Of a stretch of 64,000 nt of DNA, positions 1 through 64,000 are shown one piece after another (the stretch's first letter is position 1; each line of letters opens with the position of its first letter). The stretch lies in the sequence record MK373786.1. One strand, given 5' to 3'. The notes under the pieces were generated by a model. That model worked only from the letters and a program-made list of their open reading frames with translations, had not been told where the DNA came from and did not search any database. The stretch comes from Escherichia phage vB_EcoM_R5505. The translations under genes and the position numbers were made by a program.

Positions 1-525
1 GAATGGCTCACTGAAAATAAATTAGCAGTAGATAAAGGCATCAAAGCCGAACTGTTTGAATCCATGCTTGGTGGATTGAAAGAGCTCTTCGTTGAACACA
101 ACGTTGTTGTTCCAGAAGAATCAGTTGATGTTGTAGCTGAAATGGAAGAAGAACTGCAAGAACATAAAGAAGAATCAGCTCGTCTGTTCGAAGAACTCAA
201 TAAGCGTGACGCATATATCAATTATGTGCAGCGTGAAGTGGCATTGAGCGAAAGTACTAAAGATCTGACTGAGTCTCAAAAAGAAAAAGTCTCTGCTCTG
301 GTCGAAGGTATGGATTATTCAGATGCATTCTCAAGTAAATTGAGTGCAATCGTAGAAATGGTGAAGAAATCTAATAAAGATGAAAGCACTATTACTGAGA
401 GTATAAATACTCCTGATACTGAAGCAGCCGGACTGAATTTCGTCACTGAAGCTGTAGAAGATAAATCTGCACAAGGTGCAGAAGATATTGTAAGTGTATA
501 TGCGAAAGTCGCATCTCGTTTCTAA
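1..525 (+). CDS. 22: Prohead core scaffold protein gp22, C-terminal part (5' end outside window)
   Basis: Frame-1 ORF open from base 1 to stop at 525; acidic, coiled-coil-like; sits immediately upstream of gene 23 as in T4. Confidence 0.75.
   Translation, partial: EWLTENKLAVDKGIKAELFESMLGGLKELFVEHNVVVPEESVDVVAEMEEELQEHKEESARLFEELNKRDAYINYVQREVALSESTKDLTESQKEKVSALVEGMDYSDAFSSKLSAIVEMVKKSNKDESTITESINTPDTEAAGLNFVTEAVEDKSAQGAEDIVSVYAKVASRF
402..409 (+). promoter_or_regulatory. Late promoter (TATAAATA) upstream of gene 23
   Basis: Exact TATAAATA about 135 nt upstream of gene 23 ATG. Confidence 0.6.
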
Positions 526-543
526 TTTTAAAGGTTAACACAA

Positions 544-2109
544 ATGACTATCAAAACTAAAGCTGAACTTTTGAACAAATGGAAGCCATTACTGGAAGGT
601 GAAGGTTTACCGGAAATTGCTAATAGCAAACAAGCGATTATCGCTAAAATCTTTGAAAACCAGGAAAAAGATTTCCAGACAGCTCCAGAATATAAAGACG
701 AAAAAATTGCTCAGGCATTTGGTTCTTTCTTAACAGAAGCTGAAATCGGTGGTGACCACGGTTACAATGCTACCAACATCGCTGCAGGTCAGACTTCTGG
801 CGCAGTAACTCAGATTGGCCCAGCTGTTATGGGTATGGTACGTCGTGCTATTCCTAACCTGATTGCTTTCGATATTTGTGGTGTTCAGCCGATGAACAGC
901 CCAACCGGTCAGGTATTCGCACTCCGCGCGGTATATGGTAAAGACCCAATCGCTGCCGATGCTAAAGAAGCATTCCACCCAATGTATGGTCCAGATGCAA
1001 TGTTCTCTGGTCAGGGTGCTGCTAAGAAATTCCCAGCTCTGGCTGCTAGCACACAAACCACAGTAGGTGATATCTATACTCACTTCTTCCAGGACACTGG
1101 TACTGTGTATCTGCAAGCTTCTGCTCAAGTAACAATCGATGCTGGTGCGACTGATGCTGCTAAATTAGATGCTGAAATTAAGAAACAAATGGAAGCTGGT
1201 GCACTGGTAGAAATCGCTGAAGGTATGGCTACTTCTATCGCTGAACTTCAGGAAGGTTTCAATGGTTCTACCGATAACCCATGGAATGAAATGGGCTTCC
1301 GTATCGATAAGCAAGTTATCGAAGCTAAATCTCGTCAGCTGAAAGCTGCTTACTCTATTGAATTAGCACAAGACCTCCGCGCTGTTCACGGTATGGATGC
1401 TGATGCTGAACTGTCTGGTATTCTGGCTACCGAAATCATGCTGGAAATCAACCGTGAAGTTGTTGATTGGATTAACTACTCCGCACAGGTTGGTAAATCT
1501 GGTATGACCCTGACTCCGGGTTCTAAAGCTGGCGTATTTGACTTCCAGGACCCAATCGATATTCGTGGTGCTCGCTGGGCAGGTGAATCCTTTAAAGCTC
1601 TGTTGTTCCAGATTGACAAAGAAGCAGTTGAAATTGCTCGTCAAACCGGTCGCGGCGAAGGTAACTTCATTATCGCTTCCCGTAACGTAGTTAACGTTCT
1701 GGCTTCAGTTGATACCGGCATTTCTTATGCTGCACAAGGTCTGGCTACCGGCTTTAACACTGATACTACCAAGTCAGTATTTGCTGGTGTTCTGGGTGGT
1801 AAATACCGTGTATATATCGACCAGTATGCTAAACAGGATTATTTCACTGTAGGTTATAAAGGTCCGAACGAAATGGATGCTGGTATTTACTATGCTCCAT
1901 ATGTAGCTCTGACTCCGCTGCGTGGTTCCGATCCGAAGAACTTCCAACCGGTAATGGGATTCAAAACTCGTTACGGTATCGGTATCAACCCATTTGCAGA
2001 ATCCGCTGCTCAGGCTCCGGCTTCTCGCATCCAGAGCGGTATGCCTTCTATTCTGAATAGCCTTGGTAAAAACGCTTACTTCCGCCGTGTATATGTTAAA
2101 GGTATCTAA
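544..2109 (+). CDS. 23: Major capsid protein gp23
   Basis: 521-aa ORF, N-terminus MTIKTKAELLNKWKPLLEGEG; length and position match T4 gp23; strong codon bias of a highly expressed gene. Confidence 0.97.
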   Translation: MTIKTKAELLNKWKPLLEGEGLPEIANSKQAIIAKIFENQEKDFQTAPEYKDEKIAQAFGSFLTEAEIGGDHGYNATNIAAGQTSGAVTQIGPAVMGMVRRAIPNLIAFDICGVQPMNSPTGQVFALRAVYGKDPIAADAKEAFHPMYGPDAMFSGQGAAKKFPALAASTQTTVGDIYTHFFQDTGTVYLQASAQVTIDAGATDAAKLDAEIKKQMEAGALVEIAEGMATSIAELQEGFNGSTDNPWNEMGFRIDKQVIEAKSRQLKAAYSIELAQDLRAVHGMDADAELSGILATEIMLEINREVVDWINYSAQVGKSGMTLTPGSKAGVFDFQDPIDIRGARWAGESFKALLFQIDKEAVEIARQTGRGEGNFIIASRNVVNVLASVDTGISYAAQGLATGFNTDTTKSVFAGVLGGKYRVYIDQYAKQDYFTVGYKGPNEMDAGIYYAPYVALTPLRGSDPKNFQPVMGFKTRYGIGINPFAESAAQAPASRIQSGMPSILNSLGKNAYFRRVYVKGI

Positions 2110-2124
2110 TCTTTGACGATTTAA

Positions 2125-2143
2125 GGGACCTTCGGGTCCCTTT
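2125..2143 (+). terminator. Intrinsic terminator hairpin after gene 23
   Basis: gggacc-ttcg-ggtccc stem-loop followed by T-run. Confidence 0.8.
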
Positions 2144-2157
2144 AGTTGTTTTTATGG

Positions 2158-2165
2158 TATAAATA
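2158..2165 (+). promoter_or_regulatory. Late promoter (TATAAATA) for gene 24
   Basis: tataaata about 28 nt upstream of gene 24 ATG. Confidence 0.75.
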
Positions 2166-2192
2166 AATCATATAAACCAAAAGGAAAGCGCA

Positions 2193-3476
2193 ATGGCTAA
2201 AATCAACGAACTTCTGCGCGAATCAACCACAACGAATAGCAACTCAATCGGTCGCCCAAATCTCGTTGCTTTGACTCGCGCTACCACTAAATTAATATAT
2301 TCTGACATTGTAGCAACGCAAAGAACTAATCAACCTGTTGCTGCTTTTTATGGTATCAAATACCTTAACCCAGACAATGAATTTACATTTAAAACTGGTG
2401 CTACTTACGCTGGCGAAGCCGGATATGTAGACCGAGAACAAATCACAGAATTAACAGAAGAGTCTAAATTAACTCTCAATAAAGGCGATTTATTCAAATA
2501 TAATAATATCGTTTATAAAGTATTAGAAGATACACCATTTGCTGATATTGAAGAAAGCGACTTAGAGTTAGCTCTTCAGATTGCAATTGTTCTTTTAAAG
2601 GTTCGTCTATTTTCTGACGCAGCGTCAACAAGCAAATTTGAAAGCTCTGATAGTGAAATTGCGGATGCTAGATTCCAGATTAATAAATGGCAAACCGCAG
2701 TTAAATCTCGTAAACTTAAAACTGGTATCACAGTTGAATTAGCGCAAGATTTAGAAGCAAATGGATTCGATGCTCCTAATTTCTTGGAAGATTTGCTTGC
2801 AACTGAAATGGCAGATGAAATCAATAAAGATATTCTACAGTCTTTGATTACAGTGTCAAAACGCTATAAAGTTACAGGAATTACTGATAGTGGATTCATC
2901 GATTTGAGTTATGCATCTGCTCCTGAAGCTGGTCGTTCATTATACCGAATGGTATGTGAAATGGTTTCGCATATCCAAAAAGAATCAACTTATACAGCAA
3001 CATTCTGTGTTGCTTCTGCTCGTGCTGCTGCGATTCTTGCTGCATCAGGTTGGTTAAAACATAAACCAGAAGATGATAAATATCTTTCACAAAATGCCTA
3101 TGGGTTTTTAGCTAATGGTTTACCACTTTATTGCGATACTAACAGCCCATTAGATTATGTAATCGTTGGCGTAGTAGAAAATATCGGTGAAAAAGAAATT
3201 GTTGGATCAATTTTCTATGCTCCGTATACAGAAGGTCTCGACTTAGATGACCCTGAACATGTAGGTGCATTTAAAGTTGTAGTTGATCCAGAAAGTTTGC
3301 AGCCATCTATCGGTTTATTAGTTAGATATGCTTTATCAGCAAATCCTTACACCGTAGCAAAAGATGAAAAAGAAGCAAGAGTAATTGATGGTGGAGACAT
3401 GGATAAAATGGCGGGTCGTTCAGATTTGTCTGTTTTATTAGGTGTTAAATTACCAAAAATTATTATTGATGAATAA
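2193..3476 (+). CDS. 24: Capsid vertex protein gp24 (gp23 paralog)
   Basis: 427-aa ORF directly after gene 23, shared motifs with gp23 (KLKTGITVELAQDLEA vs LKAAYSIELAQDLRA). Confidence 0.95.
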   Translation: MAKINELLRESTTTNSNSIGRPNLVALTRATTKLIYSDIVATQRTNQPVAAFYGIKYLNPDNEFTFKTGATYAGEAGYVDREQITELTEESKLTLNKGDLFKYNNIVYKVLEDTPFADIEESDLELALQIAIVLLKVRLFSDAASTSKFESSDSEIADARFQINKWQTAVKSRKLKTGITVELAQDLEANGFDAPNFLEDLLATEMADEINKDILQSLITVSKRYKVTGITDSGFIDLSYASAPEAGRSLYRMVCEMVSHIQKESTYTATFCVASARAAAILAASGWLKHKPEDDKYLSQNAYGFLANGLPLYCDTNSPLDYVIVGVVENIGEKEIVGSIFYAPYTEGLDLDDPEHVGAFKVVVDPESLQPSIGLLVRYALSANPYTVAKDEKEARVIDGGDMDKMAGRSDLSVLLGVKLPKIIIDE

Positions 3477-3480
3477 AACA

Positions 3481-3503
3481 AAGGGACCTTTCGGTCCCTT
3501 TTT
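3481..3503. terminator. Bidirectional terminator hairpin between convergent genes 24 and rnlB
   Basis: aagggacc-tttc-ggtccctt flanked by A-run and T-run. Confidence 0.8.
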
Positions 3504-3505
3504 AT

Positions 3506-4510
3506 TTAACTTACCAATTCAATCCAAGCCGGACGAAGTACATCTTGTACCATTTTAACTAATTCCTTCTTAATCAAAGAAGGATTATCCGCTTGAGTTA
3601 GAGTAATACCTTCACGAGAAGTTTCTTCCAAAATATCTTGAACGGTTAGTCCCATCACCTTTCCAAAATCTTTAGGACCAATTTCGCCAATTTTAGAAAT
3701 AACGTTATTTACCCGGTTCAGTGTAACGTAACAAGCTAAAATCCCCACCAATTTGTTATCAGCTTCTGACAGTTCAACTTTAGCTTTAATAGGCTTATCA
3801 GACTTTTTCTTTTCACTAAATTTAGAATTCTTGCATTTGATGGCTACACGATTGCGATTAGGCAGCCAAGAAGGATAACAAGGTTTCAATACATATCCTT
3901 CAGCAGTAAATACTTCGCCTTTGGTTTCAGCTTTCCAAACACATTTGTTAGCGTCAATTAAACCTGCATTATCTACGGTAAAATTATAAGACGGAACAAC
4001 AGAATCCAAATCATTTGGAAGTTTAATAAGATCTTCAAATTTACCACGACCCAAAAGTGGAGCGATTTTAAACCCAAATGAATTACAAAACGATTCCATC
4101 ATGTAATCATCAACATAAGTTACATCACCACTTTCGGTAGTGACAATAATGTCAAATACATAAAAATCTTTATCGCCATAATCAACATTCTTCTGAATGC
4201 CAGGTCCAGCGAATTCGCCAAAAACTTGATAAGTCACAACAGCTGAAGTTTCCATAATTTCTTGTACTGCTTTAATGGAATCAGCGTAATTCTTTAAAAT
4301 AATTTCATACCCAAAGAAATCTTCAGCAGGAAGAATAGGACCAGTACGTTTAGCGCAAGTTACTTTATCACGCTCAATAATCAATGAGAAATTTGTGCCG
4401 TGAATCTTTTCACGAGCTACCCATTCGCCGCCAGTCAATCCCAAGCTATAAAGTTTTTCAATAAATTTAGAGTTGTAATGATTTTCAAGACTGCTATACT
4501 TTTTAAACAT
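3506..4510 (-). CDS. rnlB: RNA ligase 2
   Basis: 334-aa ORF with nucleotidyltransferase lysine motif (EKIHGTNF); position after gene 24 as in T4. Confidence 0.93.
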
Positions 4511-4519
4511 AATTAATCC

Positions 4520-4798
4520 TCAAAATGTAATTTCTAACCAATCACCATCACGCTGATCACTATTGACTTTAAAATTAAATCCTTCTTTTCTCAGCCAATC
4601 ACCAATTTCTTCAGTAATCAATTTATCGCGAGCAGTACAATAATAACTAAAATATGTTTTACCTTGTTCAGCTGCTTTATTAGCAAGTTCTGAAAAATCT
4701 TTAATAAAACACTCTAGCTTAAACTGTTTACTTTTTAATGCTTTTTCACGTAATTGATTAGCAAAAGATTCATTTTCATAAAGATCATACTGTTCCAT
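4520..4798 (-). CDS. Hypothetical protein (T4 24.2 position)
   Basis: 92-aa ORF, coupled to upstream ORF. Confidence 0.65.
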   Translation of the reverse strand: MEQYDLYENESFANQLREKALKSKQFKLECFIKDFSELANKAAEQGKTYFSYYCTARDKLITEEIGDWLRKEGFNFKVNSDQRDGDWLEITF

Positions 4799-5000
4799 TT
4801 TTCACCTTTTTATTAATATGTCTTTTTCTATAGACAACTTTTTCTCGAGTTTCAAATCTATTCTTAGCAGTCATAGCTCGAGCCCATAATACAGCCACTT
4901 CTTTTGCCTGTAAGTTCAATTCACGAGCAATTTCAATGAATGACTTTCCAGACTCATGAAGCGTAAACACCACAACCTCAGTTCTCATAATCAATCTCAT
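4785..5000 (-). CDS. Hypothetical protein with possible helix-turn-helix (T4 24.3 position)
   Basis: 71-aa ORF; segment SFIEIARELNLQAKEVAVLWARA looks HTH-like. Confidence 0.55.
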   Translation of the reverse strand: MRLIMRTEVVVFTLHESGKSFIEIARELNLQAKEVAVLWARAMTAKNRFETREKVVYRKRHINKKVKNGTV

Positions 5001-5067
5001 GTTATCGAGTTGGTGCCATTATATACATCATTTTCTGATTGTGTTTTGTGTGCTTTCAAAATGAAGA

Positions 5068-5087
5068 AAGGGGCCGAAGCCCCTTAT
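5068..5087. terminator. Terminator hairpin downstream of hoc
   Basis: aaaggggcc-gaag-ccccttt stem-loop. Confidence 0.75.
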
Positions 5088-5089
5088 GA

Positions 5090-6220
5090 TTATGGATAGG
5101 TATAGATGATACCAGTTTCTAAAGCAGTTTTATGAATGATGTATCCATTACGTGATTCTTGAACATCAACTTCTGGATAGTCTTTCATCATCTTCTGAAG
5201 AGTATAACGATGCAGATAGTATTTACTATCTGGGTCTTCAGTTTTCCAATCTTTACCTTCTTCGGTCATTTTTTGGATTTCATCCATAACCCACCAACCG
5301 CACCAGATGTAAGCTGAAGTACGATGTGGAAGAGGATGAACATAAGGCAATTCACCTTCTGGTTCTGGAGCAACTTTATCAGTTACCTGAACTTGACCTT
5401 CTGCTGTAATAGTTTTGCTATCATAATCAGCAGCAGTAACAGTTGCAGTAACTTCAATAGTTTGACTTCCAATAGATGAGGTATCAACGGTATATACATT
5501 AGTTGACCCTTCTACAGGAGAAGAATCTTTCTTCCATGAGTATTCGATTTGTGCTTCTTCTGGAGCATCAGTGACATTAGCAGTAAATGTAGCCAAAGCA
5601 TCTTGTTGAACGTCAATAGAAGGAGGAGTCAATGTAACCTGTGGATTCATTGTCTTCTTATTAACCGTTAATGATACTTCATTCGAAGTAACTTCCTTTG
5701 CATCATAATCTGCCGCGGTTACTTGAGCCACACACTTAATTGTTTTAACTCCGCTTGCGGTAGGAGTGTAATTGAATGTAGCAGAAGTTGCTTCGCCCAC
5801 AGGAGAATCATCTACATACCATTGATAAGTAGCGTTTGCGCCTGATGGCTGCGAAGCTAAAGTAGCGGTAAATTCAACAGCTGTTCCGATTACTCCAGCC
5901 GCAGGACTATCAGGAGTTACTGCCAAGGTAGTCGTCTGAGTCTTGTTTTTGACTGTGATAGTTGTACTAATTTCAGCTGTTTCAGCTTCAGAATCAGGAA
6001 TAGTATTTGTTGCAACTACCTTAATAGTCTTTTGACCGGCAGGTCCTTTTAATACATAATCAAAAGTTGCGGCTGATCCTTCTTGGGGAGCATTATCTAC
6101 ACTCCATGCATAGGTAATAGTTCCACCTTCAGCCTGACCACTAGGTGCAGCAGTAAACTGTTTGGTTTCATCAATAACCCCTGTTGGTGTTTTAGGAGTT
6201 ATATCAACTGTAAAAGCCAT
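5090..6220 (-). CDS. hoc: Highly immunogenic outer capsid protein Hoc (Ig-like repeats)
   Basis: 376-aa ORF, T/S-rich repeated beta-rich modules, conserved C-terminal capsid-binding region. Confidence 0.92.
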   Translation of the reverse strand: MAFTVDITPKTPTGVIDETKQFTAAPSGQAEGGTITYAWSVDNAPQEGSAATFDYVLKGPAGQKTIKVVATNTIPDSEAETAEISTTITVKNKTQTTTLAVTPDSPAAGVIGTAVEFTATLASQPSGANATYQWYVDDSPVGEATSATFNYTPTASGVKTIKCVAQVTAADYDAKEVTSNEVSLTVNKKTMNPQVTLTPPSIDVQQDALATFTANVTDAPEEAQIEYSWKKDSSPVEGSTNVYTVDTSSIGSQTIEVTATVTAADYDSKTITAEGQVQVTDKVAPEPEGELPYVHPLPHRTSAYIWCGWWVMDEIQKMTEEGKDWKTEDPDSKYYLHRYTLQKMMKDYPEVDVQESRNGYIIHKTALETGIIYTYP

Positions 6221-6229
6221 AAGTTATCC

Positions 6230-6910
6230 TTATTTTAATGTTACGAAAGAAGAATTGCGTGTTTCACGAATTAAAACTGATCCGTCACGGTTAATGTAAT
6301 AAATTAAGCTAAATAAAGTTTGGTGTGCTGACGCGTGTTCAAAACTAGTTGGGTGAGATTTCCAATCAGGAGTTTCAGCAATCCATTGATAAATCCACCA
6401 AGGAACGGTACAAAATCCTGGATTTTTTCCAATCAGCTGAAGATTCGGACTAAAGTTTTCCGGAAGAGTAAATACAGACGGCTTTTCAGATTCAATAATC
6501 TCAGCTACAGCCTGTTCAAATTTTTCTTCAACAAAAGGAGTATCTTCAATCAAAACTGAGGTATTTTCAGGAATTTTATCCGTTTCTACTACTTCAATTT
6601 TAATGTCAGATTTAACCGGAGAATCAATCAGAAGTGCTGCTTCTGGATTGACTTCTTCATCGTCATATTTTAATCCCTCTGCGGCATCAGCAGCATCAAT
6701 TAAGTCTTTAATAGATAACCCATCAGTCTCTGGCATAGGTTCACTAGCAAGCTTCTGGAGGGCTTCTTCAATATCAACAACGATATTATCAAAAGATTTA
6801 TTCTTTTTGACCTTTATACCAAACTGTTCAGCATATTCAGCTAATTTAGCTTTAGCTTCTTTATTATCATCAAGAGCCTTCAGCTCTGCAATATAATCTT
6901 TATCTATCAT
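6230..6910 (-). CDS. inh: Inh, inhibitor of prohead protease
   Basis: 226-aa ORF immediately upstream of hoc on same strand. Confidence 0.8.
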   Translation of the reverse strand: MIDKDYIAELKALDDNKEAKAKLAEYAEQFGIKVKKNKSFDNIVVDIEEALQKLASEPMPETDGLSIKDLIDAADAAEGLKYDDEEVNPEAALLIDSPVKSDIKIEVVETDKIPENTSVLIEDTPFVEEKFEQAVAEIIESEKPSVFTLPENFSPNLQLIGKNPGFCTVPWWIYQWIAETPDWKSHPTSFEHASAHQTLFSLIYYINRDGSVLIRETRNSSFVTLK

Positions 6911-6923
6911 AATATTTCCTCAG

Positions 6924-6931
6924 TATAAATA
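6924..6931 (+). promoter_or_regulatory. Late promoter (TATAAATA) for uvsW
   Basis: tataaata about 30 nt upstream of uvsW ATG. Confidence 0.7.
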
Positions 6932-6960
6932 TAGATATATTTATTACATGGTATTTAGAC

Positions 6961-8472
6961 ATGACTGACATTAAAGTACATTTTTATGATTTTAGTCACG
7001 TGAGAATTGATTGTGAAGAAAGTACATTTCATGAACTCCGTGATTTCTTTAGCTTTGAAGCTGATGGGTATCGTTTTAATCCGAAATACAAATATGGCCA
7101 CTGGGATGGACGAATCCGTCTTTTAGATTATAATCGTCTTCTTCCATTCGGCTTAGTCGGGCAAATTAAAAAGTTCTGTGATAACTTTGGCTATAAAGCC
7201 TGGATTGACCCACAAATTAACGAAAAAGAAGAATTATCAAGAAAAGATTTTGATGAATGGCTTTCTAAATTAGAAATCTATTCAGGAAATAAAAGAATTG
7301 AACCACACTGGTATCAAAAAGATGCAGTGTTCGAAGGATTAGTTAATCGTCGTAGAATTCTTAATCTTCCAACATCCGCTGGTAAATCTTTAATTCAAGC
7401 TTTGCTTGCGCGATATTATTTGGAAAATTATGAAGGTAAAATTCTTATCATTGTTCCAACAACTGCTCTGACAACTCAGATGGCTGATGACTTCGTCGAC
7501 TATCGTTTATTCAGTCATGCAATGATAAAGAAAATTGGTGGCGGAGCATCAAAAGATGATAAATATAAAAATGATGCACCAGTCGTTGTTGGTACATGGC
7601 AAACTGTAGTAAAACAACCGAAAGAATGGTTCTCACAGTTTGGAATGATGATGAATGATGAATGCCATCTTGCTACAGGAAAAAGTATTTCATCTATCAT
7701 ATCAGGTTTAAATAACTGCATGTTCAAATTTGGTCTATCAGGTTCATTACGTGATGGCAAAGCCAATATCATGCAGTATGTTGGAATGTTTGGTGAAATA
7801 TTTAAGCCAGTAACGACTTCTAAATTAATGGAAGATGGACAAGTAACTGAGCTAAAAATTAATAGTATTTTTCTTCGCTATCCCGATGAGTTCACTACTA
7901 AATTAAAGGGAAAAACTTATCAAGAAGAAATAAAAATTATTACTGGGCTTAGTAAAAGAAATAAATGGATCGCTAAATTAGCTATTAAGCTTGCGCAAAA
8001 AGATGAAAACGCTTTTGTCATGTTTAAACATGTATCGCATGGTAAAGCTATTTTCGATTTAATTAAAAATGAATACGATAAAGTTTATTACGTATCAGGG
8101 GAAGTTGATACCGAAACCCGCAATATAATGAAAACCTTAGCTGAAAATGGTAAAGGAATAATTATAGTAGCTAGTTATGGTGTATTTTCTACTGGTATTT
8201 CAGTTAAAAATCTGCATCACGTTGTTTTAGCGCACGGTGTTAAATCAAAAATCATTGTATTACAAACAATCGGTCGTGTATTACGTAAGCATGGTTCTAA
8301 GACAATAGCAACTGTCTGGGACCTCATAGATGATTGTGGCGTTAAGCCAAAATCTGCTAATACGAAAAAGAAATATGTTCATTTGAACTATCTTTTAAAA
8401 CACGGCATTGATCGTATTCAGCGCTACGCAGATGAAAAATTTAATTACGTAATGAAAACAGTTAATTTATAA
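6961..8472 (+). CDS. uvsW: UvsW SF2 DNA/RNA helicase
   Basis: 503-aa ORF; Walker A (LPTSAGKS) and DECH box (MNDECHLA). Confidence 0.95.
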   Translation: MTDIKVHFYDFSHVRIDCEESTFHELRDFFSFEADGYRFNPKYKYGHWDGRIRLLDYNRLLPFGLVGQIKKFCDNFGYKAWIDPQINEKEELSRKDFDEWLSKLEIYSGNKRIEPHWYQKDAVFEGLVNRRRILNLPTSAGKSLIQALLARYYLENYEGKILIIVPTTALTTQMADDFVDYRLFSHAMIKKIGGGASKDDKYKNDAPVVVGTWQTVVKQPKEWFSQFGMMMNDECHLATGKSISSIISGLNNCMFKFGLSGSLRDGKANIMQYVGMFGEIFKPVTTSKLMEDGQVTELKINSIFLRYPDEFTTKLKGKTYQEEIKIITGLSKRNKWIAKLAIKLAQKDENAFVMFKHVSHGKAIFDLIKNEYDKVYYVSGEVDTETRNIMKTLAENGKGIIIVASYGVFSTGISVKNLHHVVLAHGVKSKIIVLQTIGRVLRKHGSKTIATVWDLIDDCGVKPKSANTKKKYVHLNYLLKHGIDRIQRYADEKFNYVMKTVNL

Positions 8473-8487
8473 GGGCTTCGGCCCTTT
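8472..8487 (+). terminator. Hairpin after uvsW
   Basis: gggcttcggccc stem-loop. Confidence 0.55.
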
Positions 8488-8497
8488 GGAGAAAAAG

Positions 8498-8728
8498 ATG
8501 TTACTAGAATTTAAACAATTTCTTTATGAAGCTTCTATTGATGAATTTATGGGTAAAATTGCCTCTTGTCAAACATTAGAAGGTTTAGAAGAACTTGAAG
8601 CTTATTATAAGAAAAGAGTCAAAGAAACTGAATTAAAAGATACTGATGACATCTCAGTTAGAGATGCTTTGGCAGGAAAAAGAGCTGAATTAGAAGATTC
8701 AGACGATGAAGTAGAAGAAAGCTTTTAA
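8498..8728 (+). CDS. uvsW.1: UvsW.1 small acidic protein
   Basis: 76 aa from the ATG at 8498 (track start at 8486 is TTG); GGAG Shine-Dalgarno 6 nt upstream. Confidence 0.8.
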   Translation: MLLEFKQFLYEASIDEFMGKIASCQTLEGLEELEAYYKKRVKETELKDTDDISVRDALAGKRAELEDSDDEVEESF

Positions 8729-8783
8729 ATTAAAAAAGGCCCAACCAAAAAGGAAGGGCCAAAACTATAGACTAAAGGTCACA

Positions 8784-8951
8784 CTATAGCAAAAGTTGTG
8801 TTTCATTTAATTGTTCTTCCGAACTTTCTGAAACTGGTAGTTCTTTAATGTAATTATAGCAAGGCCCAGGATGTACAGGACCTTTGTCTGTTTCAACAAC
8901 CAATGCAGAATCGATTGGAGTTTTACAGACAACACAAATCTTATCTGACAT
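8784..8951 (-). CDS. Small CxxC...C protein (T4 uvsY.-2 position), not in ORF track
   Basis: 55-aa ORF MSDKICVVCK...PCYNY with GAGGAG Shine-Dalgarno; possible zinc-binding mini-protein. Confidence 0.5.
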   Translation of the reverse strand: MSDKICVVCKTPIDSALVVETDKGPVHPGPCYNYIKELPVSESSEEQLNETQLLL

Positions 8952-8979
8952 GATTGTCTCCTCTGAATTATATATCTAT

Positions 8980-9204
8980 TTATACAACTCTCATATGCAT
9001 ATCAATGCCCATATCTTTAGAATAAAAATATTCATCAAGATATCCGGCAAATTTTCCTTTAATATAAAGGACATCTTCACCACACGGGTGGTCGGCCAGG
9101 ATACGAATATCCTGACGCTTAAGATTATGCTTTTTCATTAAGAATTGAATCTCAGTTTCAAATTCTTCTTCATAATTAAAAGCATCATCAATGCTATATC
9201 TCAT
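8980..9204 (-). CDS. Hypothetical protein (T4 uvsY.-1 position)
   Basis: 74-aa ORF abutting the uvsY stop. Confidence 0.65.
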   Translation of the reverse strand: MRYSIDDAFNYEEEFETEIQFLMKKHNLKRQDIRILADHPCGEDVLYIKGKFAGYLDEYFYSKDMGIDMHMRVV

Positions 9205-9617
9205 TATTTTCCAGCCTCAAATGCTCGCATGTCTTGAATATGCTTAATAGCAAATCCGCGTGATTTGATAGCATCAAGAGCTCCGCTACAGAAATCTAAT
9301 AAAATCCCCCAATACTGTAACGAGGTATCAACCTTTAAAACATCCTTATCAGCTGATAGAACTGTCTTCATTTCTGATTTCTCGTAACGATCCATACTAA
9401 ATTCATCACCATCTCCTCGTCCCGAGTAGTAGTCTAATTTAGCTTTAAGAGCAACTTTTTTCTGTGCATCAATTCTAAGCATTTCCTTTTTAATACTTGA
9501 ATGCTTATTAAGCCATTTACTATATAACATCACATTATTAGCTGCTTCATACTGTAATTTAGTCGAATCTATAAACACATCTTTCTTCAATTCTTCTTGA
9601 AGATCTTCTAATCTCAT
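9204..9617 (-). CDS. uvsY: UvsY recombination mediator
   Basis: 137-aa ORF, length and neighbourhood as T4 UvsY. Confidence 0.93.
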   Translation of the reverse strand: MRLEDLQEELKKDVFIDSTKLQYEAANNVMLYSKWLNKHSSIKKEMLRIDAQKKVALKAKLDYYSGRGDGDEFSMDRYEKSEMKTVLSADKDVLKVDTSLQYWGILLDFCSGALDAIKSRGFAIKHIQDMRAFEAGK

Positions 9618-9657
9618 ATTGTTCTCTATTCAATTGTTATTGGATGGACTTAGATTC

Positions 9658-9684
9658 ATTATACCACGTTTTAACGTGAAGCAT
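9658..9684 (-). promoter_or_regulatory. MotA-dependent middle promoter upstream of uvsY (ori(uvsY)/oriF-type)
   Basis: On the minus strand: MotA box ATGCTTCA, 13 nt, then TATAAT; the MotA box overlaps the gene 25 stop codon. Confidence 0.7.
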
Positions 9685-10082
9685 TATACTCTATTACTGG
9701 AAGCCAGTTGCAGTTTTATCTGCTCAATATCATCAGGATTATCGATGACCGAAAAGCGTATTTCTACTATCAGAGTATAATCATCATAAACCGGTATTAC
9801 ATTAACTGCTAATTTATCAATACGTGGCTCATAGTTTCTTACTGCGCTTTCGATGTTACGCTCAACCGTATCAGCAGTAAGAGGAGTCATATTTTCAAAA
9901 AGCTGATCTGATAAATCACATCCAAATTCAGGGTCAAACGGTCTTGAACCTTTTCTTGTTGTAATAATTCCCAAAAGACTGTTTTTAATTGACCTTAATC
10001 CAAGTGATCTGGAAACGTCTTTGTTCCAATCCATTTTCATTTCCGGGTCAATGTCAGAATAAAGCTTATTAATATTTGACAT
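9684..10082 (-). CDS. 25: Baseplate wedge protein gp25
   Basis: 132-aa ORF, gpW/gp25 family. Confidence 0.93.
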   Translation of the reverse strand: MSNINKLYSDIDPEMKMDWNKDVSRSLGLRSIKNSLLGIITTRKGSRPFDPEFGCDLSDQLFENMTPLTADTVERNIESAVRNYEPRIDKLAVNVIPVYDDYTLIVEIRFSVIDNPDDIEQIKLQLASSNRV

Positions 10083-10708
10083 TATAGTAACTCAAAGAAC
10101 TCTTTGAGGCCTCTTATTACGTGAGCATGGGTTTTTCCACACTCTGGACACTTAATTGGAACAGCCAAATAAACAGTAGGCTTTAAAAGCATATCTTTTA
10201 TAGCTACAATATCTGACTCTGTGATGATAGAATATAAATCTTCCAGCTCTTTTTCATTTAAGTCTTCAACTGGAATGCTTTCCCCGTTAGCGTGAATCGT
10301 TTCTATACATGATACTATCATGTGGGCTATATTTTTATCATCAAAAATTTTAGGGTATCGGAATTTAATTTTAATGTCACCCAGTGTATACCAGAGGTCT
10401 TCTGGTGCATCTATTTGTGTATGTAATAGATTTATATGGGTTGATATTTCAGTTCCACAGGTGCACTTCCAGGAGTTTTCGTGATTAACTTCACCGAGAG
10501 AATGTGCCCATAAATGAATCAACAATAGTTCTGATTCTTGGCGGTTTAAATCTTTTGCATTTGTGCAGTCTTTGATTAGCTTTTTAACAATTACTTCTAC
10601 GGAACCATTATTTTTGGCAGTAATAAGTTCTAGATATTCTTTAAGCGTGAATGCGCGACAATTGATTATTTTAGAACCAACTCTCACATCAAATTTGTAT
10701 TCATACAT
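10082..10708 (-). CDS. 26: Baseplate hub protein gp26
   Basis: 208-aa ORF coupled to gene 25, two CxxC pairs. Confidence 0.88.
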
Positions 10709-10730
10709 ATTTTAGCTCCTTTATTTATCA

Positions 10731-10742
10731 TATTTATAAATA
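10731..10742. promoter_or_regulatory. Palindromic bidirectional late promoter (TATTTATAAATA) between divergent genes 26 and 51
   Basis: The 12-mer is self-complementary, so TATAAATA is present on both strands. Confidence 0.7.
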
Positions 10743-10759
10743 GAATAAAAGGAGCATCT

Positions 10760-11509
10760 ATGGCAAACATTATTCGTTGTAAATTACCAGATGGTGTTCA
10801 TCGTTTTAAACCATTTACGGTAGAAGATTATCGAGATTTTTTGTTAGTTCGAAACGATATAGAACATCGGTCACCACAAGAACAAAAAGAAATAATTACT
10901 GATTTAATTGATGATTATTTTGGAGACTATCCGAAGACTTGGCAACCATTTATATTTTTGCAGGTATTTGTAGGGTCAATAGGTAAAACAAAAGTACCAG
11001 TCACATTCGTATGTCCAAAATGTAAAAAAGAAAAGACAGTTCCATTTGAAATATACCAAAAAGAATTAAAGGAACCTGTTTTTGATGTAGCTAATGTTAA
11101 AATTAAATTAAAGTTTCCTTCTGAGTTTTATGAAAATAAAGCAAAGATGATTACTGAAAATATTCATTCTGTTCAAGTAGATGAAATATGGTATGATTGG
11201 AAGGAAATTAGTGAATCAAGCCAAATAGAACTTGTTGACGCCATCGAGATAGAAACATTAGAAAAAATTCTCGATGCAATGAATCCTATTAATTTAACTC
11301 TACATATGTCATGCTGTAATAAGTACATTAAAAAATACACTGATATAGTAGACGTGTTTAAGCTATTAGTTAACCCAGATGAGATATTTACTTTTTATCA
11401 AATTAACCACACACTTGTAAAAAGCAATTATAGCTTAAATTCAATAATGAAAATGATTCCTGCTGAGCGCGGATTCGTATTAAAACTGATTGAGAAGGAT
11501 AAACAATAA
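10760..11509 (+). CDS. 51: Baseplate hub assembly protein gp51
   Basis: 249-aa ORF. Confidence 0.9.
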
Positions 11510-12681
11510 TGAGTATGTTGCAACGCCCCGGATATCCAAATCTCAGCGTTAAATTATTTGATAGCTACGACGCTTGGAGTAATAATAGATTTGTTGAATT
11601 AGCTGCTACTATTACCACATTAACTATGCGGGATTCTCTTTATGGCCGAAATGAAGGAATGCTGCAGTTTTATGATTCTAAAAACATCCATACAAAAATG
11701 GATGGAAATGAAATAATTCAGATTTCTGTAGCTAATGCAAACGATATTAATAATGTTAAAACACGAATTTATGGATGCAAGCATTTTTCCGTGTCAGTAG
11801 ATTCAAAAGGCGATAACATCATTGCTATTGAATTGGGAACTATTCATTCTATAGAAAATCTTAAATTTGGTAGACCATTTTTCCCTGATGCAGGTGAATC
11901 TATAAAAGAAATGCTTGGTGTCATTTATCAAGATCGCACATTATTAACTCCAGCAATAAATGCTATAAATGCTTATGTTCCTGATATTCCATGGACTAGC
12001 ACATTTGAAAACTATTTGTCATATGTAAGAGAAGTTGCTCTAGCTGTGGGAAGTGACAAATTTGTATTTGTGTGGCAAGACATCATGGGAGTTAACATGA
12101 TGGACTATGATATGATGATAAATCAAGAACCATATCCAATGATTGTCGGTGAGCCATCTTTAATAGGTCAATTCATCCAAGAATTAAAATATCCATTAGC
12201 ATATGATTTCGTTTGGTTGACTAAATCGAATCCTCACAAACGCGACCCAATGAAAAATGCTACTATCTATGCACATTCGTTTTTAGATTCTTCACTGCCA
12301 ATGATTACTACAGGAAAGGGCGAAAACTCTATTGTGGTGTCAAGGTCAGGTGCTTATTCTGAAATGACTTATAGGAATGGCTATGAAGAAGCTATTCGTC
12401 TTCAAACTATGGCGCAATATGACGGTTATGCTAAATGTTCTACTGTCGGTAATTTTAACTTGACTCCTGGTGTTAAAATTATTTTTAATGATAGTAAAAA
12501 CCAATTTAAAACAGAATTTTACGTTGATGAAGTTATCCATGAATTATCCAATAATAATTCAGTAACTCATCTATATATGTTCACTAATGCAACGAAACTG
12601 GAAACAATAGACCCAGTTAAGGTTAAAAATGAATTTAAATCTGATACTACCACTGAAGAAAGTAGTTCTTCCAATAAGTAA
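11509..12681 (+). CDS. 27: Baseplate hub protein gp27
   Basis: 390-aa ORF coupled to gene 51. Confidence 0.93.
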
Positions 12682-13162
12682 TAAAGAAGTTTCTATTCCT
12701 AAAATGGGTCTTAAACATTATAACATTTTAAAAGATGTTAAAGGTCCTGATGAAAATTTAAAACTTCTTATTGATTCTATTTGTCCGAATTTATCACCGG
12801 CAGAAGTTGATTTCGTTTCTATTCATTTATTGGAATTTAATGGAAAGATTAAATCTCGTAAAGAAATAGATGGTTATACTTATGACATTAATGATGTTTA
12901 TGTGTGCCAAAGATTAGAATTTCAATACCAAGGAAATACATTTTATTTTAGACCTCCTGGAAAATTTGAACAATTTTTAACGGTGAGCGATATGTTATCT
13001 AAATGCTTGCTTAAGGTCAATGATGAAGTTAAAGAAATTAATTTTCTTGAGATGCCAGCATTCGTTTTAAAATGGGCAAATGATATTTTTACAACTTTAG
13101 CAATTCCTGGCCCTAATGGTCCAATAACTGGAATTGGCAATATTATTGGATTATTTGAATGA
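12629..13162 (+). CDS. 28: Baseplate hub distal protein gp28
   Basis: 177-aa ORF overlapping the gp27 3' end in another frame. Confidence 0.88.
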
Positions 13163-14931
13163 AAAAGCCACAAGAAATGCAAACGATGCGTAGAAAAGTT
13201 ATTTCAGATAATAAACCAACACAGGAAGCGGCTAAATCCGCTTCCAACACTTTATCTGGACTTAATGATATATCTACGAAATTGGATGATGCTCAAGCTG
13301 CTTCTGAATTAATAGCTCAAACTGTCGAAGAAAAATCGAATGAAATAGTTGGAGCAATTGGTAACGTAGAAAGCGCAGTGAGTGATACTACTGCCGGTTC
13401 TGAGTTAATTGCTGAAACTGTTGAAATTGGCAACAATATTAATAAAGAAATCGGTGAATCACTCGGGAGCAAATTAGATAAATTAACAAGTTTACTAGAG
13501 CAAAAAATTCAGACAGCTGGAATTCAACAGACTGGAACTAGTTTAGCCACAGTTGAAAGCGCTATTCCTGTTAAAGTCGTTGAGGATGATACTGCTGAAT
13601 CTGTGGGTCCTTTATTACCGGCCCCTGAAGCAGTTAATAATGATCCTGACGCTGATTTTTTCCCTACCCCTCAGCCAGTTGAACCCAAACAAGAATCGCC
13701 AGAAGAAAAACAGAAAAAAGAAGCATTTAACTTAAAATTATCTCAAGCTTTAGATAAATTAACGAAGACTGTTGATTTTGGATTTAAAAAATCCATTTCA
13801 ATTACTGATAAAATATCAAGCATGTTATTTAAGTACACCATCAGTGCTGCTATTGAAGCTGCTAAAATGACTGCAATGATATTGGCTGTTGTTGTTGGAA
13901 TAGACCTGTTGATGGTTCATTTTAAATACTGGTCAGATAAATTTTCAAAAGCCTGGGATTTATTTAATACTGACTTTACTAAATTCTCTAGCGAAACCGG
14001 AACATGGGGTCCTTTATTACAGAGCATCTTTGATTCTATTGATAAAATTAAACAACTTTGGGAAGCGGGAGATTGGGGTGGATTGACAGTAGCTATTGTT
14101 GAAGGGCTTGGAAAGGTTCTTTATAATTTAGGAGAACTTATTCAGCTTGGAATGGCTAAATTATCTGCGGCAATTCTTCGAGTCATTCCTGGCATGAAGG
14201 ATACTGCTGATGAAGTAGAAGGAAGAGCACTAGAAAATTTCCAAAATTCTACTGGAGCATCTCTCAATAAAGAAGACCAGGAAAAAGTTGCAAATTATCA
14301 AGATAAACGAATGAATGGAGACCTTGGTCCGATAGCAAAAGGATTAGATAAAATTGCTAATTGGAAAACTCGTGCATCTAATTGGATTCGTGGGGTTGAT
14401 AATAAAGAAGCACTAACTACCGACGAAGAGCGTGCGGCAGAAGAAGAAAAATTAAAGCAACTTTCACCTGAAGAAAGAAAAAATGCTTTAATGAAGGCTA
14501 ATGAAGCCCGTGCCGCAATGATTCGCTTTGAAAAATATGCTGATTCAGCTGATATGAGTAAAGACTCAACGGTTAAATCAGTTGAAGCTGCCTATGAAGA
14601 CCTTAAAAAACGGATGGATGACCCGGATTTAAATAATTCACCGGCAGTTAAAAAAGAACTTGCTGCTAGATTTTCTAAAATTGATGCTACTTATCAAGAG
14701 CTCAAGAAAAATCAGCCTAATGCCAAACCTGAAACTTCTGCTAAATCACCAGAAGCGAAACAAGTCCAGGTGATTGAAAAGAACAAAGCACAGCAAGCTC
14801 CTGTTCAACAAGCATCTCCTTCAATCAATAATACTAATAATGTTATTAAGAAAAATACTGTCGTTCATAATATGACACCCGTAACGAGCACGACTGCTCC
14901 TGGTGTATTTGATGCGACTGGAGTTAATTAA
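13159..14931 (+). CDS. 29: Baseplate hub / tail length determinator gp29
   Basis: 590-aa ORF, coiled-coil rich. Confidence 0.93.
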   Translation: MKKPQEMQTMRRKVISDNKPTQEAAKSASNTLSGLNDISTKLDDAQAASELIAQTVEEKSNEIVGAIGNVESAVSDTTAGSELIAETVEIGNNINKEIGESLGSKLDKLTSLLEQKIQTAGIQQTGTSLATVESAIPVKVVEDDTAESVGPLLPAPEAVNNDPDADFFPTPQPVEPKQESPEEKQKKEAFNLKLSQALDKLTKTVDFGFKKSISITDKISSMLFKYTISAAIEAAKMTAMILAVVVGIDLLMVHFKYWSDKFSKAWDLFNTDFTKFSSETGTWGPLLQSIFDSIDKIKQLWEAGDWGGLTVAIVEGLGKVLYNLGELIQLGMAKLSAAILRVIPGMKDTADEVEGRALENFQNSTGASLNKEDQEKVANYQDKRMNGDLGPIAKGLDKIANWKTRASNWIRGVDNKEALTTDEERAAEEEKLKQLSPEERKNALMKANEARAAMIRFEKYADSADMSKDSTVKSVEAAYEDLKKRMDDPDLNNSPAVKKELAARFSKIDATYQELKKNQPNAKPETSAKSPEAKQVQVIEKNKAQQAPVQQASPSINNTNNVIKKNTVVHNMTPVTSTTAPGVFDATGVN

Positions 14932-14939
14932 GGAATAAT

Positions 14940-16034
14940 ATGGCAATTGTTAAAGAAATAACTGCTGATTTAATTAAAAAGTCTGGTGAGAAAATTTCAG
15001 CCGGACAGAGTACTAAATCAGAAGTAGGAACTAAAACATACACTGCCCAGTTTCCAACTGGGCGTGCTAGTGGTAATGACACTACAGGGGACTTCCAGGT
15101 AACAGATCTATATAAGAATGGATTATTATTTACTGCATACAATATGTCATCTAGGGATTCTGGAAGTCTTAGATCGATGAGATCTAACTACTCTTCTTCA
15201 TCTTCGAGTATTTTACGTACAGCTAGAAACACTATTAGTAGTACAGTATCAAAACTATCAAATGGATTAATATCAAATAATAATTCAGGAACAATAAGTA
15301 AATCTCCTATCGCAAATATTCTTTTACCGAGATCTAAATCTGATGTTGATACATCATCACATAGATTTAATGATGTTCAAGAAAGCCTCATCAGTAGAGG
15401 CGGAGGTACTGCTACTGGTGTGCTAAGTAATATTGCTTCAACCGCAGTATTTGGGGCGCTGGAAAGTATAACACAAGGTATAATGGCTGATAATAATGAA
15501 CAGATTTATACGACAGCCAGAAGTATGTATGGTGGTGCTGAAAATAGAACTAAAGTGTTTACATGGGATTTGACTCCACGTTCAACAGAAGATTTAATGG
15601 CTATTATTAATATCTATCAATATTTTAACTATTTTTCTTATGGTGAAACGGGTAAATCTCAATATGCTGCTGAAATAAAGGGATATTTAGATGATTGGTA
15701 TCGTTCTACGTTAATTGAACCTTTATCTCCGGAAGACGCAGCTAAAAATAAAACACTATTTGAGAAAATGACATCGAGTTTAACTAACGTTCTAGTAGTT
15801 TCAAACCCGACAGTTTGGATGGTGAAAAACTTTGGTGCAACATCTAAGTTTGATGGAAAAACGGAAATATTCGGTCCATGTCAAATCCAGAGTATCAGAT
15901 TTGATAAAACACCTAATGGTAACTTTAACGGATTAGCTATTGCTCCAAACCTCCCTAGTACATTTACTCTTGAGATTACTATGAGAGAAATTATCACGTT
16001 AAACCGTGCTTCTTTATATGCGGGGACTTTTTAA
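14940..16034 (+). CDS. 48: Baseplate tail-tube junction protein gp48
   Basis: 364-aa ORF. Confidence 0.93.
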   Translation: MAIVKEITADLIKKSGEKISAGQSTKSEVGTKTYTAQFPTGRASGNDTTGDFQVTDLYKNGLLFTAYNMSSRDSGSLRSMRSNYSSSSSSILRTARNTISSTVSKLSNGLISNNNSGTISKSPIANILLPRSKSDVDTSSHRFNDVQESLISRGGGTATGVLSNIASTAVFGALESITQGIMADNNEQIYTTARSMYGGAENRTKVFTWDLTPRSTEDLMAIINIYQYFNYFSYGETGKSQYAAEIKGYLDDWYRSTLIEPLSPEDAAKNKTLFEKMTSSLTNVLVVSNPTVWMVKNFGATSKFDGKTEIFGPCQIQSIRFDKTPNGNFNGLAIAPNLPSTFTLEITMREIITLNRASLYAGTF

Positions 16035-16999
16035 TGTATTCTTTAGAGGAATTTAATAATCAAGCAATAAACGCAGATTTCCAACGTAATAATATGTTTA
16101 GCTGCGTTTTTGCGACAACTCCATCAACTAAAAGCTCTTCGTTGATAAGTTCAATTAGCAACTTTTCTTATAATAACTTGGGCCTAAATTCAGATTGGTT
16201 AGGATTGACTCAAGGTGATATTAATCAGGGAATTACCACGCTAATTACTGCTGGCACACAAAAACTGATAAGAAAATCAGGGGTTAGTAAATATCTTATT
16301 GGTGCCATGAGTCAACGTACAGTTCAAAGTTTATTAGGCTCATTTACAGTTGGTACATATTTAATTGACTTCTTTAATATGGCATATAACTCATCTGGAT
16401 TGATGATATATTCAGTAAAAATGCCAGAGAATAGATTATCCTATGAAACTGACTGGAACTATAATTCTCCTAATATTCGTATAACTGGGAGAGAATTAGA
16501 CCCTTTGGTTATTTCATTTAGAATGGATTCAGAAGCATGTAACTATCGTGCAATGCAAGACTGGGTTAACGCTGTTCAAGACCCAGTAACTGGATTACGC
16601 GCTTTGCCACAAGATGTCGAGGCAGATATTCAGGTTAATCTTCATTCTCGCAATGGATTACCTCATACTGCGGTGATGTTCACAGGATGCATTCCAATAT
16701 CAGTGAGCGCTCCCGAGTTATCATATGATGGAGATAACCAAATAACTACATTTGATGTTACTTTTGCGTACAGAGTGATGCAGGCTGGAGCAGTTGATAG
16801 GCAAGCTGCGCTTGAATGGCTTGAATCTGCTGCTATAAATGGTATTCAAAGCGTTCTCGGAAATAGTGGAGGTGTTACTGGACTATCTAATTCGCTTTCA
16901 CGACTTAGTAGATTAGGAGGGACTGCTGGAAGCATTTCAAACATTAATACTATGACAGGAATTGTTAATTCGCAGAGTAAAATATTAGGAGCAATATAA
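16034..16999 (+). CDS. 54: Baseplate tail-tube initiator gp54
   Basis: 321-aa ORF, start overlaps gp48 stop. Confidence 0.93.
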   Translation: MYSLEEFNNQAINADFQRNNMFSCVFATTPSTKSSSLISSISNFSYNNLGLNSDWLGLTQGDINQGITTLITAGTQKLIRKSGVSKYLIGAMSQRTVQSLLGSFTVGTYLIDFFNMAYNSSGLMIYSVKMPENRLSYETDWNYNSPNIRITGRELDPLVISFRMDSEACNYRAMQDWVNAVQDPVTGLRALPQDVEADIQVNLHSRNGLPHTAVMFTGCIPISVSAPELSYDGDNQITTFDVTFAYRVMQAGAVDRQAALEWLESAAINGIQSVLGNSGGVTGLSNSLSRLSRLGGTAGSISNINTMTGIVNSQSKILGAI

Positions 17000-17001
17000 C
17001 A

Positions 17002-17023
17002 ATGGGGACCTTTCGGTCCCCAT
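17002..17023. terminator. Bidirectional terminator between gene 54 and the alt-region genes
   Basis: ggggacc-tttc-ggtcccc stem-loop. Confidence 0.8.
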
Positions 17024-17027
17024 ATTT

Positions 17028-17318
17028 TTATTTACGGAATGAAATGAAAGCAGAAACTGAAGCAACTAAACTGTCTTCAATATAAACTTCAATTTTTACC
17101 GGAGCTTCTGACTCGAATTTACCTGTTACTACACCTTGGAAAATACTTTCAGTTTGTTCTGGCTTTGAAAAATTTTCAGAAGGAAAAATTCCGAACTTTT
17201 TATCTGTTCCAAAAATTTTGATAAATTCATCATAAACTGCTTCATTAAAAGCATTATCAGCAGGAATAACGCCTTCAACTACAAGTTCTTGACCTAAAAA
17301 GCGCAAAGAAGATTTCAT
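17028..17318 (-). CDS. Hypothetical protein (T4 alt.-3 position)
   Basis: 96-aa ORF preceded by an early promoter repeat. Confidence 0.7.
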   Translation of the reverse strand: MKSSLRFLGQELVVEGVIPADNAFNEAVYDEFIKIFGTDKKFGIFPSENFSKPEQTESIFQGVVTGKFESEAPVKIEVYIEDSLVASVSAFISFRK

Positions 17319-17326
17319 TTTGTGTT

Positions 17327-17379
17327 CCTCATGTTATGTCAGTAAGACTACTATAACACAACACGAGGGACTTGTAAAC
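17327..17379 (-). promoter_or_regulatory. Early promoter, copy 1 of a 53-nt repeat (GTTTAC-N18-TATAGT)
   Basis: Near-identical to 32653-32706 (2 mismatches in 53 nt); -35 GTTTAC (plus-strand gtaaac at 17374-17379). Confidence 0.65.
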
Positions 17380-19436
17380 TACATCTTGAACTTTTTAGAC
17401 ATTCCGTTGATGTTAACCAAAGAAGCCAAGATTTGAGAAACTTCGTTTTCCTCTTCTTTTGATTCTTCTACAAGGAATTGATTAAATCCAGCCATTGGAC
17501 GAACTTCACCAGTTTCCATTAAATGGTCGCCATCATATACTGATTCTTCTAATTGTTCAGAAGGAGGAACGATTGTACCTTCGATTAGATACTTGTTATA
17601 AGCAGTTTCTTTCATAAAGTACGTACTTACTTTATTAATCTTCAGTAAAATTCCACGCGGTAGAATAACTTCAGCTTCTGATGGAAATCCTGATAAATGA
17701 CCTGGAACGATAACTTTGATTCGCTCAGCTCCTTTAATTACCATACCCACGCTAGTTTCAGCATCTTCAATGGCATATGTAGAATGACTACCCATATGCA
17801 TTAAATCTTCTGCATCAACGGAACCTTCTCCTTCGCCAGAAAATACTGCGCCGGAATCATCTAGAGCCATATAGTTTTTACCATGCTCACCGAAGATATT
17901 TGGTTTAAGTGATGTCGATACGAAGTTCTTGAAATAGAACATTTTGTTTTCAATGTTATGACGCAAAGTTTTAAAGGTAACTTCTTGTCCACGGTAAAGT
18001 GTAGTTCCTGGAGGAAGAACTGATCCTTTGGCAAAGGCAGAATCCAACGTCTCGATGTGCTTAATAGCTCGTTCCATATATTCTTCACGGGTAGAATCTG
18101 GTTTACCCAAAAGGAACGAGTTCATTTCAACATATGAATCTGCACAATAATCTTCAATTACATCAGATTCAGCTTGGGTTAATCCTTTTGGAGTTACTTC
18201 GGTGCTTGCGTATTCATATGCCTGGGCAGCAGATTCATTAATCAATTTATAAATGCCATTCATGACAAATTGAATAATAGCTGTCTTTTCATCTGGCGTA
18301 GCTTTAGAACCTTTAACTAAATCATTAATAATTTTCTTAATAACATCAAAGCTATTAGAAATATTAATGTCAGCAAGATCGCTTAAAATTTTATCAGTTT
18401 TATAATCAAAGAATTCTTTATTCTTTAAATATTCTTGAGAACCTTGATATGTTATATCGCTCTGCAACTTGATAGATGGATCACGTAAACGTGCATGGGC
18501 TAATGCAATATGATTTCGGAAGTTTTCTAGTTCATAATCGTTAGATTTAAAACGAGAAGCACTTCTCATACCACCGATAGCTCCTTTGCTAAAGTTTGAA
18601 CCAATCTGGATAACCCCGGAGTTCATCGGACCTTCTGCTTTATATACCGGAACTTTAGATTCAAACTCTTGATATTTCTTGGCAGCGAAGCTATCACCCT
18701 GAAGTGAAGCATCAACAGTAGAATATTGAGCTTGTGCTGCTAATCGACGACTAATTTTAGTTTTCTGAATAACAGCTTGATCAGTGCGCTTATCATTTTC
18801 TAAAGCAATAGAAGCAGCAACAGCGACAGCTTTAGGAACAGCATTACCTGTTTTAACGTCTACATAAACATCACCAACCTTTGATTCAACTTTTGTGAAT
18901 AACTCAGTTGAAATAGGAGGTACACCTGGAATGTCTTCTAAATTGGCATTTTTACGGTAAACCATAATATATGCATACTTTTTATCATAGTCCCAGATTT
19001 CCTTTAAAAGAACATATCGACCTGCTCCTTTAGTACGTACTAAACGGTCAGCAATAACTTGCATTTGACGAGCTGCGCCATTTGTTTTACTCTTTAGTAC
19101 ACGGAATAAGCACGCGTCAATTTTGTACTGCTTCATTGTTTGAAGAGCAGTATCAAAAACAGCATTAATGACGCCAATTGGATTTCCACCCAAGTTTCTA
19201 AGCTTAACCAGCGATAATTTCTCGTTGACACCTATCATTACGATATGCATCATTTTATCGCCTGGTTTAACGTTTTTATTTGTATCACCACCAGAGGTGT
19301 ATGTACAAAATCTAAATCCAGGAAGAACGCTTTCTTCACCGGCTTGAATAGCAAAAATTTGAGGTATTTTATGCTTAGGATTTAAGTTAACAACCGGCGC
19401 CGAAGCGCCGTCAAATAATTCTGTAATAAGTTCCAT
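17379..19436 (-). CDS. Alt-like mono-ADP-ribosyltransferase, second paralog
   Basis: 685-aa ORF; N-terminus MELITELFD shared with the neighbouring Alt ORF; R-S-ExE signature (LYRGQ, FVSTSL, SEAEVILPRG). Confidence 0.88.
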   Translation of the reverse strand: MELITELFDGASAPVVNLNPKHKIPQIFAIQAGEESVLPGFRFCTYTSGGDTNKNVKPGDKMMHIVMIGVNEKLSLVKLRNLGGNPIGVINAVFDTALQTMKQYKIDACLFRVLKSKTNGAARQMQVIADRLVRTKGAGRYVLLKEIWDYDKKYAYIMVYRKNANLEDIPGVPPISTELFTKVESKVGDVYVDVKTGNAVPKAVAVAASIALENDKRTDQAVIQKTKISRRLAAQAQYSTVDASLQGDSFAAKKYQEFESKVPVYKAEGPMNSGVIQIGSNFSKGAIGGMRSASRFKSNDYELENFRNHIALAHARLRDPSIKLQSDITYQGSQEYLKNKEFFDYKTDKILSDLADINISNSFDVIKKIINDLVKGSKATPDEKTAIIQFVMNGIYKLINESAAQAYEYASTEVTPKGLTQAESDVIEDYCADSYVEMNSFLLGKPDSTREEYMERAIKHIETLDSAFAKGSVLPPGTTLYRGQEVTFKTLRHNIENKMFYFKNFVSTSLKPNIFGEHGKNYMALDDSGAVFSGEGEGSVDAEDLMHMGSHSTYAIEDAETSVGMVIKGAERIKVIVPGHLSGFPSEAEVILPRGILLKINKVSTYFMKETAYNKYLIEGTIVPPSEQLEESVYDGDHLMETGEVRPMAGFNQFLVEESKEEENEVSQILASLVNINGMSKKFKM

Positions 19437-19439
19437 GAT

Positions 19440-21530
19440 TTATCCTTGAACGAACTTGTAAGGCATGTTTGTAATATCTATGCAAGACGCAATAATTCCA
19501 AGAGATGATTCTACTTTCTGTTTAACATTTGATGAAACAAATGATGCAAAGTCAACTCTATCTTCTATATCACCTGTCATTGCAACTACTTCGCCGGTTT
19601 CCATTAAACGGTCACCGTCATAAATTACCGATTCGGTGAGTTCTTCTGTGGTCATAACTTCAGCTTGAATGAGTTTTGTATTATTAGACGTGGTTCCGTC
19701 ATTATTAGAAGCATCAGTTATTTTATTAACTTTAACCATCAATCCGCGCGGTAGAATAACTTCAGCTTCTGTTGCTATTCCTAGACTTCCTGGATATACA
19801 ACATTAACTTTATGTGCGCCGTCAATTGCCCATCCTATTTGAACTTTAACGTATTCAGGATTTTCTTTATACGCTCTTATTTCGTTTGGATTAATAGTTA
19901 TTCCTTCTTCATTTTTATCAACTGTCAATTCATTACGAGCTTCTGGTTCTAAAAGACCAATACCAGCATGTGTAATTCCAAAACGCCCAAAAATGATAGG
20001 AGTTAAAGAAGTAGATACAAAATTTCTGAAATAGAACACTTTATTTTTAACTAGCGCTTCGTATATAGGAGCAGTCATACTTTGAGCACGATAAACTGTA
20101 ATGCCTTCCGGTATGCGGTCACCATTTTCAAAAGCTGAATCTAAATTATTTATAGCAGATTCAATTTCTTTTTCACTCATTACATCATATCGTTCTGGAT
20201 TGTAACGACCTAAAAGAAGATTATTGATGTCAGTATATCCTGAACCACAATACTCTCTAATGCCGCGCTTTTGTGATGGAGTATATTTAGAACCATCACG
20301 AGCAATAGTAATATCAATCATTGGACCTGCACCAATTCCGGAAAAGCTATAAATCATTCGTTTGAGGAATTTAGTTTTTGCTGCGTTCCAGGAATTTTTA
20401 GTTATTTCTTCCCAGACTTCATCTGGTTGCCCTTTACGAGTTTTATTATGTTTATCAAGCCAATTATCTTTATATTCTTCAAAGAATTTATTAATAGCTG
20501 CTGCGTATTTCTCTAAACATTTTATTGAAGTAGTTGGTTCATTTTTTATCGCGTTAAAAATTACATCTTTAATTTTTTCGGAAACTTCATCAACCTCACT
20601 TTTTGAAAAGAATTTATAGTCATAGTGAAGTTCATTCGCAGTTCCTTCGGCAATAATTTTTGCTGCCTTAGTTTTAGAAGCTAATGAATTAATTCCAAGC
20701 TTCATTTCTTCTGCTTCGGGAATTAAAGGAGCGGTAGCGGGTTTATTGAAATTAGCTGCGGTAGATTCATACTTCTGAAATAATTCACTTTCAAATCTAG
20801 AAGATTCCAATGACTGACTTTGTGCAATTGCTCTACGGGAAATTTTAACTTTAACGATTACAGCTTGATCAGAACGTTTATCATTTTCTTGCGCAATAGA
20901 TGCTGCAATTGCCTCATTTTTAGTTACTTGAGCTCCAGTATCTTTATTGATATAAACATCACCGACCTTCGATTCAACTTTAGTAAAGAGCTCGGTACTA
21001 ATTTCCGGAACCCCTGGAATGTCTTCTAGTGATACATTTTTGCGATGTATAAGAATATATGCATACTTTTTATCGTAATCCCAGAGTTCCTTAAGAAGGA
21101 CGTATCTGCCACCTGAACGACTACGGATAAGTCTATCAGCAATAACCTGAATTTGTCGAGCTTGACCAGCGGTTTTAGACTTAAGAATACGAAGCATACA
21201 GGCATCAATTTTATACTGACGCATTGTTTGCATTGCAACAGTAAAAACTGAATTGATATAATTAATTGGGCTTGAACCAAGACCTTTCAATTTAGCAATT
21301 GAACCTTTAGCAGTTAATGTAAAAGGAACAATATGCATCATTTTATCGCCCATCTTTAAATCGCGATTAGTATCACCTCCAGATGTATAGGTACATAAAC
21401 GAAAGCCTGGTTGTTCAATTGCATCATCAACATGAACTGAAAAAATTTGTGGTATTTTCTTCTTTGGGTTTAAGTTTGTAATCGGAAGAGTAGTATCTTC
21501 GTCAAATAATTCTGTAATGAGTTCCATCAT
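19440..21530 (-). CDS. alt: Alt, packaged NAD-protein ADP-ribosyltransferase
   Basis: 696-aa ORF; R-S-ExE signature (VYRAQ, FVSTSL, TEAEVILPRG); late promoter immediately upstream. Confidence 0.88.
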   Translation of the reverse strand: MMELITELFDEDTTLPITNLNPKKKIPQIFSVHVDDAIEQPGFRLCTYTSGGDTNRDLKMGDKMMHIVPFTLTAKGSIAKLKGLGSSPINYINSVFTVAMQTMRQYKIDACMLRILKSKTAGQARQIQVIADRLIRSRSGGRYVLLKELWDYDKKYAYILIHRKNVSLEDIPGVPEISTELFTKVESKVGDVYINKDTGAQVTKNEAIAASIAQENDKRSDQAVIVKVKISRRAIAQSQSLESSRFESELFQKYESTAANFNKPATAPLIPEAEEMKLGINSLASKTKAAKIIAEGTANELHYDYKFFSKSEVDEVSEKIKDVIFNAIKNEPTTSIKCLEKYAAAINKFFEEYKDNWLDKHNKTRKGQPDEVWEEITKNSWNAAKTKFLKRMIYSFSGIGAGPMIDITIARDGSKYTPSQKRGIREYCGSGYTDINNLLLGRYNPERYDVMSEKEIESAINNLDSAFENGDRIPEGITVYRAQSMTAPIYEALVKNKVFYFRNFVSTSLTPIIFGRFGITHAGIGLLEPEARNELTVDKNEEGITINPNEIRAYKENPEYVKVQIGWAIDGAHKVNVVYPGSLGIATEAEVILPRGLMVKVNKITDASNNDGTTSNNTKLIQAEVMTTEELTESVIYDGDRLMETGEVVAMTGDIEDRVDFASFVSSNVKQKVESSLGIIASCIDITNMPYKFVQG

Positions 21531-21550
21531 ATCCTCTCTAGTGTTTATTC

Positions 21551-21558
21551 TATTTATA
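21551..21558 (-). promoter_or_regulatory. Late promoter (TATAAATA on minus strand) for alt
   Basis: Plus-strand tatttata, i.e. TATAAATA on the minus strand, about 25 nt upstream of alt ATG. Confidence 0.7.
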
Positions 21559-21563
21559 AAATT

Positions 21564-21581
21564 AAAGGCCCGAAGGCCTTT
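21564..21581. terminator. Terminator hairpin between the gene 30 operon and alt
   Basis: aaaggcc-cgaa-ggccttt. Confidence 0.75.
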
Positions 21582-21768
21582 AATAATCTATTGGTAAGAG
21601 AGTACGATATATTTCAAACTTTGGACCTTTTTCATAAGCATCAAAAGTTTCTGTGAATTTATTATAAGCATATGCATCTATAAATTCAATCATGATTTGT
21701 GATACAGAAGTAGAAACATCTCCACCTTCTTTTTGAGCCACGACAATTGTTTCTAAGTAAGCTTTCAT
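21580..21768 (-). CDS. Small hypothetical protein translationally coupled to DNA ligase
   Basis: 62-aa ORF; ATGA start/stop overlap with gene 30. Confidence 0.5.
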   Translation of the reverse strand: MKAYLETIVVAQKEGGDVSTSVSQIMIEFIDAYAYNKFTETFDAYEKGPKFEIYRTLLPIDY

Positions 21769-23228
21769 AAACCAGTTACCTCATGAAAATCACCAAATAC
21801 ATCCTCGAATGTATTAGCTTTAGTTTTATCTTCACGCAAACGAATCGCAATTGGAAGAAATAATTTAACGTAATCAGTGCGGCCATCGGATTTTAACCAA
21901 CCGTTGCATTCGCACTCTAGAATTTTTCCAATATAATAATTTTGGTTTTCCATAATGCGAGTACGGTCAAGTTCATGTGATTTTACGCCGGCTTTATCTT
22001 TTAAGCCTGAACCGGCATTTACCTTAATTTTTCCACACTCTGACTCAAGAATAAATCCACCTGCTTTAGTAGGGTCTTTACGGTGAGGATAAATTCCTAC
22101 AATTTTTAAATCAACATCAATTACTTCTTTAAATTTATAGAGATTTTTTGAACGAGCATTTTCCCATAATCCATCGATATTTTTGAGAATAATACCTTCA
22201 AGACCTTGGTCAATATACTTTTTATAAATTACCTTAGCTTCATCTAGGTTATTTACTACTTGGTTTTCAATTAAAATTACTTTATCATATCCTGATGTCA
22301 TTTGTTCTAATTTAGAAAAACGTACATCATATTTTAAACGAAATGCTGGAAGACCGTATATTTCTACCAACGGAACATAATCCCAGACCTGAAACTTCAT
22401 GCATTGAGCTTCTTTTTCTGAAATAGTTCCCTTTAAAGATTTATTAGCGATTCCATTAGAAGTAGTACGTGATTCAGCTACTTCAGCAAACTCTTTAGCT
22501 TTACTAATTTCAGGATAAGCATCAAAAAGAAAATCTAGGCCTTCTGGCTCCTTTTTAACTTGCTCATGGTATACCAATTCGCCATCAATTAACACACCTT
22601 CTGGATGAATCTGGCGGGCTTCAGCGGTCATTTTGATTAACTCTTCCTTAAGAAGATCTAATCCTAGATATTCATTACCAGCTCGTGATAAAAGACGGAC
22701 ATCATCTAATTCATCACCTCTAACTTCAGCAAAACACCGAGCTCCATCTGCTTTTAATTGTGCAAAGGCTGGAAATTTGATATTCTTACTAATGCCTTTT
22801 TCATCATAAGAACTTGCGAGCATTTGAGGTTGTTCAGGAATTAAACCTGGCCAAACTTTGTTTGCAATAGATACTGAAGCACCACATTCAAGGTCTCGCA
22901 TCATCACTCGACGCAAAACTTCAACATCATCTTTTTTACCATCGGTGATATATCCAGATAATTCCTCAATTGCCGCATTTCCGGTCAATTTCCGAGTAGC
23001 TAACGTGAATTCAATGAAGTCAAGCATATCGGTAAGAGTCAACATTCCAAAACTCTGGGTAGCAATACCAGATTTAGGCCATTTCTTGATATAATACTGC
23101 AACCCACGAGAATAAGTCAGACGATATACTCGTTTAAGCAATTCATTATCTTTATTCTTTTCAAGAATTGCTTGCTTCTGCTTAGTTGAACCAATAGATG
23201 CTATTTCGTTCAGAATTTTAAGAATCAT
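21765..23228 (-). CDS. 30: ATP-dependent DNA ligase gp30
   Basis: 487-aa ORF; adenylation lysine motif (QLKADGARCF); N-terminus MILKILNEIASIGSTKQKQAILEKN. Confidence 0.97.
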   Translation of the reverse strand: MILKILNEIASIGSTKQKQAILEKNKDNELLKRVYRLTYSRGLQYYIKKWPKSGIATQSFGMLTLTDMLDFIEFTLATRKLTGNAAIEELSGYITDGKKDDVEVLRRVMMRDLECGASVSIANKVWPGLIPEQPQMLASSYDEKGISKNIKFPAFAQLKADGARCFAEVRGDELDDVRLLSRAGNEYLGLDLLKEELIKMTAEARQIHPEGVLIDGELVYHEQVKKEPEGLDFLFDAYPEISKAKEFAEVAESRTTSNGIANKSLKGTISEKEAQCMKFQVWDYVPLVEIYGLPAFRLKYDVRFSKLEQMTSGYDKVILIENQVVNNLDEAKVIYKKYIDQGLEGIILKNIDGLWENARSKNLYKFKEVIDVDLKIVGIYPHRKDPTKAGGFILESECGKIKVNAGSGLKDKAGVKSHELDRTRIMENQNYYIGKILECECNGWLKSDGRTDYVKLFLPIAIRLREDKTKANTFEDVFGDFHEVTGL

Positions 23229-23494
23229 TGTTCATCCTTTAGAGTTTGGTTTACAGCTCTATTATAAATCAATTCATCATTAAGCTCAGTCAAAGACCTA
23301 TGGTACGTGGTTCTAACTTTATTTCCTTGCATCCAGTGCTTGACGTAAATGAAACCTTGCTCTACACATTTTTTAAAAATTCGTTCGTCTTTTTGAGCTC
23401 GGAATTCTGGATTGCATCTAAAAAATTGATTTACGTGACCGTAATCACGTGTAGTATTACCTTCATTTTCATAAATAGTGTGAACAACAAACAT
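23225..23494 (-). CDS. Hypothetical protein (T4 30.1 position)
   Basis: 89-aa ORF coupled on both sides. Confidence 0.7.
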   Translation of the reverse strand: MFVVHTIYENEGNTTRDYGHVNQFFRCNPEFRAQKDERIFKKCVEQGFIYVKHWMQGNKVRTTYHRSLTELNDELIYNRAVNQTLKDEQ

Positions 23495-24330
23495 TAGAAT
23501 GCTCCTTGGAAAATATTATCACCACTAGTAGGTCTATTATACAAATACTCTATGCCACCAGGTTTAATATAGTTCCATGTCTGAAACGGATGTGTCTGAT
23601 ATAGATGATATGGATTATAAGGATTAAATCCAGGAGTTCTCCAGGTAGTGTTCCAACGAAAAGAATCATTTTTAATCATCTTTTCAATTACATCTTTTAT
23701 AGCTTTTTCACTATCAAAACTTTCTTTATTTTCCTTTGGTGAAAAAAGCTTATTCTCTACATCGTTCCATGTATAAACTCGCTGAGCGGTTTTTGGAATA
23801 CTGTCACGTTCCCCTCGAGCCATCCAATACACAGGAACACGTAATATTTCACTCGCATGATCGCAGTGGTGAGCGAGATCGTCAATATAACAAATTACGT
23901 TATATTTCTCTTTTGCCTTTTTGAACAACTCTTCTTTTGAAGAATCATGACCACACATCATTACTTCTGAGAAGGCACCAGGAAAAAGAGCATTCAAATT
24001 AAATTGACGATTCAACAGAGCGTCAATAGAATCACCCAATGCTGTAACAGCTACAAAATTATAATCTTCTTTTAATTTGTTAATTACACACAGGGCATCT
24101 TTATATGGAGACAAGTAACGAATAAAATCTGAACGATTGTATTTTTCAATTAGCTTAACGCCAAGCTCTTCATCGCAATTAAATAGTTTACCTGGAGAGA
24201 TAAATTTCTCATCTTGGATCATTTTTAAAATATGTTCCAACGGAAGATTATATTTCTGAGCAAAATAAGGAAGACCTGATTGCCAGCTTAAACATACTCC
24301 ATCAATATCAGTTAAAATAGTAGGCTTCAT
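23494..24330 (-). CDS. HAD-superfamily phosphatase-like protein (T4 30.2 position)
   Basis: 278-aa ORF; HAD motif I DIDGV near the N-terminus and DD motif (YIDDLAHH); about 100-aa C-terminal extension. Confidence 0.75.
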   Translation of the reverse strand: MKPTILTDIDGVCLSWQSGLPYFAQKYNLPLEHILKMIQDEKFISPGKLFNCDEELGVKLIEKYNRSDFIRYLSPYKDALCVINKLKEDYNFVAVTALGDSIDALLNRQFNLNALFPGAFSEVMMCGHDSSKEELFKKAKEKYNVICYIDDLAHHCDHASEILRVPVYWMARGERDSIPKTAQRVYTWNDVENKLFSPKENKESFDSEKAIKDVIEKMIKNDSFRWNTTWRTPGFNPYNPYHLYQTHPFQTWNYIKPGGIEYLYNRPTSGDNIFQGAF

Positions 24331-24791
24331 AGAGAGTCTCTTAATAGGTTTAACACATCAATAAATTCAGCTTCGGTTAGTATTGTATCATCTTTTGTTA
24401 GACCACTAGCCATGCTGTGCTTCAAAACTTTTCCTTTCGAGGCTTGTAATGCATCACGAAAGCCCTTGTTTTGGATCGCTGCTTCAAAATATGCATTTGT
24501 GTATAATTCTTTCCACGCCGGGGAGTATCTTGAAAACGGAACTCCAATCCAGAAGAGGGTCCCACGGTCCTGAGCTCTAGCATAAGACCTTCCAGCTTGT
24601 TGGGCGGCAAGCCCGGATAACCCAAATATACGACGTTGTTGTTCAACATTTTTCACCTTACACCCTTGGAGGAATCCTTCAAGACCTCCAAATTGAATAC
24701 CATCCATAACGAAAGGCCATTGGGCGAAATTACTTAATGCGCATGATGGCCATCTAAAATTACTTCTAATCTCTAACTCAGACATTTTCAA
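24327..24791 (-). CDS. YbiA/NADAR-like (DUF1768) putative N-glycosidase/ADP-ribose-processing protein (T4 30.3 position)
   Basis: 154-aa ORF; LSNFAQWPFVMDGIQF...LEGFLQ resembles the E. coli YbiA core (FSNFAAWPIKVDGKTW...SEHYFQ) as I recall it. Confidence 0.7.
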   Translation of the reverse strand: MKMSELEIRSNFRWPSCALSNFAQWPFVMDGIQFGGLEGFLQGCKVKNVEQQRRIFGLSGLAAQQAGRSYARAQDRGTLFWIGVPFSRYSPAWKELYTNAYFEAAIQNKGFRDALQASKGKVLKHSMASGLTKDDTILTEAEFIDVLNLLRDSL

Positions 24792-24984
24792 TGCTTATAA
24801 TTTCAACATCAGCCCAATGACCATAGCAAGGAAGACGAAATTCAACTGGCCAGTTAGGGTCCTTTTCTAATATAATAGACTTAACTTGTGGTTCTTCGTG
24901 TTCATCAGTATACGGATTTTTATCTGTTACTTTATATGTGACCTTAATGTACTGAATTCCAAAAATCTTATTAATTATATTCAT
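24778..24984 (-). CDS. Hypothetical protein
   Basis: 68-aa ORF in a coupled early-gene array. Confidence 0.6.
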   Translation of the reverse strand: MNIINKIFGIQYIKVTYKVTDKNPYTDEHEEPQVKSIILEKDPNWPVEFRLPCYGHWADVEIISIENV

Positions 24985-25178
24985 ACTAATTCCTTTAATC
25001 CGTAGATAGGAGATAATTCATCACCCATACGAAGGTCTTCATTTCCATCTACCCAGGAAACAATATAAGCCTCTTTTATTTGAATACCACTCCATTTAAA
25101 TGGAGGTAGAACCTTAGAAATTAATCCAGGTATACCAACTCCCTTTAATTCAACGGTTTGACCTAAAAAGAATTTCAT
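24981..25178 (-). CDS. Hypothetical protein
   Basis: 65-aa ORF, coupled. Confidence 0.6.
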   Translation of the reverse strand: MKFFLGQTVELKGVGIPGLISKVLPPFKWSGIQIKEAYIVSWVDGNEDLRMGDELSPIYGLKELV

Positions 25179-25465
25179 TAAAACCTCATCTGAAAACCAT
25201 GCGATTTAACGTTACCACCGCCAATATCAGAAATATTAATTTCACGCGCAATTGAAGGGTCAATGTCAATTTCACGATTGAGTTTAGTGATAGCTAAAGT
25301 ATCGCGCCCATTTACAGTACGGAACTCTAAAGGACAAACCACATCAACGTAGTTTTTAATCGATTCACTAGTAGGCTGCAAATGAGCAGGAAGGTCTTTA
25401 GGCGCCTTTGAGAAAACCACTTCACAGAAATTTTTGCGGGTATCAAAATAAGTAGTCATAAACAT
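25178..25465 (-). CDS. Hypothetical protein
   Basis: 95-aa ORF, coupled. Confidence 0.65.
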   Translation of the reverse strand: MFMTTYFDTRKNFCEVVFSKAPKDLPAHLQPTSESIKNYVDVVCPLEFRTVNGRDTLAITKLNREIDIDPSIAREINISDIGGGNVKSHGFQMRF

Positions 25466-25481
25466 AATATTTTCCTCAGTA

Positions 25482-25497
25482 AGGGGCCGAAGCCCCT
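25482..25497. terminator. Hairpin aggggcc-gaag-cccct
   Basis: GC stem with GAAG loop between two minus-strand ORFs. Confidence 0.6.
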
Positions 25498-25507
25498 CAT
25501 TTTATTT

Positions 25508-25885
25508 TTAAATATCAAATTCGTTAAGAACTACATCAAAGATTGCTTCCAAGTGCTCAGGTTTAGCTTTGTTACTCAGAATATGACGAATCCAAGTTTT
25601 AACTAAGAGTTTACGATTAGCACCATTCCAGCAAGGATGAGTCCCTAAATCGCGTTGGCGGAAATCATCATCCAGAGCGATTTTGAAGTTGGAACCTTTC
25701 ATCGTGATTGAAACCGTGATACCGTTTTCAAATCGCATATAAACGTAGTTAGGAGTCATATACTGTTCAATTTCGCATACTGATCCGTTTTGATGTTTCC
25801 AGAGGCAAATAGTATCAATAGAACCTGCAATACCATTAGAAACATATTTACGTTCAAAGTTGATGTAGTTCATTTTATTCTCCAA
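25508..25885 (-). CDS. Hypothetical protein
   Basis: 125-aa ORF. Confidence 0.7.
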   Translation of the reverse strand: MENKMNYINFERKYVSNGIAGSIDTICLWKHQNGSVCEIEQYMTPNYVYMRFENGITVSITMKGSNFKIALDDDFRQRDLGTHPCWNGANRKLLVKTWIRHILSNKAKPEHLEAIFDVVLNEFDI

Positions 25886-25940
25886 GATGTTTAATTGCGG
25901 TACAGGTATATAATATCATATCCTGTACCAAAGTAAACAA

Positions 25941-26273
25941 TTATTTTACTACTTTCCAATGCTGCATGTCAAGTTTACCAACTTTTTTCATCTTCTCAAT
26001 TAAGCGTTCTGCACGTTGGCGAGCTGTAACATAATGCCATTCGCCTAATTCATTTTGTTCAATTTTTCCAACGATTACTGTATTCAATTCATAAATCCAA
26101 CCAGTAAAGAAATTATGAACTTGAATTGTAAAGGTGAAATCTGTTCCCATACCTTCTGTTGTTTCTACTTCAATAATATCACCTTCAACTGCCATTAAGA
26201 ACCACATAGTTTCATTATATTTACCATTGAAGCATTTAGTTTTAACTGCAGCGTTCAGATTAATCGTTTTCAT
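25941..26273 (-). CDS. Hypothetical protein
   Basis: 110-aa ORF preceded by an early promoter. Confidence 0.7.
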   Translation of the reverse strand: MKTINLNAAVKTKCFNGKYNETMWFLMAVEGDIIEVETTEGMGTDFTFTIQVHNFFTGWIYELNTVIVGKIEQNELGEWHYVTARQRAERLIEKMKKVGKLDMQHWKVVK

Positions 26274-26300
26274 TTTATTCTCCTTTGTTTGTGTAAGATA

Positions 26301-26330
26301 ATACTATCACAAAGGAACTATACTGTAAAC
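26301..26330 (-). promoter_or_regulatory. Early promoter (GTTTACA-N17/18-TAGTAT)
   Basis: On the minus strand GTTTACAgtatagttcctttgtgaTAGTAT upstream of ORF 25941-26273. Confidence 0.6.
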
Positions 26331-26360
26331 AACTTTATGCAATCTTTGGAAAATAAAAAA

Positions 26361-26378
26361 GGACTCCCGAAGGAGTCC
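26361..26378. terminator. Hairpin ggactcc-cgaa-ggagtcc
   Basis: 9-bp GC-rich stem flanked by A-run and T-run. Confidence 0.7.
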
Positions 26379-26383
26379 TCAAC

Positions 26384-26560
26384 TTATGCTTTCTGCTTAC
26401 CAAAACGAGAAGCATCATCTCGAAGAACCGCACGTGCTCGGCGCATGATCTTCTCAACAGTTTGATTGATACGAGAGTTCGACCCACGCTTGTAACCAGC
26501 GCGTTTAGAATCACCAACTTTCTTTTCAACTGCTTTCTTTGCTTTAACTTGTTTTGCCAT
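26384..26560 (-). CDS. Small highly basic protein, possible nucleic-acid binder
   Basis: 58 aa from MAKQVKAKKAVEKK (AAAGAGAA Shine-Dalgarno); the track ORF extends to 26602 with a weaker start. Confidence 0.55.
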   Translation of the reverse strand: MAKQVKAKKAVEKKVGDSKRAGYKRGSNSRINQTVEKIMRRARAVLRDDASRFGKQKA

Positions 26561-26848
26561 TATAAATTCTCTTTTAAATGAAAATGCAGGACTTATTGAC
26601 ATTGCCTGCGCAAGCCCTCAAGGGGAACATAGGTTTTTGGATATTTAACGACCAGGATAACCATAAACCCGTCATCATACCACCAAGACTTATACAGATA
26701 ACACTTTTCTGACGCATGATAGTAACATTCAAGAGGTACACCGTAAAACTGTCGGGGTCTTAAAACTATAATGATTCGCAAATCATTAATCAGACAGTTC
26801 GACGGCTCCTCGATTTAGCTCACACTAAGGCAGTGAATCTCCAATAAA

Positions 26849-27097
26849 TTACTTCAATGTTACCACAAAGTGACGAACTGCTTTTCGTGCAGCAGAAGCC
26901 AAAGGCTTAGCATATTTAAGTTCATCTTTTTCCTGAAGCTCAGCAGCTAATGCAGTTTGAGCGGGATTCAGATGTTTGAAATAACGCAGGATTTCAAGAG
27001 CTTCGGCTTCAACATCAATAGATGCGCCATAGTTTTCGTGACCATTATTCCATGCGTTTCGTTGCAGTTCAAGAGCGTGTTGTAATTGTTTAATCAT
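26849..27097 (-). CDS. rIII: rIII lysis-inhibition accessory protein
   Basis: 82-aa ORF at the expected position between the gene 30 cluster and gene 31. Confidence 0.85.
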   Translation of the reverse strand: MIKQLQHALELQRNAWNNGHENYGASIDVEAEALEILRYFKHLNPAQTALAAELQEKDELKYAKPLASAARKAVRHFVVTLK

Positions 27098-27236
27098 TTA
27101 AAAATTCTCGTTAGAGATTAAAACTCGGTAGTCACGTTCTTCTGAATTTCATCTTCTTTCGACAGATCTCTCAGTTGTAGACTACCACATAGAATTGTTC
27201 GGTTAACTTATTATTCCGACACCCAATTCATATTAT

Positions 27237-27244
27237 TATTTATA
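27237..27244 (-). promoter_or_regulatory. Late promoter (TATAAATA on minus strand) upstream of rIII
   Basis: Plus-strand tatttata; about 140 nt upstream of rIII ATG. Confidence 0.5.
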
Positions 27245-27580
27245 TCACTTATAAAGACACGGAATAGCTTTATAGTGACAGGTAACAAATTTTTGTTTAA
27301 TTTCTTTTGGCTGCTTAAGACCCAGAGCTACAAAAGGATGCGGAACATTTCGAATTTGACCAACTGGAAGAGAAGTCAAATCACCAACTTCGCAGAAACC
27401 TTCAGGAACATCAGGACCGACAGAGTGAACTACACACAGTTCAGGAACTTCACCTTGAACACGTTTACCGATAATAAGTCCTGATTCTGTAACTTCTTCA
27501 TCACCGGCTTGTGCAGGTTCAGAAACTAAAATAACATATTCACCGACAGCACGAATTGGTAGCTGTTGTACTTCAGACAT
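27245..27580 (-). CDS. 31: Co-chaperonin gp31 (GroES analogue)
   Basis: 111-aa ORF, N-terminus [22 protein letters not shown]. Confidence 0.95.
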
Positions 27581-27636
27581 CGTTTTTCCTTTTTGTTAAC
27601 AGATGAATTAATAATAACAAATAATTCTTAAAGCAT

Positions 27637-27945
27637 TTATTTACCAATAAATTGAAGCAAATGCTCAACTTTCATACCATTAACAGAAATCAATTTGTCA
27701 ATAGAAAAACCTCGCCATGCACCAAGCTCAACATCAAATACTGGAATCATGTCAGTAGATTCTTTCCGAGTAGATTCAGTCAATTTACCAGTTTGCATGG
27801 TTGGCATAAAGTCTGCATCACGAGTACCTTTCATAGTACGAATAGTACCATCAGACTTTTCAAAAACTACGTTTGAAACACCCATGGACAATTTAGTTTT
27901 CAAAATTTCACGAATTGCTACTTTCTGCTCAGTTGTCAGTTTCAT
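27637..27945 (-). CDS. Hypothetical protein (T4 31.1 position)
   Basis: 102-aa ORF. Confidence 0.7.
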   Translation of the reverse strand: MKLTTEQKVAIREILKTKLSMGVSNVVFEKSDGTIRTMKGTRDADFMPTMQTGKLTESTRKESTDMIPVFDVELGAWRGFSIDKLISVNGMKVEHLLQFIGK

Positions 27946-28182
27946 TTATTTACCTATTACAGTTTTAATATGAGTTGTTCCACGTTCTTTAAGGGTGGAA
28001 AGTAATTTTTGGCATTTTTCTAAATCAGATTTCCAACTATATGGTCTATCAATACTAGTCCAATCAGTTTTATAATACTGTTTCCATTTAGAGAAAAAAT
28101 ATTTCTTATACTCTACAGCAAATGAGATGTTCTCGTTAGAATAAGAACTAATTGCTGTGAGCTTTACCAAACGAAATTTCAT
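27946..28182 (-). CDS. Hypothetical protein (T4 31.2 position)
   Basis: 78-aa ORF abutting the cd start. Confidence 0.65.
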   Translation of the reverse strand: MKFRLVKLTAISSYSNENISFAVEYKKYFFSKWKQYYKTDWTSIDRPYSWKSDLEKCQKLLSTLKERGTTHIKTVIGK

Positions 28183-28763
28183 TATTCACCACAGAATTCG
28201 TTGATATTTTCCCAGTTTAACTTATTCAAGTTTTTCTTAGGAACATTAAACACTTCAATACCTGCATTTCGCAGAATATCATCCCAGCCAGGTTTATTTT
28301 TATCGTATGTTTCGCAATAAACCAGCTTTTTAATACCAGATTGAGCTATCGCTTTTGCACAATCTGGACAGGGAGAAAGTGTTACATACATAGTAGCACC
28401 TTCAATAGAAGAACCATTTCGTGCAGCAAACAAAATTGCATTTAGTTCAGCATGAATTTCATTTTTAGATGACCATTCCGAATGAGCGCTGCGGTGTTCT
28501 TTCGCCAAGACAAAACGATCAGTTGAACCAAATGATACACATTCAGGCTTATGACCTTGAATGATAGTATGTTTAGGCTTATTCAGTAACCAGCCTTGCT
28601 CAGCAGCATAATCACAACAGTTCACACCCCCTGCGGGTGAACCATTATACCCAGTAGAAATAATACGTCCATTCTTTTCAATTACTGCTCCTACCTTCCA
28701 GGAGCAACATTTTGATTCCTGTGATACTAAATATGCAATTTGAAGTACTGTACTCGCTTTCAT
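28182..28763 (-). CDS. cd: dCMP deaminase
   Basis: 193-aa ORF; zinc-binding deaminase motifs HAELNAI and PCPDCAKAI. Confidence 0.95.
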   Translation of the reverse strand: MKASTVLQIAYLVSQESKCCSWKVGAVIEKNGRIISTGYNGSPAGGVNCCDYAAEQGWLLNKPKHTIIQGHKPECVSFGSTDRFVLAKEHRSAHSEWSSKNEIHAELNAILFAARNGSSIEGATMYVTLSPCPDCAKAIAQSGIKKLVYCETYDKNKPGWDDILRNAGIEVFNVPKKNLNKLNWENINEFCGE

Positions 28764-29098
28764 TTCATAATCACCAGATAAGCAGATTTAGCAGTTTCAA
28801 CACGATAAATTTCGTGACGAAGTTTAGTTATACTTTTAATAACAGAACTAATTATATTCTGCCCATCTTTAAAGCGGTTTTTCTTATCAATAAAAACTGC
28901 GCCAGTCATCTTTTTGTGAAGCTCAACCGGATACTTCGTCACAATAATAGCATCATACACAGAAGGATGAATACTATTCACCAGAGTATCATTCATTAAA
29001 GTTATTCTAATGAACTGTGCTGTTTCAGAGTCAAGCGCTCTATGATCGCCAGTATCATTTTCAAGACAATTATCAATTATATCAGTTAAATTCATCAT
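28760..29098 (-). CDS. Hypothetical protein (cd.1 position)
   Basis: 112-aa ORF, coupled. Confidence 0.7.
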   Translation of the reverse strand: MMNLTDIIDNCLENDTGDHRALDSETAQFIRITLMNDTLVNSIHPSVYDAIIVTKYPVELHKKMTGAVFIDKKNRFKDGQNIISSVIKSITKLRHEIYRVETAKSAYLVIMK

Positions 29099-29331
29099 AG
29101 TACGCCATACGCCCTTTGTGCTTCAACTAATCCATCAAAATCCAATTTGAGATGTGTTATTTGGTCACCATCACCTGGATTCACAATTACTAATACTGAA
29201 CGAGGAGTTTCGGTAATAACACGAACCGATGTTTCAGGAAATCGTTCAGAAACCTTATTTACCAATTCCTGCGCAAATAGTTTAACTTTTTCTTGGAATT
29301 CTTTAACAGTAATTGGTTTTTCACTTAGCAT
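29095..29331 (-). CDS. Hypothetical protein (cd.2 position)
   Basis: 78-aa ORF. Confidence 0.65.
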   Translation of the reverse strand: MLSEKPITVKEFQEKVKLFAQELVNKVSERFPETSVRVITETPRSVLVIVNPGDGDQITHLKLDFDGLVEAQRAYGVL

Positions 29332-29361
29332 TTTGTTTTCCTCATTTGTTTTGGTAGAGCT

Positions 29362-29391
29362 ATAATATCACAACTCTACCATAAAGTAAAC
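29362..29391 (-). promoter_or_regulatory. Early promoter (GTTTAC-N18-TATTAT)
   Basis: On the minus strand GTTTACtttatggtagagttgtgaTATTAT; plus-strand gtaaac at 29386-29391. Confidence 0.55.
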
Positions 29392-29393
29392 TG

Positions 29394-29675
29394 TTAAATT
29401 GCCTTGAATTCTGATGTCTGTGATTCAAAACGAATATCGCCTTTGATGACTAGCTCAGCATCAAGACCAAATACGACAATGATATGCGCGGAACCCGGAT
29501 ACAGCGTAATTGCAATAGAATCCACCTGGTCTGGAAGCAAAGTGTTCAATACATGAGTCACTTGAGCATGAATTCGAAGCTCGGCTGCGTTATCAAGCTT
29601 TTCAAACATATTATTAGCGATAATTTGACTAAACACTACTTCTACGATTTTAGAATAAGTCGGAAACATATTCAC
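29394..29675 (-). CDS. Hypothetical protein (cd.3 position)
   Basis: 93-aa ORF. Confidence 0.65.
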   Translation of the reverse strand: MNMFPTYSKIVEVVFSQIIANNMFEKLDNAAELRIHAQVTHVLNTLLPDQVDSIAITLYPGSAHIIVVFGLDAELVIKGDIRFESQTSEFKAI

Positions 29676-29872
29676 CTCACATAATTTTCTTCAAGCCAAT
29701 TAATAACATCCAACGCATTATCAAAAGTTGAACCATCTACTATGTCTTCTGTTTCATAATCAAGAATATCTAAGTCTACTCTTCCATCAACAATAGGCCA
29801 TAAACAAAATAGATATTTCTTTTCTTTTTCAATTTTATCACAAAGTCGATAAATCTTTTCTATGTTATTCAT
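29672..29872 (-). CDS. Hypothetical protein (cd.4 position)
   Basis: 66-aa acidic ORF. Confidence 0.6.
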   Translation of the reverse strand: MNNIEKIYRLCDKIEKEKKYLFCLWPIVDGRVDLDILDYETEDIVDGSTFDNALDVINWLEENYVR

Positions 29873-30061
29873 AAGTTTTCCACGGTAAAGGCAGTTTAGT
29901 TTTCTTTACTGTTAGTTCAACATCAGGATTCTTTTCTCTTAATTTAAGGCATTCCTCCCAAGCTCTTATTTCACTAGTGAATACACAAAATTGCCCATTA
30001 CTAGTACCAACTAAACCACTATTTACAATAACAATAGACCAAGTTTCATGATGCCACGCCA

Positions 30062-30062
<1 letters not shown>
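29865..30062 (-). CDS. Hypothetical protein (cd.5 position)
   Basis: 65 aa from the internal ATG, which forms a TAATG overlap with the pseT stop; track ORF extends to 30092. Confidence 0.5.
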
Positions 30063-31274
<1,212 letters not shown>

Positions 31275-31278
<4 letters not shown>

Positions 31279-31505
31279 TTATTTTTCTCAACTAATGATT
31301 GAATATAATCATGCAGATCTTTAGATGCCTTACCCCACTTATTTTGATATTCATTTTTAAGATTAGCACGTGATTGAGCTAATAAAACATCATTAGTTGG
31401 AGGTAAAGATTCTAACCGCTGAATTTGGCGTCCATAAATCATTGCAGCCATCTCGGATTCATAAATCAATCCTTTGAGATGTTCAAATTGATGCCATGAA
31501 ATCAT
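31275..31505 (-). CDS. Hypothetical protein
   Basis: 76-aa ORF. Confidence 0.65.
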
Positions 31506-31801
31506 TTACATTTATCCTCTTTTAACTCTTGACGATAATAACATATCATAGTTTTCTGGTCATGTACATATCGTTTTACATCATTAAGCCAAATACGAAA
31601 TTCCTGAGAATCTTCAAATGGCATACCTACCCAAGCTTTACCATCAATAACTTTAACTTGCCAAGATAGTTTAGCTTCGTCATATGACTTTATTTGCACA
31701 GGCCAATTAGGATGAACTGTTTCTTTCTTTACTTCTAGAGGCTTTGTCGAACAACCAACTAGAAGACCAATAGATAATATTACTGCTGATAGTTTAATCA
31801 T
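31502..31801 (-). CDS. Outer-membrane spanin (o-spanin) lipoprotein
   Basis: 99-aa ORF; signal peptide with lipobox MIKLSAVILSIGLLVGC; 4-nt overlap with the upstream i-spanin-like gene. Confidence 0.7.
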   Translation of the reverse strand: MIKLSAVILSIGLLVGCSTKPLEVKKETVHPNWPVQIKSYDEAKLSWQVKVIDGKAWVGMPFEDSQEFRIWLNDVKRYVHDQKTMICYYRQELKEDKCK

Positions 31802-32151
31802 TTAGAAAGGTCCTGGATGTCTTCTGCGAACTTGTTGAAGGAGTTGTTGATTTGTTTTTCAACCAATCCTGGCTTATGAGCCACCACATCCGCCTTCTTT
31901 GCGTCTTTGCGCAGTTTTTCATTTTCACGCTCAATAGCAGCAATTGCCTCACGATTTTTATTATTCATCGCATCAATATAATTATACTGAATTCGCAAAT
32001 TATTTAATGCTAAGGCGTTTTCATTGGCCGTTTTTGTAATTTCAGTAACCGATGTTTCTAATCTTTCTACCTTATTTTTTAAAATAATAGATGTTCCACC
32101 AAATACTATTACAAGTAATAGCAAACCTGCTGTCGTATTACTTAATTGCAT
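31798..32151 (-). CDS. Inner-membrane spanin (i-spanin)
   Basis: 117-aa ORF; N-terminal transmembrane helix (AGLLLLVIVFGGTSIIL) then charged coiled-coil periplasmic domain. Confidence 0.7.
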   Translation of the reverse strand: MQLSNTTAGLLLLVIVFGGTSIILKNKVERLETSVTEITKTANENALALNNLRIQYNYIDAMNNKNREAIAAIERENEKLRKDAKKADVVAHKPGLVEKQINNSFNKFAEDIQDLSK

Positions 32152-32645
32152 AAAGTTTTAATAACCTCTATAATATCGTCTTGAGAAAGACCGTTAATTA
32201 AAATATGATGTTCCGCCGGAGATTTAGAAATTTTAAAGCATGCCGCAACATCTTCTGCCATATCCGATGCGCTACGATTTGGATTACTAATTCCAAGACG
32301 ATGTTTTCCCGTTAAAGGATTAACGATAATATAGCATTTACAGCTATTGATATGAACATTAGGTTGAGTCTGATTAATGAACACTTCACAATCATACTTA
32401 GCGAGTTGATTTTCTAAAAAGACTTTCATCTCTTCAACCGCATCAGGAAGCATATCACGGGCTTGCTCAAGACGACGATTTCGATATTCTTTAATGGTCG
32501 TTTTCCGCTTGACTTGCTTAGCTAAATCTTTCTTAAGATCGGTGATATATCCAACTCGACGATTTCCTTTAAATACAGAAATCCCATCTGTAGTATCACC
32601 GTATGCTTCAACGACCATTTCAGTAGTAATAAGCTGCAAATCCAT
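32142..32645 (-). CDS. alc: Alc, inhibitor of host transcription on cytosine-containing DNA
   Basis: 167 aa from the second Met (MDLQLITTEMVVEAYGD); early promoter upstream. Confidence 0.88.
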   Translation of the reverse strand: MDLQLITTEMVVEAYGDTTDGISVFKGNRRVGYITDLKKDLAKQVKRKTTIKEYRNRRLEQARDMLPDAVEEMKVFLENQLAKYDCEVFINQTQPNVHINSCKCYIIVNPLTGKHRLGISNPNRSASDMAEDVAACFKISKSPAEHHILINGLSQDDIIEVIKTLCN

Positions 32646-32652
32646 CATAAAG

Positions 32653-32706
32653 TCCTCATGTTATGTCAGTAAGATTACTATAACACAACATGAGGGACTT
32701 GTAAAC
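32653..32706 (-). promoter_or_regulatory. Early promoter, copy 2 of the 53-nt repeat
   Basis: Near-identical to 17327-17379; GTTTAC (plus-strand gtaaac at 32700-32705) and TATAGT. Confidence 0.65.
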
Positions 32707-32709
32707 AGC

Positions 32710-34297
<1,588 letters not shown>

Positions 34298-34305
34298 AAT
34301 AAAAT

Positions 34306-34319
34306 GGGCCTTGCGGCCC
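34306..34319. terminator. Hairpin gggcc-ttgc-ggccc between nrdB and denA
   Basis: GC-rich stem-loop. Confidence 0.6.
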
Positions 34320-34324
34320 ACTCC

Positions 34325-35503
34325 TTAAAAATATTTTTTAAAACTCATCATAACTTTATCATCAACATCATTATCAATCTGTGCAACAAGATAAGATGAC
34401 AGTTCTACTTCTTGTGGCGCGGATTGAACATTATCAGAATTAAGATATTCACGAATCCAAGGATATGGGTGTTTAACCGGAGCATCGGTAATTGGGCATG
34501 GAAGACCACACTGTTTCATACGAGATACAGTTAAGTAATCAATAAAGCTCCACATGCTATTTGTATTTAATCCAGGAACATCGCCATCTTTAAATAAATG
34601 AACTGCCCAATCTTTTTCTTGGCGGTTAACTTCCATGAAAATATCAACTGCTTCTTGTTCACACTCTTGAGCAATTTTAACCCATTCATCGCCATCAGTG
34701 CCAAGTTGAAGTTGACGAATAATATATTGGGTGCCTTTAAGGTGAAGCTGCTCATCACGTGCAATGAACTTCATAATCTTGGCATTACCTTCCATGATTT
34801 CCATGTTCTTATGGAAGTTAAAGGTACACGCGAAAGATACATAAAAACGAATAGCTTCTAAGGCATTAATAACGTGCAAACAGAGGTAAAGAGATTTCAT
34901 TAGCTCACGCTTCCAATATGTCTCATGCTCAATAGCATCTTCAATAACGTCTTCGTCTGCATTAATTTCTTTTTGGTATTCGATATCAGCTTTAGCGTTT
35001 TCCCAATAACGAGTTTTAATCAGAACATCATCATAATAACGTCCAATGGATTCAGCACGTTTCATAATAGCTTCATCTAATACAATTTCATCAAATACCT
35101 TCGATGGATCAGTATAAAGATTTCGCATGATATGTGTATATGAACGGCTGTGAATAGTTTCACTAAAAGTCCATGTAGCAACCCATGTATCAAGGCTTGG
35201 GTCTGAAATTAATGACATAAGTACAGCAGACGGTGCACGACCCTGAATGCTATCCAAAAGTGATTGATACTTCAGGTTATTAGTAAAAATATTTTGCTGA
35301 TACTGAGGAAGCTTATTAAACTGTGCAGCATCCATCATTAAGTTTACTTCTTCAGGACGCCAGAAAAATGATAATTGCTTTTCGGTCAAATCTTCAAAAA
35401 CTTTATGGCGTTGAATATCATAACGCGCAATACCAAGACCTGAACCAAAAAACATAGGTTCTTTTAAAACATCAACTGGATTTGTATTAAAAACTGTGCT
35501 CAT
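34325..35503 (-). CDS. nrdB: Ribonucleotide reductase small subunit, uninterrupted
   Basis: 392-aa continuous ORF with di-iron ligand regions; no intron. Confidence 0.95.
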   Translation of the reverse strand: MSTVFNTNPVDVLKEPMFFGSGLGIARYDIQRHKVFEDLTEKQLSFFWRPEEVNLMMDAAQFNKLPQYQQNIFTNNLKYQSLLDSIQGRAPSAVLMSLISDPSLDTWVATWTFSETIHSRSYTHIMRNLYTDPSKVFDEIVLDEAIMKRAESIGRYYDDVLIKTRYWENAKADIEYQKEINADEDVIEDAIEHETYWKRELMKSLYLCLHVINALEAIRFYVSFACTFNFHKNMEIMEGNAKIMKFIARDEQLHLKGTQYIIRQLQLGTDGDEWVKIAQECEQEAVDIFMEVNRQEKDWAVHLFKDGDVPGLNTNSMWSFIDYLTVSRMKQCGLPCPITDAPVKHPYPWIREYLNSDNVQSAPQEVELSSYLVAQIDNDVDDKVMMSFKKYF

Positions 35504-35554
35504 AAATTTTCCACTTAGTTAATAGATAGTGACTCGTCCATGAGTCAAATTATA

Positions 35555-37819
35555 TCATAATTTACAGGATGAACAATCTTCAGCTTTTGGAGTTTCTATT
35601 TCATAATCATCAGTACCAGAACCATCACGGGTATTATGATAATAGAAATTTTTTCCGCCAAAATACCAGAAATACAAAAGGTCATCAATCATTATTGACA
35701 TTGGAACCTTGCCTTTAGGGAAGATTTGGGGGTCATAGTATGTATTCGCTGAAGCTGATTGACAAACCCATTTCAGCATAATAGCTACCTGCGTAAGATA
35801 AGGTTTATTACCTTTCTTAGCTAATTTCCATGTATAATCATAGAGGTCTATGTTATGCTCAATATTGGGCACGACTTGATTAAAGGAGCCCTCTTTTGAT
35901 TCTTTAACAGAGACTGGTCCACGTGGAGGCTCGATACCGTTTGTACTGTTAGAAACTTGGGAAGATGACTCACATGGCATAAGTGCTGATAATGTGCTAT
36001 TACGGATGCCAAAGAGCTTAAGGTCTTCCCGCAGCGACGACCAGTCACAAACGTATTTTGGAGCTGCGATTTGGTCAATCTTTTTATTGTACCAGTCGAT
36101 AGGTAATTCGCCTCGAGACCAACGAGTGTCTGAATAATATTCGCAAGGTCCTTTTTCTTTGGCGAGCTTAATGGATGCTTTAATGAGTCCATACTGTAAT
36201 CTCTCAAATAGTTCATGTGTTAAATCGTTAGCATCTTCATAAGAAGCAAAGTTACTTGCCAGCCAAGCTGCATAGTTGGTAACACCTACACCGAGGTTAC
36301 GACGCTTTTTAGCTTTTTCTGCTTCAGGAACTGGATATCCTTGATAATCCAAAAGATTATCAAGAGCACGAACTTGAACTTCTGCCAATTCATTAATTTT
36401 ATCTTGGTCTTGCCAGTCAAAATTATCTAGTACGAATGCAGAGAGAGTACACAATCCAATTTCAGCATCAGGACTGTTCACATCATTTGTTGGAATAGCA
36501 ATTTCACAGCACAAGTTACTCTGACGAATAGGTGCCTTTTCACGAATAAACGGAGTATAGTTATTCGTATTATCAATGAACTGCACATAAATCCTTGCTG
36601 TTCCTGAACGTTCAGTCATGAGCAATTCAAATAGTTCACGAGCTTTAATACGCTTTTTGCGAATATTAGGGTCTTTTTCTGCTGCTTCGTATAATTCACG
36701 GAAACGGTCTTGGTCTTTAAAATAAGAATAATAAAGCTCGCCACCCATTTCATGCGGGCTGAACAAAGTAATGTAATCATTCTTTCCGAATCGTTCCATC
36801 ATCAAATCATTCAGCTGAACACCATAATCCATATGACGAATGCGGTTTTCTTCTACGCCTTTGTTATTTTTCAAAACGAGAAGATTTTCAACTTCCAAAT
36901 GCCAAATAGGATAATAAGCAGTAGCAGCGCCGCCACGAATTCCACCCTGTGAACATGATTTAACAGCAGTCTGAAAATGTTTCCAAAAAGGAATAACACC
37001 GGTATGGCGTACTTCACCCATGCCAATCTTAGAACCTTCGGCACGAATCATACCAACGTTAATACCAATTCCAGCGCGTTTAGAGATATATTCAACAATT
37101 GAAGCAGAAGCCTTATTGATAGACTTCAGCGAATCACCTGCCTCAATAACAACACATGAACTAAACTGTCGAGTCGGAGTACGGCAACCAGCCATAATAG
37201 GAGTTGGCAATGAAATCTGTCGAGTAGATACTGCTTCATAAAAACGGATAACATGTTTTAGTCTATCAACAGGTTCATCTTGATGCAATGCCATTCCAAT
37301 AGCCATAAATGCAAACTGCGGAGTTTCATAAATTTGACCAGTGGTTTTATCTTTAACTAGATATTTTTCTTTTAATTGCATCGCCCCGGAATAAGTAAAT
37401 TCCATATCCCGCTCGTGCTTAATTTTTGATTCTAAAAATGTAATTTCTTCTGCTGAATATTTTGACAATAATTCAGGGTCATATTTACCTGCATTTACAC
37501 AATAAGAAATATGGTCAATAAATGAACGTGGTTCATACTGCCCATAAACATGCTTACGAAGAGCAAACATTAAACAGCGTGCAGCTACATATTGATAATC
37601 AGGCTCTTCAACCGAAATAGAATTCGCAGCAGCCTTAATGACAATAGTCTGAATATCATCAGTTGTCATTCCATCACGGAGATAAGATTTAATGTTTTCA
37701 TATAATTCATAAGGATCTACTGATGTTCCTTCAGCTGCCCAAGATAAAACTTTAATAATTTTTTGCGGGTCAAAGCTCTGAGAAACACCACTACTTTTGA
37801 TAACATTAATTAATTGCAT
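35555..37819 (-). CDS. nrdA: Ribonucleotide reductase large subunit
   Basis: 754-aa ORF, class Ia RNR; C-terminal CSSCKL. Confidence 0.97.
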   Translation of the reverse strand: MQLINVIKSSGVSQSFDPQKIIKVLSWAAEGTSVDPYELYENIKSYLRDGMTTDDIQTIVIKAAANSISVEEPDYQYVAARCLMFALRKHVYGQYEPRSFIDHISYCVNAGKYDPELLSKYSAEEITFLESKIKHERDMEFTYSGAMQLKEKYLVKDKTTGQIYETPQFAFMAIGMALHQDEPVDRLKHVIRFYEAVSTRQISLPTPIMAGCRTPTRQFSSCVVIEAGDSLKSINKASASIVEYISKRAGIGINVGMIRAEGSKIGMGEVRHTGVIPFWKHFQTAVKSCSQGGIRGGAATAYYPIWHLEVENLLVLKNNKGVEENRIRHMDYGVQLNDLMMERFGKNDYITLFSPHEMGGELYYSYFKDQDRFRELYEAAEKDPNIRKKRIKARELFELLMTERSGTARIYVQFIDNTNNYTPFIREKAPIRQSNLCCEIAIPTNDVNSPDAEIGLCTLSAFVLDNFDWQDQDKINELAEVQVRALDNLLDYQGYPVPEAEKAKKRRNLGVGVTNYAAWLASNFASYEDANDLTHELFERLQYGLIKASIKLAKEKGPCEYYSDTRWSRGELPIDWYNKKIDQIAAPKYVCDWSSLREDLKLFGIRNSTLSALMPCESSSQVSNSTNGIEPPRGPVSVKESKEGSFNQVVPNIEHNIDLYDYTWKLAKKGNKPYLTQVAIMLKWVCQSASANTYYDPQIFPKGKVPMSIMIDDLLYFWYFGGKNFYYHNTRDGSGTDDYEIETPKAEDCSSCKL

Positions 37820-38136
37820 AAGTCCTCAACTTGAAAATCGTCTTTAAACAATCGGTTAACTATATGAGCTATTATATCACCATGACACGGCTTTGGTTTA
37901 CATGTGCATCCTAGCCTCATTCCACGTAAAGGCTCTAAATGTGCTTTAGTTATTTCTCCGGATTTAATTCGACGTATAAAATCTTTTTTGAATAATTCAA
38001 TGGCAGCCTCCCGGCTGCCAGCATCTTTACCGACGTAATTTCCCCAAAATGTACCGCGGTGAATATTAACATCAAAGTCGGATTTGTATTTATTCACTAC
38101 CCGGCATAGACGGCCCACGCTGGAATAATTCGTCAT
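37810..38136 (-). CDS. Hypothetical protein (nrdA.1 position)
   Basis: 108-aa ORF with [11 protein letters not shown] cysteine cluster. Confidence 0.7.
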
Positions 38137-38353
38137 ATTGTTTTTCCGTTAAAACAGTAATATCGTAGTAACAGTCAGAAGAAGTTTTAACTGTGGAAAT
38201 TTTATTATCAAAATACTCACGAGTCATTTTATGAGTATAATATTTTTTACCATAAATGATAATAGGCTGTTCTGGTCCTGGAACTTCTAACTCGCTTGGG
38301 TTAGGAAGTGTAAAAAGAACAACGCCAGAAGTATCTTTAAATCGTAAAATCAT
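38090..38353 (-). CDS. Hypothetical protein (nrdA.2 position)
   Basis: 87-aa ORF. Confidence 0.65.
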
Positions 38354-39210
38354 ATTGCCATTTTCCCTTTAATTGCTGGATGCGATTCATAATTTTCAAG
38401 GATAAAATCTTTCGGTTTCATGTATTCAGTTAACCAGTAAAGCTGTGTTTCGGTGTCACAATTTCCAAACTCTATAGGCCAATCAATTTTAAGTTCACAC
38501 AGTTCTTTAGGCTCACGACGTAAAATTTCTTTACATTGCTCAGTATGATTCATATAGATGTGAGTATTACCACCAGAAAATATCAAATCTCCTGGGATAA
38601 GATTACACATCTTAGCCACAATATGCGTCAAGGCAGCGTACGAGGCAATGTTGAATGGCAAGCCCAAGAAAACATCTACACTTCTTTGGTACCATTGTAA
38701 ATCAAGATAACCATTACGCACATTAAACTGATAGAACATATGACAGGGCGGTAATGCCATTTGATTGATTTCAGCTGGATTCCATGCTGAAACGATTTGA
38801 CGTCGATCAGTTGGTAATTTTTTAATACGATCAATAGTTTCAACTAATTGATCCACACCACCGAAATCACGCCATTGTTTACCGTATATAGGACCAAGTT
38901 CACCACTATGATATCCTAGGTCTTTAGCCTGGTTTTCATAGTTATCGTCCCAAATAGTTTTACCTTGAATAAGACTACCATGAGTGCGAAGACGTAAATC
39001 ATTAACATTGGTAGAACCGGAAATAAACCATAGAAGCTCAGCAATGCATGCATTCCAGGCGAGCTTCTTAGTTGTTACTGCAGGAAAACCTTTAGTTAAA
39101 TCCCAGCGTAATTTAGTACCGAACAAAGCAATTGTTCCTGTGCCTGTTCGGTCATCGGTTTCATAACCATTTTCAAAAATGTCTTTAATTAAATCTTGGT
39201 ATTGTTTCAT
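38350..39210 (-). CDS. td: Thymidylate synthase, uninterrupted
   Basis: 286-aa continuous ORF; catalytic motif PPCHMFYQF; no intron. Confidence 0.97.
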
Positions 39211-39254
39211 TTAGTACCTTATATAAATTATAATACATTTTATGAAGCTAATAA

Positions 39255-39602
39255 TTAATACGGTTTAGCATCAAATTTTCTCTCAATTTCAGGCGTGAAA
39301 TATAATTCTTTACCGCGTTTGGAAAAGCGACCAATAATATGATAATTATTCTCATCAAACGTGATATTACCAATATCCATAGCTTTCAACCAAATATCGA
39401 TATTTCTATCCAGCTTTATGTCAAAATTCCAATACGGAGAACTATTACCGAAAATACTGCAAGCGGATTCAGTGAAACAACTGCTATAAATCTTGTCTTT
39501 AGGAACTACTAATTGATAGACACCTTTAATAAACTGAGGACCCTGCCACTTTGGCTGTTTCGCGTCTTTTTCTAATAGAATAGGGTAATAATTAAAATTC
39601 AT
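39255..39602 (-). CDS. Hypothetical accessory protein inserted between frd and td
   Basis: 115 aa from the ATG at 39602 (track start at 39614 is GTG); no recognisable motifs. Confidence 0.6.
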   Translation of the reverse strand: MNFNYYPILLEKDAKQPKWQGPQFIKGVYQLVVPKDKIYSSCFTESACSIFGNSSPYWNFDIKLDRNIDIWLKAMDIGNITFDENNYHIIGRFSKRGKELYFTPEIERKFDAKPY

Positions 39603-39622
39603 ATTTTCCGCCACGCGTTATT

Positions 39623-40443
<821 letters not shown>

Positions 40444-40452
40444 TATATTTCC

Positions 40453-40695
40453 TCAAATAGACTTTTTCACAATTTTCCAATCGGCTTTAAACTGCTCGAC
40501 GTCAGAATGGTAAATCCAGAATCCTGCGCTTTCTCCGTCTTCATAAAGAGGACATCCATCACATTCATCTTCCCACCCCATATCACGTAAAAGGTGTTCA
40601 GCTTTTTCAACAAGCTCAGAATCTTTACCGATGATATTAAAATACCATTTACCTCTAACTTCTGAATCTTTAATGCTCTGACGTTGTAATCTCAT
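40453..40695 (-). CDS. Hypothetical protein
   Basis: 80 aa from internal Met with GAGGAG Shine-Dalgarno; the 5' part of the track ORF is an early promoter. Confidence 0.55.
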   Translation of the reverse strand: MRLQRQSIKDSEVRGKWYFNIIGKDSELVEKAEHLLRDMGWEDECDGCPLYEDGESAGFWIYHSDVEQFKADWKIVKKSI

Positions 40696-40714
40696 TTTAT
40701 TCTCCTCATGTAGT

Positions 40715-40755
40715 TGATAGGGTAATAGTATCACACTACTACCCTGTTGTAAACA
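40715..40755 (-). promoter_or_regulatory. Early promoter (GTTTACA-N17-TACTAT family)
   Basis: On the minus strand GTTTACAacagggtagtagtgtgaTACTAT. Confidence 0.6.
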
Positions 40756-40762
40756 ATTATTT

Positions 40763-41059
40763 TTAAATTTTATCGAGCCACTTACCAAGCTTAATCATTT
40801 CTTTAGTAGCCTTTTCCATACTTCTGAACTTAACCAATAGAGGATAGGTATCGACACCCATAACTAAACTGGTTACAAGACTGTGTTCACCCACAAGCCA
40901 TAACGAATACGTTTGAATATCGAGCCCGTAATTTCTGTCTTTATGGACCCGTACACCCATCACTTCAAATTTCTCACTAGCTTTTTCTACCGCATCCAGG
41001 AAATCATCTTTAGTCATATTAGGCCTTAAAAGTTTTTCGCAAAAGTTCAATGATTTCAT
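40763..41059 (-). CDS. Hypothetical protein
   Basis: 98-aa ORF; alternative start at Met15. Confidence 0.55.
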   Translation of the reverse strand: MKSLNFCEKLLRPNMTKDDFLDAVEKASEKFEVMGVRVHKDRNYGLDIQTYSLWLVGEHSLVTSLVMGVDTYPLLVKFRSMEKATKEMIKLGKWLDKI

Positions 41060-41384
41060 CTACATTGTTTTCGTCAACAATGCAGTGAATTTTTGTTACG
41101 CCATAAACCTCGTCTTTGACTTCATCTTCTTCAGAAGTCGGTTCTTTATACTCACGAAAACAATGAAATTCGTCTTCACAAACGTTAAAGTAAAAATGCT
41201 TTCCATTTGCGCATTCAATGTGTTTTATTACTCTAAATCCATCAACAAAGAAAGCTTCTTTAACTTCAAACCATCCTCCATTTTCTTGAATAATTTTAAC
41301 TATTGATGAATTAGAACGTGGGCGATAATTAATAAATGTATCAATAAGTCTTGGAACAAGTTCATACTTTTTGCCGATATACAT
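41019..41384 (-). CDS. Hypothetical protein
   Basis: 121-aa ORF. Confidence 0.65.
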   Translation of the reverse strand: MYIGKKYELVPRLIDTFINYRPRSNSSIVKIIQENGGWFEVKEAFFVDGFRVIKHIECANGKHFYFNVCEDEFHCFREYKEPTSEEDEVKDEVYGVTKIHCIVDENNVDEIIELLRKTFKA

Positions 41385-41404
41385 TACGTTTTCCTCATTT
41401 TAAC

Positions 41405-41421
41405 GGGGCTGTAATAGCCCC
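41405..41421. terminator. Hairpin ggggct-gtaata-gcccc
   Basis: GC stem-loop between ORFs. Confidence 0.55.
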
Positions 41422-41428
41422 TTGATAA

Positions 41429-41659
41429 TTATTGTTCAATCAATCCCATGTAAAATTCTGCGTCTTCAGAATCCATGCCATCACAGTATTCATTAGCCAT
41501 AAAGCGGGTGAGGTCTTCAAGAGGACCTTCAATGACAATAGAAAAATTGCAATAATTGGGATCATCATGAATACTTGTGATACTAAGTTCAGGATAACGA
41601 TTACGAATAATTTCTTCGATATATTCAAAATCAACGATGTCAATATCAACTTTAGCCAT
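41429..41659 (-). CDS. Hypothetical acidic protein
   Basis: 76 aa from MAKVDIDIV with AAAGAGGAAA Shine-Dalgarno; track ORF starts 7 codons earlier. Confidence 0.6.
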
Positions 41660-41693
41660 ATTATTTTCCTCTTTAATCATCAGCAGTATTGCC

Positions 41694-41765
41694 GATAGTT
41701 GTATAGTACCACAGTATGCTTTGGTTGTAAACCGTTTTGTGAAAAAATTTTTAAAATAAAAAAGG
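41694..41765 (-). promoter_or_regulatory. Early promoter with A/T-rich upstream element, copy of a 71-nt repeat
   Basis: Near-identical to 58101-58171; GTTTACA-N17-TACTAT. Confidence 0.65.
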
Positions 41766-41782
41766 GGACCTCTAGGGTCCCC
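41764..41782. terminator. Terminator hairpin downstream of gene 32
   Basis: ggggacc-tctag-ggtcccc. Confidence 0.75.
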
Positions 41783-41804
41783 GATTAATTAGTAATATAA
41801 TCTA

Positions 41805-42713
41805 TTAAAGGTCATTCAAAAGGTCATCCAGGTCCGTGTCATCAGCACTAGATGAACTGCCAGAGCTTGAGCTCATAAAATCATCTTCAGTTTTTGTATT
41901 GAAGTCATCAACATTGAATGCATCCAAATCATCAGCAACTTTATCAGCTTTCTTAGCAGCAGTCGCTGCGGCACCGCCCATCACAGCAGTTCCCATAACT
42001 TGACCGAATTTAGTATTCAGTTCTTCAAATGATTTGAATTTATCTTTAGAAGTCATTTCAGAAAGGTCAACCATTTGTTCGAACAGTTCTTTCTGGAAAG
42101 ATTCATCATCAATGTTTGGAATCGCAGATTGATTCAGGAATTTAGATTCGTCGTAGTTACTAAATCCAGAAACTTGTTTAACTTTCAGTACAAAGTTAGC
42201 ACCTTCCCACGGACAAGTTACATCAACTGGAGTTTCACCCATTTCAACATCAACCGCAATCATTGCATTGATTTTATCCCAGATTTTCTTACCGAAACGG
42301 TATTTAAATACTTTACCTTCGTTTTCTGGAGCAGCTGGGTCTTTTACTACAAGAATGTTAGCCCAGTAAGAAGTTTTACGTTTAACAAGACTGTACTCTT
42401 TATTGTCAGTGTTGTACAGATCATTTTTACTAATGTATTGACATACTGGGCAAGAATCGTAATCACCGTGGGTAGATGAACAGTTTTCAATATACCATTT
42501 ACCATTTTTCTTGAAACCATGATTTACAAGAATTGCGAATGGTGCTTGTTCATCATTTTTAGACGGAAGAAAACGAATTACTGCTTGACCGTTACCCGCA
42601 TTGTCGAGTTTCAGTTTCCACTCGCCTTTATCTTCAGAAGAAAAACCACTTTTATTTCCAGCCAGTTTAGCCATTTGTGCAGCGAGTTCAGCAGTAGATT
42701 TACGTTTAAACAT
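41805..42713 (-). CDS. 32: Single-stranded DNA-binding protein gp32
   Basis: 302-aa ORF; zinc ligands ([10 protein letters not shown]) and acidic Ser/Asp-rich C-terminal tail. Confidence 0.97.
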
Positions 42714-42745
42714 TTTTATTTCCTTTTTAATTTAATTAACAGTTG

Positions 42746-42778
42746 GTGCTATGACGATGTATGACCTCATAGCTGGTC
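42746..42778 (-). promoter_or_regulatory. Gene 32 translational operator, H-type pseudoknot
   Basis: mRNA-sense UGACC-A-GCUAUGA-GGUCA-UACAUCG-UCAUAGC gives two interleaved stems, followed by an unstructured A/U-rich leader. Confidence 0.65.
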
Positions 42779-42796
42779 AGTGAGATAATTATAATC

Positions 42797-42804
42797 TATT
42801 TATA
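42797..42804 (-). promoter_or_regulatory. Late promoter (TATAAATA on minus strand) upstream of gene 32
   Basis: Plus-strand tatttata. Confidence 0.5.
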
Positions 42805-42812
42805 ATAAGCAA

Positions 42813-43466
42813 TTAATACTTACAAGATTTCACAGTTTCAATGAAAACATTTTTAGCTTTCTGTGAATCAATATTTAAAATTTTTCTATAAGCCTTTAAC
42901 TTTATAGAATAATTATTCCAGACTAAATTATCAGTCTGTTCATCATGTTTATCAATTATATTTAAAAATGAATCAAGCAAGATAAACGTTTCAAACGAAA
43001 TTATGTTCGACTGAAGCAGTTTAAAAATATAGCTTGATTGAACTTTTGGATTATATTCAAAGATTTCTTTAAAAGCAGAAACTTCAACTTTTTTACTAAA
43101 ATAATAAATGTTGCGAATATCTTCTTCAAACTTAAATTTAATTTGCTTTAAGCGTCCGATATATTCACGATAAAACACAAGTGCATCAGCGTCAGAGATG
43201 TCGCCAATCCAAGCATCTTGGTTAGCAACCAAATTACTTATAAAGATTAAAGCAAGTTCCTTTAATTTATATTTTTCTGATAACTTCTGGAAAAAATACT
43301 TATCCCTTCGCTTTTGATAAGCGGCATCAGACACCCGCATGCACCAATTATACTTAATAACATCATACTTTCCATTCATATGTTGTTTTATCATTAAGTA
43401 TAATTTATAAACTGATTTACCATCAATGTATCTTTCACCACCAGCAGGCATGCGGAGTTTAATCAT
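42813..43466 (-). CDS. 59: gp59 helicase loader
   Basis: 217-aa ORF directly upstream of gene 32. Confidence 0.92.
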   Translation of the reverse strand: MIKLRMPAGGERYIDGKSVYKLYLMIKQHMNGKYDVIKYNWCMRVSDAAYQKRRDKYFFQKLSEKYKLKELALIFISNLVANQDAWIGDISDADALVFYREYIGRLKQIKFKFEEDIRNIYYFSKKVEVSAFKEIFEYNPKVQSSYIFKLLQSNIISFETFILLDSFLNIIDKHDEQTDNLVWNNYSIKLKAYRKILNIDSQKAKNVFIETVKSCKY

Positions 43467-43801
43467 AGTAGAAAATCTAATGTATTAGTTTTTTCACAAC
43501 GAACAACAGAAGGACGTAAAAGATTTTCATCAATAGCTTCTGACTGAATTTTTTCAATTATACCCGAAGGAATAAATTTAGCAAATTGAGTTTCAGGAAT
43601 AGAGTTTTCTTCCAAGAATGCTGTCGTAGCTTCAAGATAACTCATTCCAAACTCTTCTACCATTTTTTCAATAATAAATCCATTTTCTTGACGATCAAGA
43701 AGCTTTGCTATTTCATCCTTTTCTTTCTTAATTGAAAGTTCTTTTTCTGAAAGACCGGTCTCATCGACCGGACGAATATCATTTAGAGAAAACTGTGTCA
43801 T
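43463..43801 (-). CDS. 33: gp33 late transcription co-activator
   Basis: 112 aa from MTQFSLNDIRPV; acidic. Confidence 0.88.
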   Translation of the reverse strand: MTQFSLNDIRPVDETGLSEKELSIKKEKDEIAKLLDRQENGFIIEKMVEEFGMSYLEATTAFLEENSIPETQFAKFIPSGIIEKIQSEAIDENLLRPSVVRCEKTNTLDFLL

Positions 43802-44048
43802 AAAGTTCAACTACCTCTTCAGTTTCAGCTTCAAACACATCACGGTTATCTTTATGATACAAAGCTAATAGACGATTAAACATCTTACCATCAACGCCAA
43901 GTTCATCTTTGGCACGAATTCGAATATCTTTAATCAATTCATTATAACCGGAAATTTTCAGTTTATGATCAGATGCTTCTTTAATAAATTTAGCCAAGTC
44001 TTCGCCATGGATAGCTTCATCAAATTCAACCATTTCTTTTTTAGCCAT
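43779..44048 (-). CDS. dsbA: DsbA double-stranded DNA-binding protein
   Basis: 89-aa ORF between rnh and gene 33. Confidence 0.85.
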   Translation of the reverse strand: MAKKEMVEFDEAIHGEDLAKFIKEASDHKLKISGYNELIKDIRIRAKDELGVDGKMFNRLLALYHKDNRDVFEAETEEVVELYDTVFSK

Positions 44049-44056
44049 TATTCACC

Positions 44057-44974
44057 TCAAAATTCATTAATGCTATTAGTTAATTTAGAAAGACCCGCTT
44101 TTACAAAATATGAATAAATTTTGCCACGCGGTGGTAATTTATATGAATTATAGTAATTCACAATGTTTGAAGCAATATTATCAGGAATATAATCAAAATC
44201 AATTAGAACTAAATTTTCTTTATAACGATTATATTCAGATTCTGTGAGAAGCACCTTAGCTTGCTCACGGTCATTAGCAATAGCTTCAACGATTGAAGTT
44301 TTCATTGAAGGAGTTCGTTCACCTTCAACTCTGGTAAACCAAAAGTCAGAACGTACTTTAACTGAAGCAACGTTATCCTTTTTGTCACCCTTAAGAATTT
44401 TAGTCATACAATCAATTTCAGCAGAACCGCTTTTAATTTTAACCCATTTCTTGTGCATCGGTGACCATTGCTTAACATTTGGATATTTGTGAAGCTGAGT
44501 AAAGTCACCATCAGATGAAATGATTAAAATCTTATGCCCTTCTAAAGAGAACTTTTTAACAAGAACAGCAATGTGGTCATCTGCTTCATACTTATCAATA
44601 TCCATAACAATGTATGGCATATAAGCTTTCAATTCATCTATAACTTTATGGCTGGATTCAAAATAACCTTCCCAGTCCCAAGTAGATTCTTCTCGTGCTT
44701 TTCCACGGTTTTTCTTGTAATAATACGCGAAATCACGACGCCAGTATCCAGATTTCGCGTTATCAATACACAGTACAATTTTAGTGTATCCAAGCGTTTT
44801 TGCTTTTTTGACATTAAACTTAATTGAGTTCAATATCAAATGACGAACCATTGATAAATTAATTTTTTCTTTATCTGGGAAGTTTACTAAAGCAGTTGAA
44901 AGCGCAATTTGACTAAAGTCAATTAAGCAAATTCCTTCTTTGTAATCTTCATCCAGCATCATTTCTAAATCCAT
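44057..44974 (-). CDS. rnh: RNase H (5'-3' exonuclease, FEN-1 family)
   Basis: 305 aa from MDLEMMLDEDYKEG (GAGG Shine-Dalgarno); acidic metal-binding clusters. Confidence 0.93.
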   Translation of the reverse strand: MDLEMMLDEDYKEGICLIDFSQIALSTALVNFPDKEKINLSMVRHLILNSIKFNVKKAKTLGYTKIVLCIDNAKSGYWRRDFAYYYKKNRGKAREESTWDWEGYFESSHKVIDELKAYMPYIVMDIDKYEADDHIAVLVKKFSLEGHKILIISSDGDFTQLHKYPNVKQWSPMHKKWVKIKSGSAEIDCMTKILKGDKKDNVASVKVRSDFWFTRVEGERTPSMKTSIVEAIANDREQAKVLLTESEYNRYKENLVLIDFDYIPDNIASNIVNYYNSYKLPPRGKIYSYFVKAGLSKLTNSINEF

Positions 44975-45003
44975 ATGAACCTCGTTCAATTAGTGAGATT
45001 TCT

Positions 45004-45033
45004 ATTATATACCATCCAAATCTTAAAGTAAAC
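45004..45033 (-). promoter_or_regulatory. Early promoter for rnh (GTTTAC-N18-TATAAT)
   Basis: On the minus strand GTTTACtttaagatttggatggtaTATAAT. Confidence 0.6.
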
Positions 45034-45036
45034 AAG

Positions 45037-45044
45037 TATAAATA
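45037..45044 (+). promoter_or_regulatory. Late promoter (TATAAATA) for gene 34
   Basis: tataaata about 35 nt upstream of gene 34 ATG, back-to-back with the rnh early promoter. Confidence 0.75.
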
Positions 45045-45078
45045 CTTATTATTGAAAACACAATAGGAGCCCGGGAGA

Positions 45079-48000
45079 ATGGCCGAGATTAAAAGAAAGT
45101 TCAGAGCAGAAGATGGTCTGGACGCAGGTGGTGATAAAATAATCAACGTAGCTTTAGCTGATCGTACCGTAGGAACTGACGGTGTTAACGTTGATTACTT
45201 AATTCAAGAAAACACAGTTCAACAATATGATCCAACTCGTGGATATTTAAAAGATTTTGTAATCATTTATGATAACCGCTTTTGGGCTGCTATAAATGAT
45301 ATTCCAAAACCAGCAGGAGCTTTTAATAGCGGACGCTGGAGAGCATTACGTACCGATGCTAACTGGATTACAGTCTCATCTGGTTCATATCAATTAAAAT
45401 CCGGTGAAGCAATTTCGGTTAACACCGCAGCTGGAAATGACATCACGTTTACTTTACCATCTTCTCCAATTGATGGCGATACTATCGTTCTCCAAGATAT
45501 TGGAGGAAAACCTGGAGTTAACCAAGTTTTAATTGTAGCTCCAGTGCAAAGTATTGTAAACTTTAGAGGTGAACAGGTACGTTCAGTACTAATGACTCAT
45601 CCAAAGTCACAGCTAGTTTTAATTTTTAGTAATCGTCTGTGGCAAATGTATGTAGCTGATTATAGTAGAGAAGCTGTAGTTGTAACACCAGCGAATACTT
45701 ATCAAGCGCAATCTAATGATTTTATCGTGCGTAGATTTACTTCTGCTGCACCAATTAATGTCAAACTTCCAAGATTTGCTAATCATGGCGATATTATTAA
45801 TTTCGTTGATTTAGATAAACTGAATCCACTTTATCATACAATTGTTACTACATACGATGAAACGACTTCAGTACAAGAAGTTGGAACTCATTCCATTGAA
45901 GGCCGTACATCGATTGACGGTTTCTTGATGTTCGATGATAATGAGAAATTGTGGAGATTGTTTGACGGTGACAGTAAAGCACGTTTACGCATTATAACGA
46001 CTAATTCTAATATTCGTCCAAATGAAGAAGTCATGGTGTTTGGAGCGAATAACGGAACAACTCAAACAATTGAGCTTCAGCTTCCTACTGATATTTCTGT
46101 TGGTGATACTGTTAAAATTTCCATGAATTACATGAGAAAAGGACAAACAGTTAAAATCAAGGCTGCGGGCGAAGATAAAATTGCTTCTTCAGTTCAATTA
46201 CTGCAATTCCCAAAACGCTCAGAATATCCGCCTGAAGCTGAGTGGGTTACAGTCCAAGAATTAGTTTTTAATGGTGAAACTAATTATGTTCCGGTTTTAC
46301 AACTTGCTTATATAGAAGATTCTGATGGAAAATACTGGGTTGTACAGCAAAACGTTCCAACTGTAGAAAGAGTTGATTCTTTAAATGATTCTACTAGAGC
46401 AAGATTAGGCGTAATTGCTTTAGCTACACAAGCTCAAGCTAACGTCGATTTAGAAAATTCTCCTCAAAAAGAATTAGCAATTACTCCAGAAACGTTAGCT
46501 AATCGTACTGCTACAGAAACTCGTAGAGGTATTGCAAGAATAGCAACTACTGCTCAAGTGAATCAGAACACCACATTCTCTTTTGCTGATGATATTATCA
46601 TCACTCCTAAAAAGCTGAATGAAAGAACTGCTACAGAAACTCGCAGAGGTGTCGCAGAAATTGCTACACAGCAGGAAACTAATACAGGTACTGATGATAC
46701 TACAATCATTACTCCTAAAAAGCTTCAAGCTCGCCAAGGTTCTGAGTCATTATCTGGTATTGTAACTTTTGTATCTACTGCAGGTGCTACTCCAGCTTCT
46801 AGCCGTGAATTAAATGGTACGAATGTTTATAATAAAAACACTAATAATTTAGTTGTTTCACCTAAAGCTTTGGATCAGTATAAAGCTACTCCAACGCAGC
46901 AAGGTGCAGTAATTTTAGCAGTTGAAAGTGAAGTAATTGCTGGACAAAGTCAGGAAGGATGGGCAAATGCTGTTGTAACACCAGAAACGTTACATAAAAA
47001 GACATCAACTGATGACAGAATTGGTTTAATTGAAATTGCTACGCAAAGTGAAGTTAATACAGGAACTGATTATACTCGTGCAGTCACTCCTAAAACTTTA
47101 AATGACCGTAGAGCAACTGAAAGTTTAAGTGGTATAGCTGAAATTGCTACACAAGTTGAATTCGACGCAGGCGTCGACGATACTCGTATCTCTACACCAT
47201 TAAAAATTAAAACCAGATTTAATAGTACTGATCGTACTTCTGTTGTTGCTCTATCTGGATTAGTTGAATCAGGAACTCTCTGGGACCATTATACCCTTAA
47301 TATTCTTGAAGCAAATGAGACACAGCGTGGTACACTTCGTGTAGCTACACAGGTTGAAGCTGCTGCAGGAACATTAGATAATGTTTTAATAACTCCTAAA
47401 AAGCTTTTAGGTACTAAATCTACCGAATCGCAAGAAGGTGTTATTAAAGTTGCAACTCAGTCTGAAACTGTGACTGGAACGTCAGCAAATACTGCTGTAT
47501 CTCCAAAAAATTTAAAATGGATTGTGCAGAGTGAACCTACTTGGGCAGCTACTACTGCGATAAGAGGTTTTGTTAAAACTTCATCTGGTTCAATTACATT
47601 CGTTGGTAATGATACAGTCGGTTCTACCCAAGATTTAGAACTGTATGAGAAAAATAGCTATGCGGTATCACCATATGAATTAAACCGTGTATTAGCAAAT
47701 TATTTGCCATTAAAAGCAAAAGCTGTAGATAGTAATTTATTGGATGGTCTAGATTCATCTCAGTTCATTCGTAGGGATATTGCACAGACGGTTAATGGTT
47801 CACTAACCTTAACCCAACAAACGAATCTGAGTGCCCCTCTTGTATCATCTAGTACTGCTACGTTTGGTGGATCAGTTTCGGCAAATAGTACATTAACTAT
47901 TTCTAATACTGGAACGGCAACTCGTCTGATTTTTGAGAAAGGACCTCAAACTGGAACTAACCCAGCACAGACGATGACTATCAGAGTTTGGGGAAATCAG

Positions 48001-48948
48001 TTTGGTGGCGGATCAGATACAACACGTTCTACTGTATTTGAAGTTGGTGATGAAACATCTAATCACTTTTATTCTCAACGTAATAAAGCTGGTAATATTA
48101 CGTTTAGCATTAATGGTACTGTGATGCCAATAAATGTTAACGCTTCCGGTTCATTGAATGCGAATGGCGTAGCAACATTTGGTAGTTCAGTTACAGCCAA
48201 TGGTGAATTCATTAGCAAGTCTGCAAATGCTTTCAGAGCAATAAACGGTGATTATGGATTCTTTATCAGGAATGATGGCGGCAGTACATATTTTATGCTT
48301 ACTGCATCGGGTGATCAGACTGGCGGATTTAATGGATTACGTCCTTTAGCTATTAATAATGCATCTGGCCAAGTAACGATTGGTGAAAGCTTAATCATTG
48401 CCAAAGGTGCTACTATAAATTCAGGTGGTTTGACTGTTAACTCGAGAATTCGTTCTCAGGGTACTAAAACATCTGATTTATATACCCGTGCACCAACATC
48501 TGATACGGTAGGATTCTGGTCAATTGATATTAACGATTCAGCTACTTATAACCAATTCCCGGGTTATTTTAAAATGGTTGAAAAAACTAATGAAGTGACT
48601 GGGCTTCCATACTTAGAACGTGGAGAAGAAGTTAAATCTCCTGGTACACTGACTCAGTTTGGTAATACACTTGATTCACTTTACCAAGATTGGATTACTT
48701 ATCCAACAACTCCAGAAGCGCGTACCACTCGCTGGACACGTACATGGCAGAAAACCAAAAACTCTTGGTCAAGTTTTGTTCAGGTATTTGACGGAGGTAA
48801 CCCTCCTCAACCATCTGACATCGGTGCTTTACCATCTGATAATGCTACAATGGGCAATCTTACTATTCGTGATTTCTTACGAATTGGTAATGTTCGCATT
48901 ATTCCTGACCCAGTGAATAAAACTGTTAAATTTGAATGGGTTGAATAA
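45079..48948 (+). CDS. 34: Long tail fibre proximal subunit gp34
   Basis: 1289-aa ORF with repeated RGVAEIATQ-type beta-structure motifs. Confidence 0.97.
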   Translation: MAEIKRKFRAEDGLDAGGDKIINVALADRTVGTDGVNVDYLIQENTVQQYDPTRGYLKDFVIIYDNRFWAAINDIPKPAGAFNSGRWRALRTDANWITVSSGSYQLKSGEAISVNTAAGNDITFTLPSSPIDGDTIVLQDIGGKPGVNQVLIVAPVQSIVNFRGEQVRSVLMTHPKSQLVLIFSNRLWQMYVADYSREAVVVTPANTYQAQSNDFIVRRFTSAAPINVKLPRFANHGDIINFVDLDKLNPLYHTIVTTYDETTSVQEVGTHSIEGRTSIDGFLMFDDNEKLWRLFDGDSKARLRIITTNSNIRPNEEVMVFGANNGTTQTIELQLPTDISVGDTVKISMNYMRKGQTVKIKAAGEDKIASSVQLLQFPKRSEYPPEAEWVTVQELVFNGETNYVPVLQLAYIEDSDGKYWVVQQNVPTVERVDSLNDSTRARLGVIALATQAQANVDLENSPQKELAITPETLANRTATETRRGIARIATTAQVNQNTTFSFADDIIITPKKLNERTATETRRGVAEIATQQETNTGTDDTTIITPKKLQARQGSESLSGIVTFVSTAGATPASSRELNGTNVYNKNTNNLVVSPKALDQYKATPTQQGAVILAVESEVIAGQSQEGWANAVVTPETLHKKTSTDDRIGLIEIATQSEVNTGTDYTRAVTPKTLNDRRATESLSGIAEIATQVEFDAGVDDTRISTPLKIKTRFNSTDRTSVVALSGLVESGTLWDHYTLNILEANETQRGTLRVATQVEAAAGTLDNVLITPKKLLGTKSTESQEGVIKVATQSETVTGTSANTAVSPKNLKWIVQSEPTWAATTAIRGFVKTSSGSITFVGNDTVGSTQDLELYEKNSYAVSPYELNRVLANYLPLKAKAVDSNLLDGLDSSQFIRRDIAQTVNGSLTLTQQTNLSAPLVSSSTATFGGSVSANSTLTISNTGTATRLIFEKGPQTGTNPAQTMTIRVWGNQFGGGSDTTRSTVFEVGDETSNHFYSQRNKAGNITFSINGTVMPINVNASGSLNANGVATFGSSVTANGEFISKSANAFRAINGDYGFFIRNDGGSTYFMLTASGDQTGGFNGLRPLAINNASGQVTIGESLIIAKGATINSGGLTVNSRIRSQGTKTSDLYTRAPTSDTVGFWSIDINDSATYNQFPGYFKMVEKTNEVTGLPYLERGEEVKSPGTLTQFGNTLDSLYQDWITYPTTPEARTTRWTRTWQKTKNSWSSFVQVFDGGNPPQPSDIGALPSDNATMGNLTIRDFLRIGNVRIIPDPVNKTVKFEWVE

Positions 48949-48956
48949 GAGGTATT

Positions 48957-50072
48957 ATGGAAAAATTTATGGCAGAGTTTGGACAAGGATATGTCCAAAC
49001 GCCATTTTTATCGGAAAGCAATTCAGTAAGATATAAAATAAGTATAGCGGGTTCTTGCCCGCTTTCTACAGCAGGACCATACGTTAAATTTCAGGATAAT
49101 CCTGTAGGAAGTCAAACATTTAGCGCAGGCCTTCATTTAAGAGTTTTTGACCCTTCTACAGGAGCATTAGTTGATAGTAAGTCATATGCTTTTTCGACTT
49201 CAAATGATACTACATCAGCTGCTTTTGTTAGTTTCATGAATTCTTTGACGAATAATAGAATTGTTGCTATATTAACTAGCGGAAAGGTTAATTTTCCTCC
49301 TGAAGTAGTATCTTGGTTAAGAACCGCAGGAACGTCTGCTTTTCCATCTGACTCTATATTGTCAAGATTCGACGTATCATATGCTGCTTTTTATACTTCT
49401 TCTAAAAGAGCTATCGCATTAGAGCATGTTAAACTGAGTAATAGAAAAAGCACAGATGATTATCAAACTATTTTAGATGTTGTATTTGACAGTTTAGAAG
49501 ACGTCGGAGCTACCGGGTTTCCAAGAAGAACGTATGAAAGCGTTGAGCAATTCATGTCAGCGGTTGGTGGAACTAATAACGAAATTGCGCGTCTACCAAC
49601 TTCAGCTACTATAAGTAAATTATCTGATTATAATTTAATTCCTGGCGATGTTCTTTATCTTAAAGCTCAGTTATATGCTGATGCCGATTTACTTGCTCTT
49701 GGAACTACAAATATATCTATCCGTTTTTATAATGCATCAAATGGATATATTTCCTCGACACAAGCTGAATTTACCGGGCAAGCTGGATCTTGGGAATTAA
49801 AGGAAGATTATGTAGTTGTTCCAGAAAACGCGGTAGGATTTACGATATACGCACAAAGAACTGCACAAGCAGGTCAAGGTGGCATGAGAAATTTAAGCTT
49901 TTCTGAAGTATCAAGAAACGGCGGTATTTCAAAACCCGCTGAATTTGGCGTCAATGGTATTCGTGTTAATTATATCTGTGAATCTGCTTCACCTCCGGAT
50001 ATAATGGTACTTCCTACACAAGCATCGTCTAAAACTGGTAAAGTGTTTGGGCAAGAATTTAGAGAAGTATAA
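48957..50072 (+). CDS. 35: Long tail fibre hinge protein gp35
   Basis: 371-aa ORF. Confidence 0.92.
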   Translation: MEKFMAEFGQGYVQTPFLSESNSVRYKISIAGSCPLSTAGPYVKFQDNPVGSQTFSAGLHLRVFDPSTGALVDSKSYAFSTSNDTTSAAFVSFMNSLTNNRIVAILTSGKVNFPPEVVSWLRTAGTSAFPSDSILSRFDVSYAAFYTSSKRAIALEHVKLSNRKSTDDYQTILDVVFDSLEDVGATGFPRRTYESVEQFMSAVGGTNNEIARLPTSATISKLSDYNLIPGDVLYLKAQLYADADLLALGTTNISIRFYNASNGYISSTQAEFTGQAGSWELKEDYVVVPENAVGFTIYAQRTAQAGQGGMRNLSFSEVSRNGGISKPAEFGVNGIRVNYICESASPPDIMVLPTQASSKTGKVFGQEFREV

Positions 50073-50077
50073 ATTGA

Positions 50078-50095
50078 GGGAGCCTTCGGGTTCCC
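50078..50095 (+). terminator. Terminator hairpin after gene 35
   Basis: gggagcc-ttcg-ggttccc followed by T-run. Confidence 0.75.
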
Positions 50096-50103
50096 TTTTT
50101 CTT

Positions 50104-50111
50104 TATAAATA
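50104..50111 (+). promoter_or_regulatory. Late promoter (TATAAATA) for genes 36-37
   Basis: tataaata about 24 nt upstream of gene 36 ATG. Confidence 0.75.
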
Positions 50112-50134
50112 CTATTAAAATAAAGGGGCATACA

Positions 50135-50800
50135 ATGGCTGATTTAAAAGTAGGTTCAACAACCGGAGGCTCTGTCATTTGGCATCAAGGAAATTTTCCA
50201 TTGAATCCAGCCGGTGACGATGTACTCTATAAATCATTTAAAATATATTCAGAATATAATAAACCACAAGCTGCTGATAACGATTTCGTTTCTAAAGCTA
50301 ATGGTGGTACTTATGCATCAAAGGTAACATTTAACGGTGGAGTTCAAGTTCCGTATGCTGTAAACAACACAAACCCATGCGGTGTTTATCCAGGTAACGG
50401 TGATAATGCTACTTTTGCTGTAGCAAATATCGATATTGTTTCGTGGAATGGTATTGGTTTTAAATCATCACAAGGTTCAGCAGCTCGAACTGTTGTAATT
50501 AATGCACGTAATGGTGATATTAGTACAAAAGGCGTTGTGTCGGCAGCAGGTCAAGTAAGAAGTGATGCGGCTGCTCCTATAGCAGCGAATGACCTTACTA
50601 GAAAGGACTATGTTGATGGAGCAATAAATACTGTTACGGCAAATGCAAACTCTAGGGTGCTACGGTCTGGTGACACCATGATAGGTAATTTAACAGCGCC
50701 AAACTTTTTCTCGCAGAATCCTGCATCTCAACCTTCACACGTTCCACGATTTGACCAAATCGTAATTAAGGATTCTGTTCAAGATTTCGGCTATTATTAA
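50135..50800 (+). CDS. 36: Long tail fibre distal connector gp36
   Basis: 221-aa ORF. Confidence 0.92.
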
Positions 50801-50808
50801 GAGGACTT

Positions 50809-53800
50809 ATGGCTACTTTAAAACAAATACAATTTAAAAGAAGCAAAACCGCAGGTGCACGTCCTGCTGCTTCAGTATTAGCCGAAGGTGAATTGGCTAT
50901 AAACTTAAAAGATAGAACAATTTTTACTAAAGATGATTCAGGAAATATCATTGACTTAAGCATTTCTGCTGGTGGTAATATCAGTGGAAATATCACTCAA
51001 ACTGGTGATTATACACAGACTGGAAAATTTAATTTAATTGGTCCGCAAATTGTAGCAAGCGGTGGATATATTGAGTTTAATTATCGTACTACTGGAAGTG
51101 GGGCTTGGTCCGGTCAACATACTGCGAAAGCTCCAATTTTTGTAGATTTAAGCTCAGCTACTTCCACATCTGAATATAATCCTATAATTAAACAGCGCTT
51201 TAAAGATGGAACTTTTTCATTAGGTACTTTAGTTTCTGAAGGTTCGTTGAAGATTCATTATATCAATGAATCTGGCGATTCGAAATATTGGACGTTTCGA
51301 CGTGACGGCGGATTTACTGTTGACGGTGGAGGTTTAGCAGTATCAGGAGGTAGTATAACTACATCTGGAAATATTGCAGCTATTGGAAATATTACTTCGC
51401 CTCAGATTAATACTAAAAATATTATTTTAGATACAAAAGCATTTGGACAATACGATTCGCAATCATTAGTTCAATATGTTTATCCTGGAACAGGTGAAGA
51501 AAATGGTATAAACTATCTTCGTAAAGTTCGAGCTAAATCAGGCGGAACCATTTACCATGAATTAGCTTCTGCGCAAACCGGAAAAAGTGATGAACTTTCT
51601 TGGTGGACTGGTAATACAGCCGTTAATAAACAAATGGGTCTTCGTAATGATGGGGCTTTAGTATTACGACGCTCACTCGCAATTGGTACAATTACAACAG
51701 ATGAAAACATTAATAACTACGGCTCCGCTGGAGCAATGGGCGAATGTTATATAGTTATCGGTGATGCATCAACAGGCTTATCATACAAAAAAACTGGAGT
51801 ATATGATTTAGTTGCTAGTGGTCTTTCTTTAGCATCTATTACTCCTGATAGTTTCCGTAGTACCCGTAAAGCGATTTTTGGTCGTTCCGAGGACCAAGGT
51901 ACAACATGGATTATGCCTGGAACCAACGCCGCGTTTTTATCGGTTCAAACACAAGCTGATGAAAACACTGCTGGAGACGGCCAGACGCATATTGGCTATA
52001 ACTCAGGCGGAAAAATGAACCACTATTTCCGTGGTAAAGGCAAAACTAATATTAATACTCAAGAAGGCATGGAAGTTAACCCGGGTATTTTGAAATTGGT
52101 AACTGGCTCTAATAATGTAATGTTTTATGCTGATGGCGGTATTACATCTGTTAAGCAGCTTTCAATATATAATGGCATATATTTAGCAGCTAATAATTCT
52201 ACTGCTGGGCTAACATTCGCTCCAACTACTACAATTGATGGTACTAAGCAAATTTTGTGGGAAGGCGGTACTCGTGCTGGGCAGAATAAAAGCTATGTAA
52301 CTGTTAAAGCATGGGGTAATTCATTTAACGCATCTGGCGATCGTAATCGTGAAACGGTTTTTGAAGTAGCTGATGGACAAGGATATTATTTTTATTCACA
52401 GCGTGTGGCTCCAAGTGGCTCTGAAACTACTGGGCCTGTTGTAACCCAGTTCAATGGACAAGTTAATGCTAGAGGAAGTATTATTACTGACGGAAGTTTT
52501 AAAGTTAATGGATTAAGCACTTTAGTCGGTAATGTTACCATGTCTAATGGTTTGTTTGTCCAAGGTGGTTCTTCTATTACTGGACAAGTAAAAATTGGTG
52601 GAACTGCTGATGCATTAAGAATTTGGAATGCCGAATACGGTGCTATTTTCCGTCGCTCAGAAACAGCATTACATATTATCCCGACTCCTAAAGATGCCGG
52701 TGAAAGTGGTGGAATAAGTAATCTCCGCCCACTTAGTATTAGTCTTAATAATGGTATGGTACAAATGCGCCATTCTGTTACGTTAGGCGATGATGGCGCT
52801 GGAGGTAATATGATTACTGTGGACAACGATACCAAACTTGTTGTTGTTACTAGTAATAGTCGCATTTCTCCTAATTACCGTATGCAGGTAGGACAAGCAG
52901 CTTATATTGATGCTGAATGTACTGACACAGTTCGCCCGGCTGGTGCAGGGTCTTTTGCTTCACAAAATAATGAAAACGTTCGTGCTCCATTCTATATGAA
53001 TATTAATCGTACAGATACAAGTACTTACGTTCCTATTTTGAAACAACGATATGTCCAAGGAAACAGTTGTTATTCTCTGGGAACTCTAATTAACGGCGGT
53101 AACTTCAGAGTTCATTATCATGAAGGCGGCGATGGCGGTTCGACTGGCGCTATTATAAAGGATTTAGGTTGGGAATTTAACAAAAATGGTGATTTTATAT
53201 CTCCTAAGCGTGTTTCTGCTGGTGGTTCAGTTTATTTAGGTACAGACGGCAATATTACAGGTGGTTCTGGCAATTTTGCTAATTTAAACAGTACAATTGA
53301 ATCACTTAAAACCGATATTGTATCGAGTTACCCAATCGGTGCTCCTATTCCATGGCCAACGGATACTCCTCCTGACGGTTACGCTATTATGGAAGGCCAG
53401 ACTTTTGATAAGTCTGCATACCCAAAATTGGCTATGGCTTACCCATCTGGCGTAATTCCAGATATGCGCGGGCAAACTATTAAAGGTAAACCAAGTGGTC
53501 GAGCTGTATTAAGCGCAGAAGCCGATGGTGTTAAGGCTCATAGCCATAGTGCATCGGCTTCAAGTACTGACTTGGGTACTAAAACTACGTCGAGTTTTGA
53601 TTATGGTACTAAGACGACAAGTAGCTTTGACTATGGCACTAAGACTAGCAATACCACAGGTAACCACTCTCATACTGTAAGCGGTACTACGAGTTCTGCT
53701 GGTGCACACCAACATGCGCGCTCAGGTCCTCAGATACAAGCCGGCATACCCAATAACATATTCTATGACGGATATAATAGTGTAGGTGCAAACGCCAACG

Positions 53801-54084
53801 CTAAATTCACTGGAACCGTGAACGGTGCTACTGCAGGGTCGAATATAGCCAAAACTTCTTCAGACGGTGCTCATACTCATACTTGGTCTGGTACTACAAG
53901 CACTACAGGTAACCATGCTCACACAGTAGGTATTGGTGCTCATACCCATACTGTAGGTATCGGTGCTCATACCCACACGGTAGCAATTGGCTCGCATGGT
54001 CATACTATCACTGTAAATAGTACAGGTAATACAGAAAACACGGTTAAAAACATTGCTTTTAACTATATCGTTCGTTTAGCATAA
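50809..54084 (+). CDS. 37: Long tail fibre distal subunit gp37, receptor-binding tip with His-box repeats
   Basis: 1091-aa ORF; C-terminus ...[11 protein letters not shown] as in T4 gp37; HxH repeats near the tip; longer than the 1026 aa I recall for T4. Confidence 0.95.
53575..53664 (+). repeat. Three 30-nt tandem coding repeats in gp37 ([10 protein letters not shown] x2, [10 protein letters not shown])
   Basis: Imperfect direct repeats visible at DNA and protein level. Confidence 0.7.
53908..54009 (+). repeat. Tandem 27-nt His-box repeats in gp37 tip (GIGAHTHTV units)
   Basis: ggtattggtgctcatacccatactgta / ggtatcggtgctcatacccacacggta plus flanking degenerate units. Confidence 0.75.
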
Positions 54085-54087
54085 GGA

Positions 54088-54105
54088 GAGGGGCTTCGGC
54101 CCCTT
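54088..54105 (+). terminator. Hairpin after gene 37
   Basis: gaggggc-ttcg-gcccctt. Confidence 0.7.
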
Positions 54106-54111
54106 CTAAAT

Positions 54112-54663
54112 ATGAAAATATATCATTATTATTTTGACACTAAAGAATTTTACAAAGAAGAAAATTACAAACCGGTTAAAGGCCTCGGTCTTCCTGCTCA
54201 TTCAACAATTAAAAAACCTTTAGAACCTAAAGAAGGATATGCAGTTGTATTTGATGAACGTACTCAGGATTGGATTTATGAAGAAGACCATCGCGGAAAA
54301 CGAGCATGGACTTTTAATAAAGAAGAAATTTTTATAAGTGAAATTGGAAGCCCGGTTGGTATAACTTTTGATGAGCCTGGCGAATTTGATATATGGACTG
54401 ATGACGGTTGGAAAGAAGACGAAACATATAAGCGAGTTTTAATTCGTAATAGAAAAATTGAAGAATTATATAAAGAGTTCCAAGTTTTAAATAATATGAT
54501 TGAAGCTTCTGTCGCCAATAAAAAGGAAAAATTTTATTATAAAAACCTTAAGCGGTTCTTTGCTCTTTTAGAAAAGCATGAGCATTTAGGTGGTGAATTC
54601 CCTTCATGGCCTGAAAAAGAACGGAAACCTTGGTATAAGCGTTTATTCAAGCATTACGTATAA
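54112..54663 (+). CDS. 38: gp38 tail fibre assembly chaperone (T4 type)
   Basis: 183-aa ORF directly after gene 37. Confidence 0.88.
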   Translation: MKIYHYYFDTKEFYKEENYKPVKGLGLPAHSTIKKPLEPKEGYAVVFDERTQDWIYEEDHRGKRAWTFNKEEIFISEIGSPVGITFDEPGEFDIWTDDGWKEDETYKRVLIRNRKIEELYKEFQVLNNMIEASVANKKEKFYYKNLKRFFALLEKHEHLGGEFPSWPEKERKPWYKRLFKHYV

Positions 54664-54683
54664 ATATCTTAAAAGGAGGGTCT

Positions 54684-55340
54684 ATGGCAGCACCTAGAAT
54701 ATCATTTTCGCCCTCTGATATTCTGTTTGGTGTTCTAGATCGCTTGTTCAAAGATAACGCTACTGGGAAGGTTCTTGCTTCCCGGGTAGCTGTCGTAATT
54801 CTTTTATTTATGATGGCGATTGTTTGGTATAGGGGAGATAGTTTCTTTGAGTACTATAAGCAATCAAAGTATGAAACATACAGTGAAATTATTGAAAAGG
54901 AAAGAAATGCACGCTTTGAATCTGTCGCCCTGGAACAACTCCAGATAGTTCATATATCATCTGAGGCAGACTTTAGTGCGGTGTATTCTTTCCGCCCTAA
55001 AAACTTAAACTATTTTGTTGATATTATAGCATACGAAGGAAGATTACCTTCAACAATAACTGAAAAATCACTTGGAGGATATCCTGTTGATAAAACTATG
55101 GATGAATATACAGTTCATTTAAATGGACGTCATTATTATTCTGACTCAAAATTTGCTTTTTTACCAACTAAAAAGCCTACTCCCGAAATAAACTACATGT
55201 ACAGTTGTCCATATTTTAATTTGGATAATATCTATGCTGGAACGATAACCATGTACTGGTATAGAAATGATCATATAAGTAATGACCGCCTTGAATCAAT
55301 ATGTGCTCAGGCGGCCAGAATATTAGGAAGGGCTAAATAA
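54684..55340 (+). CDS. t: Holin t
   Basis: 218-aa ORF; single N-terminal transmembrane segment (VAVVILLFMMAIVWY) and large periplasmic domain. Confidence 0.92.
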   Translation: MAAPRISFSPSDILFGVLDRLFKDNATGKVLASRVAVVILLFMMAIVWYRGDSFFEYYKQSKYETYSEIIEKERNARFESVALEQLQIVHISSEADFSAVYSFRPKNLNYFVDIIAYEGRLPSTITEKSLGGYPVDKTMDEYTVHLNGRHYYSDSKFAFLPTKKPTPEINYMYSCPYFNLDNIYAGTITMYWYRNDHISNDRLESICAQAARILGRAK

Positions 55341-55613
55341 TTATTTGTTCGTATACATCTCTAGATATCGATATACATCCTCAAAACCCTCGTTGAATTC
55401 GTCGATGAGGGTTTTCTTATCTTCTTGAGTTAATTCAGAAACAATTTTACGGAATGAATTCTGATTTAATTTTCTACCTTCATGCGTTACTCCAATCTCA
55501 TTCAGAAATGCAATAAAATTAGCACGATTTTCAACAATATCTTCTCTGGAAAATTTAATCAAAATAGACGCAACAGTAATAATTTCACGAACTGTATCAA
55601 TGTTTTTATTCAT
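55341..55613 (-). CDS. asiA: AsiA anti-sigma-70 factor
   Basis: 90-aa ORF MNKNIDTVREIITVASILIKFSREDIVENRANFIAFLNEIG. Confidence 0.95.
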   Translation of the reverse strand: MNKNIDTVREIITVASILIKFSREDIVENRANFIAFLNEIGVTHEGRKLNQNSFRKIVSELTQEDKKTLIDEFNEGFEDVYRYLEMYTNK

Positions 55614-55625
55614 TAACTATACCAC

Positions 55626-55778
55626 TCAATTAGTTGACTTTGTTATAATATCATCAGACGCTTGATTTGTAAACTGGTCTGTGTTATTTTCTTCAAAAAT
55701 TTTTTCTACGAATTCCTTGAACGACTTACGTTCCTGAGCTACATTATGCTCGATTACCTTTTCAAGATTATGACTCAT
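55626..55778 (-). CDS. Small protein (asiA.1 position), not in ORF track
   Basis: 50-aa ORF MSHNLEKVIEHNVAQERKSF...; ATGA overlap with the arn stop. Confidence 0.5.
   Translation of the reverse strand: MSHNLEKVIEHNVAQERKSFKEFVEKIFEENNTDQFTNQASDDIITKSTN
55640..55675 (-). promoter_or_regulatory. Early promoter for asiA (TTTACA-N18-TATTAT)
   Basis: On the minus strand TTTACAaatcaagcgtctgatgaTATTAT, inside the asiA.1 coding region. Confidence 0.6.
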
Positions 55779-56053
55779 TCGAAATAATCTTCAATTTCAT
55801 AATCATGGACATAAATCATTATAGTTTTTAATACATCATCAATACTTTTTCCTGGAGCTGGAATTACGTAAAAATACCCTGCTTTTGAGAGGTCTTTATA
55901 AGTTCCAATCAAGAAATCATTATTCTCAAGATGTAGTTCTTCAACTAATTCATTAACAATTGAGTGGTATAAATTTGGTAGAAACTTATATAGCTTTTCT
56001 AGAATATCAATTTTGATTGTGTATTGAACCACAGACTGAGAATCAATAATCAT
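55775..56053 (-). CDS. arn: Arn anti-restriction nuclease protein (McrBC inhibitor)
   Basis: 92-aa acidic ORF at the T4 arn position. Confidence 0.82.
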   Translation of the reverse strand: MIIDSQSVVQYTIKIDILEKLYKFLPNLYHSIVNELVEELHLENNDFLIGTYKDLSKAGYFYVIPAPGKSIDDVLKTIMIYVHDYEIEDYFE

Positions 56054-56136
56054 AGACCTTCCCCTTATGTTTCTGTTTGCGATTAGATTCTTTAAACGCT
56101 TTCTTCTTATCCTTATGAACAGAAGCTTTATTGAAA

Positions 56137-56355
56137 TTATGTTTTGCGACTAAATTGTTCATAGTGCTGAATTACCTCTCTCAAACATTTGCATGTGAAT
56201 GAAAACTTTTTAGCTACACCACATTCAAATATATGTTCTCTTAAATCGCGTGTATCGGTATATCCCATCTCAACAATAAAATGCCGTATTAGATTTTTAT
56301 CTTTATCATTGAGAGAATTAAAATAATCAGATTTTGAATTAATTTCCCTGGCCAA
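56137..56355 (-). CDS. Hypothetical protein (arn.x)
   Basis: 72-aa ORF with FTCKC cysteine pair. Confidence 0.6.
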   Translation of the reverse strand: MAREINSKSDYFNSLNDKDKNLIRHFIVEMGYTDTRDLREHIFECGVAKKFSFTCKCLREVIQHYEQFSRKT

Positions 56356-56635
56356 ATTGAATCACCTTCAGTTGACGTTTTAATTCTTTTATCATTTCTT
56401 CGTTCATCGCAATATAAAGATCGCGTAAAGCAGGTTTTAGCATTCCATTTACTGGAGAACTAAATGGACATACATAATCTTTTCCTACAAGCTTTTTGGC
56501 AAATTCCATATCACAAAATTTAAATGCCGGCTCATTCGCATAAATTCCCCAATTAGTTGACATCATTTTATTGGCATATTCCAGTGCCTGGATTTGATTC
56601 ATAATTCCATCGATTTGAAACTTTTTAATATTCAT
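56339..56635 (-). CDS. Hypothetical protein (arn.x)
   Basis: 98-aa ORF. Confidence 0.65.
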   Translation of the reverse strand: MNIKKFQIDGIMNQIQALEYANKMMSTNWGIYANEPAFKFCDMEFAKKLVGKDYVCPFSSPVNGMLKPALRDLYIAMNEEMIKELKRQLKVIQFGQGN

Positions 56636-57096
56636 TAGTAAAGATCCTCAGAGTAAAGTTCTTTTTCACTACCACCACGTTCAATACGTACTTGTCCAGC
56701 GTAAGTTGCAATAATCATTGCTTCTTCACGTGTCCAATAATTACTGTATTGGTCAATAAACCCTTGGTCATCATCACAAACTTGTTGAGTAACTAATTGA
56801 GGTTTAACTACATCTAAAACTTCGGCCATATCTTTAGAATAATGACGAGCACCTGGAATAATAAGAGTTCGTCCATCTTTTAATTTAAAACGGTTGGCTG
56901 CACAGACAATTCGTCGTTGATACTTTTGGTTTTCATCCCAGTACGCAGTCTGCCAACAGATTTCAGGAACTTCTTTCAGAATATCTTCTTCTGTGCATTT
57001 ATAACCATGCGTTTTAAATTTTTCAACAAGACTTTCTGGAGTTTCACGAGATAAAGGAACATTCAGCATTTTTAAACGATTGATAAATGGGTTCAT
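56635..57096 (-). CDS. Hypothetical protein (arn.x)
   Basis: 153-aa ORF. Confidence 0.7.
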
Positions 57097-57422
57097 TTAA
57101 ACCATCCTTTAATACGTTGCCACAAAGTTTTCTGCTGAGCTCTGTTAACACCAATTGAACGAATAACCGGTTGAGATTCCTGGAATTCTTTATAATCAGC
57201 AAGGTAAATTTCGTAAGCTGCATCCGTAAATGAACTTATCGCTGCCATAAAATTATTACGAATACCTACTGGAGCATCTTTACTTTCACGAATAATCATG
57301 TATTTACCAGTCTTAATCTTTACGATAGTTCCAAGATAAGCTCCATGATACCAGATGTCCCAACCCTCTTGTGTAGGTTCTGCACAACGACGAAGTTCAT
57401 TAACAATTTCTAACTTGTTCAT
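57093..57422 (-). CDS. Hypothetical protein (arn.x)
   Basis: 109-aa ORF. Confidence 0.7.
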
Positions 57423-57432
57423 TATTTATTCC

Positions 57433-58068
57433 TCACAGTTCAGATGCTACAGTGATTACTGCTTCAATGTTTTCTGCTGAGCGTTTAATGTCAAGATACA
57501 CATTACCGTTTTTAGCGATTTTACATGACATTCCGATATCAGTAAATTTCTGAATATGATGTTCCATCATTTTGTATCCAAAAATTCGCATATTTCCATT
57601 GTTGTTAATTTCAAAATTACGAATTCCGTGAGTGCGTTTTTCTAAAATAGCAAGATAGTTACTGCGGTAAGTTTCAACCTTTTTAAGAACAAATCCATTT
57701 TCATCTAAAAGTTTTAACATGAAGTCTTTATCTTCTTCCATATCGGAAGTAATCTCACGAGCTTTACGAGTTGCTCGTTTTTTCAGTAGTTCAGGAGCAT
57801 TTTCCTGTGCGTATAAAGTTGCTGCATTTGAAATAATATCCTGAGCTTCGCCTGTAATGATTAATCCATCACCAGATTTCTCCACCAGGCCTTTTTTAAT
57901 CAATACCCCAATATTACTATTAACTACTGCGTTACCTAAATCTGGATGCACCTCACGAACTTCTGCAGCTGTAATGAAATCTTTCTTAGCAATAGTAATT
58001 AAAATCGCAGCAGTTTTTTCATTCAGAACATCGTTAGAAGCTTTGATGATGTAAGTTACTTTAGACAT
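57433..58068 (-). CDS. motA: MotA middle-transcription activator
   Basis: 211-aa ORF MSKVTYIIKASNDVLNEKTAAIL...; early promoter upstream. Confidence 0.95.
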   Translation of the reverse strand: MSKVTYIIKASNDVLNEKTAAILITIAKKDFITAAEVREVHPDLGNAVVNSNIGVLIKKGLVEKSGDGLIITGEAQDIISNAATLYAQENAPELLKKRATRKAREITSDMEEDKDFMLKLLDENGFVLKKVETYRSNYLAILEKRTHGIRNFEINNNGNMRIFGYKMMEHHIQKFTDIGMSCKIAKNGNVYLDIKRSAENIEAVITVASEL

Positions 58069-58100
58069 TTTCTAATCTCCGTAATTCTGTATCAGTAGTT

Positions 58101-58171
58101 GATAGTTGTATAGTACCACAGTATGCTTTGGTTGTAAACCGTTTTATGAAAAAATTTTAAAATAAAAAAGG
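58101..58171 (-). promoter_or_regulatory. Early promoter for motA with A/T-rich upstream element, copy of the 71-nt repeat
   Basis: GTTTACA (plus-strand gtaaac at 58134-58139) -N17/18- TACTAT; near-identical to 41694-41765. Confidence 0.7.
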
Positions 58172-58189
58172 GAGAGCCTCGGCTCTCCC
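58170..58189. terminator. Hairpin gggagagcc-tc-ggctctccc
   Basis: 9-bp GC-rich stem after an A-run. Confidence 0.75.
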
Positions 58190-58194
58190 TAAAA

Positions 58195-58344
58195 TTACTG
58201 CTCGAACGCGATAACTATCGTGATAACACGTTGAATTCCGAACGCAAGAAGACCTCCTGCTACGGCTGGAACAACGCCTAAACCCGCCAGTAAAATGCTA
58301 CCAGATACTAATGCAGCGCTTGTAATACCAATGAATGGACTCAT
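58195..58344 (-). CDS. Small hydrophobic protein (motA.1 position), not in ORF track
   Basis: 49-aa ORF MSPFIGITSAALVSGSILLAGLGVVPAVAGGLLAF...; ATGA overlap with the gene 52 stop. Confidence 0.5.
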   Translation of the reverse strand: MSPFIGITSAALVSGSILLAGLGVVPAVAGGLLAFGIQRVITIVIAFEQ

Positions 58345-59669
58345 TTGATTTCCTCTAAATCTTTGGTGTATTCGGTAACTACATCAGTAGTTTTCCAATA
58401 TTCGTTTTCTTCTTTTTTAGCTTTAGCTTCTTCAGCAAGTTTCTTCGCTTCATCGGAAGTCATATGAAAAATATTCATTCCAACTAGTTTATCAACATAA
58501 GAAGAATACATCTCAATTTTAGAAAGTTCTTCGGTCAGTTCTTTACGAGTTTTACCCTGTACAACAATTTCACCTGAAATTACTTTCTTAATGAAATGTG
58601 CCTTGGCAAAGGCTAAACGAAAAGCTGACTCAGTTTCTTTAATTTTGTTATCAATTCGTTTTTGGACATAAGTTTTACGAACTTCAACGAAATCTTTAAT
58701 TAAATCAACTACGTTATCGTAAACTTGTAGTTTTCCTTTCTCATTAATAACCGTAATATTCTGAGAACGACGCTCAATCAACCCGAAGTCTTTCATAATT
58801 TTTGCATGGCGTTCTTCTTCATTATCGCTCAAAGAATATTCTTTGCGGAATTTAACTTTGAATCCAAAACCGTGCTCACCGCAAGCATCATCCCATGTAA
58901 TGAAGCCTTTATCTTCAAGTGGGTCTAAGATTTTACTCACATAAGTTTCACGATCATACTTATATGGAATCTCAGTGATATGCATTTGAGTTCGTGAAGT
59001 AAACTTGTATGTTCCACGAATTTCATATTGCCCATCAATTTCAATGACTTCACCACGAAATTCTGGGAATTCTACCTTCGGTTTAGTTACTTTCTTTCCT
59101 TGAAGAGCTTGTAGTACAGCTTTCTTGACAGAAGAAACACTATGAGGAAGAATGTAAGTTGCATAACCAGTTGCAATACCGGAAACACCATTAAGAAGAA
59201 CAGTAGGAATAATAGGCAAATAAAAAGCAGGCGGAATGTGTTCTTTATCTTGATGTACCGGAGCATATTCAGTATCTTTATATACGTTATAGAAATTTTT
59301 ACTTACACGAGCAAAAATATAACGACTTGCTGCTGCTTTTTGAACGGTACGAGAACCGAAGTTTCCTTGACCATCTAACAAAGGAAAGTTATTATTCCAA
59401 GTATTAGCCATCAAAGCGCCTGCGTCTTGTGCAGAGTTTTCGCCATGGTGATATCCAAGGTCCGCTACACCACCTGCAATAGAAGCGAGTTTGTGAAACT
59501 TATCTTTATTTCCTCGTGCCAAATCAAGAGCTCGAGCAATAACAAATCGTTGAACTGGCTTAAATCCATCAATCATATTTGGGATAGCACGATTTTCAAC
59601 CGTGTACATAGCATAAGCCAATGCTTCATTATCAATGATACTTTTTAAATCGCGATTATTCAGTTGCAT
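58341..59669 (-). CDS. 52: DNA topoisomerase II medium subunit gp52
   Basis: 442-aa ORF, GyrA-like N-terminal domain with catalytic Tyr region. Confidence 0.95.
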   Translation of the reverse strand: MQLNNRDLKSIIDNEALAYAMYTVENRAIPNMIDGFKPVQRFVIARALDLARGNKDKFHKLASIAGGVADLGYHHGENSAQDAGALMANTWNNNFPLLDGQGNFGSRTVQKAAASRYIFARVSKNFYNVYKDTEYAPVHQDKEHIPPAFYLPIIPTVLLNGVSGIATGYATYILPHSVSSVKKAVLQALQGKKVTKPKVEFPEFRGEVIEIDGQYEIRGTYKFTSRTQMHITEIPYKYDRETYVSKILDPLEDKGFITWDDACGEHGFGFKVKFRKEYSLSDNEEERHAKIMKDFGLIERRSQNITVINEKGKLQVYDNVVDLIKDFVEVRKTYVQKRIDNKIKETESAFRLAFAKAHFIKKVISGEIVVQGKTRKELTEELSKIEMYSSYVDKLVGMNIFHMTSDEAKKLAEEAKAKKEENEYWKTTDVVTEYTKDLEEIK

Positions 59670-59673
59670 AAAT

Positions 59674-59814
59674 TTACCATACTAGTGAATGTAGTGCCAT
59701 AATAACATCAGAAATGAAAAGCACGACTTGAATTAATCCGAACATTATTCCGTAATATAACGCTATCAATAAAATAGCAAAGGCTAATGAATAGCCCAAG
59801 ATTTTCTTAATCAT
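59674..59814 (-). CDS. Small membrane peptide (52.1 position), not in ORF track
   Basis: 46-aa hydrophobic ORF MIKKILGYSLAFAILLIALYYGIMFGL... Confidence 0.45.
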   Translation of the reverse strand: MIKKILGYSLAFAILLIALYYGIMFGLIQVVLFISDVIMALHSLVW

Positions 59815-59962
59815 TAGATAACAACACAAATGTTAAATATGCACACATACCCTGGGCTAAAGCCTGCGAAAACACACTGCTGGCATCGATACAGATAGTT
59901 AAAACACATGCTACTATCCAACAAATAAATGAAATAACTCCTAATAATTTTGCGATATTCAT
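59807..59962 (-). CDS. ac: Ac-type 51-aa membrane protein (acriflavine sensitivity)
   Basis: 51 aa from MNIAKLLGVISFICWIVACVL... with GAGGAG Shine-Dalgarno; track ORF begins at an upstream TTG. Confidence 0.7.
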   Translation of the reverse strand: MNIAKLLGVISFICWIVACVLTICIDASSVFSQALAQGMCAYLTFVLLSND

Positions 59963-59972
59963 AATATTCTCC

Positions 59973-60128
59973 TCAACTATTTTTAGAACCAATGTACGCG
60001 AATAATGATAAAATCGCTAATACGCCCTGAGCTGATGCTTGCAAAAATACTGAAGTTTCTCCAGTTATTACTGTTCCGATGCATAAAAAGAACCAACAGA
60101 AAAAGGCTATACCGTGAACAAGTTTCAT
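59973..60128 (-). CDS. Ac-like paralog, 51-aa membrane protein, not in ORF track
   Basis: MKLVHGIAFFCWFFLCIGTVITGETSVFLQASAQG... shares the CW..C...SVF.QA.AQG pattern with the adjacent ac ORF. Confidence 0.5.
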   Translation of the reverse strand: MKLVHGIAFFCWFFLCIGTVITGETSVFLQASAQGVLAILSLFAYIGSKNS

Positions 60129-60135
60129 ATTTTCC

Positions 60136-60216
60136 TCACTGGCGTCCGAAGACGCCTTTAGTTTTAAGATTGTTACGATAGAACTGCATCACATGTTCGT
60201 TATGGAAATTACTCAT
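60136..60216 (-). CDS. stp: Stp peptide, activator of the host PrrC anticodon nuclease
   Basis: 26-aa [29 protein letters not shown] matches my memory of T4 Stp; TAATG overlap with the ndd stop; 3' end encodes the hairpin ggcgtc-cgaa-gacgcc. Confidence 0.85.
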
Positions 60217-60671
60217 TAATATGCCTGCAAAACAAATTTAAAGTTATCAGCCAACATACGGTTCATTTCTTCAAGTGTTTGATACTCAGAATGATGATTA
60301 CGAGTAAACGCCAAAGCTAACTGACCTTTACCAAATCCCGTCGTCAGAGGTTTCATCTTAGAAGCAGGCAGATAAAATACTGTGTATGGAACATTGTTAT
60401 TTGCAATAGTACGCGCAAGCTGAGACCGACGCTGACGAATATGACTTAGAACTGCACTGAATCCTTGCTTAGAACGCTGATTACCTACATAAAATCGTGC
60501 AGACACACATGGATTACTAAATGGACGACCATCTAATTTACTTACTAAAAAGTAAAATCCAGGTTTAGACAAAATGTCTTTGTGCGGAGTTCCCAAAAAC
60601 CATTCACCGCCCTTGATTGTACCAATAACAGTTGCGCCTGCATTGTTCAGATCAGTAACAGTCATGTATTT
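60216..60671 (-). CDS. ndd: Ndd nucleoid disruption protein
   Basis: 151 aa from [18 protein letters not shown] (GAGGAAA Shine-Dalgarno); track ORF extended to an upstream start. Confidence 0.92.
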
Positions 60672-60706
60672 CATATTAATTTCCTCTAAATTATTTTCTA
60701 CTCCAA

Positions 60707-60728
60707 GGCCGCATGAATACACGCGGCC
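60707..60728. terminator. Hairpin ggccgc-atgaatacac-gcggcc upstream of ndd
   Basis: 6-bp GC stem. Confidence 0.5.
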
Positions 60729-60734
60729 ATTAAA

Positions 60735-60950
60735 TTAATCGTCGCAGTAGACGCTCAATTCCCAAAACTCTTCTACGGTATAAGTTTCAGTATCATTTTC
60801 AATACAGAAACGTTCATTACTATTGTTTGCTAAAGTAGCATTAACTGTCATTTTTTCGCTAGTGCTCTTAAGAGGTGAAATGCGAATTAACTGATCACCA
60901 TTATCTAAACAAAAAATTTCACCAACTTTTACATCTTTAAAAATTTTCAT
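60735..60950 (-). CDS. Hypothetical protein (ndd.x)
   Basis: 71-aa ORF. Confidence 0.6.
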   Translation of the reverse strand: MKIFKDVKVGEIFCLDNGDQLIRISPLKSTSEKMTVNATLANNSNERFCIENDTETYTVEEFWELSVYCDD

Positions 60951-61065
60951 AATTCACCTCAAGGAGTATAAAATCCGAATGCAGTTGTTGACCATCCCAT
61001 CCAATATGGAAAATTTGCACCAATGTAAAACATAAGAATATAAAACCAAATGTTTAGTAAATTCA

Positions 61066-61284
61066 TTATTTTACACCATTCCAAATTGTTTCAACCACAG
61101 ATTTTAAACCATTTTGATGAATATCAATTCCGACTACTGTCATCAAATAGATTCCAACTACAACTGAACCCAAGGCAAAAATCAGCATGAAAATGAATAA
61201 AGCCGGAAAAATATTATCGAAAAACCATTCAATAAATGTAAAAGCACTGCGTTTACGCTTCATATTTTCCTCACATAAATCCAA
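61066..61284 (-). CDS. Small membrane protein (ndd.x)
   Basis: 72-aa ORF with hydrophobic core FPALFIFMLIFALGSVVVGIYLMTVV. Confidence 0.6.
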   Translation of the reverse strand: MDLCEENMKRKRSAFTFIEWFFDNIFPALFIFMLIFALGSVVVGIYLMTVVGIDIHQNGLKSVVETIWNGVK

Positions 61285-61384
61285 AGTAAACGTTTAATAC
61301 ATCAATCATTAAAACGATTGGGAATATACTCAAAACTATTAGTATTATAACTACATTCCATATAGCTTTAACAATCTTTTTCAT
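61271..61384 (-). CDS. Tiny membrane peptide (ndd.x)
   Basis: 37 aa from MKKIVKAIWNVVIILIVLSIF with GGAGG Shine-Dalgarno and early promoter upstream. Confidence 0.45.
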   Translation of the reverse strand: MKKIVKAIWNVVIILIVLSIFPIVLMIDVLNVYFGFM

Positions 61385-61394
61385 TTTCTGTTCC

Positions 61395-61450
61395 TCCGTA
61401 GTTGATAGGGTAATAGTACCACGGAAGAACAGTCTTGTAAACAACTTTTT
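61395..61450 (-). promoter_or_regulatory. Early promoter (GTTTACA-N17-TACTAT family)
   Basis: On the minus strand GTTTACAagactgttcttccgtggTACTAT. Confidence 0.6.
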
Positions 61451-61627
61451 TAAAAATATTCGTAATAAATGTGAATACCAACTACTACCGCTGAAACCTG
61501 TGCAACCCACCACGCACAAGCAATAAGTACAGAATTCAAAATTTTCATAATAACCTCATCACAAAAGTAAATGTTAAACAAATTAATGGAATACTAATTA
61601 ACCAAACAAAACACCACCATAATGAAC

Positions 61628-61891
61628 TCATAGTTCAATCTCAATGATTTCCAGGTGTTTTTGTTTTATTGCCTTTTTAACACAATCATGGACTAAATAT
61701 GACCATGAATCATTATATTCTCCATTAACTAATCGTTGGAGATCTTCACGTGATGATAAGTAAGGTTGATCTGATTCCCATTTTGATAAAAATACTGCAG
61801 TAAAAATATCTCCTTCACCTGTAGTTGAAGTCGTAAATGCAATAAATTCACCGGTAATTTTATGTTTAGCGTAATAAAATTTAAATTTCAT
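61628..61891 (-). CDS. Hypothetical protein (ndd.x)
   Basis: 87 aa from MKFKFYYAKHK with GGAGG Shine-Dalgarno; track start lies inside the promoter. Confidence 0.55.
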   Translation of the reverse strand: MKFKFYYAKHKITGEFIAFTTSTTGEGDIFTAVFLSKWESDQPYLSSREDLQRLVNGEYNDSWSYLVHDCVKKAIKQKHLEIIEIEL

Positions 61892-61904
61892 TTTTACTCC
61901 TCCG

Positions 61905-61975
61905 TAGCTGATAGTTGTATAGTACCACGGTCCTTGTGGTATGTAAACCATTTTGTGAAATTTTTTTTTTTAAAT
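61905..61975 (-). promoter_or_regulatory. Early promoter with A/T-rich upstream element (GTTTACA-N17-TACTAT family)
   Basis: On the minus strand GTTTACAtaccacaaggaccgtggTACTAT. Confidence 0.6.
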
Positions 61976-62527
61976 GGAAAGATACCATCCGTTGTAGTTG
62001 CTTTTTCTTACAACCTTACGAAGGTCTTCTCTGTCACCGATGAACTTCGGAGTGTACTGGATGACACCTGGATGAATTTCTTTAGTGTTGAATATAATTA
62101 TACAGTCAGCGACTTGATGATTTAGAATGGGCCCTAGATTTATTCCAGAACCGTATGGATACTCTCCGCTGCATCCTGTTGTTACAGAAATCCAACGTGA
62201 GTCAGTTTGGTGTGTCTTAACTTCTACACGAAGCCCGCAGTATCTTGGATGCGCCAATACATCCCATGCGTATGTATACGGGTCATTAACATCCTCTTGG
62301 CCTTTATTAACATACCCGCTTAACCAATCTGCTACAAAAAATTCTGCGTACACAGCGATACGACATCTTTCAATAACTTCTGCTTTATCCTGGTTCGGGT
62401 TTTGTTTTAAAGAGTATCTTGCTGTATCAGCAATTTTGACCTTCATTTCACTAGTCAAGTCACTGTTCGATAGGGTAAATGTCGGAATCTGAAATAGTCT
62501 CTGTAAACCCGGATTCGTTTTCTGCAT
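61970..62527 (-). CDS. denB: Endonuclease IV
   Basis: 185-aa ORF at the T4 denB position. Confidence 0.88.
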   Translation of the reverse strand: MQKTNPGLQRLFQIPTFTLSNSDLTSEMKVKIADTARYSLKQNPNQDKAEVIERCRIAVYAEFFVADWLSGYVNKGQEDVNDPYTYAWDVLAHPRYCGLRVEVKTHQTDSRWISVTTGCSGEYPYGSGINLGPILNHQVADCIIIFNTKEIHPGVIQYTPKFIGDREDLRKVVRKSNYNGWYLSI

Positions 62528-62789
62528 TTAGACTTTCCTTTTTACCACTGAGATAGGCGTTATATACTTTAAGAGTGCCATAATAAATTCGGTCATTTTC
62601 ATCTAAAGACTCGCGGTCAAGTTCATCGAGCTCCTTTTTATCCATGACTATAACATCATTACAGTAAAGAAACCCAAGTTTTTCGTGACCAAACTCAAAT
62701 TTATTACAGTACACAATATTAGCGTGATGATTTCCGTGCAGTTTAATCTCTTTTATGTCGGAATCACCGATATTCATACAATAAATCAT
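62460..62789 (-). CDS. Hypothetical protein (denB.1 position)
   Basis: 109-aa ORF. Confidence 0.65.
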   Translation of the reverse strand: MIYCMNIGDSDIKEIKLHGNHHANIVYCNKFEFGHEKLGFLYCNDVIVMDKKELDELDRESLDENDRIYYGTLKVYNAYLSGKKESLNAENESGFTETISDSDIYPIEQ

Positions 62790-62806
62790 AATTTTTCCTT
62801 AAAACA

Positions 62807-62824
62807 AAAGGGCCGAAGCCCTTT
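62807..62824. terminator. Hairpin aaagggc-cgaa-gcccttt
   Basis: Symmetric A/T-flanked GC stem-loop. Confidence 0.7.
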
Positions 62825-62827
62825 ATT

Positions 62828-63022
62828 TTACTTGAATTGTGCAATTCTTTTCTCTAGACATTCAGCATAAGATTTCATTGAGATGAACTGTGAAAGCAGC
62901 AGTTCTTGCTCAACTGCACTAACTGTTAGAAACTTTGCGCTTTCTAAAAATTTACTCAGTGCATTAATTTTGAGCATTAATTGATCGTATTCTTCTTTTA
63001 CTCGTGCTTGATAACCTAACAT
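62828..63022 (-). CDS. Hypothetical coiled-coil protein
   Basis: 64-aa ORF bracketed by two identical hairpins. Confidence 0.6.
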   Translation of the reverse strand: MLGYQARVKEEYDQLMLKINALSKFLESAKFLTVSAVEQELLLSQFISMKSYAECLEKRIAQFK

Positions 63023-63036
63023 AATTTTCCTTAGTT

Positions 63037-63052
63037 AAGGGCCGAAGCCCTT
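63037..63052. terminator. Hairpin aagggc-cgaa-gccctt downstream of rIIB
   Basis: Same hairpin core as at 62807. Confidence 0.7.
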
Positions 63053-63989
63053 ATTTAAATTGTTCAGTAACGTCTTCAACTACTTCGTATTGGCAGGTAC
63101 GCATTTTAGCATCGTTGTAATCAATCGGAATTGATACTACATCACGCGGATGTACTTTAACTTTTACGACTCGGCTGGTTGAACTGCCAAAGTGACGAAT
63201 ATAAGATTTAGAACACACATGCAGACCACGAGAACAAGTTTGTGTATCATCGTCATTCACACGAGTACGTGGCATTTTAACTACTTTACCCGGACTGTTA
63301 TCAAAGGTGTTTGAGTGACAGTCAAAGTAATTGTTGCGAACTACTTTCCAAGCATAGAAGTAACCATCTTCTGTAATTTCAATATCGTTTGCTACCAAGA
63401 AATCAAAGAGTCGAGATACCGCTTTTTGGCTTGGGTTTTCCAACAGATTTTCCAAGAACGGAAAATAAAATTCAAAGTTTTCGCCTTTTTCCATCGAGTC
63501 AAGAATACGATCAACCAAACCAGACCGCAATTCAATATTTTGATAGAACAAGCTTCCACCTTCAATTCGAACATCGCCGGAAATATATTTTTCAACAGCA
63601 CGACGAACATTAATTTTTTGTGCCGCTTCTTCCAGCTTATCTGCTACAAGCAGATTAAGAATTTCCTGGAAGTTTGAATGAGTATTAGGAGTTGCGTTAT
63701 AAGTTACACCGTCAACAGTAATTGAAATGAATTTTTTAGATGCATTCCAAATAATGTCAGATTTAGCAACTGGAGCAATAACTGCATCGCTATTAACTTT
63801 AACTGTAATATCACCACTAATAGTAACTTTAGGGCGTTTAGCTTCTTCAGCATTTTTCAAAACACGACGGATTGTGTCAACCGATACATCCTTCCAATAA
63901 GCTAATTCCTGCTGAGTGTAATTACCACTTGAATACAGTTTAACAATTTCAGCTTGTTCGTTTTTGGTCAGGCATTTAATATTGTACAT
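63051..63989 (-). CDS. rIIB: rIIB rapid-lysis / exclusion-escape protein
   Basis: 312-aa ORF at the window end, N-terminus MYNIKCLTKNEQAEIVKLYSSGNYTQQELA. Confidence 0.95.
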   Translation of the reverse strand: MYNIKCLTKNEQAEIVKLYSSGNYTQQELAYWKDVSVDTIRRVLKNAEEAKRPKVTISGDITVKVNSDAVIAPVAKSDIIWNASKKFISITVDGVTYNATPNTHSNFQEILNLLVADKLEEAAQKINVRRAVEKYISGDVRIEGGSLFYQNIELRSGLVDRILDSMEKGENFEFYFPFLENLLENPSQKAVSRLFDFLVANDIEITEDGYFYAWKVVRNNYFDCHSNTFDNSPGKVVKMPRTRVNDDDTQTCSRGLHVCSKSYIRHFGSSTSRVVKVKVHPRDVVSIPIDYNDAKMRTCQYEVVEDVTEQFK

Positions 63990-64000
63990 AATTTTCCTTA

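What the first reader, a model, noticed from the sequence alone, without database searches (positions are those of the whole stretch)
17379..21530. Two full-length Alt-type ADP-ribosyltransferases in tandem
Two adjacent minus-strand ORFs (685 and 696 aa) share a near-identical N-terminus (MELITELFD...NLNPK.KIPQIF...GFR.CTYTSGGDTN, consistent with a shared capsid-targeting/processing region) and both keep the R-S-ExE catalytic signature (YRGQ/YRAQ, FVSTSL, EAEVILPRG). Their central regions are divergent, which suggests they ADP-ribosylate different host targets upon injection. Only the upstream copy has its own late promoter; the second starts 3 nt after the first ends, so they are co-transcribed. 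Whether T4 itself has a second intact copy here I cannot say from memory.
Basis: partly seen in the sequence, partly recalled or inferred. Interest (0 to 1): 0.6.

Follow-up and report, generated by a model that had tools for sequence, protein, structure and literature searches.

The report
Two tandem Alt ADP-ribosyltransferase genes
This T4-like phage carries two intact, adjacent copies of the injected host-modifying enzyme Alt, where phage T4 keeps only a broken stump of the second copy; the arrangement is real but already annotated in hundreds of related phage genomes, and only the second enzyme's function remains unknown.

Summary
Two minus-strand ORFs (19440-21530 and 17379-19436) encode 695/696-aa and 685-aa Alt-family proteins, 41% identical overall. 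Both have an intact ART domain, the R / S-T-S / E-x-E residues, a C3/VIP2/Vis-like predicted fold, and both gp21 protease-site motifs known from T4 Alt. They share one conserved hairpin plus TATAAATA late promoter, a 3-nt spacer and one downstream terminator.

The window is an RB32/T2-like Tequatrovirus. The upstream gene is alt, in a non-T4 allele. The downstream gene is the one RB32 calls alt.-2. T4's alt.-1/alt.-2 ORFs are its remnant, with a frameshift and a 1,690-bp deletion.

The second copy is under strong purifying selection (48 synonymous vs 4 non-synonymous changes against RB32). It is intact in about 400 phage records, against 91 with the T4-type deletion. It is an ancient paralogue: the ART domains split into two well-supported clades that span genera, with different substrate-recognition (ARTT) loops.

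Different host targets are therefore plausible but untested, as is packaging of copy B. The tandem pair is already annotated (RB32, T2, AR1, RefSeq) and noted in the literature. I rate it as already known and of low-to-moderate interest.

The parts
21564..21581 (-). Hairpin AAAGGCC-TTCG-GGCCTTT overlapping the alt.1 stop codon, just upstream of the late promoter. Terminator-like; it isolates the alt unit from upstream transcription.
   Evidence: Read directly from the sequence. Conserved in T4, RB32, L003 and L004. The simple terminator scan did not list it.
21551..21558 (-). T4-type late promoter motif TATAAATA, 20 nt upstream of the first ATG of the upstream gene.
   Evidence: Position and context conserved in T4, RB32, L003 and L004. 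T4 alt is a late gene (PMC9697503).
19440..21530 (-). Copy A = alt. It is 696 aa from the first ATG, or 695 aa from the probable true start at 21527. It is the positional orthologue of T4 alt but a different allele.
   Evidence: Identity to T4 Alt is 99 / 33 / 60 / 94 % for aa 1-235 / 236-400 / 401-625 / 626-end. It is 99% identical to RB32 alt; its central 391 aa are 98.5% identical to phage T2, where the gene is annotated Alt-like.
20823..21527 (-). Copy A N-terminal domain (aa 1-235; Pfam PF26846 Tevenvirinae_ADPRT), including the gp21 site ITE at 21510-21518.
   Evidence: (PF26846 is precomputed for P0139, 99% identical to copy A). The ITE-6 cleavage is known for T4 Alt (PMC5694885).
19647..20396 (-). 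Copy A ART domain (Pfam ADPrib_exo_Tox envelope). Catalytic R at 20088-20090, STS at 20007-20015, EAE at 19761-19769.
   Evidence: E = 1.9e-37, profile 2-195 of 196. AF2 model plus Foldseek hits to Vis, CDTa, iota and VIP2.
19632..19640 (-). Copy A codons L-T-E, homologous to the T4 Alt C-terminal gp21 cleavage site LTE-619. The downstream 63 aa are the predicted C-terminal propeptide.
   Evidence: (E632 invariant); PMC5694885. AF2 confidence collapses after about residue 628.
19437..19447 (-). Junction between the genes: AAGGA Shine-Dalgarno (19447-19443) inside the last codons of copy A, TAA stop (19442-19440) and a 3-nt spacer ATC (19439-19437) before the copy B ATG.
17379..19436 (-). Copy B (685 aa) = the gene RB32 annotates as alt.-2. 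It is the intact form of the gene whose remnants are T4 alt.-1 and alt.-2.
   Evidence: It is 99% identical to the representative of a cluster with 772 member sequences. Its last 446 aa are at least 95% identical in 401 phage records. dN/dS is 0.02 vs RB32 and 0.13 vs L003.
18732..19436 (-). Copy B N-terminal domain (aa 1-235; PF26846), with the ITE gp21 motif at 19419-19427.
   Evidence: The domain family is small: 69 representatives among 1.84 billion, and 50 of 52 scanned also carry an ART domain.
17577..18191 (-). Copy B ART domain (Pfam envelope). R482 at 17991-17993, S507-T-S509 at 17910-17918, E587-A-E589 at 17670-17678. Its ARTT loop SGFPSEAE carries an aromatic residue that the A/T4 type lacks.
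17544..17552 (-). Copy B codons L-E-E at the position homologous to T4 Alt LTE-619. The downstream 54 aa are the predicted C-terminal propeptide.
   Evidence: (E631 invariant). AF2 low confidence from residue 629.
17399..19088 (-). The 1,690-bp segment of copy B (codons ~117-679) that is missing in phage T4.
   Evidence: blastn of the T4 locus against the window, with the junction at the microhomology CTAAA(A/G)AGT. The T4-type junction is contiguous in 91 of 498 matching phage records.
17028..17318 (-). alt.-3 (96 aa, DUF5498), the last gene of the unit. It is preceded by an early-promoter-like GTTTACA-17-TATAGT at 17378-17350.
17002..17023 (.). Bidirectional hairpin terminator between alt.-3 and the convergent gene 54. 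It is the only terminator-like site on the minus strand downstream of the late promoter.

Best explanation
The locus is the alt region of an RB32/T2-like Tequatrovirus. It holds two ancient paralogues of the Alt ADP-ribosyltransferase in tandem, and both appear functional.

Shown here:
- Both are intact genes under purifying selection.
- Both have the complete Alt architecture: the Tevenvirinae-specific N-terminal domain, a helical linker, a C3/VIP2-type R-S-ExE ART domain and a C-terminal tail.
- Both keep the two L/I-x-E motifs at which the T4 prohead protease gp21 cuts T4 Alt.
- They sit behind one conserved hairpin plus TATAAATA late promoter, with a 3-nt gap, a Shine-Dalgarno for the second gene inside the end of the first, and no terminator until after alt.-3.
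- T4's alt.-1/alt.-2 ORFs are the frameshifted, deleted remnant of the second gene.

Inferred mechanism. Both proteins are made late from one transcript and built into the prohead core through the shared N-terminal domain and propeptides. gp21 trims them to about 70 kDa (A) and 69 kDa (B). They are injected with the DNA and transfer ADP-ribose from NAD+ to arginine residues of host proteins in the first moments of infection.

The ART domains belong to two clades that separated before the Tequatrovirus genus. Their ARTT loops are conserved within each clade but differ between clades. The two enzymes therefore most likely modify different host substrates. Copy A does the RNA-polymerase-alpha / MazF-type job described for T4 Alt; the target of copy B is unknown.
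For: Identity and context:
- 98% nt identity to Ozark, TB37 and RB32.
- Same gene order as T4 and RB32: 30, alt.1, alt, [alt.-2], alt.-3, 54, 48.

Family and fold:
- phrog_802 end to end for both.
- Pfam PF03496 at 1.9e-37 (A) and 6.1e-20 (B).
- PF26846 on the cluster representatives.
- R482, S507, S509, E587 and E589 invariant in 29 diverse family members, and nearly invariant in 52 more distant ones.

Selection and spread:
- Copy B differs from RB32 by 48 synonymous and 4 non-synonymous changes (omega 0.02). Omega is 0.13 against a homologue only 74% identical.
- The B-specific 446 aa are at least 95% identical in 401 records.
- The same tandem occurs in T2, AR1 and the divergent contig L003.

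Processing:
- T4 Alt is cut at ITE-6 and LTE-619 to give 68.2 kDa (PMC5694885). My computed mass for residues 7-619 is 68.2 kDa.
- The homologous E6 and E631/E632 are invariant.
- AF2 confidence drops close to these boundaries (about residues 10-11 and 628-629).

Transcription:
-. T4 alt is expressed late (PMC9697503).

Ancient paralogy and different loops:
- ART-domain NJ bootstrap is 97/100 for the B-type clade and 100/100 for the A/T4-type clade, each containing members from other genera.
- The ARTT loop has a conserved F/Y in the B type only.

T4 remnant:
-; the remnant families phrog_23015 and phrog_15247 match B better than A.
Against: - There is no direct evidence that copy B is expressed, packaged, processed, injected or enzymatically active. 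No paper in the held library reports proteomics or biochemistry for it.
- Target divergence rests only on loop and clade differences.
- T4 and about 90 related records have lost copy B, so it is dispensable under some conditions.
- An exact TATAAATA inside copy A (20154-20147) could in principle give copy B a separate late transcript, although it is not conserved.
- The AF2 alignments were shallow (29 sequences), and I could not inspect the catalytic-site geometry.
Confidence: 0.75

Rival explanations
1. Copy B is a redundant or decaying duplicate with no function of its own, on its way to the state seen in T4.
For: T4 and 91 of 498 related records carry only a deleted, frameshifted remnant. 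A natural phage (L004) has collapsed the pair into one chimeric gene.
Against: - Omega is 0.02 vs RB32 and 0.13 vs a homologue 74% identical.
- All catalytic and processing residues are invariant.
- The B body is intact and at least 95% conserved in 401 records.
- B-type ART domains form their own clade, conserved across genera (97/100 bootstrap).
- In the L004 chimera, the B body is the part that was kept.
Confidence: 0.05
2. Copy B is an active ART, but it is not packaged. It acts inside the producing cell late in infection, as ModA and ModB act after their synthesis, rather than being injected.
For: Nothing here shows packaging. Late expression would also allow intracellular action. T4's other ARTs, ModA and ModB, are deployed after infection begins rather than from the virion (PMC9503650).
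Against: - Copy B keeps the whole Alt-specific N-terminal domain (67% identical to copy A; 92% conserved against L003 with dN/dS 0.035). It also keeps both gp21 cleavage motifs and the conserved C-terminal tail.
- These features are hard to explain if the protein never enters the prohead.
- The N-terminal domain is found almost only in this architecture.
Confidence: 0.12
3. The two proteins act on the same substrates, as a dosage effect or as a heteromeric pair. The central divergence would then reflect drift or structural roles in the head core rather than new targets.
For: The catalytic motifs are identical (EAEVILPRG, FVSTSL). Both are predicted to be arginine-specific. T4 Alt is described as modifying several host proteins, among them RNA polymerase alpha and MazF (PMC9503650, PMC10286901).
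Against: - The ARTT loops and the region before the catalytic Arg are conserved within each paralogue clade and differ between clades.
- The ART domains are only 32% identical.
- The two types have been kept side by side in several genera, which is the pattern expected for sub- or neo-functionalised paralogues.
Confidence: 0.15

Closest known systems
Phage T4 Alt (NP_049811; NAD+--arginine ADP-ribosyltransferase, packaged and injected)
   Same: - Copy A is its positional orthologue, behind the same promoter and hairpin.
- The N-terminal 235 aa are 99% identical and the C-terminal tail 94%.
- The R-S-ExE motifs and both gp21 sites are the same.
- Copy B shares the whole architecture at 41-42% identity.
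   Different: - Copy A is a different allele in the linker (33% identical) and the ART domain (60%).
- Copy B belongs to a separate ART clade with a different ARTT loop.
- No biochemistry exists for either window protein.
RB32 alt.-2 (YP_803136) and the second 'Alt-like RNA polymerase ADP-ribosyltransferase' of T2, AR1, Ozark, slur02 and others
   Same: The same gene as copy B: 685 aa, 99% identical, same position, same 3-nt spacing after alt.
   Different: Nothing substantive. The RB32 depositors read it as an 'apparent insertion in alt.-2; similar to alt', whereas the comparison here shows that T4 is the deleted state.
T4 alt.-1 and alt.-2 hypothetical ORFs
   Same: They align to codons 1-57 and 62-119 of copy B at the same locus. 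The T4 annotation itself calls them an old duplication of the first part of alt.
   Different: In T4 the gene is broken by a frameshift near codon 55 and by an out-of-frame 1,690-bp deletion that removes the linker and the whole ART domain.
T4 ModA/ModB (adjacent paralogous ARTs with different substrates)
   Same: It is a precedent within the same phage group for more than one ART, with differing activities: ModB, but not ModA, is reported to carry out RNAylation (PMC9503650). That modA and modB are adjacent paralogues is from my own knowledge.
   Different: ModA and ModB are small ART proteins deployed after infection begins, not from the virion. They lack the Alt N-terminal domain and gp21 propeptides, and they belong to a different ART family (the Mod family, per PMC9503650).
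C3 exoenzyme / VIP2 / iota-CDTa / Vis family of bacterial R-S-E mono-ARTs
   Different: Only 15-25% identical. These are secreted bacterial toxins that act on eukaryotic targets, with no phage packaging module.

Membership tests
T4 Alt family (phrog_802; Pfam PF26846 + PF03496) | Full-length match to the Alt family profile. | tested here: met
   phrog_802 covers 1-685 of copy B (7.1e-256) and 1-694 of copy A (1.3e-272).
T4 Alt family (phrog_802; Pfam PF26846 + PF03496) | Tevenvirinae-specific N-terminal domain (PF26846). | tested here: met
   PF26846 is precomputed on P0001 (99% identical to copy B) and P0139 (99% identical to copy A), and on the genes called in L003 and L004. The local Pfam copy lacks this model. 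Copy A is 99% identical to T4 Alt over aa 1-235, and copy B 67%.
T4 Alt family (phrog_802; Pfam PF26846 + PF03496) | C-terminal ADPrib_exo_Tox domain above the Pfam gathering score. | tested here: met
   129 bits (A) and 71.8 bits (B) against a cut-off of 23.4, with near-complete profile coverage.
T4 Alt family (phrog_802; Pfam PF26846 + PF03496) | Catalytic R, S-T-S and E-x-E residues. The T4 Alt mutant E577A is inactive (PMC11404850). That residue corresponds to the second Glu if numbering starts at the upstream Met; the correspondence is my inference. | tested here: met
   A (696-aa numbering): R481, STS 506-508, E588-A-E590. B: R482, STS 507-509, E587-A-E589. These positions are invariant in 29 family members.
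T4 Alt family (phrog_802; Pfam PF26846 + PF03496) | gp21 prohead-protease sites at both ends (T4: ITE-6 and LTE-619; PMC5694885). | tested here: met
   The motifs are present at homologous positions: ITE in both, LTE in A and LEE in B. The Glu residues are invariant across the family. Actual cleavage was not tested.
T4 Alt family (phrog_802; Pfam PF26846 + PF03496) | Genomic position between gene 30/alt.1 and alt.-3/gene 54, behind a late promoter. | tested here: met
T4 Alt family (phrog_802; Pfam PF26846 + PF03496) | Presence in the virion (about 40 copies in T4) and injection with the DNA. | not testable with these tools
   This needs virion proteomics. No such data for copy B were found in the held literature.
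T4 Alt family (phrog_802; Pfam PF26846 + PF03496) | NAD-dependent ADP-ribosylation of host proteins (RNA polymerase alpha, MazF and others). | not testable with these tools
   This is a biochemical property. It is known for T4 Alt only (PMC9503650, PMC10286901).
R-S-E clade mono-ADP-ribosyltransferases (C3/VIP2/iota type) | ART fold with an NAD-binding cleft. | tested here: met
R-S-E clade mono-ADP-ribosyltransferases (C3/VIP2/iota type) | E-x-E (arginine-specific) rather than Q-x-E (asparagine-specific) in the ARTT motif. | tested here: met
   Both have E-A-E. Arginine specificity follows from established knowledge of the family and was not measured.

The most novel reading that the evidence does not exclude
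Copy B is a second virion-delivered ART with a host substrate set distinct from that of Alt. One possibility is that it neutralises a toxin-antitoxin or other defence protein that the T4/K-12 model system never exposed. On this reading the model phage T4 is a minority deletion variant that lost an effector kept by about 80% of its genus. More broadly, the alt locus would behave like a polymorphic-effector locus. A lineage-specific delivery module (the N-terminal domain plus the two propeptides) stays fixed. ART modules of ancient, distinct clades are kept, swapped or collapsed by recombination within the shared N-terminal region.
Probability: 0.45. Interest if true: 0.5.

Novelty: already known. 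Interest (0 to 1): 0.25.

Why it matters
Alt is the textbook example of an enzyme that a phage carries in its head and injects to reprogramme the host at time zero. Almost everything known about it comes from T4.

This analysis shows that T4 carries the deleted state of the locus. Most sequenced Tequatroviruses, including classic phage T2, encode a second, strongly conserved Alt paralogue with a different substrate-recognition loop. If that protein is injected and hits different host proteins, the early host-takeover or anti-defence repertoire of T-even phages is larger than the T4 model suggests.

The question can be tested directly by virion proteomics and ADP-ribosyl-proteomics. As a genomic feature it is not new: it has been annotated since the RB32 genome and is labelled in RefSeq.

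Tried and rejected
- Pseudogene or decay hypothesis for copy B. Rejected by dN/dS and by conservation.
- The internal TATAAATA (20154-20147) as a dedicated late promoter for copy B. It is not conserved in T4 or L003, it arises from the codons S-A-I-N-N, and the motif is barely enriched in the window. Probably chance.
- Recent gene conversion as the cause of the similar N-termini. Rejected for the window, because dS between A and B over aa 1-235 is saturated at about 1.5. The lineage-wise clustering of N-domains (100/100 bootstrap) must reflect older homogenisation or co-evolution with the head core.
- The N-terminal domain as a general delivery cassette for other effector types. Not supported: 50 of 52 diverse proteins that carry it also carry an ART domain.
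- A solved structure of any Alt relative by sequence. None at E <= 0.01.
- NCBIfam. No model matches.
- Rfam scan of 16500-22000. Nothing.
- Literature on function or packaging of the second copy. Nothing found. The T4 genome review (PMC150520) is not held.

Full report
**1. What is in the sequence**

The ORF list gives two adjacent minus-strand ORFs: 19440-21530 (696 aa) and 17379-19436 (685 aa). They are flanked by:
- gene 30 DNA ligase (21765-23228) and a 62-aa alt.1 homologue (21580-21768) upstream;
- a 96-aa DUF5498 protein (alt.-3, 17028-17318) downstream;
- convergent genes 54 and 48 on the plus strand.

BLASTP between the two ORFs gives 41% identity and E = 6e-163. At the DNA level, direct repeats spaced 2,088-2,097 nt apart mark the tandem duplication.

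The first gene's TAA (19442-19440) is followed by ATC and then the second gene's ATG, with AAGGA 7 nt upstream. TATAAATA lies at 21558-21551, directly after an AAAGGCC-TTCG-GGCCTTT hairpin. The only terminator-like hairpin on the minus strand further down is the bidirectional one at 17002-17023, after alt.-3.

- The shared N-terminal 235 aa are 67% identical, not near-identical.
- The likely start of the upstream gene is the second ATG (21527), as in T4, RB32 and the divergent locus L003.
- A second TATAAATA sits inside the upstream gene (20154-20147). It is not conserved, and the motif is only weakly enriched in the window, so it is probably chance.

**2. What the window is, and what T4 has**

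The 4.8-kb region is 97-98% identical to RB32-like Tequatroviruses (TB37, Ozark, RB32, RB33, Sf22 and others). [quoted passage not shown] Phage T2 has the same 697 + 685-aa pair. AR1 combines a T4-type alt allele with an intact second copy.

In T4 the locus reads alt.1, alt, alt.-1, alt.-2, alt.-3. The T4 annotation already calls alt.-1/alt.-2 an old duplication of the start of alt. The alignment shows that alt.-1 and alt.-2 correspond to codons 1-57 and 62-119 of the window's downstream gene, not of alt. PHROG families for those remnants also match copy B better than copy A.

Comparison of the T4 locus with the window shows two lesions in T4:
- T4 lacks window 17399-19088 (1,690 bp, codons ~117-679). 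The ends are joined out of frame at a CTAAA(A/G)AGT microhomology.
- T4 has a frameshift near codon 55.

So T4 has no second intact copy; it has the wreck of this one. The T4-type junction is contiguous in 91 of 498 matching phage records. The copy-B-specific 446 aa are at least 95% identical in 401 records. The intact pair is therefore the common state, and T4 is the minority.

**3. Are both genes functional Alt-type ARTs?**

Family and motifs:
- Both match phrog_802 end to end.
- Both match Pfam ADPrib_exo_Tox far above threshold (A 1.9e-37, B 6.1e-20).
- Cluster representatives 99% identical to each carry the Tevenvirinae_ADPRT N-terminal domain PF26846.
- In a 29-sequence alignment spanning several genera, the catalytic Arg, S-T-S and both Glu of E-x-E are invariant. 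They remain nearly invariant among 52 more distant representatives.
- The T4 Alt mutant E577A is catalytically dead (PMC11404850). By my count that is the second Glu of this motif if numbering starts at the upstream Met.

Structure:
- AlphaFold models have mean pLDDT 78 for both, with the ART domains mostly above 80.
- Foldseek hits Vis, C3, CDTa, iota-Ia, VIP2 and Certhrax with probability 1.0.
- No Alt relative has a solved structure detectable by sequence.

Selection (Nei-Gojobori counts):

| Comparison | Result |
|---|---|
| Copy B vs RB32 | 48 synonymous, 4 non-synonymous; omega 0.02 |
| Copy B vs L003 homologue (74% identical) | omega 0.13 |
| Copy A vs RB32 | omega 0.03 |

Copy B is not a decaying duplicate.

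**4. Packaging and processing signals**

T4 Alt is a prohead-core protein, present at about 40 copies and injected with the DNA (PMC9026906, PMC9503650). Mass spectrometry showed that gp21 cuts it at ITE-6 and LTE-619 to give 68.2 kDa (PMC5694885). My calculation for residues 7-619 gives 68.2 kDa.

Both window proteins begin MELITE. At the homologous C-terminal site they carry LTE (A) or LEE (B), followed by S-V-(I)-Y-D-G-D. The two Glu residues are invariant across the family. AlphaFold confidence collapses close to these boundaries, at about residues 10-11 and from about 628-629. Predicted mature sizes are 70.2 kDa (A) and 69.2 kDa (B).

This supports, but does not prove, that copy B is packaged and processed like Alt.

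**5. Expression**

The hairpin plus TATAAATA upstream of alt is conserved in T4, RB32, the divergent L003 and the single-gene locus L004. T4 alt is a late gene at both transcript and protein level (PMC9697503). With a 3-nt spacer, an embedded Shine-Dalgarno and no intervening terminator, co-transcription of A and B, and probably alt.-3, is the simplest reading. It remains an inference.

**6. Evolution, and what it says about function**

Copy A is a mosaic relative to T4 Alt. Identity is 99 / 33 / 60 / 94 % for aa 1-235 / 236-400 / 401-625 / tail. Several central-region alleles circulate within the genus.

Neighbour-joining trees with 100 bootstraps are sharply discordant between domains:
- The ART domains fall into a B-type clade (97/100) and an A/T4-type clade (100/100). 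Each contains proteins from other genera, and two metagenomic contigs each appear, by matching contig length, to carry two different Alt paralogues.
- The N-terminal domains instead group all Tequatrovirus-like A and B copies together (100/100).

Synonymous divergence between A and B in the N-terminal region is saturated (dS about 1.5), so this is not recent gene conversion. It points to older homogenisation, or to co-evolution of the delivery module with the lineage's head core.

Within the ART domain, the ARTT loop and the segment before the catalytic Arg are conserved within each clade but differ between clades. B-type proteins carry a conserved F/Y four to five residues before E-x-E; A-type proteins do not. 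In C3/iota-type ARTs this loop contributes to substrate choice; that is established knowledge of the family, not tested here. The pattern therefore favours different host substrates for the two enzymes.

One metagenomic phage (L004) has collapsed the pair into a single chimeric gene. It has an A-type N-terminus to about residue 192 and a B-type body, with the crossover in the shared FTKVESKVGDVY block. This shows that the shared N-terminal region acts as a recombination substrate.

The N-terminal domain is rare (69 representatives at 50% identity among 1.84 billion proteins) and almost always accompanies an ART domain (50 of 52). It is therefore not a general cassette for other effectors.

**7. 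Comparison with what is known, and verdict**

The tandem pair is annotated in RB32, T2, AR1 and many RefSeq records. The T4 annotation describes the remnant. Nolan et al. 2006 list paralogous alt duplications in T4-like phages, including a full-length one in 44RR (PMC1524935).

I found no publication on the expression, packaging, activity or targets of the second copy. As a genomic feature the finding is therefore already known.

The residual interest is functional. A strongly conserved, probably injected second ART is missing from the model phage, and its targets are unknown. I rate interest at 0.25.

Noticed in passing
L004 4001-6055 (Logan SRR24155011 contig); corresponds to window 17379-21527: A related phage has a single alt gene that is a chimera. 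Residues 1 to about 192 are A-type and the rest is B-type, with the crossover in the shared FTKVESKVGDVY block. Recombination between the paralogues' N-terminal regions deleted the body of copy A.
   Followed up: partly
window 19440-21527 vs T4 alt (L001 7455-9503): alt itself is mosaic within the genus. It is 99% identical to T4 Alt in aa 1-235 and 94% in the tail, but only 33% in the linker and 60% in the ART domain. At least three central-region alleles circulate: the RB32/T2 type, the Bp7 type (about 81%) and the T4/AR1 type (about 49%).
   Followed up: partly
window 17028-17318 (alt.-3) and 17350-17378: alt.-3 (DUF5498) is the T4 gene in which C-terminal extension mutations let T4 escape the CmdTAC defence system (PMC11618068). 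In the window it is preceded by an early-promoter-like GTTTACA-17 nt-TATAGT with TG, so it may be transcribed both early and as the tail of the late alt unit.
   Followed up: no
window 20147-20154 (minus strand): An exact late-promoter motif TATAAATA lies inside copy A, 711 nt upstream of the copy B start. It is present in RB32 but absent from T4 alt and the L003 homologue, and it is encoded by codons S-A-I-N-N. Probably fortuitous.
   Followed up: yes
window 21527-21532: Tandem ATGATG at the start of alt. ORF finders take the first ATG (MMELITE, 696 aa). T4 and RB32 annotation and the L003 sequence support the second. This one-residue offset probably explains why the literature calls the catalytic Glu of T4 Alt E577, while it is E576 when counted from MELITE (PMC11404850).
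   Followed up: partly
window 21580-21768 (alt.1): The 62-aa ORF between the ligase gene and alt matches Pfam PF24647 'Phage blade protein' (7.5e-29) and phrog_1976 (unknown function). Its stop codon overlaps the first bases of the hairpin stem that precedes the alt late promoter.
   Followed up: no
Alignment A2 (alt family); window 18732-19436 and 20823-21527: The phylogenetic signal is discordant between domains. N-terminal domains cluster by phage lineage (100/100), while ART domains cluster by paralogue type across genera (97-100/100). dS between the two N-domains in the window is saturated, so any homogenisation is old.
   Followed up: partly
Phage records OR584013.1 and PV654520.1 (hits H38, H88): Two records labelled as Pseudomonas phages (PsgM02F, vB_PSGBLB0006) carry Tequatrovirus alt-locus sequences: OR584013 matches copy B at 98.7% amino-acid identity, PV654520 matches copy A's centre at only 48.6% (T4-type allele). 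Either the host range is unusual or the records are mislabelled or contaminated.
   Followed up: no

What the first reader, a model, noticed from the sequence alone, without database searches (positions are those of the whole stretch)
23494..24791. HAD-phosphatase-like and YbiA/NADAR-like genes coupled downstream of DNA ligase
ORF 23494-24330 has a HAD motif I (DIDGV) and a DD motif; ORF 24327-24791 carries the SNFAxWP...DG...E core of the YbiA/DUF1768 (NADAR) family. NADAR enzymes process ADP-ribose adducts, including reversal of DNA ADP-ribosylation, so together with the two Alt transferases 3 kb away this reads like a phage module for NAD/ADP-ribose chemistry, possibly counter-defence against ADP-ribosylating toxins. 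Function in this phage is, to my knowledge, unproven.
Basis: inference. Interest (0 to 1): 0.55.

Follow-up and report, generated by a model that had tools for sequence, protein, structure and literature searches.

The report
T4 adfN and neighbouring HAD phosphatase
These are phage T4 genes 30.3 and 30.2: the first is AdfN, already shown by experiment to strip ADP-ribose from phage DNA and defeat the bacterial DarTG1 defence, and the second is a dispensable HAD-type phosphatase of unknown substrate that is not needed for that defence evasion.

Summary
The window comes from a T4-like phage (Tequatrovirus), 99.6% identical here to Escherichia phage KarlGJung/Bas37. Both ORFs are real and lie on the minus strand. 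They are T4 genes 30.2 (98% identical) and 30.3 (150 of 152 residues identical).

Gene 30.3 is a NADAR-fold enzyme. It matches Pfam Phage_30_3 at E 4.5e-70, and the three best PDB fold matches are the three NADAR structures. E36, K43 and H123 are present. Its function is published: it is AdfN, a DNA ADP-ribosylglycohydrolase that is necessary and sufficient for T-even phages to overcome DarTG1.

Gene 30.2 is a HAD-superfamily phosphatase. All four catalytic motifs are invariant or nearly so, and the core model is confident (pLDDT about 97). Its distant relatives link it to the NT5C deoxyribonucleotidase family. Its substrate is unknown.

The proposed "NAD/ADP-ribose module" is not supported:
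- 30.2 stays next to the DNA ligase in 71 of 77 loci, but 30.3 is nearby in only 36.
- In 9 of 25 genomes that carry both genes, 30.3 lies 54–69 kb away.
- In a published T4 transposon screen on DarTG1, 30.3 insertions are lost (log2FC −7.25), while 30.2 (−0.12) and alt (−0.01) insertions are neutral.

The core of the finding is already known. Only the role of 30.2 remains open.

The parts
24327..24785 (-). Gene 30.3 = adfN (152 aa), a NADAR-fold DNA ADP-ribosylglycohydrolase. An alternative TTG start lies at 24791.
   Evidence: ORF list. T4 annotation. 150/152 identical to T4 gp30.3. PF08010 at E 4.5e-70. AF2 model pLDDT 94.3. The top three PDB fold hits are the NADAR structures 2b3w, 8bau and 8bat. 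Function shown in PMC11825919 and PMC11125620.
24678..24680 (-). Codon of AdfN Glu36, a catalytic residue; the E36A mutant is inactive in T4.
   Evidence: Read from the sequence. Invariant in 49/49 family members. Aligns with the Glu of YbiA 'SEHYFQAQK'. Mutagenesis reported in the AdfN preprint 10.1101/2024.07.11.602962 (published as PMC11825919).
24657..24659 (-). Codon of AdfN Lys43, a catalytic residue; the K43A mutant is inactive in T4.
   Evidence: Read from the sequence. Conserved in 48/49 members. Mutagenesis reported in the AdfN preprint 10.1101/2024.07.11.602962 (published as PMC11825919).
24417..24419 (-). Codon of AdfN His123. This last-strand residue replaces the Glu of YbiA and the Asp of DarT-linked NADARs, and marks the phage gp30.3 subfamily.
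   Evidence: Read from the sequence. Invariant in 49/49 members. Described in PMC11125620.
23743..24330 (-). Gene 30.2, residues 1-196: HAD-superfamily phosphatase core with a helical cap inserted after motif I (residues about 16-86).
24301..24309 (-). Codons of HAD motif I, Asp8-Ile9-Asp10: the nucleophile and the general acid/base.
   Evidence: Read from the sequence. D8 and D10 are invariant in 42/42 close and 61/61 distant relatives.
23878..23883 (-). Codons of HAD motif IV, Asp150-Asp151 (Mg2+ ligands).
   Evidence: Read from the sequence. Conserved in 41/42 members.
23494..23742 (-). Gene 30.2, residues 197-278 plus the stop codon: a lineage-variable C-terminal tail, mostly predicted disordered and rich in aromatic residues, Pro and Asn.
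   Evidence: pLDDT 40-64 apart from one helix at 207-220. The tail is absent or different in many orthologues; family lengths run from 176 to 316 aa.
24327..24330 (-). ATGA overlap of the 30.3 stop and the 30.2 start (translational coupling).
   Evidence: Junction sequence.
24778..24984 (-). Gene 30.4 (context). Its stop overlaps the adfN ATG by 8 nt.
   Evidence: It is the only other significant gene in the T4 DarTG1 transposon screen (log2FC -1.79, padj 0.014).
23225..23494 (-). Gene 30.1 (DUF3045), context.
   Evidence: PF11243 at E 2.9e-64. T4 map.
21765..23228 (-). Gene 30, ATP-dependent DNA ligase (context). It is the conserved downstream neighbour of 30.2.
   Evidence: Ligase follows 30.2 in 71 of 77 viral loci.

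Best explanation
The two ORFs are the T4 early-region genes 30.3 and 30.2, in a Tequatrovirus almost identical here to phage KarlGJung/Bas37. They are adjacent and translationally coupled, but they work independently.

(1) Gene 30.3 is AdfN. It is a single-domain NADAR-fold glycohydrolase. The host toxin DarT1 attaches ADP-ribose to guanine in the phage's single-stranded DNA, and AdfN cuts it off. Replication can then proceed in DarTG1-carrying hosts. Its catalytic residues are Glu36 and Lys43, and the subfamily has His123 in the last strand. The activity and the phenotype are shown experimentally for the 99%-identical T4 protein. For the window protein they are inferred from that identity.

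(2) Gene 30.2 is a Mg2+-dependent phosphomonoesterase of the HAD superfamily. Asp8 is the nucleophile and Asp10 the general acid/base, with Thr96, Lys132 and Asp150/Asp151 completing the motifs. It has a helical C1-type cap, which points to a small-molecule substrate. Its nearest family by sequence bridging is NT5C, the 5'(3')-deoxyribonucleotidases. The most likely reaction is therefore dephosphorylation of a nucleoside or deoxynucleoside monophosphate. This is an inference, and no substrate has been shown.

Gene 30.2 is dispensable in the laboratory, is not needed for DarTG1 evasion, and is evolutionarily tied to the DNA ligase gene rather than to adfN.
For: Identity of the locus:
- 99.6% DNA identity to MZ501089.
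- Same gene order as T4.
- gp30.3 is 150/152 and gp30.2 272/278 identical to T4.

AdfN:
- PF08010 at E 4.5e-70.
- The family profile hits YbiA 2b3w at E 0.006 across the SNF...E..FQ..K motif.
- 21 of 49 family members hit Pfam NADAR, best E 1.5e-7.
- The model has pLDDT 94.3, and its only significant PDB fold matches are the three NADAR structures.
- E36 and H123 are invariant, and K43 is present in 48/49.
- Published work: gp30.3 removes guanine-ADP-ribose but not thymine-ADP-ribose in vitro (PMC11125620).
- Published work: it is necessary and sufficient against DarTG1, and E36A and K43A mutants are inactive (10.1101/2024.07.11.602962 = PMC11825919).
- T4 insertions in 30.3 are lost on DarTG1, log2FC -7.25.

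gp30.2:
- HAD motifs I-IV are invariant or nearly so.
- The core model is confident.
- The family profile hits mouse 5'(3')-deoxyribonucleotidase at E 0.018, aligning Trp16 with a Phe of the enzyme.
- 22 of 60 distant relatives hit Pfam NT5C, best E 3.4e-9.

Independence of the two genes:
- Synteny counts.
- 30.2 is neutral under DarTG1, log2FC -0.12, p 0.61.
- 30.2 is non-essential in T4 (72/72 sites hit) and in Bas37 (69/71).
Against: - The window's 30.3 has no direct hit to Pfam NADAR PF08719, and its sequence match to YbiA covers only the N-terminal half.
- The window's 30.2 has no Pfam hit at E<=0.1.
- AdfN works fully only during T-even infection, and the authors suspect an unidentified helper. 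The mechanism may be incomplete.
- The transposon screen tests only whether 30.2 is required, in one host and on one plasmid-borne DarTG1.
Confidence: 0.85

Rival explanations
1. One reading: 30.2, 30.3 and the two Alt ADP-ribosyltransferases form one NAD/ADP-ribose module. In it, the HAD phosphatase would process the ADP-ribose-derived product of the NADAR enzyme, or would be the T-even-specific helper that AdfN needs.
For: - ATGA translational coupling of 30.3 and 30.2.
- The two genes are adjacent in Tequatrovirus, Mosigvirus and some other genera.
- RB69, in which ectopic AdfN works fully, has an intact 30.2.
- The authors state that another factor is likely needed.
- Both genes occur in about 1,450-1,500 phage records with the same host spectrum.
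Against: - T4 insertions in 30.2 (71 sites, log2FC -0.12, p 0.61) and in alt (-0.01) are neutral under DarTG1, while 30.3 is lost.
- Only 36 of 77 loci with 30.2 have 30.3 within 6 kb, and in 9 of 25 genomes the two genes are 54-69 kb apart.
- AdfN alone removes ADP-ribose in vitro and rescues RB69.
- The released ADP-ribose has no phosphomonoester for a HAD phosphatase to act on (established chemistry).
- Alt targets host proteins (annotation).
Confidence: 0.06
2. gp30.2 is a DNA-end 3'-phosphatase that prepares nicks for the adjacent DNA ligase, as an end-healing and sealing pair.
For: - Ligase lies immediately downstream of 30.2 in 71 of 77 loci across very diverse T4-like phages.
- Weak PHROG hit to polynucleotide kinase, E 0.003.
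Against: - The model has a helical cap of about 70 residues between motifs I and II. Such caps are typical of small-molecule HAD enzymes, and the T4 Pnkp match covers only the 126-128-residue core.
- T4 already encodes PseT.
- Gene order is highly conserved in T4-like phages in general, so adjacency is weak evidence.
- 30.2 is non-essential whereas the ligase is essential.
Confidence: 0.08
3. gp30.3 is a YbiA-type housekeeping N-glycosidase acting on riboflavin-pathway intermediates rather than on DNA adducts.
For: - The best fold match is E. coli YbiA.
- Some metagenome homologues are labelled 'YbiA (DUF1768 family)'.
Against: - The last-strand Glu that defines the YbiA family is His in all 49 family members (PMC11125620).
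- Direct assays and genetics show DNA de-ADP-ribosylation and DarTG1 counter-defence.
Confidence: 0.02
4. gp30.2 is a catalytically dead HAD-fold protein with a structural or binding role, acting through its variable C-terminal tail.
For: - It is non-essential.
- The long disordered tail carries a short conserved patch in some genera.
Against: - All catalytic residues (D8, D10, T/S96, K132, D151) are invariant or nearly so, down to relatives with about 25% identity. This argues for selection on catalysis.
Confidence: 0.04

Closest known systems
T4 AdfN (gp30.3), anti-DarT factor NADAR (Nat Commun 2025, PMC11825919; Toxins 2024, PMC11125620)
   Same: 150 of 152 residues identical. Same length, with the C-terminal helix intact. 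Same E36, K43 and H123. Same position between 30.4 and 30.2.
   Different: Two conservative substitutions only (I80 for L, M125 for I). Nothing of functional note.
DarG1 / BC4488-type NADAR antitoxins (e.g. Geobacter lovleyi NADAR, 8bat)
   Same: Same fold and the same chemistry, removal of ADP-ribose from guanine. The literature places them as the closest NADAR clade.
   Different: AdfN has no N-terminal extension and no adjacent DarT. It has His in place of the last-strand Asp. It cannot replace DarG1 in uninfected cells.
E. coli YbiA (2b3w), YbiA family of the NADAR superfamily
   Same: Best structural match (E 1.1e-4, TMq 0.68). Shares the SNF...E..FQ..K motif.
   Different: 18% identity. 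The last-strand Glu is replaced by His. YbiA is a housekeeping enzyme, whereas AdfN is a counter-defence enzyme.
NT5C family: cytosolic and mitochondrial 5'(3')-deoxyribonucleotidases (2jao, 2i7d, 1q92; Pfam PF06941)
   Same: For gp30.2: same HAD fold with a helical cap. The DxDGV motif I is followed by an aromatic residue. Profile hit at E 0.018. 22 of 60 distant relatives hit PF06941. Among the best fold matches.
   Different: The window protein itself does not reach the Pfam threshold. It has an extra C-terminal tail of about 80 residues. Identity is 16-21%. The substrate is untested.
T4 PseT (Pnkp) 3'-phosphatase domain (1ltq, 5uj0)
   Different: Only the 126-128 core residues of Pnkp align with gp30.2, whose model has a helical cap of about 70 residues. 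Pnkp acts on nucleic-acid ends (established knowledge).

Membership tests
NADAR superfamily | [quoted passage not shown] | tested here: met
   AF2 model with pLDDT 94.3. The only PDB matches with probability >=0.98 are YbiA 2b3w, PnNADAR 8bau and Geobacter NADAR 8bat.
NADAR superfamily | Conserved N-terminal catalytic Glu and Lys (E36 and K43 in AdfN numbering) | tested here: met
   Both are present in the window protein. E36 is in 49/49 and K43 in 48/49 family members. They align with the YbiA motif.
NADAR superfamily | Significant match to the Pfam NADAR model PF08719 | tested here: inconclusive
   The window protein has no hit at E<=1, but 21 of 49 family members do, best E 1.5e-7.
Phage gp30.3 / AdfN subfamily (Pfam PF08010) | Match to PF08010 above the gathering score | tested here: met
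   234.3 bits against a cut-off of 36, E 4.5e-70.
Phage gp30.3 / AdfN subfamily (Pfam PF08010) | Histidine in the last strand, in place of Glu (YbiA) or Asp (BC4488) | tested here: met
   H123 is present and invariant in 49/49 members. The criterion comes from PMC11125620.
Phage gp30.3 / AdfN subfamily (Pfam PF08010) | Intact C-terminal helix; RB69's truncation by 15 residues is inactive | tested here: met
   Full length of 152 aa, with a C-terminus identical to T4. Helix 138-151 in the model. The RB69 gene is 414 nt.
Phage gp30.3 / AdfN subfamily (Pfam PF08010) | Hydrolysis of guanine-linked ADP-ribose on DNA, and DarTG1 counter-defence | not testable with these tools
   Shown for the 99%-identical T4 protein. 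Inferred for the window protein.
YbiA family (strict sense) | Glutamate in the last strand | tested here: not met
   His123 occupies the position (PMC11125620).
DarT-associated (BC4488/DarG1) NADAR antitoxins | Adjacent DarT toxin gene, N-terminal extension, Asp in the last strand | tested here: not met
   The neighbours are T4 genes 30.4 and 30.2. The protein is 152 aa with no extension. It has His in place of Asp.
HAD superfamily phosphatases | Motif I DxD (nucleophile plus Asp+2 acid/base), motif II Thr/Ser, motif III Lys, motif IV acidic pair | tested here: met
   D8, D10 and K132 are invariant. Position 96 is Thr in 40 and Ser in 2. D150 and D151 are in 41/42. All are kept in 61 distant relatives.
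HAD superfamily phosphatases | Rossmann-like HAD core fold | tested here: met
HAD superfamily phosphatases | Mg2+-dependent phosphatase activity | not testable with these tools
   No papers were found for 'gp30.2' or for '30.2' + 'phage T4' + 'haloacid dehalogenase'.
NT5C 5'(3')-deoxyribonucleotidase family (PF06941) | Match to PF06941 above the gathering score | tested here: inconclusive
   The window protein has no hit. 7 of 42 close relatives hit weakly, best E 1.2e-4. 22 of 60 distant relatives hit, best E 3.4e-9, and P0365 scores 36.8 bits against a cut-off of 24.8.
NT5C 5'(3')-deoxyribonucleotidase family (PF06941) | Specificity for deoxyribonucleoside monophosphates | not testable with these tools
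   Only an alignment of Trp16 and the SxFIxYL stretch with the corresponding stretch (Phe and PGFFLNL) of mouse cdN (2jao) is available.
Pnkp-type polynucleotide 3'-phosphatase | Capless HAD core that accepts nucleic-acid ends | tested here: not met
   A helical cap spans residues about 16-86. The match to 1ltq and 5uj0 covers only 126-128 core residues.

The most novel reading that the evidence does not exclude
gp30.2 may be an uncharacterised counter-defence or nucleotide-pool enzyme. It is an NT5C-like nucleotidase kept next to the DNA ligase in nearly all T4-like phages (at least 1,450 genomes) yet dispensable in the laboratory. It could destroy a monophosphorylated toxic or signalling nucleotide made by a host defence that has not yet been tested. 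Alternatively, it could be the unidentified T-even factor that lets AdfN work at full efficiency, in a way that a loss-of-function screen on plasmid-borne DarTG1 does not reveal.
Probability: 0.12. Interest if true: 0.55.

Novelty: already known. Interest (0 to 1): 0.15.

Why it matters
The main result is a correction. The "possibly counter-defence, unproven" NADAR gene is AdfN, a characterised enzymatic anti-DarTG1 factor. It is still labelled "hypothetical protein" in almost all of the roughly 1,500 phage records that carry it, so annotation lags behind the literature.

The proposed link between the HAD gene, the Alt transferases and AdfN does not survive synteny analysis or published transposon data.

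What remains open is modest. The substrate and role of gp30.2 are unknown, although it is a conserved and apparently active phosphatase. The factor that makes AdfN fully active only in T-even infections has also not been identified.

Tried and rejected
- Direct sequence searches of both proteins against PDB chains gave nothing significant, E>=1. Profiles were needed.
- NCBIfam gave nothing useful.
- The promoter and terminator scan of 21500-27200 found no more sites than shuffled sequence, so it gave no evidence on transcription units.
- I considered gp30.2 as the T-even helper of AdfN, because of the ATGA coupling and its presence in RB69. I rejected it as a required factor because 30.2 insertions are neutral under DarTG1.
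- I considered a ligase-coupled DNA 3'-phosphatase role. I ranked it low because of the cap domain.
- Pfam scans of fusion proteins in the wider 30.2-like family (P0276, P0330, P0226, P0263) identified no partner domain that could hint at a substrate.
- The neighbours of a relocated adfN homologue (L060) are unannotated small ORFs and gave no information.
- Literature searches for 'gp30.2', and for 30.2 combined with haloacid dehalogenase, found nothing.
Full report
**What is there.** The window is a piece of a T4-like phage. The 1.8 kb around the finding is 99.6% identical to Escherichia phage KarlGJung (MZ501089, also called Bas37), and 95–99% identical to several hundred other Tequatrovirus records. 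All genes in this stretch are on the minus strand. Compared with the T4 reference, the order in the direction of transcription is 30.6, 30.5, 30.4, 30.3, 30.2, 30.1, 30 (DNA ligase), alt.1, alt.

- ORF 24327–24791 is gene 30.3. T4 annotates the ATG at 24785, giving 152 aa, of which 150 are identical to T4.
- The genes are packed with overlapping stops and starts: ATGA between 30.3 and 30.2, TAATG between 30.2 and 30.1, and an 8-nt overlap between 30.4 and 30.3.
- Because transcription runs from high to low coordinates, both genes lie upstream of the ligase, not downstream as the title says.

**Gene 30.3.**
- The protein matches Pfam PF08010 (Phage_30_3) at E 4.5e-70, and has no other Pfam family.
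- A search of the large protein collection found 104 relatives. All carry PF08010, one also carries PF08719 (NADAR), and several JGI entries are named "YbiA (DUF1768 family)".
- In a 49-sequence alignment, S18, N19, F20, E36, Q40, R86 and H123 are invariant, and K43 is present in 48.
- A profile of that alignment hits E. coli YbiA (2b3w) at E 0.006 over the SNF…E..FQ..K motif only.
- 21 of the 49 members hit the Pfam NADAR model (best E 1.5e-7). The window protein itself does not.
- An AlphaFold2 model built with the alignment has a mean pLDDT of 94.3.
- Its only meaningful PDB matches by Foldseek are the three solved NADAR structures: YbiA (E 1.1e-4, TMq 0.68), Phytophthora NADAR with ADP-ribose (8bau) and Geobacter lovleyi NADAR (8bat). 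Everything below them has a probability of 0.03 or less.

The protein is therefore a NADAR-superfamily member of the phage gp30.3 subfamily. It is not a YbiA-family member in the strict sense, because the last-strand Glu is replaced by His123.

**This is already published.**
- A 2024 paper (PMC11125620) cloned T4 gp30.3. It removes ADP-ribose from guanosine, but not from thymidine, in ssDNA in vitro, and it cannot rescue DarT1 toxicity in uninfected cells. The paper describes the last-strand His as the mark of phage NADARs.
- A 2024 preprint, published in Nat Commun in 2025 (PMC11825919), mapped DarTG1 resistance of T-even phages to gene 30.3 by phage crosses and renamed it adfN. It showed that the gene is necessary and sufficient, that E36A and K43A mutants are inactive, and that RB69 is sensitive because a frameshift removes the last 15 residues. 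I confirmed that the RB69 gene is shortened to 414 nt.
- A 2025 preprint (HIDEN-SEQ, 10.1101/2025.11.20.689424) found that T4 transposon insertions in 30.3 are lost on a DarTG1 host.

The window protein keeps E36, K43, H123 and the full C-terminal helix. It can therefore be assigned the same function with high confidence, by inference from 99% identity.

**Gene 30.2.**
- The protein has no Pfam or NCBIfam family. It belongs to phrog_420, of unknown function.
- Relatives are confined to T4-like phages of many hosts, with 100–140 clusters in the word-indexed search and 1452 phage records by tblastn. A few records call it "HAD-superfamily hydrolase", "putative phosphatase" or "5'(3')-deoxyribonucleotidase".
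- In a 42-sequence alignment, D8, D10, G11, W16, S18, R108, N111 and K132 are invariant. Position 96 is Thr in 40 and Ser in 2, and D150 and D151 are present in 41. These are HAD motifs I to IV with the DxD signature of phosphatases.
- The AlphaFold2 model is very confident for residues 1–196 (pLDDT about 97). It shows a helical insert after motif I, which is a C1-type cap. Residues 200–278 are mostly disordered. This tail is variable or absent in other genera, and family lengths run from 176 to 316 aa.
- Foldseek returns 102 PDB matches at E≤1e-3, and all 50 listed are HAD-superfamily proteins or HAD-derived designs. Among them are the cytosolic and mitochondrial 5'(3')-deoxyribonucleotidases and a staphylococcal deoxyribonucleotidase-like protein.
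- The family profile hits mouse deoxyribonucleotidase 2jao at E 0.018.
- An exhaustive profile search found 1398 cluster representatives at E≤1e-3, mostly stand-alone proteins of 190–215 aa. Of 60 distant ones, 22 hit Pfam NT5C (best E 3.4e-9), and one scores above the curated threshold.

The protein is an apparently active HAD phosphatase, and NT5C is its nearest named family. A nucleoside or deoxynucleoside monophosphate is the most likely substrate. This is an inference. I found no paper on gp30.2.

**Are the two genes, and Alt, one module?**

*Synteny.* I collected 80 viral loci around 30.3 homologues and 77 around 30.2 homologues.
- Of the 77 loci with 30.2, 71 have the ligase gene immediately downstream on the same strand. 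Only 36 have a 30.3 homologue within 6 kb.
- Among 25 contigs that hold both genes, the loci are 0.5–1.8 kb apart in 16 and 54–69 kb apart in 9.
- In one of the relocated cases the adfN homologue sits among small unannotated ORFs.
- So 30.2 travels with the ligase, and adfN moves independently.

*Genetics.* In the T4 HIDEN-SEQ table for control versus DarTG1, only two genes are significant.

| Gene | log2FC | p or adjusted p |
|---|---|---|
| 30.3 | −7.25 | adjusted p 0 |
| 30.4 (immediately upstream) | −1.79 | adjusted p 0.014 |
| 30.2 (71 sites) | −0.12 | p 0.61 |
| 30.1 | −0.01 | not significant |
| alt | −0.01 | not significant |

Gene 30.2 is also non-essential in T4 (72 of 72 sites hit) and in Bas37, the closest relative of this window (69 of 71 sites hit).

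*Chemistry.* ADP-ribose released by AdfN carries no phosphomonoester. Alt is annotated as modifying host RNA polymerase and other host proteins.

The module reading is therefore not supported. One caveat remains. The Nat Commun paper reports that AdfN is fully active only in T-even infections and suggests an unidentified helper. The transposon data show that 30.2 is not required, but they do not test whether it can enhance AdfN.

**Verdict.** It is out of date on the key point, because the function is proven. It is wrong on the coupling and on the gene order relative to the ligase. The finding is already known, and the residual interest lies in the uncharacterised but conserved gp30.2.

Noticed in passing
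window 24778-24984 (minus), gene 30.4: This 68-aa ORF has a stop that overlaps the adfN start by 8 nt. It is the only other significant gene in the published T4 DarTG1 transposon screen (log2FC -1.79, padj 0.014). That could be polarity on adfN or a role of its own. It has no Pfam family.
   Followed up: partly
window 17379-19436 and 19440-21530 (minus): There are two full-length Alt ADP-ribosyltransferase paralogues, 41% identical. T4 has one alt plus the short remnants alt.-1 and alt.-2. The Bas37 table names them Alt2 and Alt, and rates Alt2 as 'Intermediate' in essentiality.
   Followed up: partly
window 24422-24649 (minus): A 75-aa ORF lies in another frame inside adfN. It corresponds to the T4 annotation 30.3' ('internal translation in a different reading frame'). 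I gathered no evidence on whether it is expressed.
   Followed up: no
window 23497-23742 (minus), gp30.2 residues 197-278: The C-terminal tail is mostly predicted disordered and rich in Trp, Tyr, Pro and Asn. It has one helix and a short patch (…GIEYL.N.PT…) conserved in several enterobacterial genera, and it is absent from many orthologues. It may be a protein-binding tail.
   Followed up: partly
L029, L032, L040, L041, L059, L060, L069, L078, L079 versus L146, L121, L153, L098, L115, L102, L109, L101, L099: In nine T4-like genomes the adfN homologue lies 54-69 kb away from the 30.2-ligase block. In L060 it sits among small unannotated ORFs. This suggests adfN has been relocated or acquired independently within the family.
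   Followed up: partly
proteins P0276 (591 aa), P0330 (660 aa), P0226 (430 aa), P0263 (365 aa): These members of the wider 30.2-like HAD family are fused to large extra regions with no Pfam match. The partner domains might hint at the substrate.
   Followed up: partly
phage records listed: Nearly all GenBank and RefSeq phage records listed still label adfN (30.3) as 'hypothetical protein', despite the 2024-2025 functional papers. Some records mislabel neighbouring genes here as 'putative baseplate hub' or 'tail tube cap'.
   Followed up: no

Follow-up and report, generated by a model that had tools for sequence, protein, structure and literature searches.

At six loci that are colonised by homing elements in bacteriophage T4, Escherichia phage vB_EcoM_R5505 in all likelihood (a probability of about 0.9) carries uncolonised recipient alleles. 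The window on which this conclusion rests is a 64,000-nt stretch of the phage (record MK373786.1) that spans gene 23 to rIIB, and the absence of homing elements described here refers to these 64 kb; the remainder of the phage genome lies outside the window and may include further homing endonuclease genes (HEGs). T4 has all six elements and the window has none, yet the two phages share the host genes and the precise points of insertion, with the window retaining the target-side sequences, flanked by polymorphisms of the recipient type rather than the T4 type.

Relationship of the window to T4 and other tequatroviruses

We compared the window with the T4 reference (NC_000866) by blastn, using the T4 annotation for feature names, and with T2 (AP018813), which classically serves as the recipient when T4 and T2 are crossed (marker exclusion). 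The gene order from gene 23 to rIIB is collinear with that of T4, with 94-98% nucleotide identity over most blocks. Positions 34000-40000 are 98-99% identical to named Tequatrovirus records such as 303Ecol101PP, EH2 and RB14 (98% in the case of RB14), and the window is a segment of a phage of the genus Tequatrovirus, of the T2/RB14 kind. T2 and the RB14/RB32 group are relatives of T4 with few HEGs. It is a mosaic, identical to no single record among those compared, the best match reaching 99.2% over 6 kb. T2 shares with it the gene order, empty sites in td and nrdB and at the 23/24, inh/uvsW, nrdA/nrdB and 32/59 junctions, an extra ORF between frd and td, two alt paralogs and an identical 5' end of uvsW. 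Likewise, RB14 has the frd-td ORF and empty td, nrdB, nrdA-nrdB and 32-59 sites, and 303Ecol101PP displays the same empty layout.

Six segments are present only in T4 within this otherwise collinear alignment: segD, segE, the nrdB intron, nrdB.1 together with mobE, the td intron and segG. What the initial annotation of the window stated about T4 proved accurate: according to the T4 annotation and Table 1 of PMC2988022, both td and nrdB contain self-splicing group I introns in T4, the inh-uvsW junction is occupied by segE and the 32-59 junction by segG. Pairwise alignment across these four sites, which the annotation had proposed as a check, revealed that the elements are absent at all of them; T4 is not collinear with the window at these junctions, since the window lacks all four elements. 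Two further sites that the annotation had not listed, those of segD (23/24) and of nrdB.1 and mobE (nrdA/nrdB), are empty as well. Presence and absence were read directly from alignments, which leaves no role for chance. It is hardly credible that the introns and HEGs were dropped during assembly or that the window is chimeric, given that the same uninterrupted arrangement recurs in dozens of phages sequenced independently, at 98-99% identity over positions 34000-40000, that both reading frames are intact and that the junctions are exact; nothing that we found in the window or in these comparisons spoke for such an artefact.

The td gene and its empty intron site

38350-39210, minus strand: td (thymidylate synthase), 286 aa, uninterrupted (ORF coordinates, alignment)
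38650-38688, minus strand: empty td intron insertion site, between 38662 and 38661, equivalent of the 38-bp I-TevI target (alignment)

As first noted from the reading frames, td is one continuous 286-aa ORF, and the alignment to T4 confirms that the T4 td intron is absent. The 1017-nt intron, including I-TevI (T4 143547-144563), lies opposite window 38662|38661, and, at base resolution, the gap in the pairwise alignment falls exactly at the T4 intron boundaries. The td allele itself is distinct, being only 77-78% identical at the nucleotide level to td of either T4 or T2, and is of the RB14/U5 type (about 98% identity to RB14-type sequence over positions 34000-40000). The identities of the blastn blocks had suggested that the divergence might be a scar on the T4 side, confined to the td 5' exon and produced by one-sided co-conversion. 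This idea was rejected: td is a separate allele over its whole length, with a C-terminus that is very different as well.

The same td haplotype is found with the intron in at least 7 sequenced phages, namely, U5, G8, Lutter, fPS-2, e11/2, AV121 and KarlGJung. At the 195 td sites that separate the window from T4, the window and RB14 are window-type throughout, whereas the intron carriers have T4-type tracts of differing length around the insertion site: from -28 to +3 in U5, to +9 in e11/2, to -45 in G8 and Lutter, to +24 in fPS-2, and across the whole of exon 2 in AV121 and KarlGJung. The I-TevI cut is at -23/-25, and the shortest of these tracts begin immediately 5' to it. Outside the short tract at the insertion site, the td exons of U5, G8, Lutter, fPS-2 and e11/2 are 97-100% identical to those of the window; these phages have the intron and a donor-type co-conversion tract, and the window has neither. 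In e11/2, I-TevI is truncated and only 445 nt of the intron remain.

The I-TevI target comprises 38 bp, from -27 to about +11/+12 (PMC2988022). Its counterpart in the window differs from the T4 sequence at 10 of the 38 positions, with the local amino acids unchanged, and the cleavage motif reads CAAAG (38688-38684) versus CAACG in T4, with C1 and G5 kept.

The nrdB gene and the nrdA-nrdB junction

34325-35503, minus strand: nrdB (RNR small subunit), 392 aa, uninterrupted (ORF coordinates, alignment)
34798-34867, minus strand: empty nrdB intron insertion site, between 34828 and 34827 (alignment; PMC1865063)
35378-35382, minus strand: MobE nick-site equivalent (nt 122-126 of T2 nrdB)
35504-35554, no strand: nrdA-nrdB spacer, 51 bp, empty; T4 has nrdB.1 and mobE, about 700 bp (alignment, T4 annotation)

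The claim that nrdB is a single continuous ORF, here of 392 aa, stands equally, and alignment to T4 shows the nrdB intron to be missing. In T4, where nrdB exon 1 measures 664 nt, the 598-nt intron with its I-TevIII remnant (T4 138458-139055) lies opposite window 34828|34827, and from -40 to +30 around this site a single base, at -5, differs from the T4 exons. Farther away, nrdB diverges from T4 in two islands, nt 60-180 and nt 480-600, so that the notion of 5' exon divergence as a T4 scar of one-sided co-conversion could be kept only in part, in the form of these islands. The window-type nrdB haplotype is found with the intron and a full-length I-TevIII in phage TadeuszReichstein, whose nrdB is 98-100% identical to that of the window, save for a replaced tract immediately upstream of the insertion site, at approximately nt 480-660. 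TadeuszReichstein has both the intron and a donor-type co-conversion tract, and the window lacks both.

The nrdB.1 and mobE segment of T4 (139719-140420) corresponds to window 35503-35559 in the blastn alignment. MobE nicks T2 nrdB at nt 122-126 (PMC2790892), and, around this site (nt 100-140), the window is T2-like, with 3 differences, and unlike T4.

Junctions occupied by free-standing endonuclease genes in T4

2110-2192, no strand: gene 23-gene 24 spacer, 83 bp, empty; T4 has segD, on the opposite strand (alignment, T4 annotation)
6230-6910, minus strand: inh (ORF coordinates)
6911-6960, no strand: inh-uvsW spacer, 50 bp, empty; T4 has segE (alignment, T4 annotation)
6961-8472, plus strand: uvsW (ORF coordinates)
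6961-7113, plus strand: first ~150 nt of uvsW, in the SegE target gene (alignment; PMC2988022)
41805-42713, minus strand: gene 32 (ORF coordinates)
42714-42812, no strand: gene 32-gene 59 spacer, 99 bp, empty; T4 has segG (alignment, T4 annotation)
42813-43466, minus strand: gene 59 (ORF coordinates)

The inh-uvsW and 32-59 spacers are indeed as short as had been described, and neither contains a GIY-YIG or HNH ORF; the latter spacer includes the gene 32 leader and a TATAAATA late-promoter consensus. By blastn, the T4 segments containing segD (106521-107311), segE (112044-112680) and segG (147918-148542) lie opposite window 2120-2181, 6947-6967 and 42776-42812, respectively. The target gene of SegE is uvsW (Table 1, PMC2988022), and its first 150 nt in the window differ from T4 at 36 positions and from T2 at none, with 2-3 mismatches per 150 nt farther on. 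Judging by this pattern, the uvsW 5' end reads as a recipient-type allele. The contiguous flanks at the empty sites match, in the alignments, the flanks of the elements in occupied genomes.

The sites might be empty because their sequences drifted, or were selected, beyond the reach of the endonucleases, especially in the case of the synonymously recoded I-TevI target. The 10 substitutions in that target and the change from CAACG to CAAAG are compatible with this explanation, as is the report that I-TevI cuts many CNNNG variants poorly (PMC5009752). However, the motif retains C1 and G5, and the occupation of the same td allele in U5, G8 and other phages, with tracts running from the cleavage site onward, weakens the case for immunity of the recoded target. 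Moreover, the I-TevIII site is one base off a tested T4 intron-minus substrate, and the sequences on the SegE and MobE sides match those of T2, a known sensitive recipient. Resistance is therefore an unlikely cause of the empty sites, which, to judge from these comparisons, would probably be cleavable today.

Search for homing endonucleases and introns

All six-frame ORFs of the window were searched with T4 HEG proteins (tblastn and phmmer) and with GIY-YIG and HNH profiles, and no HEG match better than E = 0.01 was obtained; an ORF resembling a seg or mob gene was found nowhere in the 64 kb. The SegD, SegE, SegG and I-TevI queries produced no match in the window below E = 0.15 with either program; the GIY-YIG profile matched only denA (EndoII; E = 0.029), a gene that is present in T4 as well; and neither the HNH profile nor phmmer with MobE, I-TevIII and the 530-aa HEG of G8 gave a match below E = 0.01. 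No Pfam nuclease domain was detected in ten scanned ORFs from window-specific segments. An Rfam scan yielded no match in the window, nor in the T4 td-nrdB region that served as the positive control.

Origin and distribution of the empty sites

In homing, an endonuclease encoded by the donor cuts the empty allele during mixed infection, and repair of the break off the donor copy brings in the intron or endonuclease gene along with a flanking stretch of donor sequence. Given that the window contains no flanking donor tracts, its td, nrdB, uvsW and nrdB 5' alleles have most likely escaped invasion altogether, as opposed to having lost their elements. Secondary loss would imply that the ancestors of this phage possessed the introns and the seg and mob genes and were rid of them through precise deletion or through recombination with an intron-less phage. 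Degeneration and loss do belong to the homing-endonuclease life cycle, as illustrated by the I-TevIII remnant of T4 and the truncated intron of e11/2, but the window has no donor-type tract at 195 td and 125 nrdB diagnostic sites, its uvsW 5' end is identical to that of the intron-poor T2, and spacers of 50-99 bp hold no remnants of HEG ORFs or introns. We thus regard loss as very unlikely. An allele that was invaded and later replaced in full by a naive one would look just like an allele that was never invaded, and the occupied mosaics could, in principle, stem from ordinary recombination instead of homing into this particular allele.

That the td and nrdB introns are missing from most T-even-like phages has been known since the 1990s-2000s. 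Against approximately 520 comparable genomes, the phage collection includes about 197 records with the td intron, 159 with segE, 142 with segG and at most 118 with the nrdB intron, the last figure being an upper bound because some of these records are not Tequatrovirus (G2285 is listed under Mosigvirus). It was reported in 2010 that homing endonucleases are unevenly distributed among the relatives of T4, which is itself an outlier with 15 HEGs, most of its relatives having few (PMC2988022); the counts are 2 for RB14, 1 for T2 and 0 for RB26 (Table 5, PMC2993671). Lacking these introns and HEGs is, thus, normal for relatives of T4, most of which are on record in this condition; being common and previously described, it does not amount to a discovery. 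The window illustrates naive recipient alleles cleanly, and the finding matters little outside bookkeeping. Nevertheless, the suggestion in the initial annotation that such empty sites are useful for reconstructing homing history is well founded: occupied td and nrdB haplotypes with tracts at the insertion site exist, and comparison with them allows the ends of co-conversion tracts to be read to the base, so that the window can serve as a teaching or reference case.

An additional ORF between frd and td

39258-39602, minus strand: window-specific 115-aa ORF between frd and td, RB32ORF229c family, phrog_1928 (ORF list, PHROG)

Separate from the empty sites, the ORF located between frd and td has a counterpart in KarlGJung that is labelled 'putative homing endonuclease'. 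This identity is unsupported: the 115-aa product carries no nuclease signature that we could find, has no Pfam match and no PDB sequence match, and belongs to a PHROG family of unknown function. A representative search retrieved 17 related proteins at E <= 0.001, 16 of them 99-116 aa long, and their alignment contains no catalytic-looking motif. It is quite doubtful that the ORF is a self-mobile cassette without a known nuclease fold or, alternatively, that the recoded I-TevI target is a selected partial-resistance allele; were the ORF self-mobile, the vicinity of td would, contrary to the above, contain a mobile element. The ORF sits exactly in the frd/td junction, of which 12 nt, TAAATGAAA(C/T)AA, are duplicated and bracket it.

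Empty intron and endonuclease sites

The vacant sites in the window are best read as recipient alleles that were never invaded, in a Tequatrovirus poor in homing endonuclease genes (HEGs), supporting their interpretation as empty homing sites in the initial annotation; such sites in relatives of T4 are an ordinary, already published phenomenon. The window is collinear with T4 (NC_000866, 100000-168903; blastn), from position 1 (T4 104402, gene 23) to 63989 (T4 168903, rIIB), with most blocks 94-98% identical. The distal tail-fibre region of gene 37 (50954-53941), at 75-79% identity to T4 or unalignable, is far more diverged than the rest, which is the usual host-range mosaicism.

That annotation held td and nrdB to be intron-free and placed seg genes at two T4 junctions. 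Both points stand, and its coordinates for nrdB, td, inh, uvsW, 32 and 59 are correct. Aligned with the T4 genes, td and nrdB each show one gap, of 1017 and 598 nt, respectively, whose edges coincide exactly with the ends of the T4 introns. In T4, td has a 549-nt exon 1 and an intron at T4 143547-144563, and nrdB a 664-nt exon 1 and an intron at T4 138458-139055; the corresponding insertion sites in the window fall at 38662/38661 in td and at 34828/34827 in nrdB. According to the T4 annotation and to Edgell, Gibb and Belfort 2010 (PMC2988022, Table 1), segE separates inh from uvsW and segG separates 32 from 59; neither has a counterpart in the window, where the spacers are short. Two more T4 insertions are likewise absent, namely, segD (23/24) and nrdB.1 with mobE (nrdA/nrdB).

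Genes and spacers at the vacant sites
2110-2192: gene 23-gene 24 spacer, 83 bp; T4 106521-107311 (segD) absent
6230-6910, (-): inh
inh-uvsW spacer, 50 bp; T4 112044-112680 (segE) absent
6961-8472, (+): uvsW
34325-35503, (-): nrdB, 392 aa
35504-35554: nrdA-nrdB spacer, 51 bp; T4 139719-140420 (nrdB.1 and mobE) absent
35555-37819, (-): nrdA
38350-39210, (-): td, 286 aa
41805-42713, (-): gene 32
42714-42812: 32-59 spacer, 99 bp; T4 147918-148542 (segG) absent
42813-43466, (-): gene 59

A T4 late-promoter consensus, TATAAATA, lies in the 32-59 spacer together with the leader of gene 32; the T4 middle and late promoters of this gene are located within segG (PMC2988022). The nrdA/nrdB spacer hosts different endonucleases in different phages: in phage G8 (NC_054915, L005 10390-11982), an annotated 530-aa homing endonuclease occupies the place of mobE.

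Prevalence of the empty state

Megablast with window 34000-40000 matched 1022 phage records, 522 of them with >=80% query coverage; the closest are Escherichia phages 303Ecol101PP and vB_Eco_EH2 (99.2%), followed by teqsoen, RB18, RB14 and others (98%), all Tequatrovirus (T4 group). Against the roughly 520 genomes covering this stretch, the same collection contains the td intron in 197 records (>=80% coverage), the nrdB intron in at most 118 (an upper bound, because at least one match, G2285, is filed under Mosigvirus; a 12-nt offset of the query left the count unaffected), segE in 159 and segG in 142, so that the empty state is the majority state. The layout of T2 (AP018813) is exactly that of the window: its td (861 nt) and nrdB (1179 nt) are continuous, and its 23/24, inh/uvsW, nrdA/nrdB and 32/59 spacers are short. 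RB14 and 303Ecol101PP are equally empty at td, nrdB, nrdA/nrdB and 32/59, the stretches compared ending before 23/24 and inh/uvsW. Petrov et al. 2010 (PMC2993671, Table 5) list 15 HEGs in T4, 11 in T6, 8 in RB3, 4 in RB32, 2 in RB14 (none intron-encoded), 1 in T2 and none in RB26.

Probable intron homing into window-type alleles

The window td is a separate allele, 77% identical to that of T4 and 78% to that of T2, versus 96% between T2 and T4. The target of I-TevI, the td intron endonuclease, spans 38 bp (-27 to about +11 relative to the insertion site), with cuts 23 and 25 nt upstream of that site and a preferred motif CNNNG (PMC2988022). Window and T4 differ at 10 target positions, with the local protein segment unchanged; the cleavage motif reads CAAAG for CAACG in T4 and therefore retains C1 and G5, the critical positions (PMC5009752). 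An immune allele was suspected, but a chimeric query joining window td exon 1 to the T4 intron is matched end to end by U5 (98.2%), G8, AV121, Manna, Lutter, fPS-2, e11/2 and others. At 195 sites separating the window and T4 alleles, intron carriers are window-type at nearly every position, the exception being a T4-type tract that surrounds the insertion site.

T4-type td tracts in intron carriers
U5: -28 to +3
e11/2: to +9
G8, Lutter: back to -45
fPS-2: forward to +24
AV121, KarlGJung: through all of exon 2

In the carriers with the shortest tracts, these start just upstream of the I-TevI cut, as would be expected if a double-strand break had been repaired from a T4-type donor. The td intron of e11/2 (NC_024125, L011 1753-2193) measures only 445 nt, and its I-TevI is cut down to a 168-nt ORF; in this window-type td allele, the homing endonuclease is degenerating.

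Around the nrdB insertion site (-40 to +30), the window and T4 exons differ at one base (-5). In TadeuszReichstein, SHFML-11 and G2285, the nrdB intron is present and its endonuclease is full-length (1089-1090 nt), and mobE is absent; TadeuszReichstein nrdB is 98-100% identical to that of the window save for a replaced tract (approximately nt 480-660) that directly precedes the insertion site. This tract type is common to all intron carriers and absent from the intron-less window and T2. Similarly, the window and RB14, both intron-less, are window-type at every td site adjoining the insertion point. Former occupation followed by loss of the elements is thus unlikely, because the window bears no donor scar.

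Beside each T4 insertion lies a short island in which T4 is sharply unlike both the window and T2.

Islands of divergence from T4
2543-2592: gene 24, nt 350-400; 86% to T4
6961-7113: uvsW (SegE target gene), nt 1-150; 36 mismatches to T4, 0 to T2, then 2-3 per 150 nt
35324-35444: nrdB, nt 60-180; 72-82% to T4, 95-97% to T2
42614-42664: gene 32, nt 50-100; 88% to T4; one-codon indel common to window and T2

The nrdB island includes positions 122-126, at which nicking by MobE was mapped in T2 (PMC2790892). SegE, MobE and SegG probably have their target or immunity regions in these islands, and the one in gene 24 is perhaps such a region for SegD. Being T2-like, they indicate that the window carries alleles like those of T2, a known sensitive recipient. 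Resistance of the window alleles to the endonucleases is accordingly an unlikely explanation, since natural phages carry the same haplotypes in occupied form and the target regions agree with those of T2; never-invaded recipient alleles remain the preferred reading.

Other window-specific segments

One ORF was examined for its bearing on the claimed absence of HEGs:
39258-39602, (-): 115-aa ORF of unknown function, between frd and td, exactly at the junction

In T4, by contrast, the frd stop and td start codons overlap. A 12-nt direct repeat of the junction, TAAATGAAA(C/T)AA, brackets the ORF (39202-39213 and 39618-39629) and leaves a mini-ORF, ATGAAATAA, at the frd end; the RB14 annotation describes its frd-td ORF as "flanked by 9 bp repeat". 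The ORF is absent from T4, e11/2 and HY03, and in fPS-2 a different ORF, of 68 aa, takes its place. A representative search returned 17 related proteins (E <= 0.001), 16 of them 99-116 aa long, whose alignment contains no catalytic-type motif; the ORF has no Pfam domain, and its structure model is confident (pLDDT 90.9). The label "putative homing endonuclease" on the KarlGJung counterpart is unsupported, no nuclease signature or fold having been found.

Segments absent from T4 (blastn) and associated ORFs
17398-20721: second full-length alt paralog
30967-31273, 39213-39618, 40205-40448, 40775-41026, 59975-60124, 61653-61901, 62541-62737: small ORFs
30967-31278, 40201-40443, 40763-41059, 59973-60128, 61628-61951, 62460-62789: small ORFs overlapping or adjoining these segments

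Ten small ORFs scanned in and around these segments contain no Pfam nuclease domain and fall into PHROG families of unknown function, one being DUF7418. Searches of the window by tblastn and phmmer with T4 SegD, SegE, SegG, I-TevI, I-TevIII, MobE and NrdB.1, full-length I-TevIII of G2285 and the 530-aa G8 endonuclease gave no match below E = 0.01, and a GIY-YIG profile built from four T4 proteins matched solely denA (EndoII; E = 0.029), as it does in T4. Thus, by tblastn, phmmer, profile and, for ten ORFs, Pfam, we found no evidence of a HEG elsewhere in the window. Rfam reported nothing in the window, nor in the T4 intron region (37000-46000 of the T4 locus L001; gathering threshold), missing the known td and nrdB group I introns, presumably owing to the ORFs that interrupt these introns, so that the absence of Rfam matches is no argument against introns of this kind.

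The window encodes two full-length alt-like ADP-ribosyltransferase paralogs in tandem (17379-21530, (-); 685 and 696 aa), whereas T4 has one alt and the fragments alt.-1 and alt.-2; T2 and 303Ecol101PP have two paralogs, as in the window.

Follow-up and report, generated by a model that had tools for sequence, protein, structure and literature searches.

Why are the genes for dihydrofolate reductase (frd) and thymidylate synthase (td) separated by a further open reading frame in Escherichia phage vB_EcoM_R5505, when in T4 they overlap? A preliminary description of this locus had read the ORF as an accessory insertion in an otherwise conserved operon. Here we ask whether it is a real gene, which state of the junction is the older one and what the product may do. 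The window analysed is a stretch of 64,000 nucleotides of this phage (MK373786.1), and all features of the locus lie on its minus strand. They comprise frd at 39623-40204 (193 aa; Pfam DHFR_1, E 3.6e-19) and td at 38350-39210 (286 aa; Pfam Thymidylat_synt, E 7e-96). The interval between them, 39211-39622, is exactly 412 bp and holds one long ORF of 115 aa (39255-39602; ATG at 39602-39600, stop codon TAA at 39257-39255), whose product begins MNFNYYPILLEKDAKQPKWQGPQF and which we call ORF-A, or A. The preliminary description, with about 410 bp and a 115-aa ORF, was therefore right in both position and length. An alternative GTG start at 39614 would give 119 aa; homologues begin at the ATG instead. 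Between frd and ORF-A lies a 20-nt spacer (39603-39622) with a weak Shine-Dalgarno-like GGCGGA at 39607-39612. A spacer of 44 nt (39211-39254) separates ORF-A from td. In the T4 reference (NC_000866) frd extends to 145109 and td begins at 145112, the two codons overlapping as ATGA; the T4 junction is thus empty, and the preliminary description was right that frd and td abut or overlap there. The flanks are very similar, with 190 of 193 residues identical between the Frd proteins of the window and T4.

The surroundings of the locus also differ from T4. The window td is uninterrupted and has no group I intron, whereas T4 td has one. The nrdB gene (34325-35503, 392 aa) is likewise uninterrupted, and the gap between nrdB and nrdA, where mobE sits in T4, is only 51 nt (35504-35554), such that the T4 mobile elements of this region (td intron, I-TevI and mobE) are all missing from the window phage. 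Phages G8, FL23 and ECO4 carry both A and a td intron, and the ORF and the intron are therefore independent of each other. Two small genes between td and nrdA (37810-38136 and 38090-38353) are syntenic with T4 nrdA.1 and nrdA.2. Their products are 108 and 87 aa long as in T4, and they overlap by 47 nt, an overlap annotated identically in T4. In related loci the nrdA.1 counterparts carry a DUF4326 annotation.

With its dN/dS of 0.05, ORF-A is a genuine protein-coding gene under strong purifying selection. The allele of phage NHEP29, 94% identical, differs from it by 27 synonymous and 9 non-synonymous changes; the dN/dS of td for the same pair of phages is 0.07. Across 27 sequences, down to 19% identity, six residues are invariant (Q16, W19, G27, G91, K95 and G97), and the family is marked by the motifs QxxW, (H/K)G(I/V)Y, GN(I/V) and IGRFxKxG. 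The window protein has Q16, W19, G27, Y29, N79, G91, R92, F93, K95 and G97. It could be argued that ORF-A is a spurious frame in degenerate intergenic DNA, the region being AT-rich and the Shine-Dalgarno sequence ahead of the ORF weak, or that the interval is an RNA element. The substitution pattern effectively refutes the former, and protein-level conservation reaching 19-25% identity and a confidently predicted fold speak against it too. As to an RNA element, an Rfam scan of the interval gave no family (the best match, E 0.08, was a fly lncRNA on the other strand and is at chance level), and neither spacer contains a stable structure or hairpin, folding no better than shuffled sequence (z +0.4 and +1.1). 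We regard the probability of either reading as negligible.

ORF-A belongs to phrog_1928 (hmmscan E 8.4e-36, residues 4-111 against profile positions 2-125 of 126). The preliminary description had found no recognisable family; this holds insofar as no named family exists, Pfam, NCBIfam and PADLOC being empty, and fails insofar as the PHROG profile is matched. Searching the 514 six-frame ORFs of the window with the family profile returned ORF-A alone (E 1e-42) and no second member. A 651-bp query centred on ORF-A matched 518 phage records, 354 of which cover at least 80% of the query. By tblastn against the phage collection, a protein at least 90% identical is found in 362 records and a homologue at 25-47% identity in a further 218, with one copy in each of the 580 records. 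The hypothetical protein of T2, RB14 and RB32 (RB32ORF229c; T2 AP018813 BBF63391.1) is the same gene, being 100% identical at the same position with the same spacers, and differs in nothing. Therefore, whilst the ORF is accessory in the sense that it is variable and absent from T4, it is not the unusual insertion it was first taken for, since some 354-362 records carry it.

ORF-A is thus already known, and is listed in databases as a hypothetical protein with no function assigned. Nearly all family members are named "hypothetical protein" in their source records. A few carry the labels "putative homing endonuclease", "putative dihydrofolate reductase" or "glucose-1-phosphate adenylyltransferase", which are annotation errors and can propagate. 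Neither the T2 RefSeq genome NC_054931.1 (138770-139075) nor the older T2 fragment AY310907.2 (3525-3869) annotates the ORF. Literature searches for an ORF between frd and td, for RB32ORF229c, for phrog_1928 and for the peptide found no mention, and it is absent from two T4 reviews or papers. When 1.84 billion representative proteins were searched exhaustively with a profile, only about 20 true clusters emerged, and a second profile search of proteins recovered 32. The members are nameless proteins of 95-148 aa without Pfam matches, on contigs of up to ~178 kb, the size of T4-like genomes. All are single-domain, and consequently fusion partners give no hint of function. Two long matches from the profile searches (P0021 and P0023) were rejected as repeat-protein artefacts. 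One 90%-identity cluster that contains the Jiaodavirus A protein (105 aa) also contains the dihydrofolate reductase of 199 aa encoded next to it, a protein of unrelated sequence; presumably this reflects a clustering artefact, possibly through fused gene calls.

The occupancy of the frd-td slot was read from annotated representatives of eight Tevenvirinae genera and one uncultured contig. In Tequatrovirus, Mosigvirus, Jiaodavirus, Kanagawavirus, Roskildevirus, Moonvirus, Kagamiyamavirus and Karamvirus, as well as on the uncultured contig, A sits between frd and td and shares their strand. The arrangement is frd-A-td in ValerieMcCarty04 (Jiaodavirus), with overlaps at both boundaries. It is frd-A-B-td in PEi26 (Kanagawavirus), Moon (Moonvirus), EcS1 (Kagamiyamavirus) and CC31 (Karamvirus), frd-B-A-td in Cronus (Roskildevirus) and frd-A-B-C-td on the uncultured 32-kb contig. 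Phage IME537 (Tequatrovirus) has frd-C-td, and in T4 and RB69 frd and td overlap and the slot is empty. In the phage collection, about 354-362 records have A at a Tequatrovirus-like junction, ~135 have C and 32, mostly T4 and its close relatives, have the empty T4-type junction. The window proteins share 28-44% (A), 46-55% (Frd) and 71-82% (Td) identity with those of other genera; by these values A is evolving somewhat faster than its neighbours, with a divergence broadly comparable to theirs.

B is paralogous to A (hhalign probability 99.4%, E 5e-21) and is represented by PEi26 ORF-252, Moon gp253, EcS1 ORF254, CC31p238 and Cronus AWD90399. The two have the slot and the motifs Q-x-x-W, HG-x-Y and G-R-F-x-K-x-G in common; B differs in length (113-148 aa) and in an insert of 16-20 residues (…PPTIxxYKrdP…) after QKKW. 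It is absent from the window and from the Tequatrovirus genomes examined. C is a different gene of 68-69 aa (MSNKLKVKDVP...) that overlaps both of its neighbours and occurs in Tequatrovirus and Dhakavirus (pSs-1, Sf21, JS98, fPS-65 and others); in our locus extracts it fills the frd-td slot at 1019-1225 in IME537 and 4670-4879 in L008. Homologues of C at ~43% identity are also present in the unrelated Phapecoctavirus myoviruses phAPEC8 and ESCO13. In EcS1 a free-standing I-TevI-like homing endonuclease gene lies on the opposite strand (locus 3506-4264) and overlaps the 3′ end of an intronless td. The td of CC31 (locus 2143-3189) is annotated as 348 aa, about 60 residues above other T4-like Td proteins, which could reflect a wrong start, an insertion or a fusion. 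With homologues in the frd-td slot of eight genera, the family has long been resident there. We are confident that family A is an orphan, restricted to T4-like phages, whose home is this slot, and equally so that the slot is a small variable cassette array holding A, its tandem paralogue B, the unrelated C, combinations of these, or nothing.

The sequence of the junctions indicates how the slot states may interconvert. A 9-bp direct repeat, TAAATGAAA, occurs at 39621-39629, across the frd stop codon, and again at 39205-39213, across the td start codon. The two lie 416 bp from each other; extended to TAAATGAAATAA, the left copy fits the right copy at 11 of 12 positions. The T4 junction equals that of the window minus one copy of TAAATGAAA and the intervening DNA, exactly 416 bp. 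Moreover, frd ends in TATAAATGA in the window, T4, RB69, IME537 and NHEP29 alike, and the ATG within it starts td in T4 and RB69, C in IME537 and A in NHEP29. In the window the same ATG opens a two-codon mini-ORF, ATG AAA TAA (39618-39626), that overlaps the frd stop (ATGA) and repeats the first two codons of td before a stop; td has CAA at that place. The mini-ORF either is left over from a td-type start or serves as a coupling relay. The 20-nt spacer between frd and A is absent in the Mosigvirus NHEP29, where the A ATG overlaps the frd stop, and RB69 and NHEP29 thus differ, within Mosigvirus, by the same kind of indel as T4 and the window. An A-rich stop/start motif (TAAATGA...) recurs at every gene boundary of the array. 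T4 deletions typically arise between short direct repeats. Recombination between the short boundary repeats would remove or swap whole genes and, because an identical stop/start motif lies at each boundary, would leave working junctions behind. We infer that excision of a whole gene is both likely and harmless at such a repeated motif, and the T4 frd/td overlap is most likely the product of a 416-bp deletion from a window-type arrangement.

The alleles flanking the slot bear on the direction of change. T4 frd is 97.1-97.4% identical at the nucleotide level to the frd of the window and of phage FriedrichMiescher, both of which carry A, and 94.5% and 93.5% identical to that of T2 and bov9_1, also carriers of A. 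The first 450 nt of T4 td are closest to T2 (95.8%), followed by IME537 (93.1%), which carries C. All A-type junctions in Tequatrovirus have their spacers in common. The empty slot of T4 therefore nests among occupied ones, which favours a deletion in the T4 line, and comparison of these alleles suggests that the empty junction of T4 probably arose in this way. The opposite course, close to what the preliminary description implied, is that the ORF was inserted into a T4-like abutting junction in an ancestor of T2-type phages, duplicating the target TAAATGAAACAA, and that the empty state is the older one in Tequatrovirus. The flanking repeats, with their agreement at 11 of 12 positions, would suit a target duplication, as would a left copy, ATG AAA TAA, that differs from the td start by a single C-to-T change. 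In Tequatrovirus the ORF is set off by spacers of its own, whereas other genera have overlapping starts and stops; the junction of RB69 is also abutting; and horizontal movement of A is real (see below). However, the shared context of gene starts explains 8 of the 9 repeat bases, and NHEP29 has TAAATGAA at both boundaries. Given the identical spacers at every A-type junction in Tequatrovirus, a single insertion would have to predate those alleles; the T4 frd allele nests inside the A-carrying ones and the 5′ end of T4 td is nearest to that of the A-carrying T2. Empty junctions are also few, with 32 records against ~490 occupied. We thus consider insertion unlikely. Occupancy in eight genera marks the family as an old resident rather than a newcomer to a conserved operon, and deletion in the T4 line is the reading we retain.

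Movement in the other direction also takes place in this slot, A having been gained by recombination in, for example, Mosigvirus NHEP29 and PHB12. In NHEP29, Frd and Td are of RB69 type (97-98% identical), and relative to the window A is 89% and frd only 64% identical at the nucleotide level. For the same comparison the dS of A (0.63) is lower than that of td (1.06). PHB12 carries the A allele of NHEP29 (99% nucleotide identity) behind a Tequatrovirus-type frd (86% to the window) and the 20-nt spacer of Tequatrovirus, and the two phages show an apparent recombination breakpoint exactly at the frd/A boundary. We also considered the layout of NHEP29, with the A start on the frd stop, as the ancestral state of Tequatrovirus. 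This was rejected: NHEP29 belongs to Mosigvirus and its frd is of RB69 type, and its A allele recurs in PHB12 downstream of a frd and a spacer of Tequatrovirus type. Nor was there support for the cassette having swept recently through Tequatrovirus, A and frd being 96% and 94.7% identical at the nucleotide level between the window and T2.

The preliminary description had also pointed to a TATAAT-like element and a Shine-Dalgarno sequence facing td, and both are present in the 44-nt spacer (TATAAT at 39227-39232, AAGG at 39217-39220). The TATAAT ends just 16 nt ahead of the td ATG, and a transcript starting ~7 nt past the hexamer would give td a leader of only ~10 nt. A sigma-70 scan called no promoter at this hexamer, and no -35 element; on the minus strand, neither spacer yielded a sigma-70 promoter or a terminator-like hairpin. 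Ten nucleotides upstream of the hexamer lies GCTTCA (39243-39248), which resembles part of a MotA box. PeSL cassettes, the promoter-bearing mobile cassettes of T4-type phages, have an early promoter and a border stem-loop, and the frd-td spacers show neither. A late-promoter-like sequence overlaps the end of frd. The consensus of T4 late promoters is TATAAATA, and the last frd codons contain TATAAATG (39624-39631), a 7/8 match. TATAAATG is kept in every slot variant (T4, RB69, IME537 and NHEP29), whichever gene comes next, and might drive late transcription of the downstream gene.

Lastly, we turned to the protein. Neither A nor B nor any of 23 members gave a match in Pfam, NCBIfam or PADLOC, and sequence and profile searches of the PDB gave only chance-level matches (TagH, E 0.04; dynein; SspB, E 1.5). 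AlphaFold2, run with a 23-sequence alignment, predicted a fold with a pLDDT of 92 and a pTM of 0.84, all five models lying at 91-92. The predicted strands comprise residues 6-12, 27-34, 86-96 and 99-104 together with short strands at 38-40, 48-50, 62-64 and 80-82, with a helix at 68-76. In the model this order of elements is that of the OB fold, a small OB-like β-barrel. It fits five strands with a helix between the third and the fourth, the third being formed by residues 48-50 and 62-64. No significant structural similarity to solved folds, OB folds included, was found for the predicted model. About half of the weak structural matches are OB folds (HIN, Teb1, S1/RNase E, Rrp40, RPA, SSB, Stn1-Ten1, RecO and CusF/SilF), and matches in BFVD were to uncharacterised proteins of T4-like phages only. 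The family is mildly basic (pI ~7-9). Its conserved side chains are aromatic or basic (W19, Y29, F93, R92 and K95) together with Q16 and N79, and no conserved pattern of Cys or His was found. Judging from the model, the product is very likely a soluble, mildly basic protein of ~13 kDa with a predicted OB-like β-barrel and no catalytic motif.

Such a protein would be translated from the frd-td message during the prereplicative period and, in the other genera, would be translationally coupled to both neighbours. It is dispensable for the catalysis of Frd and Td, because T4, whose Frd is nearly identical, works without it. Most likely A is not an enzyme but a binding protein, produced alongside Frd and Td. 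Our preferred but tentative guess is that the ligand could be single-stranded nucleic acid or a nucleotide-like molecule, contacted in the predicted structure through the conserved residues Q16, W19, Y29, R92, F93 and K95. A role as an adaptor within the dNTP-synthesis machinery is doubtful. Its most specific form, in which A and B would tether Frd to Td or to the dNTP-synthetase/replication complex and T4 and RB69 would have lost the tether, seems more doubtful still. A putative physical association with Frd, Td, gp42, NrdAB or gp32 would draw on co-location and on the overlapping stop and start codons in other genera.

Two quite different functions have to be weighed against a non-enzymatic binding protein made with Frd and Td. 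The label "putative homing endonuclease" given to the family in FriedrichMiescher, AlbertHofmann and ValerieMcCarty04 suggests a free-standing homing gene or its remnant, and the presence/absence polymorphism with short flanking repeats, in a region that is rich in homing elements in T4 (I-TevI and mobE), would fit. Like A, the free-standing homing endonucleases of T-even phages (seg, mob and hef) are optional between conserved genes and differ between T2 and T4. However, A has no nuclease domain: no GIY-YIG, HNH, LAGLIDADG or other nuclease match was found for the 23 members in Pfam, NCBIfam or PHROG at E up to 1. In the model A folds as a small β-barrel, which has no fold matches to nucleases and is unrelated to the folds of seg, mob and hef. 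At about half their size, A has 115 aa against ~245 aa for T4 I-TevI and ~250 aa for the I-TevI-like gene of EcS1. No His or Cys/metal motif figures among its invariant residues (Q, W, K and three G). It also keeps to a fixed locus across genera, each of the 580 records having a single copy, which lies in the frd-td slot wherever its position was checked, and its exchange between genera is explicable by ordinary recombination. A homing origin is therefore highly improbable.

It is a good deal easier to envisage A as a factor in host takeover or anti-defence, one that binds a host protein and lies beside frd and td through a historical accident of the early-gene region. Many small T4 early proteins are factors of this type, and A is small, dispensable, patchy within genera and encoded in the early region. 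Its tandem duplication into A and B, its faster divergence relative to Frd and Td and its horizontal exchange would be in keeping with such a role. Against this, the anti-defence and defence-related models of PADLOC give no match, selection is strongly purifying and not diversifying, and the slot has been kept across eight genera with stop and start codons that overlap frd and td. We regard a host-directed role as possible, at rather less than even chances.

Taken together, A is an accessory, slot-resident gene, and we consider it probable that T4 has come to its present state by deletion and that the product is an OB-like binding module. As a sequence feature A is ordinary, as the identical gene is found in hundreds of T-even genomes; it seems unusual since the textbook phage, T4, is the exception, and the frd/td overlap of T4 would be a derived, minority state. 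The locus illustrates how packed phage operons may lose or swap whole genes by recombination at a stop/start motif that is repeated at the gene boundaries. It also places in the operon for dTMP synthesis a family that is confined to phages, is under strong selection and has a fold that is predicted with confidence but has no match. T2 with the gene and T4 without it, between near-identical flanks, form a clean natural pair and make A a cheap and well-defined target for functional work.

Among known systems, the OB-fold nucleic-acid binders (S1/cold-shock, RPA/SSB, HIN and Teb1) resemble the predicted A protein in size, in the order of strands and helix and in the conserved aromatic and basic residues. 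By analogy only, the locus also recalls the bifunctional DHFR-TS of protozoa and plants, in which the domain order is DHFR, linker, TS; the phage order of DHFR, small element and TS parallels it. Were A and B adaptors after all, they would be a non-covalent counterpart of protozoan DHFR-TS, built on a β-barrel without a solved relative. Unlike the fusion enzyme, the phage makes frd, A and td as three separate proteins, and T4 and RB69 manage without A.
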